This document shows, one piece after another, positions 1-64,000 of a stretch of 64,000 bases of DNA (positions are counted from its first letter, which is position 1; each line of letters opens with the position of its first letter). The position numbers were made by a program, and so were the translations under genes. The stretch is from Eledone cirrhosa. Its lineage: Eukaryota. The stretch is from NCBI GenBank assembly GCA_964016885.1, contig OZ024740.1:269328001-269392000 (forward strand), read 5' to 3'. A model generated the notes under the pieces. It was not told the origin of the DNA. It worked only from the letters and a program-made list of their open reading frames with translations, and did no database searches.

Positions 1-405
1 GTTTTTGGTGGTGGTGGTGCATCTTTCTGTGCTGACACTGGCGTTGGCAACAAAGGAGGTTTGCGAGCCCCTGTATTTTTGAGCTGAGCAAGATCACTTT
101 TTATCACCTCATCCCAGGTTTTTCTTGATCTACCCACTCCATAGCTTCCATCAAGGCTTGCAGATGCGTTCCTTCCCCGCAGACGAAGCAGTGCGGCCTT
201 CTTCCCTCAGTGATTAATTGGATTGTTGTCCCGTCAAGCAGGCGGGCAAAATCTGGGATGTTGTTGATGTCCTCTGGTTTCATTTGGAGAAGAATCTCCA
301 AATCCATTCCGGACCAGTCTTCTCTCTCTGTCCTTTTGATATCTAGGAGGGTAGTATCTGTCCCCTCCTCGATTACGCAATTACGCATCCCAGGAGCCAC
401 CATAT
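1..405 (-). mobile_element. Gag-like/ORF1 fragment of a non-LTR retrotransposon (CCHC-type zinc knuckle)
   Basis: ORF 104..565(-) contains ITEGRRPHCFVCGEGTHLQA (Cx2Cx4H knuckle, last C lost). Its N-terminal polyS/P comes from the microsatellite. Runs off the window edge. Confidence 0.55.
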
Positions 406-409
406 GTTC

Positions 410-518
410 ATAATAATAAGAAGAAGAAGAAGGAGAAGGAGGAGGAGGAGGAGGAGGAGGAGGAGGAGGAGGAGGAGAAGAAGAAGAAGAAGAAGAAGAA
501 GAAGAAGAAGAAGAAGAA
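410..518. repeat. Compound (TAA)(GAA)(GGA)(GAA) trinucleotide microsatellite
   Basis: Directly visible. Confidence 0.95.
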
Positions 519-1064
519 TGGGAAAAGCAAGATAAAATGTACAAAATACATTGATAGAATTTCATGTTCCTGCCATCCTCACTATTCTTGTAGAATATTC
601 CGTTGTTTTTATGAGTCAGAATATTCTATTTCCTATTGTTTATCTTTCAAAATGGTATTGTGCAACACCAACAGATGAACCCATTGTTTACTATTCAATA
701 TCCTGATGCGAAAGAAGACAGAAAAGAATTTCTAAAATATTACATAAATTATTCTTTAAATTAGCTATAAATATCTGCATAATAAAGATACATTTTATCC
801 TCACAAAAGCTATTTCCATTATATTTCTGTTTTTAATTCCCTTGTTACATGTATGTGCATGCAGGCGTGTATATATGTATATATCTCTCTCCCGTTCTCA
901 CTCACTCTCTTTCTTATAATATATACATATATATATATATATATAGATAGATAGATACATATATACATAGATAAATAGATAGAAAGATACATATATAAAT
1001 ATATATATATAATAAATATATACACTTAAATATATATATAAACATGTCCACACAGTAAAGTTAT

Positions 1065-1317
1065 CATGTAGGTGTCACGACAAAAAACATCCAGCCCACA
1101 CTGTAAAGTGGACGCATTAAAGAAAAGGCAAAAAGCACCCAGCACACACTGTCAATGTGGTTGGCGTTAAGAAGGGCTTCCAGCCATAGAAAACCAGACA
1201 GAAACAGTCCTATATGAACAAGACACGGTCAACTGACTCAACTTGCCTCTCAGTGGGACAAACCTGTCTAACCCATGCTAGCATGGAAGATAGACGTTAA
1301 TCGATGATGATGATGAT
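1065..1317 (+). mobile_element. Short RTE-LINE 3'-end / SINE tail copy ending in (GAT)n
   Basis: Matches the 3' UTR at 52850-53097 (aatgtggttgg..ttaggaagggc..aacccatgctagc..gacgttaa..gatgatgat). Similar copies at about 1395-1443, 3960-4028, 14590-14785, 16100-16337, 32390-32527, 53970-54252 (+) and 25040-25250, 40275-40560, 46900-47058, 60610-60880, 61965-62215 (-). Confidence 0.85.
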
Positions 1318-1551
1318 ATATATATATATACATACATACATACATACATATAATTATATATATATATGCATATAAACATATATATATATACCGCCTAATC
1401 CATGCTAGCGTGGAAAATGGACGTTAAACGAAGATGATGATGATACATATAAACATATATATATTTATATACATACATATAATTATATATATATATATAC
1501 ATGCATATATTTATGTATATATAAATACACACATACACATATATGTATATA

Positions 1552-1616
<65 letters not shown>

Positions 1617-1797
1617 ATCTCGCTCGCTTTACGTGATTTACTTGTCCCAATAGCTTTATTTAACTATTGCTCGCACCAACTGGAGGCATATGATTTTTAA
1701 AGCGATGAAATACCAATGAAGGTTGGAAAATCACTGATGAAGGACTATTTTTTTCATATGTAACCCATGTGCAACCACGCAGCACTCAATTCTTCTC

Positions 1798-1828
<31 letters not shown>

Positions 1829-1989
1829 GTTATTTTATAATAATTAACTCCGTACTCGCACCACCAACTACGCAATGTGTGAGTTGCATTACATTGAGTG
1901 CTCTCCATAATATTACATCGAGACGGAATGACCAGTTCTATCCAGTGGTGAACCAACAAACCTAAATAAAATATATATATATATACATA

Positions 1990-2033
<44 letters not shown>

Positions 2034-2229
2034 GGATACTATTTATGGTTATGTATATATTAAAACTTTTTATAGTTATGTATATTTTAAACCCTAAACA
2101 GTGAAGGTCAGTAATTTATTACTACCTTATTACCAGTAAGATAAATAGCTCAATGTAATAACATCAGTTGTTCTACAGAGTGGTTATATAGAATTCACAA
2201 GAATTAAAGCTATGTTCAAAGCATTAATT

Positions 2230-2276
2230 CACTTACAATTGTTTCATCCAAACCTAGGCTTGGAGTCTTCGGAGCA
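2230..2276 (-). ncRNA. Type-I hammerhead ribozyme-like motif (CCGAAGA core variant)
   Basis: Minus strand reads tgct CCGAAGA ctccaagc-ctag-gtttggat GAAA caattg TA agtg. Palindromic stem III. Confidence 0.6.
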
Positions 2277-2733
2277 TTTTTCAATGTTTGTACACATAAT
2301 TGACCTCCTTTCCAACGCAAGAGACATACAGATACATATATATATATATTGATATACTATTTTTGTACAGCAATTCAAATTCAAAATTAAAATCAAAATC
2401 AAAATTAAAGTACATTCGGCAGATAACACAGATAATGCAAGAAGATAGTTTGATAGTCAGATCTAGTAGGTAGTGTATGCGTTAGTTACACACTTGCATG
2501 CTCCATGTGTAACTAACGCATACACTACCTACTAGATCTGACTATCAAACTATCTTCTTGCATTATCTGTGTTATCTGCCGAATGTACTTTAATTTTGAT
2601 TTTGATTTTAATTTAGATTTTGATTTTGAATTTGAATTGCTCTACAAAAATAGTATATCAATATATATATATATGTATCTGTATGTCTCTTGCGTTGGAA
2701 AGGAGGTCAATTATGTGTACAAACATTGAAAAA

Positions 2734-2780
2734 TGCTCCGAAGACTTCAAGCCTAGGTTTGGATGAAACAATTGTAAGAG
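2734..2780 (+). ncRNA. Type-I hammerhead ribozyme-like motif (CCGAAGA core variant)
   Basis: tgct CCGAAGA cttcaagc-ctag-gtttggat GAAA caattg TA agag. Stem I weakened. Confidence 0.55.
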
Positions 2781-2814
2781 AATAAATGCTTTGAACATAG
2801 CTTTGATTCTTGTG

Positions 2815-2862
<48 letters not shown>

Positions 2863-2869
2863 AATATAT

Positions 2870-3190
2870 TGGAAAATGTGTGAGACCCTTGGTACAGTTA
2901 GGTATATTTGAAAAAAAGGAAAAGAATGACTTCACTTGTAGTGTTAACACATTTTATGATTTAATGTTATAATATAATATCATAAGTTGGTAGATCCAGT
3001 AAGTTCTTTGTTAACTTCAGTGGGAAGAATTTTAGAGGTTCCTGGTTAACTTGGGTTGGAGAACTTTCTCCCATTCATCTGTCTGTGGTGATTGTCAAAC
3101 TTAGATCAGGTTGTGTTGAAATGCTTGACTATATATAAGAGAGATTTGGGTGTGTCTAGGGTGTGGCGTGTGATGTTAATGAGTGTTGAT
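2870..3190 (-). mobile_element. Degenerate Penelope-like element fragment
   Basis: Minus-strand translation HHTPHPRHTQISLIYSQAFQHNLI* resembles the PLE thumb motif (S.HP.H.K.SI.YSQ.LR..RI). 2905-2995 recurs inverted at about 7200-7298. Confidence 0.5.
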
Positions 3191-3797
3191 GATGATGATG
3201 ATGAAGGTCCTGAGGAATTAAAGTATACATACACACACAATGTACACAGACACACATACACACACACACATATATATATAGACTCAGAAAATGGGGAGAT
3301 TGTAGATAAGGGTGTTGCAGAAGGTATTCATAAACCTACTCTCCTGCTGGTTTTATTTCATTAGCTGACCTTTGATGAGTTTATAATGGCATAGCTGAAT
3401 CAACTCTTCTCTTCCACATCCATAAAGAATATCTTCTACAGATTTCTATATCAAAAATGAATTTAGGTGCTTGTCTGGGTTTTAATGAGGTGTAAGATAC
3501 ATGTCTTTTGATAAGAATGGGATGACAGGAAAAAGAGAAAAGAAGGATAGTTTGGGAATATTTGTCAAAAATGTGTTGATATCAGTCTGGGAGGGGAAGT
3601 GTGGGGGGACATACACATATACACACACACACATACACACATATATATATATATACACATATATACACACATATACGTACACATACCTACACATATATAC
3701 ACATACGCATACATATATACACACACATTTTATATATATTTTTTATACACATACATACACATACCACATATATATATATATATATACTACATATATG

Positions 3798-3834
<37 letters not shown>

Positions 3835-4196
3835 CACACATATATATATATATACACACACCAAACACATATATGCATATTATACAAACACACGCATATA
3901 TATATATTTATATATATATATATGCGTGTGTTTGTATAATATGCATATATGTGCTGAATAAGACCCGTCCCACCCTTGCAAGCAGGGAAAAGCGGACGTA
4001 AAATGATGATGATGATGAATGATGATGATATATATATATAGACACACAAACACACGTACGCACATATATGCCTATATATACATACACATACATATATATA
4101 TCTTATACATACATACACATACACACTAAACATACGTATATATTATACTATACATATCCTGTACATACACATATATATATACACACATATATATAT

Positions 4197-4338
4197 ATAA
4201 CAAAGGAATTGTGGTAAGGAACCAGATGGACCATAACGCACCAGAGTACTCAATACTTAGGGTAGTAGAGTGGGAAATAGTCCAGAAATAGCTGTCGAAA
4301 CGGCTTGAGCTCTGCCGTCGGGGTCATACTTTTTCCTA
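4197..4338 (-). mobile_element. Short half-hammerhead element, copy 1 (one hairpin arm deleted)
   Basis: Reverse complement matches 45885-46075 and 15232-15400. Flanked by (TA)n. Confidence 0.75.
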
Positions 4339-4487
4339 TATATATATATATATATATATATCATATATATATATATATATATATCACATACATACCAATA
4401 TATATTTTCTACATACACACACACATACACATATATATATATATCAAAATGAAAATCCGAAGGCAAGGTAAAATTCCAATCATTTAA

Positions 4488-4561
4488 TCACGACACATGT
4501 TTCAATAAGAGATAGATCGATTTTGAAGCCATGATCGATTATCACTGATCTCATCAGGTGA
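4488..4561 (-). ncRNA. Type-I hammerhead ribozyme
   Basis: Inverted copy of 5101-5174. Confidence 0.7.
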
Positions 4562-5100
4562 AAATGAATTGTCTTCAAATTCTTGACATGAGGGAGAAAA
4601 ATAACGATGTTCTCTCACAGAATTCCTTCCCTCATGTGAACCAACTTTCCGTGAATGCTGTGTTGGTACATTCTTATATTTGTTTTCTTGTATTTGTTTT
4701 TTTCTCTGACATCGCTTCCGTGTGTGTGTGTGTGTGAGAGAGTGTGTGTGTACCCACCCACTAACTGTGACCTTCTATAATTCTACAGGTTTGATACTGT
4801 GTTGATGTGTATATATATACATGTATATATTTATTTCTTTGACCTCCAGCCGGTGTATATGGGTGTGGAGTGTGTGTGTACCCACTCACATTAACTTGTG
4901 ACCAACTGTATCCCTACAGATTTGATTGATGTCCAGCGTCTTTTGCAGTAATAGAAATCTCACAACTTTTATGACCTCAACTGAAGTTAATATCAGTCAC
5001 TATCTCTCTGACTGGTGTGCCTTCATATGAGGGAAGGAATTCTGTGAGAGAACATCGTTATTTTTCACCCTCATGTCAAGAATTTGAAGACAATTCATTT

Positions 5101-5174
5101 TCACCTGATGAGATCAGTGATAATCGATCATGGCTACAAAATCGATCTATCTCTTATTGAAACATGTGTCGTGA
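5101..5174 (+). ncRNA. Type-I hammerhead ribozyme
   Basis: tcac CTGATGA [long stem II gat..gata-atcgat..atcgat-c-tatc..att] GAAA catgtg TC gtga. Stem I is tcac/gtga; cleavage triplet GUC. Confidence 0.75.
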
Positions 5175-5307
5175 TTAAATGATTGGAATTTTACCTTGCC
5201 TTCGGATTGGAGATATACAAAAGTGTGGAGAACTTAATATTGGTAACATAAATTTATTGGACCGTTTTACACATCCAATAAATGCACCTTACTATATAAC
5301 AACTATA

Positions 5308-5339
<32 letters not shown>

Positions 5340-5341
<2 letters not shown>

Positions 5342-5389
5342 TATGTATGTATACGTACATACATATATGTATACAGACGTACAGTAGCA

Positions 5390-5435
<46 letters not shown>

Positions 5436-5863
5436 CAGGTACACATACATATATGCACGCATCAGTTTAGCGGACGCTTATTATAACGCCGCTTTGTTCG
5501 TTTGTCAACAAACTGAACAGCCCGAATTTATGCCATACGGTGTTAAGGCAACCACGTCACCTTTTTGTTCAACACTGACACAGGAACGATGTACTAGTTT
5601 CAAGCTTGTTAGCTATCATCAGCACCGTTTACCCATCTGCCAGATAGTTGAACGTTCGAAAGTATATACTTTCCTTATGAAAATTAACGGCTGAGCAGCC
5701 TAATTTGCATATTGAGTGAGTTAAATCGGTCAGGCATACCGAAAACGATAAGTTGAAAAAAATGAAAACGAAATTTCATTTCTCACTCTTAGTATGGCAC
5801 TTACTTAAATGTAAGTATGTATGTATACGTACATACATATATGTATACAGACGTACAGTAGCA

Positions 5864-5947
<84 letters not shown>

Positions 5948-6220
5948 TACAGATACACATACATATATGCACGCATCAGTTTAGCGGACGCTTATTATAA
6001 CGCCGCTTTGTTCGTTTGTCAACAAACTGAACAGCCCGAATTTATGCCATACGGTGTTAAGGCGACCACGTCACCTTTTTTTTTTTTTTTTAATATATAT
6101 GCATGCTAATGTACGTCTGTATACATATATGTATGTACGTATACATACATACTTACATTTAAGTAAGTGCCATATTAAGAGTGAGAAATGAAATTTCGTT
6201 TTCATTTTTTTTTCAACTTA
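5340..6220 (-). mobile_element. PLE pseudo-LTR-like unit with partial tandem copy and inverted terminal copy
   Basis: 5340-5565 is repeated directly at about 5815-6080. 6100-6220 is the reverse complement of about 5748-5868. Contains the HHR at 5585-5629. The same end sequence recurs at 47245-47305. Confidence 0.7.
5585..5629 (-). ncRNA. Minimal type-I hammerhead ribozyme
   Basis: Minus strand reads aacggtg CTGATGA t-agct-aaca-agct-t GAAA ctag TA catcgtt. 7-bp stem I, palindromic mini stem III. Confidence 0.85.
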
Positions 6221-6310
6221 TATATATATATACATCCTATAAATACATATACATATATTTCAAACAGATATATACATACATATACACACACATATATTTT
6301 ATTCTACATA

Positions 6311-6355
<45 letters not shown>

Positions 6356-6586
6356 TATATATATACCATATACACACTCCATATATATATTTTTTTTTTT
6401 ACACATATACCATACATACATGTTATATACACACCATATATATCCCACACATATATCATATACATCCTATATATACACTATACATATTCTACATAAATAT
6501 TGTATATATCTCCCACATATATACACACATATATATATAAGGGTGAAAGCAGCGATTCTTTGCTAAAACTTTAATCTGTTATTTTA

Positions 6587-6639
<53 letters not shown>

Positions 6640-7135
6640 ATATACACACATATATATTTTATACATACATACATACACACATACATATACACACATACAT
6701 ATATACATACACACACACGCACATACATATACACATATACATATATATATTCTCCACACATTTTATTTACACATATATATATACACACATATATATTTTC
6801 CATATAAACACATTTTATACCTCCTATATATATTTTTTTTTTCACATATACAAATATATATACTACATATATATATACACATAAATATATTATACACATA
6901 TCCACACATACATATATACACACAAATATACATATACATATACATACATATCTATCTCACACATATGCACGTGCATACATACATACATAAATATACACAC
7001 ACACATATGCACACATACACATAAACATGTACACACATATCTACAGGTACATATATTAAAAAACAGGTACATATATAAAACAGGTACATATATAAAAAAA
7101 CACATCTATACATACATATATCTATACACACATCC
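6220..7135. repeat. (TA)n/(CA)n compound microsatellite field
   Basis: Directly visible. Source of spurious Y/I/H/T-rich ORFs. Confidence 0.95.
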
Positions 7136-7314
7136 ACTCAAGTCTTTAAGTTCATATATACATTAATGAAATGTTATTGTACCTCTGAGGGTTTTACTGC
7201 ATCTACCAACTCATAATATTATAATATATTATAACATTAAATCATAAAATTGTTTAACACTACAAGTGAAGTCATTCTTTTCCTTTTTTTCAAATATATA
7301 AATATATATATATA

Positions 7315-8025
7315 CATCATCAACATCGTTTAACGTCCATCTTCCACGCTAGCATGGGTTGGACAGTTTTGTCCCACTTGAGGTAAGATTGGTCGGGAGA
7401 CAGTTTCTCGCTCGTACAAAACTGTTTCTGGCAGGTTTTCTATGGCTGGATGCCCTTCCCAACACCAATCATATTTACAGTGTGGACTGGGAGCCTTTTT
7501 ACCGTGTCTCCTACATGACCACTATACAGTGGACAGAAGTGGGAGGATGGAGTAGTGGGGTGGGTGTATATTGGGTTAAGAGGTGCCTACTGACTGTAGG
7601 TTTAAGTTTGAATGCAAAGGAAAGCGGGTCTTCTGTATAACTGCATAGTCCCAACGATCTTGATCCAGTGAGATTGTCTTGGGGAGGTGTAAGTTAGCAA
7701 GGTCAGTTTTTATCACCTCTTCCCAGGTTTTTCTTGGTCTACCCACTCTATAGCTTCCATCAATTTTGATCGCTCTGCACTGTTTTATATAGCTGTTGTC
7801 CTTCATATGCATCACATGTCCATACCAACACAATCTCCTCTCCTGCACACATTTGATACCTGTTATGCTGAGTCTCTCTTTCAATTGGTTTATACTTTGC
7901 CGTTCATGGAGCATGCCAGCATTGTTTCTTTCTAATCTACGCAAGTCTTCTGCACTCAATTCCCAGGTCTCACTACCATGTAATAATGTCATTCGTATAC
8001 AAGCATCATACAATCTGCCTTTCAA
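7315..8025 (-). mobile_element. 5'-truncated RTE LINE (older subfamily)
   Basis: ORF 7576..8025 (KGRLYDACIR..LHGSETW..GRPRKTW) plus 3' UTR and (GAT)n tail. Confidence 0.9.
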
Positions 8026-8094
8026 TTTTAGTATACATTAAAAGATCTAGCAAACAATTTCTGCTTTCACCCTAAGAGGGTCATTCGAAACTAA

Positions 8095-8430
8095 GAAAAT
8101 AGTACAACCTGTCCTTTAACAGAGCTGTGTCCACACTAGTTGCTAGAATCTTCACATTATTAAAGAAGCACTTCCCCATACAACACAAGTACTACACAAT
8201 CTTCAATAGGAATATAATCAGGCTCTCTTACTCTATCACACCCAAATTAGCCAAGAACATAGCCAACGTAAATATATTCTAAATGAACAAGCCCTTAACT
8301 TCCGGAACCCACAGCAACAAGGAGGTATTGAGCAGTTGCCCAAACAGTGACATGTGCCCACTTCACACTAAATTCTTGGTGAATGACATCATATACAAAT
8401 GTAATGTAGTTACACATAATACAAAAAAAA
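8095..8430 (+). mobile_element. Degenerate Penelope-like element ORF fragment (linker to GIY-YIG start)
   Basis: Translates as YNLSFNRAVST..LLKKHFPIQHKYYTIFNRNIIRLSYS and SSCPNSDMCPL..DIIYKC, homologous to the PLE ORF at 22898-23955. Confidence 0.7.
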
Positions 8431-8755
8431 AAATCAATTCAGCAGTATATTACTTGACTAAGTATCCACCCTCCTCTTTGGATCCCCCATTACAAACAAT
8501 TTTACAGTGTTGATGATCATGACTGGAATCATAATGATAATTATTACCACTCTGCTATTACCACAATTATAATTATTTTTATGATCATCATGATGATTAC
8601 CATCTTTATCGTTAATTTCACCATTACTGAAGAATCACGATTTTTATCATTATAATTACGATAACAACCACCTTAATTTAATTTTTACAATTATTATCAC
8701 AAGAGAATCAGTACTGAAACTTCTGTCACTATTAATCTTCTCACCATATTATATA

Positions 8756-8790
<35 letters not shown>

Positions 8791-9284
8791 TTATGTATAT
8801 ATTATATTACATTATATTATCACTGTTATCACTTTCCTAGGAAATATGATCATTTTGGCTATTATTTAACCTAACACATAAGCAAACAGATACACACAAA
8901 CGCATATACATACATATATATATACACATAAATACTTATGCACACACACAGATAGACACATATACACACACATAATAAACACACCACACATACATATATA
9001 TATATATATATATGTGTGTGAGTGAGTCTATGTACTTATGCAATGGTAAAAAGAATATACACCTGTGGATTGAATCATTGGTACTGTAGTAAATTATCCT
9101 TTCCTTATTTCCACATCTTCACATACATACACACAGCCACATATACAGATAACCACACTATCGTCTATCTTACTATCTATCTACCTATATATCTACATAT
9201 CGATCTATCAACCTATCTATCTACCTGCCAACCTACCTGTCTATCTACCTCTCTCTCACTCACACAAATATATCTATTCTAGAG

Positions 9285-9412
9285 AGTGTGTCCGTCAGAT
9301 GTATTATTGCATTTCAAGAATTACGAAGAATTTGCAAGTTACTTCATCCGGGGAGGATTAATAATAGCTTCACTAACCTCGGAGGACGATTTGTGTGCAG
9401 TATGTATGTGTC
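9285..9412 (+). repeat. About 125-bp direct repeat, copy 1 (copy 2 at about 10503-10630), flanking the 27-bp array; possible Helitron 5' region
   Basis: gtgtc.gt.agatgtattattgcatttca.gaattacgaagaatttgcaagttacttca..gggaggattaataat.gcttcactaac..gacgatttgtgtg occurs in both copies. Confidence 0.8.
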
Positions 9413-9433
9413 TATATATATATAAATATATAT

Positions 9434-10466
9434 CTTCGCGCATGCACAGTATGGACCGGCATTCGCGCATGCGCAGTACGGACGGGCCTTCACACATGCC
9501 CACTTTGGACCAGCCTTCGCACATGCGCACTTTGGATGAGCTTTCGTGCATGCGCACTTTGGACCAGACTTTGTGCATGCGCAGTACGGACCACCCTTTG
9601 TGCATATGCAGTATGGATCAGCTTTCGTGCATGTGCACTTCAGACCAGACTTCATGCATGTGCACTTCAGATCAGACTTTGTGCATGCACAGTATGGACC
9701 AGCCTTCACACATGCGCAGTACAGACCAGCCTTCGTGAATGTGCAGCCTGGACCGGCCTTTGCGCAATGCACACTTAGGACCAACCTTCGTGCATGTGCA
9801 GTACGGACCAGCCTTCGCGCATGTGCAGTACAGACCAGCCTTCGCGCATGCGCAGTACAGACCAGCCTTCATGCATGCACAGTACGAACCAGCATTTGAG
9901 CATGCACAGTCCGGACTGGCCTTTGCGCATGCGCAGTCCGGACCGGCCTTTGTGCATGCGCACTTAGGACCAACCTTCGCCCATGCACAATATAGACCAA
10001 CCTTCACGCATGCGCACTTCGGACCAGCCATCGCGCATGCACAAAGGCTGGTTCGAAGTGTGTGTGCGCGATGGCTGGTCCGAAGTGCGCATGCGTGAAG
10101 GTTGGTCTATATTGTGCATGCACGAAGGTTGGTCCTAAGTGCGCATGCGCAAAGGCCGGTCCGGACTGCGCATGCGCAAAGGCCAGTCCGGACTGTGCAT
10201 GCTCAAAGGCTGGTTCGTACTGTGCATGCATGAAGGCTGGTCTGTACTGCGCATGCGCGAAGGCTGGTCCGTACTGCACATGCACGAAGGTTGGTCCTAA
10301 GTGCGCATTGCACAAAGGCCGGTCCAGGCTGCACACACACTTCGGACCAGCCTTTGCGCATGCGCACTTCGGACCAGCCTTCGCACATGCACACTCCGGA
10401 CCCGACTTCGCGCATGTGCACTTCGGACCCGACTTCGCGCATGCGCACTTTGGACCAGACTTCGCC
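9434..10466. repeat. GC-rich 27-bp minisatellite (about 38 units; ggaccagccttcgcgcatgcgcactt[c/t]) with an internal inverted block
   Basis: Units are directly visible. Orientation flips at about 10040 and back at about 10335. Confidence 0.92.
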
Positions 10467-11217
10467 TATATATATGTCTATGTATGAATAGATATATTTG
10501 TGTGTGTGTCTGTTAGATGTATTATTGCATTTCATGAATTACGAAGAATTTGCAAGTTACTTCACCCCGGGAGGATTAATAATCGCTTCACTAACTCCGG
10601 AAGACGATTTGTGTGTGGTGTTGTATGTATGTGTGTGTGTATATATATAAATAAATATATATGTGTGTGTGTGTATATATGTATATATATATATATATGT
10701 GTGTGTCTGCATCAGACACACATTTATATGCTATTACATTTATATATATCTAATCAATGGGCATACAACAGTGCTTAATCTAAATTATAATAGGGTAAGA
10801 AGCGTGGGACTGCGTACGGTTAAGAATCTTTTATCCCCTTAGTAAAATAAGTTGGATTACTTTGAATAAATAATGAATTAATATTACATAATTTATCTAC
10901 TAAATTTCCTGGCTGTTCATTAAATATATTTTATTACTTATTTAAAGATTCACTTCTTTAACATTTTCAAATGTCAACACTTCCGGTTAGTGATCGTTTA
11001 AATAAATATTCATATATTTCTGTCACTAATCTTCTCCTAATGCAGTTTATATATAATATCGTCTTCTTGTAATGTATCATGGATTACGTTACTGATTACA
11101 TAAGACAGTGTAACACAGTCTCTCTTCAATTTCTGTGTGTATTGTCAATTACGATTTTATTTGATAATATCTAAATGGATATATACTTGCGTATAATATC
11201 AATATACACACTACACA

Positions 11218-12029
11218 AACTAGAAGAAAACCACCCGAAGGGTGGTTTTTCTGCTAGTTATATTAAGTTATATAGTTTAGATTAGTTTTAAAAAAAAAGA
11301 GTTAATAAATATATAAAATGTTATACTTGTTTTACCCTCCCATTTCCAATTAAACCGAATGCTATCATGACTGTATGTGTGTGTTTGTGTAAATGTATAT
11401 GTGTGAATGTATGTATGTTTGTGTGAATGTATGTGTATTTGTGTGAATTATGTCCCTGAGTGTGTATTTTTATAAGTTTGTGTTCGCTTCATAATAGTTA
11501 TACACTCATACATATATGTATGCATGTGCACACTCATACTCGGCAGTGTGTACAAAATCATTATCTCTCTATCGTTCTCATCACACACTCTCTCTTTCTA
11601 TATATATGGTAGTTGAAGTGGTGGTGGTGGCGACCATATACCGGAAGTGCAACTTTGAAAAGAAGTCAATTTTAGATTATTTATGTTTACGAAACTTATT
11701 TTCCTGAAACGCTGCCTAAAAAACGATGTCATCCCCAACACCATCAGGAACATCCGCTTACCAGTAAGCCTACGTACACCAGCTTTCCAAAACAGCACTA
11801 ACCGCATACATCGCACGTGTATTAAACAGATCCTGAGACATCTCAACCGCCAATTACACGTCCATAAGCGGACACATCGACTGCCAATAGCACCCGGGGA
11901 CTTGCTCCTGAAAATCACTAAAGCAATCGACCAGTGCTACCACTCCAGAATCCAATAACAGAAAAAACGCCTCAAGCGAAAATATGAGTGGATCTTGTCG
12001 AAACGCCACAACAGGAACATCGACACTAA

Positions 12030-12074
<45 letters not shown>

Positions 12075-12528
12075 TAACAGATTAAAGTTTAAGCAAAGAA
12101 TCGATGCTTTCAACCTTAACAGGATCTTTTGAAACTAAAAAAAATCAATCTGTGAACGCAGAAGTAAATATTTCGAAAAACGTTACACACTATATATATA
12201 TATATATACACGCGCACTATATATACATATATACACACACAGCGTCATAATGTCGTAATGCAGACAGCCAGACATACAGACAGATATTACAAGGGGGAAA
12301 CGTTATATCTATGTATCTATCTAAAAAGAAAGACTAAGAGAGAGAGAGAGAGATGGCTTTTTCGCCTAATGCGGTCCCTAGGGCATTGAAAATTCGAAAT
12401 AATTTTTGCTCAAAACACTCACAGGATCATAAGTATTACATGTGTAAATTTGAAAACAATCAGTTGGGTGGTTCTCGAGTTTTGGGGAGTCAGACAGACA
12501 GACACATTCTCTGTTTTAGATATATAGA
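11218..12528 (-). mobile_element. Putative non-autonomous Helitron
   Basis: Minus-strand 5' end TCTATATATCTAAAACAGAGAATGTGTCTGTCTGTCTG at 12528; 3' GC-rich hairpin ending in CTAG-T at 11218-11259. Continuity between the two ends is inferred. Confidence 0.55.
11670..12030 (+). mobile_element. Penelope-like element N-terminal ORF fragment
   Basis: ORF 11683..11958 LIFLKRCLKNDVIPNTIR matches the PLE N-terminal FL..C....vIP motif. Confidence 0.5.
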
Positions 12529-13039
12529 CTAGCAGAAAACCGCCCCCCGGGTGGTTTTCTGTTGGTATATATATATATTACACACACAGAAATGTATATA
12601 TATTTCTGTGTGTATATATATATATATATTACACACACAGAAATGTATATATATTTCTGTGTGTATATATATATATTTCTGTGTGTGTATATATATATAT
12701 ATATATTACACACACACAGAAATGTATATATGTTTCTGTAGCACTCCTCAATTCCCCCCTCTCCCCCTCCCGCTATCCCCCTCTTGTAGTCTGTCTCTTT
12801 CTTTCACTCTCACTCTCTCTCTACGCGTGCGCAAAAAACATTCGCACGCGCCCACGTGTTTTAGCGTCTATTCACTCTCTCCCTCTCGCTATCCCCCTCT
12901 CATAGTCTGTCTCTTTCTTTCACTCTCACTCTCTCTCTCTACGTGTGCGCAAAAAACATTCGCACGAGCGCACGTGTTTCCACTGTCGGACAGACAGATA
13001 GACAAACAGAGAAATTGCTGGTTATATATTATAAGGAGA
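12529..13039 (-). mobile_element. Putative non-autonomous Helitron, head-to-tail with the previous unit
   Basis: Minus strand starts A^TCTCCTTATAATATATAACC..GTCTATCTGTCTGTC. Ends with hairpin cagaaaaccaccc/gggcggttttctgCTAG directly abutting the TC of the next unit. Internal (TA/CA) and about 110-bp tandem repeats. Confidence 0.65.
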
Positions 13040-13327
13040 TTATTATTATTATTTGTTGGCCTTGTGCCAAAAGTAGAAACAATTATTATTTGTTTGTTAA
13101 AATCTGTTCATAGGAGTGGTACTAACTGAAACCATAAGGACGTAGTTGAAATTATTAAAGAATTATGTTAATAATCCCGCCGAGGTTGACTTTGCCTTTC
13201 ATCCTTACGGGGTCGATAAAATAAAGTACCAGTAATGCACTGGCCTTGTGCCTAAAGTAGAAACAATTATAATTATAACTTATAATTATAATGATTACTG
13301 TCAAGGTTATTTATAATAGGTATAATA

Positions 13328-13510
13328 AGGTGGTGGATTGGCATTATTAGTAGAGGGTCTGACGCCATGCTTCGGAGTATAGAGTTACGACCCTTTACGT
13401 TCTGAGTTCAAATCACTCTGGGGTTAACTTTGCCTTTCATCCTTATGGGGTCGATAAAATAAAGCACCAGTAATGCACTGTGATAATTGCTGGCCTTGTG
13501 CCAAAAGCAA
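13328..13510 (+). mobile_element. tRNA-derived SINE with Meta/MESC-type central domain
   Basis: Degenerate A box and B box (gagttcaaatc) followed by ggttaactttgcctttcatccttayggggtcgataaaataaagtaccag. Other copies at 13172-13272(+), 19890-20077(-), 28060-28178(-), 38138-38330(+), 40585-40785(-), 58870-59110(+). Confidence 0.75.
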
Positions 13511-14871
13511 AAACAAAATGGCCTAAGACAGAACAACAGAGAGACACCAAATAAAAACCCAGTCACTGAGGAGGTCATAGAATGTGTGACAAAAGAGCTT
13601 TGACAATATATAAACAACCAACTCGAAATTTATAATAAATTGAAGTGAACACCAACAGGTACATGTGTTTTTATTGGCAGCATGACCCTCCCAAAGTATA
13701 ACAATATTATTATTATTATTATTACTTATTTTTTTTATTAGTACTATTATTATAATCTTTCTTTATTAACTTCACCATATTTATAAATTAGCTTCCTAAT
13801 CATCATCATCATTATTATTATTATTGCAACAATGGGTCCACTGCATTATATTCTGAAAGTTATTATAATTATAATGATGACTATTATCATTATGGATATA
13901 ATTATTCATATAATTCTTTACTAATTTCAACTAAATCCTTATAGTTCCAGTTACTACCACTCCTATGAACAGATTTTAACATACAAATAATAAAAATTAT
14001 AATTATTTACTCATTTGTTTGCTTCTTTATTTGACCAAAACTAGTCATGCTTATAAAAAAGATTCTCTTTAGAATTACCCCCATCTTCCCTCAGTCTACA
14101 CAAATAAACCCTGCCTTCATCAGTCCCCTCTCAGGTACCACTAGCTTTCCATGCTTCTTCTCCTTTCCTTCTTCATCCCTAACCCAGTCTTTCTCTCCCT
14201 CCACCAATCCTCATTAATCAAGTGACTTTCCTCATTTCCTTCCCTTTCCTTCTTCTCATCTACCACCACTAGAGTTTCTTTGTTTGTTTAGAAAAACATG
14301 CAAAGCAATAGGGTTAAATTACCAAGGGGAATTGAGATAGAAAGCAAAATAAAGGAAAGGAAGAATGACTGTAAGTTATCATAGCAATTTGATATTCCCA
14401 CATATCTCAGACTAACCATCCATTACCAAGGAGAGGTCCATGGAGGGATGGGGCTTTGGAGAAAAAAAAAAACCTAGATTTTTCTTTCTGGTAGTCATTC
14501 ATTTTTATCTTGACTTTTCAGTTTCATATTCCACACTGCTTCAAGCAAACTATTCCACCCTACCCCATCCCCCCATTCCATCCAACAGTCCAAACTGTAA
14601 AGTGGCCATGTAAGGCTCCCAGTCCACACTGTAACTGTGGTTTCTGTTAGGAAGGGCAGCTGTAAAAATCCTGCCAGAGACACTTCCGTGCGAGTGAGAC
14701 AGTCTACCGACCATTCCCACATCAAATGGAACAAAACCGTCTAACCCATGTAGTATGGAAGATGGACATTAAACGATGATGATATTTATCAAATTAAAAA
14801 ATGGAGTTAAAGACTCACGTTAGTCTCCAATAATTTAATGAGCTCAAGGATTATATTGCGGGCTCTTTATA

Positions 14872-15230
14872 AATCAGTATATAGAGAGAAGTACATAAAG
14901 AGGTGTGTGTTTAATTATAGGGGATAGAAAACCACCAGAGTGAAGAACATATTGTCTATGAAAGGAAAAGAAAATACATATAGATTAAAATAATAAATCA
15001 AAATGTACTAACGATCTAATAATAACTATTACACCTGGGCATGCTCTAATCAGTGTATGTTTCACCACAAAAAGTGTAGATTCCATATTGTAGAGGGCTT
15101 GTCAACAGGTGGACTAAAATATGGTCCATACTTCTAAAAATATATCAGATAACTAAAATAATGTACATGGTTCTCTATCCCCTATGATTGAACACATACC
15201 TCTTTGTGTATTTCTCTCTATATACTGATA
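14872..15230. repeat. Element with about 62-bp imperfect terminal inverted repeats
   Basis: atcagtatatagagagaagtacataaagaggtgtgtgtttaattataggggatagaaaacca (14872-14935) pairs with 15168-15230. Confidence 0.7.
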
Positions 15231-15231
15231 A

Positions 15232-15400
15232 AATAGGAACAAGTAGGACCCCGACGGCTGAGCTCAAGCCGTTTCGACGGCTAATTCTGGACTGAATCAT
15301 CGAAACGGCTTGAGCCTATTACCCACTCTACTACCCTAAGTATTGAGTACTTTGGTGCATTATGGTCCATCTGGTTCCGTACCACATTTCCTTTGTTATA
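15232..15400 (+). mobile_element. Short half-hammerhead element, copy 2 (right arm partly deleted)
   Basis: Matches 45885-46075 with two internal deletions in the second hairpin arm. Confidence 0.75.
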
Positions 15401-15424
15401 TACTGATATATATATATATATACA

Positions 15425-15548
15425 TAATGTTTAATATAGAAATGGCTTCTACAGGACTAAAACCGTTTCATTCAACATGGCTTTCCTGATGATTTCCTTC
15501 GAATGAAACAGTTCTAGTCCTGCAGAGCTATTTCTGTATTAAACATTG
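15425..15548. repeat. Imperfect about 50-bp hairpin whose loop contains CTGATGA (degenerate HHR-derived fold-back)
   Basis: Arms 15425-15475 and 15498-15548. Plus strand reads ctttc CTGATGA tttccttcgaat GAAA cagttctag TC; proximal stem I is unpaired. Confidence 0.5.
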
Positions 15549-15586
15549 TATACTCTACATTGTATGGAGTACCTTACTTACTGTGG

Positions 15587-15950
15587 TTACCCCCAATTGA
15601 CCCTGGGATACACACACTCAGAGCAGGAAACCACCAATTGCAGGTTGAGGCAGACAGTCTCCACAGACACGCCCAGTGAGGCATCATCCAAGTACCAAAT
15701 GTTGAAGGGGACCAGGATATTCTGAGCAATGTTGTCTATACCAAGAGCAAAGAGGAGGGAGCCCAACAAGTTACCCTGTTGAACTCCAGTGGCTGAGGTA
15801 TGATCGTGTCAGCAGCAAGGAGCAGACTTGGGGTTTCATAGGGCAGGTAGGCCAACGAGTAGGCAGAGGAAGCTTGGCTGAGGCAGGCCACACACAGTTG
15901 GTCATGACATAAGTAGTTGAAGGCGTTCCTCAAGTCAGGCTTGGCAACAT
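15587..15950 (-). mobile_element. CRE-like non-LTR retrotransposon RT fragment (frameshifted)
   Basis: DLRNAFN ... GVQQG.LLGSLLFALGID..FNIWYLDD motifs across ORFs 15736..15990 and 15587..15769. Confidence 0.7.
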
Positions 15951-16009
15951 GTGGTAGTGTGTAAAGAACGTGTACACTCATTGTGTACACGTTCTTTACA
16001 CACTACCAC
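15951..16009. repeat. Perfect 27-bp-stem hairpin at the truncation point of the CRE fragment
   Basis: gtggtagtgtgtaaagaacgtgtacac-tcatt-gtgtacacgttctttacacactaccac. Confidence 0.9.
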
Positions 16010-16432
16010 TGAGTAGTGAGCGTTGTTACTCTGGAGTTCTCTGGAGTTTTGTCTGTTTATCACACACACACATACATATATATATATGCATATACACAAG
16101 TGGTCCTGTAGGTGTCATGGCAAAAAGTACCCAGCCCACATTGTAAAGTGGTCATGTAGGCATCATGACAAAAGTACCCAGTACTCACTGTAAATGAGGT
16201 TGGCAGTAGAAAGGGAATCCAGCTGTAGAAAACAAGCCAAAATCGGTTCTATATGACCTAACATTGCTCACAACAGGAAAACTCGTCTAACTCATACCAC
16301 CATGGAAAAATGGATGTTAAATGGTAATGATGATGATATACTGACATATACTTATATACATATATTCATCTTATGTATATATGCTCTTCGTGTTAACTTC
16401 CCTCCTCACTCCCTCTCGGAGTTCCTCTCTAC

Positions 16433-16468
16433 TTTCCTGATGAAGGACTTAAGCCTGAAACGTCAAAA
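16433..16468 (+). ncRNA. Minimal PLE-type hammerhead ribozyme
   Basis: tttc CTGATGA agg-acttaag-cct GAAACGTC aaaa. Canonical minimal GAAACGUC; first stem-I pair mismatched. Confidence 0.65.
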
Positions 16469-16554
16469 CCTCCCCCACTCCCACCAAGCGTGAAGCTAAT
16501 AACACTATGTACTACCGACACCTGCGTTTGTTTGTTTGTCCTTTTGAAATATAC

Positions 16555-16609
<55 letters not shown>

Positions 16610-16636
16610 CACACACACACACACACATTATATATA

Positions 16637-18351
16637 CAGGGTGCGGACGATATTTGTTCGCAGGATTACTGTAGTTTTATTATTTGTTCGCAGGATTACA
16701 GTAGTTTTATTTTTTAAGATATATTTATCAAACTTGGGTCAGTTTGTCTTCATGACTTGTTCTTTCGATCTCACTCGATAAACCCGCCATTGGCTTTGAT
16801 GACGGCCTCAAGGCGGCCTTGGAACCGGCTACAGGCCTTGGTCACTGTCCCCCTACATAGGCCCCTAAAGGCACTTGTGATCCTGGCCTTCAGATCGTCT
16901 TTCATATTGCAGCTAGATCTGATGGTGTCTCGTTCCACTGCGCCCTACACAACGAAGTCGAGGGGGTTGCAGTCAGGCGAGCTGGGAGACCAGATGTCAG
17001 GTGAAGTGTGGTTGACGAAGTTCTCTGACAGCCAGGCTTGGGTCTTTCGGCTGGTATAGCAGGGCGCTGAGTCTTGCTGCCACACGTATGGCCTACCTGC
17101 AGCTACCTGGTCGAACCAGGCTTTTACTACCTCGCTCAGAACGCAGATGTAGTCATCGGTGTTCAGCTTGAGGCCCTCAGGGAAGAAGTGAGGTGGCATG
17201 ACGTCACCTTCACTGCTGACGACACCTAAGACCAATGTTGTTGCTGGAAACTTTGTCTGCATGACTCTGGGCATGTCTTTGGATGAGACAGCGAGCCACC
17301 TGTTGTTCTGGGAGTTGATCTTCTGGTCCTTATTTGTCCTCCCGGTGCGGATTCCAAGAAGAACTCCATATCTCTTCCACAAATTTGGAGGTTCAAAATT
17401 ATTCATAATCAATTATTCTGAAAATAAATAATGGAAATATGATGCTTGTATACGAACAGCAATGCTACAAGGCAGTGAAACATGGGCATTACGTGCAGAG
17501 GATCTGCGCAGACTGGAAAGGAACGAAGCATGCATGCTCCGTTGGATGTGTAATAGTAATATACGTAAACGGCAAAGCATAAATGAACTAAGTGAGAAAT
17601 TAGGAATAAGAAGGATCAGATGCTGTTTACTTGAGAGAAGACTACGTTGGTATGGCCACGTGATGTGCATGAAAGACGACAGCTGTATAAATCAGTGCAG
17701 GGCGATCAAAATTGATGGTAGTTACGGAGTAGGTAGACCCAGAAAAACCTGGGATGATCTGATAAATTCCAACCTCTCAAAGACAATGTCACTGGACTGA
17801 GATCTTTGGCACTACGCAGTAATACAGAAGACCCGCCTTGCTTATGTACAAAGCGAAACCTACAGTCAGTAGGCACCTCTTAACCAAATATACACCACAA
17901 TCCACTACCCCTACCCTATCCTCCCACTCCCACCAACACCACCTTCTCTCTATAAAGTTGGTACCACAATATCCAGTCCAAATAAATGAGATAATGAGAT
18001 CGAGATTGTGTAGGTGTCACGAGAAAAAAACACACAGTCCACGCTGTAATGTGGTTGTGTAGGTAACACGGTAAAAAGTTCCCAGTTCCACACTGTAAAT
18101 GTGGTTGGTGTTAGGAAGGGCATCCAGCTGTAGAAAACCTGCCAGATAGTCCTATACGTGAGAGACACGGTCACGGTCACCCGACCAACCTTGCCTCAAG
18201 TGGGACAACTCCCATCTAACCCATGCTAGCGTGGAAAATGGACGTTAAGCGAAGATGATGATGATGATGATAGTCACTGCTTTTATGAAGACAAGAGTGA
18301 CAACGGAAGTAAAATTAACAGTTGAAAATTGCGAAAAATATCGTCCACACC

Positions 18352-18354
<3 letters not shown>
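16637..18354 (-). mobile_element. Tc1/mariner-superfamily DD37D (maT) transposon, internally deleted, with nested RTE LINE
   Basis: TIRs cagggtgcggacgatattt / aaatatcgtccacaccctg between TA TSDs. Transposase remnant about 16771-17330: WQQDSAP..WSPSSPDCNPLD with 37 residues between the D's; premature stop at 16945. Confidence 0.88.
17437..18272 (+). mobile_element. 5'-truncated RTE LINE nested in the maT element
   Basis: ORF 17462..17800 (LQGSETW..RRLRWYGHV..GRPRKTW), 3' UTR and (GAT)n tail. Confidence 0.9.
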
Positions 18355-18385
<31 letters not shown>

Positions 18386-18389
18386 ACCC

Positions 18390-19150
18390 ATGGGGGCTGT
18401 ACTGGTAAAGCATTTTTCACACACACCTGTACGATATAGAAGCCCGTGTGTAGAGAAACACCAAAATATCAAAAATATTACAAATGAGAAGCAAAACAGC
18501 ACCACTGTCCTTGCACACACCACTCTCACAATTCAGGAAACGCAATTAATAGACTACATGTCCATCACACAATCCACGATGATTCAACACTGGGTGCCTC
18601 GTGAACCATGTTAGAACATCACAGCTTGTCGTTCTCTATTCGATTCTATAGAGCAGGTTGTTTTTGTTGTGAGAGTTGACATTGTATTATATTCCCAAGC
18701 TTTACCAGTACAGCCCCCGTGATGCTCTTGATTGCCTGCTTTGACTGCTTGTTTTACATGTAACAATCTGCCGCACTATAATCTTGTATAAATAGGACAC
18801 GCGTGCATGCCTCACGTGTGACTGTTGCATACACTGGCTACTCCAAACTTTCCTCTTGCTTTATCTTCGAAAACTGCCAATGTTTTATTTTAATTTTAAT
18901 TTTAACTTTGATTTTGTCCTTTAATATGACTGTAATCTTTGTATGTAAATTGCCATGCTATATTATTATAATGGATGTCAACCCACTGTGGGTCAATATA
19001 TACATATGTTTCTATATGTCTCTTGTGTTGAAAAGGAGGTCAAGTATGTAAAAAATCACTGAATAATTGCTCCGAAGACTCCAAACCTCAGTTTGGAAGA
19101 AACAATTGTAAGCAAATAAATGATTTAAACAGAACTTTGATTCATGTAAT
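18390..19150 (+). mobile_element. PLE-type pseudo-LTR (same family as 2192-2818) with a 5' inverted segment
   Basis: 18815-19150 is homologous to 2488-2818. 21-bp inverted repeat at 18391-18411 / 18699-18719. Flanked by (TA)n. Confidence 0.65.
19067..19115 (+). ncRNA. Type-I hammerhead ribozyme-like motif (CCGAAGA core)
   Basis: ttgct CCGAAGA c-tccaaac-ctca-gtttgga-a GAAA caattg TA agcaa. Perfect 5-bp stem I and 7-bp stem II. Confidence 0.72.
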
Positions 19151-19151
19151 T

Positions 19152-19154
<3 letters not shown>

Positions 19155-19203
<49 letters not shown>

Positions 19204-19320
19204 CATATATACATATACACATATATACATACATATATATACACATATATACATACATATATATACACATATATACATACATATATATACACATATATAC
19301 ATACATATATATACACATAT

Positions 19321-19351
<31 letters not shown>

Positions 19352-19531
19352 CATATATACATATATATATATATACATATATACATAGATAGATATATAT
19401 ATATACATACATATATATATATATATATATAGATAGATATATATATATATATACATATATACATACATATATATACATATATACATATATATATACATAC
19501 ATATATATATACATACATATTTATACATACA

Positions 19532-19563
<32 letters not shown>

Positions 19564-19722
19564 CATATATATATACATACATATATATATACATACATAT
19601 ATATATACATACATATATATATATATACATATATAAATACATACATATATATATATATACATATATAAATACATACATATATATATATATACACATACTT
19701 ATATATATACATATATATATAT
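19155..19722. repeat. (TA)n/(TACA)n microsatellite
   Basis: Directly visible. Confidence 0.95.
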
Positions 19723-20164
19723 TATGAAATACTGTTGGCTTCATGCTCACAATAATTTCGATACTTTCATTTATACATATATATATACATGATGGCTGCC
19801 CCCTCGTTATCGAGTATGGCCATTGCACGAGAGAAAAAAAAAAATATATATATATATATATATACATGTATATTAATAACAATAATAATAATTGTTTCTA
19901 CTTTTTGGCAAAAACCCAGCAATTACTCAGTGCATTACTGGTACTTTATTTTATCGACCCCGTAAGGATGAAAGGCAAAGTTAACCTCGGCGGGATTTGA
20001 ACTCAGATCATAAAGGGACGTAACTCTATGCTTCAAAGCATGGTGTCCGACTCTCTACTGATACTGCCAATCCACCGATAACAACAATAATAATAACGAC
20101 AACAACAACAATAATAATTTACATATATACACACACACACACAAACATATCTATACACACGATA

Positions 20165-21163
20165 GCAACAAACAGCGCTGTGATCAAATGTGGCTTTTTA
20201 GCCCAGCCAATGATCTAAAATGTCTTGCACAGAGTCGGCAAGCAAAACATTCACTAGTAATAGCCGGCTGTGGTTGGAGTTCATGTACTTTTGCATGTCG
20301 TATGAGCCCTCCTGCTGATTTACATTCTCTACCACATGCTTGGCAAGCATGATGAGTAGCATCTCCAACAGCAGCCTGGTAGTCAACCACTGGTCTTACT
20401 TTATGACTGCGAAGATGACTTTCGAGTCCAGCTTTGCTTAGGCAGAGTCTCGCACAGATGCTGCATGTCAGCACCATAGGAGGACCCTCGCTGTTTGGAA
20501 GTGCAACAGCAATGCTCTTCCTCACATCCCGCTTTACTTCGAGATGCCTCAAAGGCAACTTTTCCCTCATATACAGTCTTTCTCCATTTATTACGATCAG
20601 CAGCAATATTTTCCCATGTATCAGCAGAGATGTTAGCGTCTTTCAAAGAGGCTTTCAAGGAATCCTTATACCTCTTTTTTGGTTTATGTGGCGGTCGTTT
20701 TCCTTTAACCAACTCTCCATAAAAGAGTTGTTTTGGTATTCTAGAATCCTTCATCGTGGCAAGGTCACCACTCCAACGGAGTCGTTGCTTAAGCACAAGA
20801 GCTTCTATACTGTCACGCATAGAGATTTCCAAAATCTCGACATCACTGATGTGGTCCCTCCAATGAACACCATGGATCCGTCAGACACACATCTAATGGA
20901 AACGCTCCAATTGCTTAAGGTGGTTTCAATATGTGACCCAGGTCTCGCAGGCGTAAAGAAGAGAGAAGAGCACACATGCCTTGTACACCTTTAACTTTGT
21001 CTTCTTGCATATGTCTCGCCAACCCCAGAGTCGCCTTTCCAGCTTTCCGAAAGCATCACTTGCTTTCCTAATCCTAAGTGAGATTTCACTGTCAAGGTTG
21101 CTGTATTGATTGACAATGCTTCCTAGGTAGACAAACTGATCAACCACTCCAAGTCGTTTACCA
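20165..21163 (-). mobile_element. 5'-truncated BovB-like RTE LINE with C-terminal C2H2 zinc fingers
   Basis: [61 protein letters not shown], then CxxC..S.AGL.SH fingers; frameshifted. A related finger fragment lies at about 35860-36070(+). Confidence 0.88.
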
Positions 21164-21168
21164 TACAC

Positions 21169-21221
<53 letters not shown>

Positions 21222-21407
21222 CATATATACATACATACATACATATATATATATACATATATGTACATACATCTATATGTATACATATATATACACATAC
21301 ATATGTATACATATATATACACATACATATGTATACATATATATATATATATACATATATATATACACATACATATGTATACATATATATATATACACAC
21401 CTATACA

Positions 21408-21438
<31 letters not shown>

Positions 21439-21595
21439 ATACATATATATACACATATATATACATATATATACACATATATACAAATACATACATATAT
21501 ATACATATATACATATATATATACATATGTAGAAGTTATATTTAAATTGTTGGGAAACAACAAGCAAATATTTTTATAACTGATATAAAACACTA

Positions 21596-21660
21596 TATTT
21601 TATCTGATGGAAGCGCACCATAATTTGACTTGGTGTCCTTGAAATATGTATAATGAAATA
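21596..21660 (+). ncRNA. Hammerhead-like motif (A9G core variant)
   Basis: tattttat CTGATGG aag-c-gcacca..tggtgt-c-ctt GAAA tatgta TA atgaaata. Stems I and II pair. Confidence 0.55.
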
Positions 21661-21701
21661 AATATGGTTTTATAAATATAGTTTCCATTTGTTAATATAT
21701 C

Positions 21702-21742
<41 letters not shown>

Positions 21743-21863
21743 GGAGGTGAGTTTTGTTGTAGTACAATAAAGCAATGCAGATATCGGATAAGAAGCACTC
21801 TACAGTTTGTAGGACTGGAGTATACATAATATAAGATCAAAAGATGGTTAAAGGAGTTCCATG

Positions 21864-21934
21864 TATTTTATTATGCGCATTTCAAAAACAAACATCATCA
21901 TGCAATAATATTTGTGTTTTCATCAGATAAAACA
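21864..21934 (-). ncRNA. Type-I hammerhead ribozyme (PLE pLTR)
   Basis: Inverted copy of 24901-24971. Confidence 0.8.
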
Positions 21935-22897
21935 GGAGAACATGATATGAAGGCTAAAAAACACTTGTGGATAGTGCAGTTTTAAATCAACATATGAAAA
22001 GTGGTTTTAGATTGATGTGTGATATTGGGAAAAATATTTTATTTAGAGAGGGGGGGTGGAAAGGATGAAAAAGGGGAGGAGATGAGAGGGAGAGATGGGT
22101 GATAGAGAGAAAGAAAGAGATAGTTTTTATAACTGAGAGGAGATATAATGTTTTACATAGAGAGGTTGAAAACCGTTGGAAGATAATGTATAAATTAAAA
22201 ATTTGAAATTAACGAAGGGAGGATATGTGCGAGGAAAGAATATTTTATTTATGGAGGGGGGGGGGCGGAAAGGATGAAAAAAGGGGGAGGAGATGAGAGT
22301 GAAGGTGGAGAGGGAGAGATGGGTGATAGAGAGAAAGAGATAGTTTTTATAACTGAGAAAAAGATATATTGTTTTACATAAATTAAAGGAATTTGAAAAT
22401 TAACGAAGGGAATTTATGTATGAAGATAGAGAGAAAAAATAATAATTGTGGATGAATATTCTAACGTCAAAAAAAGTGTGTGTTGATAAGTATTGTGGCA
22501 ATTTCAAAATTAACGAAGAGAAAAATTATTAAGGTTTGTATATTGAAGGAATTGATAATATATGCGAATAAAGAGTTAATGTATTAAGAATGAGTTCGTT
22601 GATGGGGAGAAAAAAAAAAAAAAAAAAAAAAAATTAAGGATGAAATTGAGATTAAAAAGATTTATGATAGAGAGAAAAAATAATAATGATTGCGGATGAA
22701 TATTCTAACGTCAAAAAAATAAATGTATATGTTATGAAGGATTTTACAAGGTGAAGATAGAATGAGGGTAATGAGTAAACAAGTATTATAGAGTGTATAA
22801 TGCCCTTTAAAGTAAGGTGGGAAGATGGGTATATTTTAAAGAGGTGTATGTATATGTGCCTTTGAGAAAAGATTCTAAATTGATAAAGAATTGAATA

Positions 22898-23955
22898 TTA
22901 ACTGTATACTTTGTGAAAAGTCCTATGGAATTTATGGAGGCAGATAGAAAATAAATCTGTACGTCTATTTATTATAGAATCTAGGTTAGAGATAATGGTA
23001 AATTTTTCATTTAGGCAGAGATTACAGATTTTAGATAGAGAGCTGTTCAAGTATGAGGATGCAGAAGAAACCTTCTTCCAAAAGATGGTATATTTAATGT
23101 TTTTGTCTTTTAAGGACCATATGAGTTCTGAGAGAGCAGTGTTGGTTCCTTTAAGTTTGTATTTGAAAGATGAATGATGATTATAGAGACGAGCTTTAAA
23201 AGAGGTGGAAGTGGAGCCAAAATAGGTGAAGGAATTGGTGCTAGTTATAATTTTACATTCATAAATTAAGTTCTTATCGAGACAATGGTTGTTGAGAGGA
23301 CATTTATTTTTAATGCGGCAGTTGCAATTAGAGAGATTATTAATGAGTGACCTAGTGTTATCTATAGAAGGAATTGGATTGGAGAAGTTGTTTGCGATAG
23401 GAATAATAGGAATAATAGTTTCTTGATTTAGAGTTGGATTATGAACATTTAGCGAAGTTGTGTTTGACGTTGTATTTGTGTTTACAGAAGTTAGCCTAGG
23501 GTTTACAATGAGGTCGGGAGTACTATTACTGTTATTATGAAATTCAATGTTGGAAGGAAGAGATTTAGTATTTAGTATTTTATTGTTGTGTTTAGAGATG
23601 ATGTTGGAAATATTGGAGGATGTAGAATAAGAAAATTTGATGGTGTGTTTGTTAAATATTTTACTATAGATATGTGAGGGAGGGAAGCATTTATTTAAGG
23701 CACTAAAAAATAATTTAGGAATATTGTTATTAATAGAGATGGAGAAAGGAGCATTATACCAGATTATGTTTTTGTATCTAGGTCTTTTATTAAAATTATT
23801 GGAATGATCATGATTAATTATTCTACTGTAAGTTTTTCTAGAATTTGTTTCTTTACTATATTTGATTTTATCTGGATAGCCGGCTTTAGAAAGTGCGTTA
23901 TTATAGTAATTGGCGTTAGCATCAAAGATGTTTTTATTAGAGGATATGTTAGATA
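22898..23955 (-). pseudogene. PLE ORF C-terminal half: thumb, Asn-rich linker, GIY-YIG endonuclease (no start codon, so absent from the ORF track)
   Basis: Manual translation: YNNALSKAGY..IIWYNAPFS..CFPPSHIYSKIFNKHTIKFSYS..CNCRIKNKCPLNNHCLDKNLIYEC..TYFGSTSTSFKARLYNHHSSF..TALSELIW..CNLCLNEK..CLHK..*. Confidence 0.9.
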
Positions 23956-23989
23956 TATTCTTTTTCCAATATTACTAACTATAGCATTC

Positions 23990-24268
23990 TTGGTGGAATT
24001 TATCGTGACGATGGACTCTTTACTATCCTAAATTGCAATATAGTTAACCTTAATATTATTAAGAACAATATACGTAATCTCTTTAACCAACATAACCTAA
24101 AAATTGAATTTGATAATAGTATCAAACTAGCTAATTTCTTGGATGTATCTCTTAATCTTGACACTGGCCTATATTACCCTTACCATAAAAACAATGAGAA
24201 CCTAAATTATGTTAACTTTAAATCTAACCATCCTACCAATATCAAGAATGCTATAGTTAGTAATATTT
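23990..24268 (+). pseudogene. PLE reverse transcriptase segment in inverted orientation
   Basis: GGIYRDDGL..NFLDVSLNL..YYPYHKNN..YVNFKSNHPTNIKNAIVSNI. The last about 25 nt overlap with the start of the minus-strand ORF. Confidence 0.9.
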
Positions 24269-24900
24269 AACTTCACATTATTTTTCTCAAATCCTTCTAC
24301 ACACAAACCTTAATAATTTTTCTCTTCGTTAATTTTGAAATTGCCACAATACTTATCAACACACACTTTTTTTGACGTTAGAATATTCATCCACAATTAT
24401 TATTTTTTCTCTCTATCTTCATACATAAATTCCCTTCGTTAATTTTCAAATTCCTTTAATTTATGTAAAACAATATATCTTTTTCTCAGTTATAAAAACT
24501 ATCTCTTTCTCTCTATCACCCATCTCTCCCTCTCCACCTTCACTCTCATCTCCTCCCCCTTTTTTCATCCTTTCCCCCCCCCTCCATAAATAAAATATTC
24601 TTTCCTCGCACATATCCTCCCTTCGTTACTTTCAAATTTTTAATTTATACATTATCTTCCAACGGTTTTCAACCTCTCTATGTAAAACAATATATCTCCT
24701 CTCAGTTATAAAAACTATCTCTTTCTTTCTCCCTATCACCTATCTCTCCCTCTCATCTCCCCTTTTTCATCCTTTCCACCCCCCCTCTCTAAATAAAATA
24801 TTTTTCCCAATATCACACATCAATCTAAAACCACTTTTCATATGTTGATTTAAAACTGCACTATCCACAAGTGTTTTTTAGCCTTCATATCATGTTCTCC

Positions 24901-24971
24901 TGTTTTATCTGATGAAAACACAAATATTATTGCATGATGATGTTTGTTTTTGAAATGCGCATAATAAAATA
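24901..24971 (+). ncRNA. Type-I hammerhead ribozyme (PLE pLTR)
   Basis: tgttttat CTGATGA [aaacacaaatattatt-gcat-gatgatgtttgttttt] GAAA tgcgca TA ataaaata. Palindromic stem III. Confidence 0.82.
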
Positions 24972-25039
24972 CATGGAACTCCTTTAACCATCTTTTGATC
25001 TTATATTATATATATATATTCATACATATATATATACAT

Positions 25040-25428
25040 CATCATTATCATCATTTTACGTCTGCTTTTCCCTGCTTGCAAGGGTGGGACGGGAACTGAT
25101 TCTGGCTTGATTTCTACATCTGGATGCCCTTCCTAACACCAGCCTCATTTATAGTGAGTGGTGGGTGCTTTTTTTCTGTGGCGCCTACACGTCCACTTTA
25201 CAGTGTGGGCTGGGTGGTTTTTTGCCGTTGCACCTCCACAACCACTTTGCAGTGGATGATAGGAACCCCAGTCCTATCATCTCATTTCTACAGCTGAGTA
25301 AACTGGAGCAATGTGAAATAAAGTGTCTTGTTCAAGGTGGAAACAACACATCACCCGGTCTGAGGATTGAACTCACAACCTTTCGATTAGAAGGCCAATG
25401 CTCTAACCACTAACCCATGTGCCTCCAC
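25040..25428 (-). mobile_element. tRNA-headed SINE with CORE-like domain and RTE-type 3' tail
   Basis: Minus strand: ggaggcacatgggttagtggttagagcatt..gagttcaatcc (A/B boxes), then cttgaacaagacactttatttcacattgctccag, then the LINE-like tail with (GAT)n. Confidence 0.7.
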
Positions 25429-25595
25429 GTACATATATATATAAATATATACATACATATACATATATAAACCTATATACATATACATATATATACACAT
25501 ATATATGTATACATATGTACTTCCATGCAAAATTACACTTGTTCACTCATACATATGTATAAATGATTTCTCATATATATACATATGTATATATA

Positions 25596-25987
25596 CGAGG
25601 GTAATCCCAAAAGTAGGGTCTCCAAAGCAATGGGGACGCAGAGAAACTGTTCATATGGCTGTTGGCAACACTGTTGTGATTGGTGCTTCCTTCACTCCCA
25701 AACAAGCATGCACGCTCTTCGCTGGGATGCTCAATCTTGGCTTGGCAGCCGTTGAGAATGGAGCTCCCGTTGAACGCTACCTCCAAGTGCGAATTTCGCG
25801 CAGTCATTATATAGAGGGCAATCCCAAAAGTAAGGTCTCCTTACGAGGAAAAGATGCGTAAAGATCGGCGGATCACTCTGGATACTCTCTGCATTTTGGT
25901 TCCTGATGTTTCCCGAAGCACCATCCACAGGATTCTAACGGAAAAGTTGCAATATCGGAAGGAGACCTTACTTTTGTCATTGCCCTC
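25596..25987 (+). mobile_element. Mariner remnant with two left TIRs and one right TIR
   Basis: TA-cgagggtaatcccaaaagtagggtctcc (25596), gagggcaatcccaaaagtaaggtctcc (about 25815), reverse TIR 25961-25987. Transposase HTH fragment DRRITLD..VSRSTIHRILTEKLQYRK. Confidence 0.78.
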
Positions 25988-27731
25988 ATCATCAGCTTCA
26001 ACGTTTAACGTCCGTGTTCCACGCTTGCATGGGTTTGGACGGGGGTTTTCCCACTTGAGGCAAGAGTGATTGTCTTGCTCGCATAGGACTGTCTGGCAGG
26101 TTTTCTACAGCTGGATGCCCTTCCTAACACCAACCACATTTACAGTGTGGGGCTGGGAAGTTTTCACCGTGTTGCCTACACGGCCACATTACAGCGTGGA
26201 GTGTCTGGCAGGTTTTCTACAGCTGGATGCCCTTCCTAACACCAACCACATTTACAGTGTGGGGCCGGGAGGTTTTTACCGTGTTGCCTACACGGCCACA
26301 TTACAGCGTGGACTGTGTGTTTTTTTGTCGTGACACCTACACGATCTCATTTGTTTCGGCCTGAATGTTGTGGCACCAACATAACTTTACATTGAAGGGG
26401 CGGTGTGGATGGGGTGTGGGGGAGGGGGGGGGTGTATTTTGTTAGAGATGCCTACTGGCTGTAGTAGGTTTTACTTTGTATTTAGGTAAGGCGGGTCTTC
26501 TCTATTACTGAGTACCGCCAAATGTCTCGGTCCAGTGACATTGTCTTGGAGAGGTGTAAGCGTGTGAGGTCGGAATTTATCATGTCGTCCCAGGTTTTTC
26601 TGGGTCTGCCTATTCCGTGGCTACTGTCTATCTTTATTGCCCTGCACTTTGTTATACAGCTGTCGTCTTTCATGCGCATCACGTGACCGTACCAACGTAG
26701 CCTTCTCTCGAGTAAACAACATCTGATCCCTATTATTTCTAATTTTTTTCCTTAGTTCGCATATGCTTTGCCGTTCACGTATGTTACTATTGCACATCCA
26801 GCGGAGCATGCAAGCTTCGTTCCTCTCTAGTCTGCGTATATCCTCTGTACACAATGCCCAGGTCTCACTGCCATGCAACATTGCTGTTCGTATACAGGCA
26901 TCATACAACCTGCCTTTCATTCTTAGGGAGATCCCTTTAGTGGCTAATAGTGGTATAAGCTCTCTGAACTTTTTCCAACCAGTTCTGACTCTAGCTACTG
27001 TACTTTCAGAGCACCCTCCCCCACTGCTGATTTTGTCGCCCAGGTAACGGAAGCTGTCCACTATTTCTATAGAACCCTCTGCGCAATTGAAAGAGCTAGT
27101 ATTTTGTGGGCACTTGCTGCTACTTATTGCACCAGAGCACCGGCCACATGTAAAATCTATGTTCTTAGTTAGCTTACCTGTGATCCCACTACATCTTTTA
27201 TGCACCCATACTTTGCATTTGGGACATAAAATAGAGTTTCTACCTACGCCTTTCCTACACACTGAGCATGGCCATTTCCCGGAAGGGACCGGCGCCTTAT
27301 TTTCTTTCCTACAAACTAGAACTTTAGTCTTAGCCAGGTTAATTTTAAGGCCTTTTGATTCTAGGCCATGCTTCCATGTTTGGAATTTCTTCTCTAGCTC
27401 GGCCATTGATTCAGCTATGAGCGTTAGATCATCTGCGTATAGGTGTTCCCATGGGCAGCCGGTCTTGAACTCCTCTGTTATAGCCTGCAGGGCAATAATA
27501 AATAGTAGGGGGCTAAGAACAGAGCCCTGATGGACACCAACTTTTACGCTAAACTCTTCACTATATTCGTTGTTAATTCTAACCTTGCTGACTGTTTCTT
27601 TATACATGGCTTGTATAGCTCTCACAAGCCATTCGTCAACACCTAGTTTTCTAAGAGCCCACCAGATAATGGAACGGGGGACTCTGTCGAAGGCTTTCTC
27701 CAAGTCAACAAAAGCTAAGTATAGGGGTTTA
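25986..27731 (-). mobile_element. 5'-truncated young RTE LINE
   Basis: ORF 26621..27931 (AFVDLEKAFD..GVHQGSVLSP..YADD) is near-identical to 49745..52723. About 110-bp tandem duplication in the 3' UTR (26090-26312). Confidence 0.95.
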
Positions 27732-28679
27732 ATATATAAGAAATAATTTATACATATGTATGTATGTGTGTGTGTGAACAAGTGTAATTTTGCATGGAAG
27801 TAAGATATGGGAAGTAAATGCAGAGTATATGAGATGGCTGAAGAGAAATGAAGCAAGCATGCTTCTGTGGAATTTACATGATGAGTGGAACATGGAGGAT
27901 CTGAAAAAAAAATGGGAGTAAGAGGAATCAACTGTAGTTTTCAAGAGAAACGTCTGTGCTGGTGTGGACATGTGAAACTTATGGATGATGATCATTGGGT
28001 GAAGATGTGTCAAGACTTAAAAGTAATGATGATGCTGATGCAAATGATGATGAAACCAAAAGGCTGAATGCAAATTTGACCTTAATGGGATTTGAACTCA
28101 GAAGATAAGATTCAAGAGAGAACAAATATCACAATGCATTTTATTTCTCATTAATGGTTCTGCTAGTCCACTGCCGTTGCTAAATTAATTTGATTGATTT
28201 TGAGGAAATAACTGAATGACCGTAGGATATTTATTTGACTGACAATTTCGAAAACTGCATTTCTCAAATACTTTACAGTTACCTGGATATAGTAATTTAA
28301 ATTTCAATTCTTATAAAAATGTTGATTCAACTTTCAATTTTTTTTTCCCTCTAGTGAGATATTCTAAATTATTTAAAAAATATGCTTTCAAAATTGGTGA
28401 TTGTGGCAGACAAAATTGTGCATGATGTGGGGGGAAGCTTTTGAAAATTGAAACCACATTCAAACAACAATCTAAATACAATAGAATCTTGAATTTTAAT
28501 CCATAAAATTGATGTCAGTTTGAAAATGTATTCATGATTCAAGTTAGAGTTGGATTTCAAAACATAACCATACTTTGCACATTTTGGTCTTTAAAAATAT
28601 TTCAGTTTTGTTAATTTAGAATTTAATAGAATTCATCATCTCTGCTAATGGCTCAATAATCTTCATAACAACAATAACA

Positions 28680-28886
28680 TTAACCTTTTAGCATTTAAAT
28701 CAGCCATATCTGGCCAGAATTATTTCATCTCTTTCTGTTTAAACTGGTTGTAACCGACTGCTCATACTGATGTTAAGTTATTGTTCTCAAACTAAATAAT
28801 AACAAAATTTCATAGATTCGATATTATTTGAGACACCATGAAAATATAATGGTAAATATATAGTAATGTAAATCCTAAAGGGTTAA
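28680..28886. mobile_element. piggyBac-type MITE (TTAA ends)
   Basis: ttaaccttttagcattta ... taaatcctaaagggttaa. Second copy at 37743-37914. Confidence 0.65.
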
Positions 28887-29104
28887 AGAAAGAACAATTG
28901 TTCAAACACCTAAGAATATTGATAAATTATTAAAATTGGTAAATTGTTATGTCTGAAATTGGTAACAAACTGCTGACTTTTATTACTTAGAGATACAACA
29001 CCATGTTTAGGAGGGACAGGATATGAAATTGTGTGTTATACATAATTGCATTTATTAATGATAATTAATTGAAATTGTTTTAATATCAGTATCAAACTGA
29101 ATAA

Positions 29105-29985
29105 TAGATGCTTGGCTCTAGATTATAACATAGATATTTGCTTTTAGTTTATGCCCGATAGATGCCTGCCTCTAGATTGGGCACAGTAGATGATTGATTC
29201 TTGATTATAGCCAGTAAATGCTTGACTATGGATTATTCTCAGCAGGTGCCTCAAGATTAGGATCAGTGAATGCTTGTGTTTAGATTAGACTTGTTATATG
29301 CTTATGTTTAAATTAGGCACATGTGCTTGGTTTTATATTAGATTGATTAAATGCTTGCCTTTAGATTAAGCTCAGGAAATATTTAGACTAGGCTCAGTGA
29401 ATGCTTGCTTCTAGATAAAGCATAGTATATATTTACTTTGCAATCAAGCTCATTAGATGCTTGCCTCTAAATTAGGAAAATTAAATGTGTGCCTCAGTAG
29501 AAACTTGGTTTTCGAATCAAATGTATAATTACTTACTTCTAGATTAGGCTTAACAGATGCTAGTCTTTATATTATTTTCATTATATGCTATCCATTATAT
29601 TAGACTCAATAGATATTAGTTTTCATGTTAAACTTAGTAAATGCTCAAGATTAGGATTGATAAATGTTTACATCTAGATAAGGCTCAGTATTAAGATATA
29701 CAGATGCTAGATTAGGCGCAATAGATATTTTCCTTTAGATTAAACATAATAAAAGCTTGCCTTTATATTAGGCACAGCATGTACTTGTTTTGTATTTAGG
29801 CTCAGTAGATAGCTTCTAGATTTGGCTCGATAAAAATTTGTCTTTAGATAAAGCTTAGTAGATGCTTGTTTTGAGATGAGGCTCAGTAGATGCTAACCCC
29901 AAGATTAGTCTCAGTAGATGCTTGCCTCAACATTAGACTTAATATATGTTGGCTTTTAGATTAGACTGAGTGGATTCTTGCTACT
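29105..29985 (+). repeat. Old degenerate about 28-bp minisatellite (tagattaggctcagtagatgcttgcctc)
   Basis: About 30 diverged units recognisable by recurring agatt/ctcagta/atgcttg. Confidence 0.8.
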
Positions 29986-31179
29986 AAATTAAGAATGATA
30001 AAGTAGCAGAAAGAAAGCAATAGAAATATGTCATTGATATGGAAGATCCTGCAATCTGATAAACTATTTGATCTCTCTGTTTATTTCAGACTAAGTATTG
30101 AAAAAAAAATGTAATTATCAGGAATATGTCTCTCTGATATTTTTATCCCAGCAAATTTGACATAAGAAACTGATTTAATAAAAATTTCTGTTAGGTGTAG
30201 AAACAATTTAATATGACTGCTGGTAGTTATGTCCACTGAAAATGCATTTTGCTAACAAACTTAATCAGCAATACTTTCACAGTATGTTGTTATAAATAAA
30301 AGAAGCAGGAATATTTTTTACAGACTTTAGGTGACATCATTATTATCTGACTACCATCATTAACATTAGACTGCTTCTGAACAAAGAATCATTCTTAGTC
30401 AGTACTGATAGAATAACTGAATGCCAAGAAAGAAATTGTATTGATCCTGACAAAATAAGCCTCAATCTGGCTCTTAAAAGTATTCATTTGCACATTGTAT
30501 ATTGAATTAGAAAGAAAGAAATAATCATCAAAAGACTCTAATATAACATATTCTGACAGAATATTTTACTAGTTTATGAGTCAAGTTTGTTCTATGTGGT
30601 TGTTGAAATGCTAGAAATGGTAACCAAGTCTCTCTCAAATCACATCAACCATCTTAGTAAAACAGGAGGTTGCATCGAAAAATGTATGCTTCAATAAAAG
30701 TAAGGCTGGTCATGGCAGAAATATGATCATAGATCTGCTAGAGCAGGTTTGGTCTATACTAAATAACAACAGAATAGATTATGTTTTTCCTTGAGATATT
30801 TAACTAGTCAAGTGACTAGTTCATCAGACTGCTAGCACATGGTAGAGGTTTCATATCCCATCAGCAACACTGTATTATGATCTAGGACAAAATGCTTAAA
30901 TCTCATCAGTGTTGTTCAATAAATTATGAATTAGTAACATGGAGCAATGTGTAGCATATATGATTTTATAGGAGATTGTTGAAGGGTGTAGAGGAAGTAG
31001 AAGTAGTGTAGCTTATTTCATCAGGCTGACTTGTCCTATGTACATTACATAAAGACAAAAACTTCTGGGATACCTCAACAACAAAATAGATTATGTGACT
31101 CCTAAACATTAGATGCAATAGAAAATAGTAAAGAGAGGAGATTTGTTTCATTACACATAATTGAATATCTTACGGGTAA

Positions 31180-31201
31180 TCAATTTATCAGTCTCAAAGT
31201 G
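31180..31201 (-). CDS. Probable last coding exon of the host gene (S)TLRLIN*
   Basis: Strong acceptor tttttgttttctttcttcacttcag. Phase 2 matches the upstream exon and gives TGA. A gtaaga donor at 31173 would alternatively give a 28-nt exon. Confidence 0.5.
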
Positions 31202-32523
31202 CTGAAGTGAAGAAAGAAAACAAAAATAAATAAATGTTTCTGAAGTGATTTGAACTGGAAAGTGAGTAAGACGAAAGTAATTACTGAAATTCATTTAATC
31301 CTGTGCTCTCCTCTGTCAGACAACTTTATTGCTGTTATTATATGAACATAACAAAAAAGAGAAAAAAAAAGGAAATTATATCTACTAGGTATTTTCTAAT
31401 GTATTTATAAAATATTAAATAGCTTTAGATTAATATCTAATTCAACTATCTCTAGAATTGAATAGTTTTTATGAGTTATGAAGGTAAAAAAAAAAGAAGA
31501 CAAAAATCATTCAGGTTCTAACACATATATTATATTAAATTGCACCTACAAATCATAAAAAGACAAAATCTAAAGGAAAAAATATCACAAATATTCATCT
31601 AATGTATAGGTTAAAAATCGTAATTTTTACACTGTGAAAATGCAACGTTGTGGTATTTTTAATTCTTCACAACTTTTTTAGACAAATATAATTTTGTTTA
31701 AAAATAAAAAAAATCACAAAGCAGTTCTTTAGAAAATACTTTTAAAAAGCAAAAAGACGCATTTTAGGTTCCAACAATTTAACTGACACCCTGTTGGGGC
31801 ACATATATGAATAAATAAATACATTAATAGTCTGTGGTACTGGGACTGGAAAGGCCACAAATAAATGAAGTACTTGATACATAGTAAGATGCAGAGTGGG
31901 TATATTAGTAAAAGTTGAGCTTAGCAGTTTCAGCTAGTTACCTCTTAAAGTATGTGTGTGTGTATTCGTAATTATAGCTAAGCGACGAGACTTGTTACTC
32001 TAGAGTTTCATCTGCATACTCAAAAGAACATATATATGATCAAAGGATGAAGTGTCAGAAGATGCCAGTGGAAGGAAGCTACAGTACAGGTAGACAATGA
32101 AATAAATGGGCCGAAGTGGTAAGAGCTGACCCGAAATCACTGAGACTCACAGAAGAAATGTCAAGGGAACGCAATGAGGAGAAAGACCTGTCTAACCCAT
32201 GCCAAGATGGAAAACAGTCATGATGATGATATATATATATATATACATGCTGCTCTTACACAGTCTGTAAAATACAACAACATTGTGTGAGCAAAATATT
32301 ACATAATTAGATTACAGAATTACATAATTCGCTGTTTAATAAACAGTTGGATATCAACAACCACAATCGTCCATGTAATTATGAGAAGCATCCAGCTGTA
32401 GAAACCAAGCCAAAATCAGTTCTATAAGCAAAAAATGGTCACCTGATCTGGCATTTCTCACAACAGGACAACTCGTCTAATCCAAGCTAGTGTGGAAAAA
32501 TGGATGTTAAACTGTGATGATGA

Positions 32524-32567
<44 letters not shown>

Positions 32568-32743
32568 AGTAATAATAATAAATTTGAAGACTAAAATCCA
32601 AAGAGGCTCGATAAGGACAAATATATATCAGATATATAAGAATCGTAGAGCAAATATGTTATGTTATACCATTACTTATTTGTATAGGTAAGTATATTTT
32701 ACCTGTATGTTTTATGAAGGTACGTATACTTTCTCGGACATAT

Positions 32744-35190
32744 ATGGTGGTGGAACAGTAAGGTGGAGGAGTCAATTAAGGCCAAAAAGCAGGCTTGGAA
32801 AGTATGGCGGGATGGGGGAAGTAGAAAAGACTATCAAGTGGCCAGGAGGGAAGCTAGGAGACAAGTGTACTTCGCAAGAAGGGAAGCAGAGGAAAGAAAG
32901 TTCAAGCATGTTCACAACGTGAGGACCAAAAACGTGAGGTGTTCAGGATTGCTAGGCAATGTGTCAAGGAAAACCGTGATATTGTCGGGGAGAAGTGTGT
33001 ACTTAATGATGATGGCGTACTTTCCATCACTGACGCTGATAAGAAGGTAGCTTGGAAGTGTCACTACGAAAGGCTTTTAAATGAGGAGAATAAATGGGAG
33101 AAAGACAGTCTCCCCCACATCGACCCAATAGAGGGACCGGCAGTGTTAGTCGAAGGTAGTATAATAAGTAAGGCAATCAAAGATATGAAGATGGGTAAGG
33201 AAGCTGGGCCTTCGGAAATAGTTGCTGAGATGCTGAAAGCCTCTGGAACGGTGGGATACACCATGGTCACCCGGATAGTAAACCAAGTCATACAGAATGG
33301 GGTTGTTCCGAAGGACTGGCGTAGCAGCATCATCATTAACTGTTACAAGGGTAAAGGAGATGCCCTAGAAAAGAGTAACTATAGAGGCATTAAATTAATC
33401 GACCAGGTCATGAAGGTCACGGAAAAAGTAATAGCGCAACTAATCAGAGAGAGAATTGATCTAGATGAAATGCAGTTCGGTTTTGTGTCAGGCAAAAGTA
33501 CCACATACGCTCTTTTCATTGTACGACAACTACAGGAGAAGTACCTAGCTAAAAGTAAACCCCTATACTTAGCTTTTGTTGACTTGGAGAAAGCCTTCGA
33601 CAGAGTCCCCCGTTCAATTATCTGGTGGGCTCTTAGAAAACTAGGTGTTGACGAATGGCTTGTGAGAGCTATACAAGCCATGTATAAAGAAACAGTCAGC
33701 AAGGTTAGAATTAACAACGAATATAGTGAAGAGTTTAGTGTAAAAGTTGGTGTTCATCAGGGCTCTGTTCTTAGCCCCCTACTATTTATTATTGCCCTTC
33801 AGGCCATAACAGTGGAGTTCAAGACCGGCTGCCCATGGGAACTCCTATACACAGATGATCTAACGCTCATAACTGAATCAATGGCCGAGCTAGAGAAGAA
33901 ATTCCAAACATAGAAGCACGGCCTAGAATCAAAAGGCCTTAAAATTTACCTGGCTAAGACTAAAGTTTTAGTTTGTAGGAAAGAAAATAAGGCGCCGGTC
34001 CCTTCCGGGAAATGGCCATGCTCAGTGTGTAGGAAAGGCATAGGTAGAAACTCCATTTTATGTCCCAAATGCAAAGTATGGGTGCATAAAAGATGTAGTG
34101 GGATCACAGGTAAGCTAACTAAGAACATAGATTTTACATGTGGCCGGTGCTCTGGTGCAATAAGTAACAGCAAGTGCCCAAAAAATACTAGCTCTTTCAA
34201 TTGCGCAGAGGGTTCTATAGAAATAGTGGACAGCTTCCGTTACCTGGGTGACAAAATCAGCAGTGGGGGAGGGTGCTCTGAAAGTACAGTAGCTAGAGTC
34301 AGAACTGGATGGAAAAAGTTCAGAGAGCTTATACCACTATTAGCCGCTAAAGGGTTCTCCCTAAAAATGAAAGGCAGGTTGTATGATGCCTGCATACGAA
34401 CAGCAATGTTGCATGGCAGTGAAACCTGGCTATTGTGTGCAGAGGATATACGCAGACTAGAGAGGAACGAAGCTTGCATGCTCCGCTGGATGTGTAATAG
34501 TAATATACGTGAACGGCAAAGCATAAACGAACTAATGAACAAATTAGAAATAAGAGGGATCAGATGTTGTTTACTCGAGAGAAGGCTACGTTGGTATGGT
34601 CACGTGATGCGCATGAAAGACGACAGCTGTATAACAAAGTGCAGGGCAATAAAGATAGACGATAGCCACGGAGTAGGCAGACCCAGAAAAACCTGGGACG
34701 AGCTGATAAATTCCGACCTCACACACTTACACCTCTCCAAGACAATATCACTGGACCGAGACCTTTGGCGGTACTCAGTAATAGAGAAGACCCGCCTTAC
34801 CTAAATACAAAGTAAAACCTACTACAGTCAGTAGGCATCTCTAACAAAATACACTCCCGTCCCACCTCCCCCACCCCATCCACACCGCCCCTTTCAATGT
34901 AAAGTTATGTTGGTGCCACAACATCCAGGCCGAAACAAATGAGATCGTGTAGGTATCACAACAAAAAAACACACAGTCCACGCTGTAATGTGGTCGTGTA
35001 GCCAACACGGTAAAAACCTCCCAGCCCCACACCGTAAATGTGGTTGGTGTTAGGAAGGGCATCCAGCTGTAGAAAACCCGCCAGACAGTCCTATGCGGGC
35101 AAGACAATCACTCTTGCCTCAAGTGGGAAAACTCCCGTCCAAACCCATGCAGGCGTGGAATACGGATGTTAAACGATGATGATGATGATG
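32744..35190 (+). mobile_element. 5'-truncated young RTE LINE (frameshift and stop)
   Basis: ORFs 32763..33050, 32939..33913 and 34025..34804 are near-identical to the full copy; (GAT)n tail. Confidence 0.95.
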
Positions 35191-35698
<508 letters not shown>

Positions 35699-36533
35699 GG
35701 CCATCCAAAATTACCGGGAGAGATGACCCCTCAGCCTTTGTCAAGGCAGAATTCTAGGAGAAGGAAAACTCTGATATAACACCTGCAACCCAGATGGTAT
35801 CCAATGATGTTGACTTGTACTTCTTTTTGGTAAATATCATCTTGGTTAAGAGAGTGGGACTGGCTTTGTGCAGTGCCTTTGCTCATTATAAAGGCTTCAC
35901 GGCACAGGCATTGCTTTATATCTGGAGATCTCTCTGCACTTGTCGTCACATGGTACCATGGGCCCAGCACTATGTGTCAATAATTGTCACAGGTGTACTG
36001 TTGTACTAAAGTTTTCAAGTCGCTAGCTGGACTAAAATGTCACACTTGTTCAGCGCATCAGTATGGGTTCTCCTACATGGATATAAAGTAGTGGCCGTAC
36101 TCGAAAACGAGTTGGCAGCCACCATATATATATATATACACACACACACGTTCACATACACTGGTATACACATAAATGCACAGTCATACACACATATCTG
36201 TGACATAGACACACAGAGAAATGTCTAATGAAGATAATATCTGTTGCTTTTATTTCTATGCCATTCAAGAGTGGGTATGCTTGTCTGTATGTGTATGTAT
36301 ATGTGTGTGTGTGTGTATAAACTGGAAGTGATAAAATTTACACAAACAGTTTAAATAGACTTAATTTAGCGATTGATAAGCATCGTTAGAATCTAATTGT
36401 AATGAAATGTCAAAATTCAAACTCTATGCTTCTTATGATTTCATCCTTACATTAGATTCATATCATTAACTGCTGTAATCAATGCTATATATCTGAAAAA
36501 TTAGAGATTGTTCATGACATCCAAAGATACTAT

Positions 36534-36790
36534 TACCATATATACTTGAATATAAACTAATGTAAATCTAAGCCAACTCTGCTGTTTTATTTCTGAGAAA
36601 TGAGCAAAAATCTTAACCTTATTTGTAAAATTTGAAGTTGGTGAAAATTATCAGAATAGTTACCCCAAATATAAGCCATGCTACTTCTACCGTCGATTTA
36701 ATGGTCACATATACCTTGGCTTATATTTGAGTATATACAGAGTATATATATAGTCCCACCCTTATATTTGAGTATATACAAGTATATATA
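36534..36790. mobile_element. Tc2/pogo-type MITE remnant
   Basis: taccatatatacttgaatataa ... cttatatttgagtatata (duplicated end). Smaller copy at about 57249-57342. Confidence 0.5.
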
Positions 36791-36920
36791 TAGTCCCATC
36801 CTTGCAAGCAGGGAAAAAGTAGACGTAAAATGAAATGAAAAATGATGATGACAGAACTCATTGTAAGCAATATGAAAGGAAGAAAACAAAATGACGAAGA
36901 TTTACACAACCATAACTTAC

Positions 36921-36962
36921 CTTGATGTAACTTTTATTATACTGGTGAGTGTATCTCGTACC
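36921..36962 (-). CDS. Host-gene internal exon, 42 nt, (W)VRDTLTSIIKVTS
   Basis: Acceptor tttgctttcctttttgttattttgcag, donor AAG|gtaagt; open in phase 2. Confidence 0.8.
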
Positions 36963-38339
36963 CTGCAAAATAACAAAAAGGAAAGCAAAAATATGAAATA
37001 GAATCCTTTTGATATATCCATAGATGTTTAGGCTAGCAGTTGTTCAGAATACAAATACAATATTTTTAAAGCACCAAATAAGCAAAACACATATGTGAGT
37101 AACCATCTCACATAATTATCATTATGATATATATATATATATTATGTCATTGTACTTATATATATATGTGCATGGTCTTGGATATATTTTGTCTAGGTAA
37201 TATTTACTCATGTATTATTGTATTTCTGCTCCTAAAAAAATTATTTTTAAAAATAATGTACGAAGCCAAACTTTTGGCTTTTTGAAGCACTGAGAATATA
37301 TGTATATATAAGTATAAAGAAAGGTCTCAAGCATAGAAATGCAATAATGATAGCTTATAAAATAGGGTGAATACCCTTAAAAGATGGAAAAAGAAGTTGC
37401 CATTGGTCACGAGCTGGCTTAAGGACCTAATGATGAGCTATTTTTCACATTCCTGTTGGCCTGTGCATTTGCCAGACAATACAATCAATATTTTGAGTAT
37501 TGATAAAATTATTATTTGTATATATATTTAACTATTGTTACATTTGTTAAATATCCATTCTGTATCTAAAGTGCACAACACTTACTGCCAGGTTCACACC
37601 CACTGTACCTGTACCACAGCGTTCCAAACTCCTCTCTACCACCATCATCTTCGTTAACAAATTCTCATATGTTTCCTTCAAATCAACAGAAGGTCCTACC
37701 AGAATTGACAGTAGCTCATTGCCTACGTGCAGTAAAACTCCTTTAACTCTCTAGCATATCCGGCCAGAATTCTCTCATCTCTTTTTGTTCAAACTGGTCA
37801 CTCATTATCAAAATCTCGTAGATTCCATATTGTGTGAGATAATTGTGTAAAATAAAGCCTTTACCATGAAAATATAATAGTAAATATAGAGTAATGTAAA
37901 TGCTAAAGGGTTAAGGCTAACTTTGGAGGAGTCCATGAATAATCACTATTCTAGATGGGGATCAATAGATAAAGCTATTATAATGCTGTTGACATCAGTA
38001 CATCCTACAAGGTTCCACTTCTTTGTAAAAATGGCTAAAAATGTTTATCATGATTTCTAAGTAAGCATACACTGGCATCATCAGCAAGCAAATTTCATTG
38101 TTGTAACTTTGACCCCAACAATTCTACTTTATTATTTGGCAGTGAATTGGCAGTATCGGTAGAGGGTCGGACGCCATGATTTGCAGCATAGAGTTACGGC
38201 CCTTGCCATTCTAAGTTCAAATCCCGCCGAGGTTAACTTTGCCTTTCATCCTTACGGGGTCGATAAAATAAAGTACCAGTAATACACTGGGAAATTGCTG
38301 GCCTTGTGCCAAAAGTAGAAACAATTATTTGGCAGCTCT

Positions 38340-38886
38340 AAATCTATGATGAGATTATCTAATTCACTTTATCTTATAATGTGTGGTATTTTTGTTGGAT
38401 ACCTTAAAGTTTGAATTGTTTGATGTTGAAGCTTCAAACTGCATTATTCAAGTCAGGGATTATTTCTGGAGGGACAGGTATAGGTAGTTCTTTGCTGTGA
38501 GATACAGGGCAACTGGCACAAGGGATATCAGGATAATCAACATTTTCTTTCCTCTTTATTTTAATGCATTTTCGAGCTGGTTGCACAATACAGAAGTAGC
38601 AATCATTTAAATGATTAGTTGGCTCATGCCCAACTATTAGCACTGAAAAAGGCCTTGCTTTTCTTTTCCTTTGCAACCATTGATCCAGGTTTATTACACA
38701 AGTATTGCAGCCCATATGTGGGACCCAATTCCTATCTTGGTCACCCACTTTGCACCCAAAATAAAGAAGGTAAGCCCTTCTAACAATATTTTTCATTGTT
38801 CGCTTTTGTGAAGTAATAGTTACTTTGCTATAAATATAACAAAAATTGTCCAGATTGTTTACAGAAGTACAAGACATTAATACCAA
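38340..38886 (-). mobile_element. DNA-transposon transposase N-terminal remnant (Chapaev3-like)
   Basis: ORF 38434..38886: FCYI..AYLLYFGCKVGDQDRNWVPH..C..C..EPTNH..DCYFC. Family assignment from memory of the motif. Confidence 0.55.
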
Positions 38887-39751
38887 GGTTATAATAGTAA
38901 AACTTGCCCTGATATATTGTGAATAGATCTGAAATACTGTTAGATTTGATTCATGAAAAGTAAATGATTAGGATAATGCAATATGAAAACATTATTACAT
39001 CATACTACTTCAAAAGAGTTGGCAACTCCTAGGGGATCCAACATAGGCAACAGTTGCATCATATAACTAACTTCTACTATACATAGTGACATTACTTGAT
39101 AAAGACAAGTTCTGTATTTTGTTCACACTCATTTAGTTGCCTGTGACCATTACATGTTCAGTGTAAAACACAAATTAACCATCATTGTTAGTAAGAAAAT
39201 ATTTAACGAAATTGTTTCAACTTTTTTTGTTCTACACTACTGGCAATGTCAACCCTCTAACCTTCTTTTTTTATTTTCGTTAAAAATGGAGAATACACCT
39301 ATGAGCTAAATCTTGAAAAAATACCTAAACTTAAAAAATGAGTATAATTTTCAAATTCAGAACCCCTAAATTAGCAATGTTATGGTAGATCAGTATTATC
39401 TAGTTCTTTTAGCTACATCTATGACTGATTATTTAAAGAAGCAATTCAAAGGTTGAAACAAAACCTAGAAACAAAAGGCCTTTGAGTACCAAAAGATATT
39501 GGTAAGTAAGAAAACAGGAACCTGCTGCTTTCAAGGAAATGAGCAATATGCAAAGAAAAATTTCATCAAATCTATCCAAGGTAAACTATGGGGCACAAGA
39601 GATGTAATGGTATCACAGGCAAGATAACAGAGAAAGGAGATTGTGAGTGTGGAAGATACACAGTAGTTACAGTAAGAACCCCAATGAAATACACTTGTTC
39701 TAATTAAAAGAAGATCCCATAAAAATTGTTGATAGTTCTTATTATCTAGAT

Positions 39752-39946
39752 CAGGCATGTCAAACTGAGGGTCCCCTGAGAGCCACGTGGGTCACATATG
39801 TCTGAGGGCCACATATGATAACTAATTGCGCACATTACAACTAATATTTTTTTTTCATATTACGAAGATAAAACATGCTCGTGCAGTAAAAACCTTTGTG
39901 CAGACCACAGGTGTGCTTGTAAAGGGCCGCATATTTGACATGCATG
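39752..39946. mobile_element. hAT (Charlie-type) MITE
   Basis: TIRs caggcatgtcaaa / tttgacatgcatg; 8-bp TSD atctagat / atttagat. Confidence 0.8.
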
Positions 39947-40079
39947 ATTTAGATGACCTAATTAGTGATGGAGGATGTGTAAAGAGCATAATAGGAGGGA
40001 AAAAGTTCCATGAGATATTTGTTTATAATAAAGGGACTCTCTTTCCAGAAAAAGGCTAGATACAATGATACCTGTGTAA

Positions 40080-40273
40080 CAGGGTAGGCTGAAAAGTTTG
40101 TAGGCTGACTATGAAGGAGTGATGCTTATCTGTGAAATCTTGCATGCATTAATTTCAACTCTTCTTAATAATAACATTGTTTCTTTTTAGGGCCTATGTT
40201 GAAAAATAAACCTCATTTGGTCATTCCATGACAATATCTTCGTCAGTCTATGTACTTCTTAGTTGACCTTCAT
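40080..40273. mobile_element. Mariner-type MITE
   Basis: TIR-like gggtaggctgaaaagtt / acttcttagttgacctt. Inverted second copy at 56610-56810. Confidence 0.7.
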
Positions 40274-41037
40274 TATCACCATCATCGTTTAACGTCTATT
40301 TCGACGCTAGCATGGGTTAGATGGGAGCTGTCCCAATTTCCGGCAAGGTTGGTCGGGTCACCGTGTCTCGCTCGTATAGGACTATCTGGCAGGTTTTCTA
40401 TGGCTGGATGCCCTTCCTAACAACAACCACATTTACAGTGTGGACTGGGAACTTTTTACCGTGTTACCTACATGGCCTCATTACAGCGTGTACTGTGTGT
40501 TTTTTTGTCGTGACATCTACACGATCTCAATCTCGATCTCATTATCCCATTAATTTGGACTGGATATATATAATGGTTTCTGATTGAGGAATAAGGCCAA
40601 CAATTTTGGGGGGAGGGGAAAGTCAATTAAATCGACCCTGGTGCATTACTGGTACTTTATTTCATTGACCCCATAAGGATGAAAGGCAAAGTTAATCTCG
40701 TCAGGATTTGAACTCAGAACGTAAAGGGCCATAACTCAATGTCGCTAAGCGTGTTGTTCGATGCTCTATTGGTACTAACAGACCATCGCCCTGTCCCAAT
40801 CCACTACCTAATAAATATAATGCAATGTTGCATAGTGAGATATGAGCATTGAATTTAGATACTAGAAATAGATAGATTGAGCATTGGGTGTTTAATATTA
40901 GTGTATTTGAATGCTGAAGCACAAATTAGTGGAAAGCATGAGTGTGTGGGTGGGGTGGGGGTAAATATACACACTGGAATAGTAGAGATAAAGGGAAAAT
41001 TCTGATGATGATACTTAGAAGTTCAAACACTTCTTAC

Positions 41038-41126
41038 CATAGCCAAGAAATACTTTTTTTGACAGAAACTTCATCCTCCTGAATTTGTTCATGCTTCAGC
41101 TGAATATCAATTTCTGCATTCCGGCC
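41038..41126 (-). CDS. Host-gene internal exon, 89 nt, GRNAEIDIQLKHEQIQEDEVSVKKSISWL(W)
   Basis: Acceptor actattttttgaag, donor ATG|gtaaga. Open; phase 0 in and phase 2 out, matching both neighbours. Confidence 0.75.
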
Positions 41127-42404
41127 CTTCAAAAAATAGTAAATATACAAAAATGTAAAAATGCAGAAAACTATGGGTAAAATTATGATTATATTACTTT
41201 TTTTTTTACTATTAGCTTGATCTCTAGAAATGAACCTTGCAAACTACATTCATAATGAGGAGAATGACAGCTGCAGAAGTGGTGACATGTTGGCTGTTGG
41301 TAGGAGTTTGTTGAGTCAAAAGCAGCATGAGCAAAGCCATGAGATATAAATAGTTGTATCTCATGAGAGCAGAGGAGAATGAGTTATGGATTGATAACAA
41401 CAGACAAGGGTGACTGTCAGAGCGATTGGTGTCAGCTGTGGATCTCACATGGAAAAAGGATTATGGTTTAGGGATAGAGAGTAACAGTACTGAATATGAA
41501 TGAAGGTAATCAATATCAGAAATATAGGTGATGGTAAGTGAGAGTGGTAAATATCAACAAACAATTCCACAGGTGAGAGAGATGATGGTTAGTTGTGTAA
41601 GGTGATGGTACTGAATATGGACAGATCTGATGTCATCCCTCATTGCACATATATTGTGATAGGAGTTAAATATATTAGTAGGGGCTGATGGTGAAGAAGA
41701 GGTAGAATGATAATGGTAAGGGCGATAATGGAAGGATTGAATGAGGATACGTCCAAAATATCTGTCTTATTACTCAAACAGAATGTTGCAGCAAACAGAA
41801 TGGAGGGTGGAAGATGAGAGGTCATGAACAGAACATTTGATGGAGATTTAACAGGAGTATACTAAATTGGAGGTCCATTGATGTATTTTACTTCCCAGCC
41901 TTCGTCCCCACCACCTTTATTTTTAATGACTCTTTCATTATGCTTGGTAGGTCTTCTTCAGAATAGCATGTACCCAATCATCTTGGTTTTATCATTAATT
42001 TTATTGGCTATTGGTTTGCATAGACGTGGTATTGTAGGCTCTCGTGAGTTTGTTGTTTTCATATATTTAAATTCACTTTATATATAGCATTATGGTCCTT
42101 CATTAATATTACACGTTTAGTGTAGCATACTCAGTTCCTTTCTTTTCAACCAATGTCAATTCTTGACTTGCTATGAATAACAAGAAAATATCAACCTGCC
42201 ATTTTAAAAAAAGCCACATTAGATAAGGAAGACAACTTGGTAGATCTTGAGTTAAACAACAGCAACATGAAGTACTGATTCAATTATATGCAACCAAAAC
42301 AAAAACTGCTGTTGACCAACAATGAATTTTCAGTTGTCTCAGCAATGTAATATTTCTAATAATATTTCATTATGAAGTCAGTGTCTTCTTTGGAAATAGG
42401 TTAT

Positions 42405-42918
<514 letters not shown>

Positions 42919-45151
42919 CATCATCATCAACGTTTAACGTCCGTGTTCCACGCTTGCATGGGTTTGGACGGGGGTAGTCCCACTTGAGGCAAGAGTGATT
43001 TTCTTGCTCGCATAGGACTGTCTGGCAGGTTTTCTACAGCTGGATGCCCTTCCTAACACCAACCACATTTACAGTGTGGGTCTGGGAGGTTTTTACCGTG
43101 TTGCCTACACGGCCACATTACAGCGTGGACTGTGTGTTTTTTTGTCGTGACACCTACACGATCTCATTTGTTTCGGCCTGGATGGCGCGGCACCAACATA
43201 ACTTTACATAGAACGGGGTGGTGTGGATGGGGTGGGGGTGGTGGTGGTGGGACGGGGTGTATTTTGTTAGAGATGCCTACAGGCAAGGCGGGTCTTCTCT
43301 ATTACTGAGTACCGCCAAAGGTCTCGGTCCAGTGACATTGTCTTGGTGAGGTGTAAGTGTGTGAGGTCGGAGTTTATCAGCTCGTCCCAGGTTTTTCTGG
43401 GTCTGCCTATTCCGTGGCTACCGTCTATCTTTATTGCCCTGCACTTTGTTATACAGCTATCATCCTTCATGCGCATCACGTGTCCATACCAACGTAGCCT
43501 TCTCTCTAGTAAACAACATCTGATCCCTCTTATTTCTAATTTTTTCCTTAGTTCGTTTATGCTTTGTCGTTCACGTATATTACTATTACACATCCAGCGG
43601 AGCATGCAATCTTCGTTTCTCTCTAGTCTGCATATATCCTCTGCATACAATGCCCAGGTCTCACTGCCATGCAACATTGCTGTTCGTATGCAGGCATCGT
43701 ACAGCCTGCCTTTCATTTTTAGGGAGAACCCTTTAGCGGCTAATAGTGGTATAAGCTCTCTGAACTTTTTCCACCCAGTTCTGACTCTAGCTACTGTACT
43801 TTCAGAGCACCCTCCCCCACTGCTGATTTTGTCACCCAGGTAACGGAAGCTGTCCACTATTTCTATAGAACCCTCTGCGCAGTTGAAAGAGCTAATATTT
43901 TGTGGGCACTTGCTGCTACATATTGCACCAGAGCACCGGCCACATGTAAAATCTATGTTCTTAGTTAGCTTACCTGTGATCCCACTACATCTTTTATGCA
44001 CCCAAACTTTGCATTTGGGACACAAAATGGAATTTCTACCTACGCCTTTCCTACACTCTGCGCATGGCCACTTCCCGGAGGGGACCGCCGCCTTATTTTC
44101 TTTCTTACAAACTAGAACTTTAGTCTTAGCTAGGTTAATTTTAAGGCCTTTTGATTCTAGGCCGTGCTTCCATGTTTGGAATTTCTTCTCTAGCTCGGCC
44201 ATTGATTCAGCTATGAGCGTTAGATCATCTGCGTATAGGAGTTCCCATGGGCAGCCGGTCTTGAACTCCACTGTTATAGCCTGGAGGGCAATAATAAATA
44301 GTAGGGGGCTAAGAACAGAGCCCTGATGAACACCAACTTTTACACTAAACTCTTCACTATATTCGTTGTTAATTCTAACCTTGCTAACTGTTTCTTTATA
44401 CATGGCTTGTATAGCTTTCACAAGCCATTCATCAACACCTAGTTATCTAAGAGCCCACCAAATAATGGAACGGGGGACTCTGTCGAAGGCCTTCTCCAAG
44501 TTGACGAAAGCTAAGTATAGGGGTTTACTTTTAGCTAGGTACTTCTCCTGTAGTTGTCATACAATGAAAAGAGCGTCTGTGGTACTTTTTCCTGACACAA
44601 ACCCGAACTGCATTTCATCTAGATCAATTCGCTCTCTGATTAGTTGCGCTATAACTTTTTCCGTGACCTTCATGACCTGGTCGATTAATTTAATGCCTCT
44701 ATAGTTACCCCTATCTAGGGCATCTCCTTTACCCTTATAAGAGTTAACGATAATGCTGCTGCGCCAGTCCTTCGGAACAACCCCATTCTGTATGACTTCG
44801 TTGACTATCCGGGTGACCATGGTGTGTCCCACCATACCAGATGCCTTCAGCATCTTGGCAACTATTTCCGAAGGCCCAGCCGCCTTGCCTGTCTTCATAT
44901 CTTTGATTGCCTTACTTATTATACTACCCTCGACTAACACTGCTGGTCCCTCTATTGGGTCGATGTGGGGGAGACTGTCTTTCTCCCATTTATTCTCCTC
45001 ATTTAGTAGCCTTTCATAGTGACACTTCCAAGCTACCTTCTTATCGGCGTCGGTGTTGGCAAGTATGCCGTCATCGTTAAGTACACACTTCTCCCCGACA
45101 ATATCACTGTTTTCCTTGACACATTGCCTAGCAATCCTGAACACCTCACGT
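42919..45151 (-). mobile_element. 5'-truncated young RTE LINE
   Basis: ORFs 43267..44421 and 44557..45264; collinear with about 50852-53097 in reverse. Confidence 0.95.
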
Positions 45152-45195
45152 ATATATATATATACATATACATATATATATATACATATATATAC

Positions 45196-45244
<49 letters not shown>

Positions 45245-45387
45245 CATATATATGCCACGGACACAGAGGCAGTGATTTTCTCAATGGCTAGGAAGTAAGT
45301 CCACGCTTTGCTATTTCCTATTCACTGATTTATTTTTTAATAAGCTTCCAGTGTCTTCGCTTTGCCTGGAAACTTATATGAGAATTG

Positions 45388-45469
45388 ACTTTCCTGATGA
45401 CGGGATGTTTCTCTACACCTTCTTCGGAAGATGTATCTACTCCATTCCAGAAACTAATTAGTTGGAAGT
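45388..45469 (+). ncRNA. Type-I hammerhead ribozyme in a solo pLTR-like segment (about 45255-45600)
   Basis: actttc CTGATGA c-gggatg..tacaccttc-TTCG-gaagatgta..cattcc-a GAAA ctaattag TT ggaagt. 6-bp stem I, palindromic stem III, cUUCGg-capped stem II. Confidence 0.82.
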
Positions 45470-45826
45470 GATATTTTAGTAAGTAAGTTAATTTTATAAT
45501 TTTCTTATCTTACGTCTCTTATATTATTGTTCTGCAACCCCATGCATTGAACCACAATGTTATTAAGACAAAACCTATATATTTGCTAGCATCGATATGC
45601 ATTTGTATGTATATATATGTTACTAGATATAAATTCTTTATTATATATACACATATATATATATATACATATATATACATATACATATATATACATATAC
45701 ATATATATACATATACATATATATACATATACATATATATACATATACATGTATATACATATACATATATATACATATATATACATATACATATATATAC
45801 ATATATATACATATACATATATATAC

Positions 45827-45884
<58 letters not shown>

Positions 45885-46075
45885 GAACCAGTAAGACCCC
45901 AACGGCTGAGCTCAAGCCGTTTCGACGGCTAATTCTGGACTGAATTAGCCGTCGAAACGGCTTGAGCTCAGCCGTCGGGGTCTTACTGGTTCCTATTACC
46001 CACTCTACTACCCTAAGTATTGAGTACTTTGGTGTGTTATGGTCCACCTGGTTCCTTACCACATTTCCTTTGTTA
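45885..46075 (+). mobile_element. Short half-hammerhead fold-back element, copy 3 (complete 51-bp hairpin)
   Basis: 45885-45935 pairs with 45942-45992 (1 mismatch), followed by an about 80-bp shared tail. Inside (TA)n. Confidence 0.8.
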
Positions 46076-46093
46076 TATATATACATATATTCT

Positions 46094-46129
<36 letters not shown>

Positions 46130-46582
46130 CATATATATATACATATACATATATATATACATATATATATACATACATATATACATATATATATACATAT
46201 ATACATATATATATACATATATATATACATATATATATATACATATATATAAACATATATATAAACATATATATATACATATATATATATACATATATAT
46301 AAACATATATATATACATATATATATACATATATATATATATACATATATATATACATATATATATCTACATATATATATACATATATATATCTACATAT
46401 ACATATATACATCTACATATACATATATACATCTACATATACATATATACATATATATATACATATATATATCTACATATACATATATACATATATATAT
46501 ACATATATATATCTACATATACATATATATATACATATGCATATATACATACATCTATATACATACATATATATACATATGC

Positions 46583-46620
<38 letters not shown>

Positions 46621-46650
46621 ACATATATATATATACATATATATATATAC

Positions 46651-46684
<34 letters not shown>

Positions 46685-46714
46685 ACATATATATATATAC
46701 ATATATATATATAC

Positions 46715-46745
<31 letters not shown>

Positions 46746-46792
46746 CATATATATATATACATATATATATATACATACATATATATATATAC

Positions 46793-46839
<47 letters not shown>

Positions 46840-46844
46840 CATAC

Positions 46845-46875
<31 letters not shown>

Positions 46876-47101
46876 CATATATATATATACATACATATAT
46901 CATCATCATCATCATCATCATCAGGTTTAGCGTACGTGTTCCACGCTTGCATGGGTTCGGATGGGGGTTTTCCCACTTGAGGCAAGAGTGGTTGTCTTGC
47001 TCGCATAGGACTGTCTGGCGGGTTTTCTACAGTTGGATGCCCTTCCTAACACCAACCATATATATATATACATATATATACATACATATATATATATATA
47101 C

Positions 47102-47132
<31 letters not shown>

Positions 47133-47143
47133 CATATATATAC

Positions 47144-47213
<70 letters not shown>

Positions 47214-47311
47214 TTATATACACATATATATATACACATATATATAAGTTGAAATAAAATGAAAACGAAATTTCATTTCTCACTCTTAGTATGGTACTTA
47301 CATACTTACAC

Positions 47312-47342
<31 letters not shown>

Positions 47343-47393
47343 CATATATATATATAAACATATATATATATAAATATATATATTTATATAAAC

Positions 47394-47424
<31 letters not shown>

Positions 47425-47427
47425 AAC

Positions 47428-47504
<77 letters not shown>

Positions 47505-47509
47505 CATAT

Positions 47510-48870
47510 AACTTTGAATAACTTTGAAATGTTTTGGCCAGTATTGGCCCAGGCCATGTCTAACTTAATAGCACCACCTGGCGAAGTCTTTCAATTCAGG
47601 ATTTGGGCACCATGGCCCATTCGAGAAGAGAATTACTGTTTGCGGAGACATATCCGGGTGTGGGTGGTTTGTCCGGGATTACTTGGAGGAATTTGTCCAA
47701 AGACTTCTTGAATTTTGTGTGGTCAGTTTCTGTTTTGACGTGTCCTGGTGTGATGTTGAAGAGAGCAGGGCCGATTGAGGTGAAATAATTGTGCCGTATT
47801 GTTGTTATGAGTTGCGATTTAGATTTTTGAATGGGACGGATAGCACGGGGCCCAAGCCTTGGGTGTATCTTGAAGGCGATGCCAACATCATTTGGGCAGT
47901 GATGATGGAACATTTTCCACATCATGCAGATAATATAACGCTCACGGCGACGTTGGAGTGAGTAAAGTTTCAGGTTTTCCAATCGACCCCAGTAGTCAAG
48001 GTCTGACATGCCATCTATCTTTTTCGTGATTGCCCTTTGAGGAGCTTCAAGTTTCATGATACTTTGTTTCGTGTGGGGAGACCACAGTGGACAACAGTAT
48101 TCAAGGTGTGGTCGGGCGAAAGTAGAGAAGAGAAGGATAATGGTGCGGGAATCTCTCGACTGGAAGGTTCTGAGGATCCAGGAACACATTCTGCGGGCCA
48201 TGTCAACTTTGCTGCTTATATGCGTGGTCCAGCTTATGTTGCTGTCCACGGTTACTCCCAAGTCTCTGATGTTGTTAGATGCCACGAGAGTTTCCCCGGA
48301 GGGAAGGGAGTACGGGAGTTTCAGAGCATCCTCTTTTCCAAAGTGGATCAGTTCGAATTTGTCTTCGTTCAGTAGCATGTTGTTCTTTTCTGCCCATTGG
48401 GTAACAGCCAGTAGGTCTGACTGAAGGCTTATCCGGTCATCCACGCCATTGATGACCTTTTGGAGCTTGGAATCATCAGCGAAAATTTTAATGTTGCTGT
48501 GTTTGATGATGTCAGTGATGTCATTAATATAGATGATGAAGAGAAGTGGGCCCAACACAGTGCCTTGTGGGACTCCACTACTGACTTTGGCTGGGCTTGA
48601 TTTGACTCCCTCAACTACAACATGTTGGGTTCTGTTTGACAGGAAGCTCTTGATCCACTGCAGCAGCTTTCCAGTGACACCAATATTGGACAGCTTTCTC
48701 AGTAGAATGTTATGATCAACCCTGTCAAAGGCCTTGCTGAAATCAAGGTAGATAACATCAGTGTTGGAACCCTCTCCCAAGGCTCTCAAAATGTCATCAA
48801 AGTGATGCAGTAGTTGCGTCAGGCAATCCCTTCCATTACGGAATCCATGCTGGTTGGAGTTCAGCATATT
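47510..48870 (-). mobile_element. 5'-truncated CR1/Jockey-group LINE with open RT ORF
   Basis: ORF 47596..48867: QHGFR..YLDFSKAFD..SGVPQGTVLGP..FADD..RDLGV..RPHLEYC..WSP..L.RRR. Short 3' UTR ending (TTCAAAGTTA)2. Confidence 0.92.
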
Positions 48871-48881
48871 GTTACTCTCTT

Positions 48882-49014
<133 letters not shown>

Positions 49015-49125
49015 TAAATATATATATATATATACATATATACATATATACATATATATACATATACATATACATATATACATATACATATACACATATA
49101 TATACATATATACATATATATATAT

Positions 49126-49170
<45 letters not shown>

Positions 49171-49175
49171 TATAC

Positions 49176-49220
<45 letters not shown>

Positions 49221-49267
49221 TACATATACAAATATATATATACATACATATATATATATACATATAC

Positions 49268-49298
<31 letters not shown>

Positions 49299-49341
49299 CA
49301 TACATATATATATAGACATATATATATATATACATATACAT

Positions 49342-49375
<34 letters not shown>

Positions 49376-49380
49376 ATATA

Positions 49381-52300
49381 TGTGGACCAATCATAAGCCA
49401 GAGCCCCCACGCACCACCATTATTATTAAGTGGACCAATCATAAGCCAGAGGCCTATACTATCGCTTGCCTGGTTGCCTTTCGATATATGATGGATGGAT
49501 GGACTACGGAATCCTGGAGAGTGGAAGAGAGAAAAATCTGGACGCTCAGCGACAATGCCAAAGATAAAGACAAATTCGCCTCGTGGACGAGAATGCGAGC
49601 ACTCCTCTTTGTTTCGGCCGCGGATGGCTAACATAAACCCATCTCTCCCCCGCTCCCACCCTCCAAACGCAATCTAAAACTTCAGAGTTGGTACCATAAA
49701 TGTAGGCACCTTAAAGGGTCGCTCTAACGAGGTTGTAGAAATGCTTGACTGTAAGGAGGTCGATGTTTGTTGTATTCAAGAGACCAGGTGGAGGGGTGGG
49801 TCTGCTAGATTCATTCAAACGATGCTATAAGCTTTTCTGGGTGGGAAATGACGATGGGCTGGGTGGAGTAGGTATCATGGTAGCAGAAAAGTGGGCAGAT
49901 AAGATAATAGACGTAAATAGAGTGAACGACAGAATAATTAAAATAAGACTTGTCCTCAATAGAACTACGGTGACAGTAATATCTGCGTACGCACCCCAAT
50001 CCGGACTGCCCGGCACTATAAAAGACAGATTCTATGAGACACTGATGCTCACTACCTCCCAAATAACCGACAGTGACTATATAATTATTGCAGGCGATCT
50101 AAATGGTCACGTTGGACAACATTGTGACGGCTACGACGAAATCCATGGAGGCTATGGGTTTGGTACTAGAAATGAGGAAGGCTCCAGAATCCTGGAATTC
50201 TGTGACGCAAATAACCTAACTATCTGCAACACTAACTTCAAAAAACGTGACAATCACCTGATCACCTATAGATCCGGGGAACACACAAGCCAGGTACATA
50301 CCAGCCAGGTAGATTATATCCTTACCAGAAGACGTGACAGAGTGTCTGTTGTAAACACTAAATCCCTCCCCCATGAAGAATGCACCTCCCAACATAGACT
50401 GATAATTAGCGACCTCAGAGTCAGGACGAGACGTACTCGACAGCAGAAGAGGACTATCCTCAGGAGAAAAATATGGAAGCTAAAGGACCCCACAGCCAGA
50501 AATAAATTCCAAAGCATATTACTTGATGCTTTCGACAGTAAGGAAGGGTATTTAGAGTCGGACAATATAGAGGGACAGTGGGAATTCCTGAAGGCAAACC
50601 TGCTGATGGCGGCAGACGAAGTCTGTGGCTGGAGCAGGCCTGTAGGCAGGAGGAGAGTAACATGGTGGTGGAACAGTAAGGTGGAGGGGTCAATTAAGGC
50701 TAAAAAGCAGGCTTGGAAAGTATGGCGGGATAGGGGAAGTAGAGAAGACTATCAAGTGGCCAGGAGGGAAGCTAGGAGACAAGTGTACTTCGCAAGAAGG
50801 GAAGCAGAGGAAAGAAAGTTCAAGCATGTTCTACAACGCGAGGACCAAAAACGTGAGGTGTTCAGGATTGCTAGGCAATGTGTCAAGGAAAACCGTGATA
50901 TTGTCGGGGAGAAGTGTGTACTTAATGATGATGGCGTACTTGCCATCACTGACGCTGATAAGAAGGTAGCTTGGAAGTGTCACTACGAAAGGCTTCTAAA
51001 TGAGGAGAATAAATGGGAGAAAGACAGTCTCCCCCACATCGACCCAATAGAGGGACCGGCAGTGTTAGTCGAAGGTAGTATAATAAGTAAGGCAATCAAA
51101 GATATGAAGATGGGTAAGGCGGCTGGGCCTTCGGAAATAGTTGCTGAGATGCTGAAAGCCTCTGGAACGGTGGGACACACCATGGTCACCCGGATAGTAA
51201 ACCAAGTCATACAGAATGGGGTTGTTCCGAAGGACTGGCATAGCAGCATCATCATTAACTGTTATAAGTGTAAAGGAGATGCCCTAGATAGGAGTAACTA
51301 TAGAGGCATTAAATTAATCGACCAGGTCATGAAGGTCACGGAAAAAGTAATAGCGCAACTAATCAGAGAGAGAATTGACCTAGATGAAATGCAGTTCGGG
51401 TTTGTGTCAGGCAAAAGTACCACAGACGCTCTTTTCATTGTACGACAACTACAGGAGAAGTACCTAGCTAAAAGTAAACCCCTCTACTTAGCTTTTGTCG
51501 ACTTGGAGAAAGCCTTCGACAGAGTCCCCCGTTCCATTATCTGGTGGGCCCTTAGAAAACTAGGTGTCGACGAATGGCTTGTGAGAGCTATACAAGCCAT
51601 GTATAAAGAAACAGTGAGCAAGGTTAGAATTAACAACGAATATAGTGAAGAGTTTAGCGTAAAAGTTGGCATCCATCAGGGCTCTGTTCTCAGCCCCCTA
51701 CTATTTATTATTGCCCTTCAGGCTATAACAGAGGAGTTCAAGACCGGCTGCCCATGGGAACTCCTATACGCAGATGACCTAACACTCATAGCTGAATCAA
51801 TGGCCGAGCTAGAGAAGAAATTCCAAACATGGAAGCACGGCCTAGAATCAAAAGGCCTTAAAATTAATCTGGCTAAGACCAAAGTTCTAGTTTGTAGGAA
51901 AGAAAATAAGGCGGCGGTCCCTTCCGGGAAGTGGTCATGCTCAGTGTGTAGGAAAGGCGTAGGTAGAAACTCCATTTTGCGTCAGAAATGCAAAGTATGG
52001 GTGCATAAAAGATGTAGTGGGATCACAGGTAAGCTAACTAAGAACATAGATTTCACATGTGGCCTGTGCTCTGGTGCAATAAGTAGCAGCAAGTGCCCAC
52101 AAAATACTAGCTCTTTCAACTGCGCAGAGGGATCTATAGAAATAGTGGACAGCTTCCGTTACCTGGGTGACAAAATCAGCAGTGGGGGAGGGTGCTCTGA
52201 AAGTACAGTAGCTAGAGTCAGAACTGGATGGAAAAAGTTCAGAGAGCTTATACCACTATTAGCCGCTAAAGGGTTCTCCCTAAAAACGAAAGGCAGGTTG

Positions 52301-53097
52301 TATGATGCCTGCATACGAACTGCAATGTTGCATGGCAGTGAGATCTGGGCATTGTGTGCAGAGGATATACGCAGACTAGAGAGGAACGAAGCTTGCATGC
52401 TTCGCTGGATGTGTAATAGTAATATACGTGAATGGCAAAGCATAAACGAACTAAAGAAAAAATTAGAAATAAGAGGGATCAGATGTTGTTTACTCGAGAG
52501 AAAGCTACGTTGGTATGGACACGTGATGCGCATAAAAGTCGATAGCTGTATAACAAAGTGCAGGGCAATAAAGATAGACGGTAGCCACGGAATAGGCAGA
52601 CCTAGAAAAACCTGGGACGAGCTGATAAACTCCGACCTCACACACTTACACCTCTCCAAGACAATGTCACTGGACCGAGACCTTTGGCGGTACTCAGTAA
52701 TAGAGAAGACCCGCCTTACCTAAATACATAGTAAAACCTACTACAGTCAGTAGGTATCGCTAACAAAATACACCCCTGTCCCACCACCGCCCCCTTCTAT
52801 GTAAAGTTATGTTGGTGCCACAACATCCAGGCCGAAACAAATGAGATCGTGTAAGTGTCACGACAAAAAAACACACAGTCCACACTGTAATGTGGCCGTG
52901 TAGGCAACACGGTAAAAACCTCCCAGACCCACACTGTAAATGTGGTTGGTGTTAGGAAGGGCATCCCACTGTAGAAAACCTGCCAGACAGTCCTATGCGA
53001 GCAAGACAATCACTCTTGCCTCAAGTGGGAAAACCCCCATCCAAACCCATGCAAGCGTGGAACACGGACGTTAAACGTTGATGATGATGATGATGAT
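49381..53097 (+). mobile_element. Near-full-length RTE-clade LINE
   Basis: 5' region with a short direct repeat, APE + RT ORF, about 370-bp 3' UTR and (GAT)n tail. Confidence 0.97.
49495..52723 (+). pseudogene. RTE ORF: APE endonuclease, RT, PHD-like C4HC2 finger
   Basis: APE start (FRVGTINVGTL..VCCIQETRW) is in frame with 49495 but follows TAA at 49675 and shifts frame near 49815 into ORF 49745..52723 (SAYAP, GDLNG, DYIL, QH; YADD; CxxC..CxxCxxWVHxxC..CxxC). Confidence 0.9.
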
Positions 53098-56000
53098 ACA
53101 TATATATATATATTCTTCTGACTTTTTTCTGCCTCAAAAGATATCGTCATTTTTGTGCTTTAAAAATAAAAGAAAGATGCTTGACAGGTAAGAAAAATCT
53201 AATTTATTAGCAAGAAATAAAGTTGTTTATCTAATTTTCTTTCATGACTTTTGCAGATATATTTTATTGTAAGCAGCTTTAGATATATCATCTTGTTGTA
53301 GTAAAATAACAAACAAAAAGTAACAATAACAGCTAGACACACAACTTTGCCGCTACCATGAAAAAAAAATCAAAACTTGAAAAAATATATGAATGGAAGA
53401 AAATAAGGGAAACATGAATAAGTAAAATAAAAGAAAACTATAGTTTTACAAAAGTTACTTGTTATGAATAAATAAGTCACAAAATGTTAGTGTCTTGTGG
53501 CTAAGATCAACAAACATCATATACAATTGTTACAGAGAATATTAAACAGTAAGCTACATCACTTGTTCAACAAATTTATTATGATGAAAAAAACAAATTA
53601 CAAAATAACTAATTCTATCTTTAACAAATAAGTCATTTCTAATAAATAAATAAGCTGAATTAAATGCTTTGTTTGGGAAAGTATTATTAGATGAGACATA
53701 ATGGGTAGATAGGCAAAATAAAACAAATGATATTAAAACATTTGAATCAACAGGAAATTCAGCTACCATTTTTTCTATGATAGACAGAACTTATTCTGTA
53801 TATTAACTCATATAAACAGCTTAACCCTTTAGCTACTATATTTTTCAGGAAAAACTTTTGATGATTTTCAAATGATTTGAAAACAGTCTTATCTGTTTCA
53901 AATTTAAGCTTATGATAGGGACACAACCTGACAAAGTTTCTTGGGTTCCTGCACACAATTATTATGGGAGGGTTTTTAGACACAAAACGTGCCCAGTTCA
54001 CACTGTAAAGTAATTGTGTTGGTGACACAACAAAAAGTGCCCACTGTAAAGTGGTTGTGGTTGGGTTGGTGACACTATAAAAAACACCTGGTACACACTG
54101 TAAATGTGGTTAGCATTAGGAAATTTGTAGAAATCAAGCTAGAATTAGTTCTGAATGAGCAAGACACGGTCATCTGATCTGTCTCACAATGGGACAACAC
54201 ATCTAATCCATGCTAGCGTGGAAAACTGGATGTTAAACCATGATGATGATGATTTTAAAACAGATATGCTTCATACAACCACAGGCAGTCTCAGGTAGTC
54301 TGATATAAAAGGGATTGAAATCTTTCTTTTTCTTCTGGCTTGAATTGACAAGGCTATGTACACAGTAGAAGCAGACTGAGATAGACATATAGACATGTAA
54401 TTGGGACATATCTAAGAACACACATAGTGCAAGCTGAAGTTGAAAGGAGATATATTGACCTGGAAATCTATCTAACGTATGTAATCATGGGTAAACTGAG
54501 CTTAAATCATAAGAGGATGGGGTAGTGTTCATATATTTCTTATAAATAAAATTAGAACTTCTGTATATTTAGGCAAAGGTAGTGTAATTGATGTTTGGAG
54601 CAAATTATTACAATGCTTAGTATTTTCAGGCAGTGCATATATTAACATTTTTTTACTGGTTTCAGCTATTAGACTGCAACCATATTGGGGCATCACTCCC
54701 AGTACTTATTTCAGTTAGATACTATTTAATTGATCTCTATTTTAAGAATTGGTCAAGTTACAATTTTGGCACAACACGTATTTTTGGCAATAAGTAATGT
54801 TGTGTCAGACACATAAACCCCCAAACAAACACAAACATGTATATATGCACTCATGCTCACACACACACACACACACAGGTAGGTTGGTAGGTAGATATTT
54901 GACAAGCTCCACCACACCTTCTGTTTACAAATTCCACTCAAAGTATTGTTCAAACCAAGACCCAAGGCTATAGTAGAAGTCCCTTGACAAATATAACACA
55001 CATTGGGAACAAACTCAAAACCACACAGCTGCAAAGCAAACTTCTTATATACAGCCATACCTTACATAATCCTTATAAGAATTTAAATTTTAGTGGTTGA
55101 AGAGCATACACAATAAAACTGGCTATAAATAGAACAAGAATGGGTAGTAAAGTAAAAGAAATGTCTGCAAAGTAGCAGACAATAATAGAACTATTAGCTT
55201 CAAATGGATTTTATATAAAAATGTACAGTTTACAAATGAGTCTGCTCTCAAGTCATATTTCCATTTGATTGAATGCAAGATATCATTATTGGCATATTTC
55301 ATTTAAGAAGTAAAGATCTACAAGTTCACTTTTATTTACTTAATGCATTCGTGTTTCTGTAAATAAATAAATAAAAGAATAAAGAAAACACTGATAGCAG
55401 TATTGTAGCAAGGCCTTTGCCATGGAGGCTAAAACAAACTAAAGTACTACAGAACTTCTCTAATATGGTTTCACTTTTTTTGTATGTTTATACTTAAATA
55501 TTTGCATGAAATAATGGCTAAGAAATTTTTTCTATTATTAAAAAGTAAGAAAAAAAATCAATTATAATATAATGTAAGATAGAAAAGTTATTATATATAT
55601 TTCTTGAAAGTAACACAATAGTGACATTTTATTTTACATTAAATTTGCTAGGAGTTTAGACAAATATTAAAAATAAACCTTCCATAGTACAAATCAATGA
55701 GTGAGCCTCTACATGGTCGTTTGATCTGCTACAAATAACAGCCAAATCTTATCCAAACTAGACCTTACCACTTCTATAAAGAAGGACATATTAAAGACAT
55801 AATATATTTTTAAGTGCTTTGTCAGGTGAACGAAAACAGTGGTGGTCAAAATCGAGACTGAGCTGGATATAAAAGTTAAGTATTTTTCTTTCACACAGCT
55901 TAAGTAACTACACATTTTTTCTCTTCCTCACTATTAGATGTAAATGGCAAATATTGAATTCTACACTATCCATGGCAACTGAATTCCTCAAACTTAACTA

Positions 56001-59000
56001 TAGTCTATTGCATATCTGCTGAAAAGTACTAAATGGTTACTCCCATGTATATGATCTACTCCCTCATTGTCAGGGGTCCACTTTATCAGGGCTTATGACT
56101 GCTTATGAAGAACAATTCGTTTATCACATATACTCCATAAATTCAGAATAAAAGCAGCTCATCTAAGGAAGGAGATGCATGAGGTGGGGTGGCTGTTGAG
56201 ATGAGTGTTGCTGGCCATTGTCCATGGAAATGCCTTTGCAATTTTGACCATGGGGTACAGCCAAAACAGCACTCTGATCTAGGTGTAGAGTGCATCACTC
56301 TTTCCCTTTCTAGCTTTCTTTTTCTGTTGCCTAATAGTCCTTGAACTTTCCCTCCTTTTCCTCTCATTTATGGCATTTATAATCCTTTCCAATATTGCTT
56401 TCTTTTTCTGTACATTTTATTGAACATTTTATTGCTTTCTTTTTCTGTACATTTTATTGAACATTTTATTGTCAAATAAATGCATGTATTTATGTATATA
56501 ACATTTTGATATTTAGTTTTAAAAAATCAAAACAAAATAAAAGTATATAATTTGAAATGTAATTGCCCATATGTAAATGACTATAACAATAGTCAATCAT
56601 TATATATAATATGAAAGTCAGCTGAAAAGTTCATAGCCTGACCAACATGTTCTTATGGAATGACCAAATGAGGTAAATTTTTCAGCATAGTCCCAGCAAA
56701 GAAACAATGTGGTTATTAATAAGAAGAGTTGAAATTAATGCATGCAAGATTTCACAGTTCTAGTATCTCTCTTTCATAGTCAGCCTATAAACTTTCAGTT
56801 GATTCTCGTAGTTAAGAAAAATGTGCAAGTAATACTGGAGACAGAAAAAAAGTGGACTGAGATGCCTACAAGGAATCATACACCTCATCCCTCAGATGCC
56901 AAGTGAATGCAAAGAGGGCCCTAATACCTCCTTAAAATATAAAAATGATACAATAGTAACCATGAAAAATGAAGTTAAAAATAATCCTCTTCAGAGGAAT
57001 AGTAACCAGATATGCTTAAAATAATCACAGTATCTAGTAAGTGAATTGTAATCAAGAAATTATGTCTAATAGTACAGCAATAAAGAAAAATTTGCAGTAA
57101 GATATGGAGATATACGAGCACAAAAAGATATTAGCAAAATGACAGACCATTACAAAGGAGAATATCACTGTAGCATTGATTGTTGCAATATATCTAGCTG
57201 AAAAACTGCTTTACTTATGAGCTAGCAAAGCAGTTTTTAAGAAGCTATTATCATATATACTTGAATATAAGCCAAGGAATATGTAAGCAAAAAAAATTAA
57301 TGGTAAAATGTGAGTTTGGCTTATATTTAAATATATATGGTAATTTAAGCTGATAACAGTATATTGCCATATTTATCAAGACGTGAAAATGAATAAATAA
57401 ATTAAAGCATAGTGAAATTTGAACTGAAAATACTGAGGAACAAACTAGGAGTTTTCATGCAACTGATCTAATTCACAAACATCTGCATACATGAGCTAAT
57501 AAAGAAACCACTATATAATTGCTCAACTCATGAAAAACAGAAAATATACAAACATGTAAATAGAGGTTATATTAGATAATGTGGTCATATGTCCACAGTG
57601 TCTATGGAAATGATCAAATGGTCATGGCTGAAATATCTTTCACCATAAGCCAGTTCAATCAGCTCTGATAACACCTTCATCAATATGTTAATGAAGATAA
57701 CATTAACAATTATTTTAATGCATAAGAAGCTTAAAATATTTAGAGTAAGCAATATACAATATTGAGTTATTCAATCATTTCAAAAGTGGAGTAGCAGCAA
57801 GTAAAATGAACTGATGGGGCCATCTTTATAAATCAAACACTACCATTTTAAAAAGGAAGGACACATATTCAATAATGTATTCAGAGGAATGTTTTTCATC
57901 ATAAATCTGCTTGATCAAAGTTGATTTCAGATAAACAACAACAACAGTAAATGAAATAGTTCTAAGAATGAAAACTGGGTTATGAACATGGCTTGCTGTG
58001 AATTTACTTAAATTCAACATTGTTTGTCAGTTTCATAATAACACAAACAATAAACAATAACAACAATAATAATAATAATAATAATAACAATAATGATGAT
58101 GATGACAACAACAACAAAATAATGTTGATATTGATAATAATTATAAAAACACTACTAAATAAAATCTTTATGGAAATCACTTAAGACAGAAATCAAAATC
58201 AAATAACAGAATTGATGAAATGAATCCCTTTAACATTCTTATTATGAAGATAAGAAAAAATAAAGTTTAAGAAGAAAATACACAATTTTAAAACAGATAA
58301 CTGTAAAAATCAAAATCAAATAACATAAAACATCAATTCTGCATTGCATACATTTTAATATGGTTCAGTTGGGTCTTTTTTTTTAAGATTCAAAATCCCC
58401 GCATTATTTAGCATTTAAAAATAGTAATTAATTAAATAAATAAAAACAAGCTAATACTAATGATGTGATGTCAATAAATTTGCAAGGTTTTGATGTAACA
58501 AGTATTTAAAAAGAAAGCAATCGAATTGTGTTATTTTATTCAAGTCAATTAATGAATTAAAGATCAAGTAATTAATGTAAATTTGATTAGCTAATTTCCT
58601 TCACATAAACACACAAACCATACACATAGAGATACATACATGGCGTATGCAAACATAATCCCAAGCCGGATACACAAACCCCACATGTGATTTCCCACAG
58701 AACAAATATGTACCTTCTCACAAGACACTTGCATACACACAATAACAAAAAGCATACATATACACACACTCACAAAACACATACACACATTTTAATATTC
58801 ATTTGTATTTTGCTTTTTAATACTCTGTGATTTCCAATTCATGTAATTATCATTAGTAAAAGACTCTGGTCAATACTGTGAAATGTATTGATAAATCAGT
58901 AGGGTAATAGATGAAATGCCTTACAGTAATTGAGTATATTTTATTTATGTAGTTGAGTATATTTATGTTCTGAATCCAAATCCAACTGAGGTCGATTTTG

Positions 59001-59519
59001 TTCTCATCCTTTGAAATTCAATATAATAAAGTATCAGCCGAGAACAGGTGTCGATATAATTGACTATACTCATGCCATAGAGTTGAGGCTTTGTGTCTAT
59101 GTTGTAAATCAATAATAAACTGGTTCAGTGTTCCATCAATGTATTATTTTCTCTAGCCTGATGTCAGGTGTTTGCAAGGGAATATCTAATATCTTGCACA
59201 GATAGAACATGAAAGGAAGATAACTCTAAATGTGTTGTGACTCATTGTGTCTCATTGATCTAGAGACTTTGTTGTTCTTGTTTAGTTAGCCCCAGATCTA
59301 CCCTGATTGAGCAGACATATCAAATGCATTTCAGAAATAACTTGTTTTTCCTCTTTTTCAAGCATAGTGTACTTCATTATCTAATGTCTGTTTCAGTTTT
59401 ATGATAGTAGGATGTGATTTGAGAATATTTGGTTGCTATTTCTATCAGAGTGTGTAACAGAGATCACTCCATTGATACATATACATTTTATCAAAGATTC
59501 TTCTTTCACTTAATCCTAT

Positions 59520-60000
59520 GAGGGTTGTGGAGGCAGATTCCTTGAACACTCTTACCAACAGGTCATGTCAGAAGCAACCGTCTCTAATTGATCCAGCTGG
59601 ATCCGCAAGTCAGACCAGCTGAGCTCATAGATGTTATCAATCCATCTTGCACTGGGTCCACCCGTGGATCACCTGCCAGTTGGTTTTGCCCATAAAATCT
59701 GTCCAGCAATTCTTTCCTGAGATATTCTGACCACATACCTGTAATATCAACATTGTGATCTCTCAATTCGGAGAAGTAGTTGCTCTACCTGGAGTGACTC
59801 TGATCTCCGAACTATTCATTCTATTAAGTAACATTACTACAAAGATCCTTTGGAGCAACCACATTTCAGCTGATTGCATTGTAATGGATAAATATTGATG
59901 CATCACCACAAGCCATATAATAGAGATTATGACCGGAGAGTATCATTTTAGAGATAAAATAAGTTTGAACTATTAGAAGCATCACAAATTTTCTTCAAGC
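59520..60000 (-). mobile_element. Old RTE-like LINE fragment
   Basis: Minus strand gives QSAEMWLLQRI..SEIR..LLRIERSQ..YVVRI..ERIAGQIL..PTGR..RW with frameshifts. Confidence 0.6.
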
Positions 60001-61819
60001 CACCTTCAGTACATTGAGTACATAATAAGCCTGCATGATAGCTTTTATGTAGTAATTACATTTCTAATAAATGACTTTAAAATAAGAATCACATGTTTAA
60101 ATTCTACAAGCCAACCTAGTATGTCTTGCAATAGACGCTAATTAAATGATTCTGTGAATCCTTAATCATGTACAATTAATTAAGCAATGCAGAAAACAGT
60201 GGTAACTCCTTCCCATTAACACCAACAATGTTATATGCTTTACAAATAGTGTAAATGAAGTAAATTTTTTTTCTATATTATACACTATCTTGAAAAGAAA
60301 CAATGTATCTGAAGGTATCTAAAAAAAAAATAGTTTACTCTCATATAACTCCTCAACAAGTGAGAATACCTGAGAAAATATAATGCGGTGTCTTATTTCA
60401 AATTCACACAAGGAAGCCCCTCACTGCCTATTTCCTGTAATGTGTGATAATTCCTGCCTATGAGTTATACTCTACTGGCTTCTACTTACCAAATTATGGT
60501 CATAATCATAACCATAGTGTAACCCATTAACACCATGAAGATCAGCTGCAGTTGTAACATCAGCACCAAAATACTGACTTCCATGTGTGCTGCCCATCTT
60601 TTTCTCATCATCATCATCATTTTACGTCCACTTTTCCCTGCTTGATATTTGCTTTGTCACCATTATCATCACCATAATTATTATCGCTGTTTAACATCCA
60701 TTTTCCATGCTAGCATGGGTTAGACGAGCTGTCCTGTTAGGAGACAAGCCAGGTCAGATGACCATGTCTTGCTCATACAGAAGAGATTTGGGTTTTGGGG
60801 TCTATGGCTGGATGCCCTTCCTAATGCCAACCACATTTACAATGTGTACTGGGTGCTTTTTGTTGTGACAGCTACACAAATCTGTATTGAACAAAATTAC
60901 TTAGTAAAATAATGAAACATTTCATCAGATAAAATTATCAGAAGTAAACAAAGACAATTAATCTTGAATATTAATTTTGTAAAGATCAACAATAATTATC
61001 AAAATAACACTAAATAGAATATGCATAATACATTATTCAAAAGTCTGAATAAAAACAGAAATTCAAACACTAGTTGTGCAATATTTTATCGATCTACTCT
61101 TTGTGACAATTTATTAGAAATATAGTATGGTGGTCACAGAGAGAGGGGAAAACAAGGTGAAATATCGCACATTATTAAGTTCCATCTAACTAAAGCTCTA
61201 AGATCAAATCATGTTGAAGAAAACCCCATGTTTTATTTATCACTACTTTTTAAAATTAATACCAGTAATACAAATAGCTGGTTATGTCTCCATAAAATTT
61301 GAGAGCTAGTGCTTTGAGTAAATTAAAAAGTGAATCTCTTATTATAAGAAAATGTATCTATGAGGTTGTAGCTTAATTCTTTATTCCCCAACAGCTATCA
61401 CTACCACTACTACCATGGCAGTTTAACACCTTACATAGAAGATCTGAACTTGTCATCCAGTACTGTAGATATGAAGTTATGAAGTAATGAGCTATGAAAT
61501 GGTAGTTTAACACTTTAAAGAGCAGATGTGAGCCATAGTGTGACAATAAGGCACTTAATCTTTTAGTTACAGACCCAGCCAACATAATTTTATATAAGAA
61601 CCATATGTTAAGTCACTATCCAGCAATGAATAGTGAATAATTTTAGTAAATCCCTCAAAATTCTCCATTAATTAATTGAAACAGAGTGTATTTCATTAGA
61701 AATGCAGTCATGAAAGGGTTAAAACAGCAGATTTGAGCCAATCACATCATTCATTTCTGCTTCGAGTAAATTCAGTAATTTATTAGAACAAAAAAAAAGA
61801 AACTCAAGAAGGCACTTAC

Positions 61820-61912
61820 GTTAAGCATTGCAATGAAAAGACGGTCTATGAAGGAAACCCAAGCATGAGGCATTAACAAACAACGATGCCATTCTGAAGG
61901 TTGAACTGGAAC
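61820..61912 (-). CDS. Host-gene internal exon, 93 nt, VPVQPSEWHRCLLMPHAWVSFIDRLFIAMLN
   Basis: Acceptor tttttctcataaaattacag, donor AAC|gtaagt; phase 0/0, open. Confidence 0.8.
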
Positions 61913-62271
61913 CTGTAATTTTATGAGAAAAATGAAAATTAGGTAACTATCAACAAAAGACATCATCATTATCATCATCTTGGTCATCAGTTTTATACCC
62001 ATTTTTCTATGCTTGCATGGGTTCGACAGGTCCTTTTCAGTATAGCATCTCTCCACTCACCACATTCCTTCATCATCCCTTCTGTGAGTCTCAGGGATTT
62101 GAAATTTGCTCTCACCACCTCTACCCAGATCTTTCTTAGTCTACATCTACTGTGGCTTGCTTCCACTTGGATTTCATGGCACTTCTTCACACAGCAACCA
62201 TTATCCATGTGCATAAATCATTTAATAGTAAGTATGAAATTAAAATAAAATAATGTAAGTAGTAAATGTAC

Positions 62272-62387
62272 CTCATGAAGTAACGTGTTGAACATCTGCT
62301 GAAAGTTTTTGCTACGACTCAATATTTCATGGGGCTTCGGTGTTTTGTTTTTTTCAACTGGTAGGTTATAAGCAAAAAGTAAACCAG
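62272..62387 (-). CDS. Host-gene internal exon, 116 nt, GLLFAYNLPVEKNKTPKPHEILSRSKNFQQMFNTLLHE
   Basis: Acceptor ttttttctatgatttttcag, donor GAG|gtacat; phase 1 in, phase 0 out, open. Protein not recognised. Confidence 0.78.
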
Positions 62388-63729
62388 CTGAAAAATCATA
62401 GAAAAAAATTTAAATTAAATAAATGAAGCATACTAACAGCTAATTTATGAATATAAATGGCGATGATGAAGTGGAAGAAAAGAGACAGTAGCAGGCTATA
62501 TTTTATACAGTTTTGGTTTCAAAACTATATTTCCAGTTCAAAACATGCCAAGGTTAAGTTCAGTTTTTATTTCTTTGAGATCAATACAACTAGCTTTGCT
62601 TTGTGTCAATGTATGAAATCAATATTTAATTTGTGATAAGCTAAAAAGTATTAGTTATAAATATATAATCGGAATGGAAAATGTTTGTTTAATGTATATT
62701 CAATATTTAACAACTTGTTGAGTGCCATATAACTGAAACTAGGATTACAACTTATGTTAAGAAATTTCACTTCAAGTAAAGCATTTGTGTTCCAGGTAAA
62801 TTCAGAAACATCGTAACATCCATTTCCTTCCTTCTAAAAATAGAAGAATCTAGTGTACCTACTCACAAGATACCAATGTCTGGTTCCAAAATTATTGCTT
62901 TTTAAACTTGTTAAATATCAAAATATTAACTGTTAGAGATTTTAAAAAGTGTCATTCAGTCCTGAAAGATCAATATATATGTATTTAAAAAAACATTTTG
63001 ATATTTATGGAAAAAGAGAAAAATATAAATAATGTTAATTTTTTTTTCTTCGGTTTTCTAAAGAAGCAAAGTTTTCTTTTAAGGGAAGAGTGAGTATAAT
63101 TTACTCTAAACATTAAATTTTCCTAATCTTATTTTACCAATACTGATACAGTAAATAACAAAAAGCATCTTTTTATGGATGGTGAACCATCCAGAAACAT
63201 TTTGACACAATAACACACAAAAATGACACTACCTTACACACCAACATAAGATTAGATCTAAAGGAATCAAGATTCTTGCATACTAATGGAGTCCATCTGT
63301 GTTCATTGATAGAATATTGAGCAAAGTCAAATATAAAATAGATGAAAGTATCCTATCTGGAATGCAATGATCAAGAAAACAAACCACTTCATGGCAGTGA
63401 ACAGCATTATTAAGAGAGCAGTTTGCCACATTCAGAGTGTGAGATGTGCAGAATACCTTCAAATGTTCAAGAGGCTACTTCCATAAGAAATCTATTAAAT
63501 CAGAATTGATTTTAGTTATTCAACAACATAAAGCTTCTCGTTTGATTCTCTATCTTTTAGAAATTCACTGATGTATGTATAAATAAACTTGGCAAATTAG
63601 TATTTAAATGAAATACAATGTATAGATATATTGACAGCATTTCCAAATGAATGCTCATTTATTTCACTTCATCATAACATATCAAATGAAGTAATGGCTG
63701 GAGGCTAACGAAAACTGAAAAATGTGTAA

Positions 63730-64000
63730 CTAATAAGCTACTTAACACAATGAAGTTACATTGACAGAATGTAAACATCTCAGCAGAATGTAGATATTTT
63801 AACAGACTGTGATACTAATAAGCTACTTAACACAATGTATATACATTGACAGAATGTAAACATCTTAACAGAATGTAGATATTTTAATAGCATGTAGACA
63901 TGTTAACAGAATGTAAATATGTTACCAGATCTGTAAATATGTTTACAAATCTGTAAATATGTTTACAAATCTGTAAATATGTTTACAAATCTGTAAATAT
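63730..64000 (+). repeat. 19-20-bp satellite (ctgtaaatatgtttacaaat) emerging from diverged higher-order units
   Basis: Diverged 19-mers (acagaatgtaaacat..) in two about 95-bp blocks, then homogeneous 20-mers to the window end. Confidence 0.85.

What the first reader, a model, noticed from the sequence alone, without database searches (positions are those of the whole stretch)
45885..46075. Multicopy 'half-hammerhead' fold-back element: catalytic strand replaced by the mirror image of the substrate strand
Seen: a 51-bp hairpin whose core is stem II-like (gacggctaattc-tggact-gaattagccgtc), followed by GAAA, a stem III (cggct-tgagctc-agccg), the GUC triplet and ggggtcttac. Where CUGANGA should sit, the sequence is the reverse complement of that 3' half. 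Three copies (4197, 15232, 45885) share the same tail, so the rearranged form itself appears to have spread. Inference: reverse transcription snapped back in stem II of an HHR, creating a new mobile unit that shows a GAAAC..GUC substrate half on both strands. It could be cleaved in trans by the parental ribozyme or act as a dsRNA/siRNA source against the parent family.
Basis: partly seen in the sequence, partly recalled or inferred. Interest (0 to 1): 0.75.

Follow-up and report, generated by a model that had tools for sequence, protein, structure and literature searches.

The report
Twin-primed Penelope stubs split a hammerhead
This DNA hairpin is one of more than eleven thousand miniature, head-to-head insertions of a Penelope-type jumping gene, likely made when both ends of a cut TA repeat each copy the gene's RNA back to its start, which is predicted to lie inside a self-cutting ribozyme, so these stubs likely record how such elements insert.

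Summary
The 51-bp hairpin is real and carries the 3' half of a hammerhead. The parent exists: a Hydra-type Penelope-like element (PLE) whose hammerhead core is UUGAGAA (U3:A8), not CUGANGA. The fold-back is not a mobile unit and not a snap-back. There are 11,031 exact fold-backs. 55 sampled ones have 43 different centres. The tail-less arm reaches further 5' in 10 of 23 clearly asymmetric cases, so neither arm is a copy of the other. Arms end at the same two 3' sites as long coding copies and stop 5' at one point, A+1 of T(T/C)AGT, often with one extra non-parental G. Best reading: two cDNAs, primed from both ends of a cut (TA)n, run to a capped transcription start inside stem II and are joined head to head. 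Inverted copies, tails and U3:A8 cores are published; the cap-limited stubs and a start inside the ribozyme were not found in my searches. No RNA data. The scan found this before on other DNA of this genome.

The parts
45885..45941 (-). Tail-less arm: begins at parent position +1 (A of AGTCC, the inferred transcription start, at 45941) and ends at the first fixed 3' site next to (TA)n
   Evidence: end site shared with long copies
45942..46075 (+). Tail-bearing arm: begins at parent +7 and ends at the second fixed 3' site (about +140) next to (TA)n
45946..45981 (+). 3' half of a type I hammerhead: stem II 3' strand, GAAA, stem III, predicted cleavage after C 45976, stem I 3' strand
   Evidence: parent fold; pair counts; coordinates
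45993..46075 (+). About 80-nt PLE 'tail', present on one arm only; in the tandem parent it continues into the 5' UTR and ORF
45633..45884 (.). (TA)n-rich target, left flank (right flank starts at 46076)
   Evidence: all 30 top hits lie in or beside (TA)n
4194..4339 (.). Second insertion: tail-only arm (minus strand, 4194-4280) joined by microhomology to a tail-less arm from +1 (plus strand, 4279-4339); no hairpin
15232..15402 (.). Third insertion: complete tail-less arm (minus strand) plus tail arm with internal deletions (plus strand)

Best explanation
The hairpin is a stub-sized, head-to-head insertion of a Hydra-type Penelope-like retrotransposon, likely made by two separately primed cDNAs that each ran to the predicted capped 5' end of the element's RNA. 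Shown: the parent is a 3.1-kb unit with a 718-aa RT + GIY-YIG-type ORF whose pseudo-LTR holds a type I hammerhead with a long stem-loop II. Short and long arms end 3' at the same two sites (about +60 and +140). Most arms stop 5' within a few bases of A+1 in T(T/C)AGT inside that stem-loop, often with one extra non-parental G. Inferred: A+1 is the Pol II start of the internal promoter (AT-rich TATA-like box at -29, initiator-like motif), so the mRNA begins with half a ribozyme and cannot self-cleave there in cis. The endonuclease cuts (TA)n; the two free ends prime at the two internal start sites; when these are the 5'-proximal copies, both cDNAs reach the cap after about 60 and 140 nt and are end-joined with trimming or small inserts. 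Priming at the 3' pseudo-LTR gives the long inverted, coding copies. The stubs are mostly dead ends.
For: Parent and tandem-plus-inverted structure. Survival cliff genome-wide: 35,137 arms at +8, 17,300 reach +1, 5,136 reach -7, 4,220 + 1,560 carry the core strand near -45 (patterns not fully nested). Of the first 100 arms, 81 stop within 11 nt of the +8 anchor, 17 reach the core, and 91 end at one of the two 3' sites. Depth on public contigs jumps about 20-fold at the same place (run X1, possibly the same sample). De novo origin: 43 centres in 55 fold-backs, five mirror-image centre pairs, the same centre in several subfamilies; arms of one insertion differ by 0.88 of 40 nt against 2.76 between insertions (51 of 55). 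Twin priming: tail-less arm longer in 10, tail arm longer in 13 of 23 asymmetric cases. Extra G: 336 against 179 for A (about half of the first 100 A rows are A-runs; in the same partner context 13 G against 1 A per first 100 rows, by eye); 825 further cases, preceded by target (TA)n or partner arm rather than by a fixed exon. A second family stops 30 nt below a TATAAATA box, upstream of its core; 32 of 38 arms are short and 10 show an extra G. Literature: both-strand extension and two internal start sites (PMC11167929), internal promoter in the pseudo-LTR (PMC2377424), reverse-transcribed cap (PMC2912911).
Against: No RNA was seen, so the start site, the cap and cleavage are all inferred from DNA. 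The 5' ends are spread from -4 to +8, and some arms carry up to 4-7 parent-like bases beyond +1, which needs start heterogeneity or chance matches. The TATA-like box varies between subfamilies (TATTTAAA, TATTTATT, TATTCATA). The G-versus-A ratio is only 1.9 before context is considered, and C and T could not serve as controls because they are parental. Samples come from the first 26 Mb of one contig and from exact-match (young) copies. Second-family hits were picked with a query that itself began at +1. Pfam and PDB give no hit for the ORF; no tree was built.
Confidence: 0.8

Rival explanations
1. One cDNA stalls in stem-loop II and snaps back on itself at each insertion.
For: The turning point is in stem-loop II, where the parent has a weak inner hairpin; the two arms of an insertion share variants.
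Against: A snap-back copy can hold only what the first arm holds, yet the tail-less arm reaches further 5' in 10 of 23 asymmetric cases, in the finding's own copy and in copy 4197. Single arms joined to (TA)n stop at the same base with an extra G. The second family turns upstream of its core. The RT has already passed stems III and II before the stop.
Confidence: 0.07
2. The fixed 5' end is real but comes from RNA processing (splicing, nuclease cut or a non-canonical ribozyme cut) rather than from transcription initiation.
For: The site resembles a splice acceptor (pyrimidine tract plus AG), and PLE 5' UTRs can carry introns (PMC2377424, PMC8557442).
Against: No common upstream exon follows the extra G. 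0 of 263 arms start at the predicted hammerhead cut at +42 (sample biased towards arms that carry the +8 anchor). The second family has a TATA box at exactly -30.
Confidence: 0.07
3. The fold-back arose once or a few times and spread as its own non-autonomous unit (SINE- or retrozyme-like).
For: Very high copy number; some centres recur; earlier scan notes report RNA-edited fold-backs copied back to DNA (not seen here); one local inverted duplication of a junction.
Against: 43 centres in 55 copies, mirror centres, each subfamily making its own fold-backs; the short arm ends at the site also used by long coding insertions.
Confidence: 0.05
4. A MITE or other DNA transposon with terminal inverted repeats.
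For: Inverted repeat, TA target, high copy number.
Against: The repeat is not terminal (one-sided tail), the centre is variable, and the sequence is the pseudo-LTR of an RT-encoding element.
Confidence: 0.01

Closest known systems
Hydra clade of C-terminal EN+ Penelope-like elements (Craig et al. 2021, PMC8557442; its supplement lists Hydra-1_Obim)
   Same: DKT, CxCX5C linker, CxxC and CxH around the conserved E and N, single ORF, (TA)n target, partial tandem plus inverted 5'-truncated copy, one-sided tail.
   Different: Hammerhead core is U3:A8 or C3/A8 rather than canonical; tail about 80 nt rather than 30-40; most insertions are 200-bp stubs ending at one 5' point. Identity with Hydra-1_Obim was not tested.
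Poseidon PAc in vitro mechanism (Frangieh et al. 2024, PMC11167929)
   Same: Both target strands extended, two internal RT start sites that define the tail, hammerhead cleavage not needed for insertion.
   Different: The sections read do not describe head-to-head joining at a capped 5' end, or a transcription start inside the ribozyme.
PLE hammerheads including the U3-A8 core variant (Cervera and de la Pena 2014, PMC4209133)
   Same: Type I topology in the pseudo-LTR, U3-A8 covariation, near-palindromic loop III; they also saw pairs of motifs 100-700 bp apart on opposite strands.
   Different: Here helix III is stable (5-6 bp) and loop II is about 40 nt and carries the inferred core promoter, so stubs hold only half the motif.
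L1 twin priming and reverse-transcribed caps (PMC2912911, passages)
   Same: Two primers on one RNA give an inversion; an extra 5' G marks full-length cDNA.
   Different: L1 primes at the poly(A) end plus a random internal site; here both starts are fixed and internal and the arms overlap, giving a hairpin.
Non-LTR retrozymes (bioRxiv 10.64898/2026.07.22.740005, first fifth of the text)
   Same: Short non-coding, PLE-derived, hammerhead-related repeats.
   Different: Retrozymes are head-to-tail tandems with complete hammerheads; these are head-to-head stubs without a catalytic strand.

Membership tests
EN+ Penelope-like element (parent) | Single ORF with RT and C-terminal GIY-YIG endonuclease | tested here: met
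   718-aa ORF with YRDD and VIY..YIG motifs; 2,054 homologues, best one with Pfam GIY-YIG above cut-off; the ORF itself has no Pfam or PDB hit
EN+ Penelope-like element (parent) | Pseudo-LTRs from partial tandem, inverted 5'-truncated copy, one-sided tail | tested here: met
   L137, L143 and other loci
Hydra clade | DKT motif, CxCX5C linker, CxxC and CxH in the endonuclease | tested here: met
   HSDKTG, CNCPDRSIC, CNLC, CKH in the ORF against section 11 of PMC8557442
Hydra clade | RWK motif and length under 3 kb | tested here: inconclusive
   RWR instead of RWK; repeat unit 3,118 bp; the paper says 'generally' under 3 kb
Hydra clade | (TA)n insertion preference | tested here: met
Hydra clade | Canonical CUGANGA hammerhead | tested here: not met
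   U3:A8 (4,220) or C3 with A8 (99 of the first 100 of 1,560 rows)
Hydra clade | Placement in the clade by RT phylogeny; absence of CCHH | not tested
   no reference sequences were available as tool data
Type I hammerhead ribozyme (parent) | Three helices around the core, G10.1-C11.1, GAAA, UH triplet | tested here: met
   minimum-energy fold is the hammerhead but z only -0.46; 95.9% of cells paired in 21 copies, only 2 two-sided changes, copies selected on the core pattern
Type I hammerhead ribozyme (parent) | Self-cleavage | not testable with these tools
   needs an in vitro assay
Type I hammerhead ribozyme (fold-back stub) | Catalytic strand (positions 3-9) | tested here: not met
   absent from all three window copies
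Non-LTR retrozyme | Head-to-tail tandem units, each with a complete hammerhead | tested here: not met
MITE / DNA transposon | Terminal inverted repeats, constant interior, transposase partner | tested here: not met
   one-sided tail, variable centre, RT-encoding parent

The most novel reading that the evidence does not exclude
This PLE family has its core promoter inside loop II of its hammerhead, so every mRNA starts with a disarmed half-ribozyme while only the 3' read-through copy can fold a whole one. Tens of thousands of cap-limited twin-primed stubs are a genome-wide fossil record showing that PLE inverted repeats and tails come from two cDNAs primed on both ends of one cut, and they map PLE transcription starts without RNA data.
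Probability: 0.6. Interest if true: 0.65.

Novelty: new variant of a known kind. Interest (0 to 1): 0.5.

Why it matters
How PLEs make their tandem and inverted ends is described as undefined in PMC8557442, and has been studied in vitro for one element (PMC11167929). More than 11,000 near-identical stubs give a natural data set that separates twin priming from snap-back and points to the capped start. They also show that a subfamily predicted to have a dead ribozyme core (C3 with A8) still spread and carries the same tag as many fold-backs, so cleavage looks dispensable. Such stubs would be mis-annotated as MITEs, and as thousands of near-perfect hairpins they could supply double-stranded RNA.

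Tried and rejected
Rfam on the window and on the parent: no hammerhead hit. Canonical-core pattern with a 30-nt gap: 24 matches, mostly junction or chance sequence, and too short a gap for the real parent. Sequencing-run search: no RNA holder listed; contigs from organisms B and C gave only 3 and 4 pieces and were not used. Pfam and PDB searches of the ORF were blank. A first pair count was mis-registered and redone. The 'same subfamily tag' count included undefined tags and was replaced. One search counted overlapping loci twice and was replaced. The bacterial promoter scan is not relevant to an animal genome. A-to-G editing: none of 263 arms had 4 or more A-to-G changes against the reference copy; the T-to-C excesses listed look like subfamily differences. 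Twin bulged hairpins just beyond the two 3' end sites fold in two of three stretches (z -2.0 and -1.5) and not in the third: inconclusive. Splice-acceptor, MITE, retrozyme and clonal-unit readings were rejected as given under rivals. Literature searches found no paper on cap-limited head-to-head PLE stubs; the library lacks most subscription papers, and bioRxiv supplements were closed.

Full report
Observation. The sequence at 45885-45992 is a 51-position hairpin (one mismatch) followed by an 83-nt tail, set in (TA)n. It folds at -116.9 kcal/mol as RNA, z -17.5. The other two window copies share the tail but differ: 4197 has no hairpin and 15232 has deletions. The genome is a 3.0-Gb assembly rich in TA microsatellites and LINE ORFs, so an animal by inference.

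Copy number. An exact 25-mer from the arm occurs 35,137 times and the exact fold-back 11,031 times (reversed-pattern controls 0). All 30 best hits lie in or beside (TA)n, with the same outer ends and different centres.

The parent. Seven of the first 30 arm loci continue 5' into a common sequence. It supplies stem I, a core UUGAGAA and the 5' strand of stem II, then about 40 nt of loop. The minimum-energy fold of a natural copy (L137) is a type I hammerhead, though not more stable than shuffles. In 21 copies 95.9% of cells pair, with little covariation. The U3 core has 4,220 matches. A C3 form has 1,560, and 99 of its first 100 rows keep A8, which breaks the 3-8 pair; single changes of that pair abolish cleavage in PMC11167929, so this form is predicted inactive. 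Its commonest tag (10 of 25) is also found on 9 of 55 fold-back tail arms. Longer loci carry an ORF of 718 aa with RT and GIY-YIG-type motifs and the Hydra-clade signatures DKT, CxCX5C, CxxC and CxH. L137 has the layout of Fig. 2 of PMC8557442: inverted truncated copy with tail, pseudo-LTR, ORF, pseudo-LTR without tail.

De novo, not clonal. 55 non-redundant fold-backs with one tailed arm, from the first 26 Mb of contig 1, have 43 centres. Five centres occur in both orientations relative to the tail, and recurring centres cross subfamilies. The two arms of one insertion are closer to each other (0.88 mismatches in 40 nt) than to other insertions (2.76); four copies with indels were dropped. 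Of the first 100 exact arms, 91 end 3' at one of two sites, in short and long arms alike.

Two cDNAs, not a snap-back. A snap-back copy can contain only what the first cDNA contains, so the tailed arm would always have to reach at least as far 5'. Instead the tail-less arm is longer by 3 nt or more in 10 cases and the tailed arm in 13 (p 0.68). The finding's own copy and copy 4197 are of the first kind. This matches the in vitro result that a PLE protein cleaves and extends both target strands and starts at two internal sites that define the tail (PMC11167929).

What fixes the centre. Arms fall from 35,137 at +8 to 17,300 at +1 and 5,136 at -7, then stay level to the core strand (patterns not fully nested). 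In the 100-arm sample 81 stop within 11 nt of the anchor, 17 reach the core and 2 stop between. Position +1 is the A of T(T/C)AGT, which resembles the initiator consensus (recalled), with TATTTAAA at -29 in the reference copy; that box varies between subfamilies. A non-parental G often precedes +1: 336 against 179 A in one context and 825 in another, where by eye about 20 of the first 100 rows have target (TA)n directly before the G, 12 have the partner arm, and three loci have the G on both arms. No fixed exon follows, which argues against splicing. An extra G is the known mark of a reverse-transcribed cap (PMC2912911). A second family (window 15419-15552) behaves alike but starts 30 nt below TATAAATA and upstream of its canonical core: 32 of 38 arms are short and 10 show GGG by eye (L228 dropped as a duplicate). 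So the turning point follows the promoter, not stem II. No arm of 263 starts at the predicted ribozyme cut.

Mechanism. Shown from DNA: parent, two 3' sites, one 5' cliff, independent arms, extra G. Inferred: a capped mRNA starts inside stem-loop II and so begins with half a ribozyme; start sites at about +60 and +140 exist at both ends of the mRNA; use of the 5' pair yields stubs and use of the 3' pair yields long inverted copies; the two cDNA ends are joined with trimming, microhomology or short inserts. In a cofold the parental catalytic strand rebuilds a hammerhead with a lone half (-29.3 kcal/mol) but does not invade the fold-back, so trans cleavage is possible for the mRNA 5' end but unlikely for fold-back RNA. 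The siRNA idea is untested.

Comparison. Known: inverted truncated copies, tails and (TA)n targeting (PMC8557442), U3-A8 cores and opposite-strand motif pairs (PMC4209133), internal promoter in the pseudo-LTR (PMC2377424). Not found in six searches: cap-limited head-to-head stubs, or a start inside the ribozyme. What I saw: PMC8557442, passages, section 11 and supplement rows; PMC11167929, parts 1-2 of 4; PMC4209133, parts 1-2 of 4; PMC2377424 and PMC2912911, passages; the retrozyme preprint, part 1 of 5.

Earlier scan notes, opened after my reading was recorded, describe the same interpretation on other DNA of this genome. They are not counted as support. Two claim that a minority of arms end at the ribozyme cut, which I did not see in this family (biased sample).

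Verdict. A real feature and a new variant of known PLE insertion structure. Interest 0.5.

Noticed in passing
window 15419-15600: Second fold-back family with a complete canonical hammerhead core; arms stop 30 nt below a TATAAATA box, often with an extra G
   Followed up: partly
window 21741-25010: Another PLE with inverted 738-bp arms, tail on one side, canonical minimal hammerheads facing outward and a broken RT/endonuclease ORF related to the parent
   Followed up: partly
window 8103-8429: Fragment related to the parent ORF's RT-to-endonuclease region (37% over 112 aa)
   Followed up: no
window 2185-2825: 654-bp near-perfect palindrome (93%) in (TA)n, probably another head-to-head PLE insertion
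   Followed up: no
L231-L255: Subfamily of about 1,560 arms with C3 and A8 in the hammerhead core, predicted inactive yet amplified, including paired inverted long copies
   Followed up: partly
L033, L045, L047, L050: Arms of this family joined at +1 to other sequences that carry CUGANGA motifs, possibly template switches between PLE families
   Followed up: no
L083:1170-1640 and L164:340-850: An inverted local duplication of one unusual junction, and three tandem tail-less arms within (TA)n; re-mobilisation, microsatellite rearrangement or assembly error not distinguished
   Followed up: no
L137:3104-3225: Two similar small bulged hairpins just beyond the two fixed 3' end sites, a lead from earlier notes; folding support is weak
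   Followed up: partly
window 9388-10498: Array of 27-bp repeats with inverted parts
   Followed up: no
window 32858-34804, 43267-45151, 49739-52723: Several young copies of a LINE, one with a 994-aa open frame
   Followed up: no
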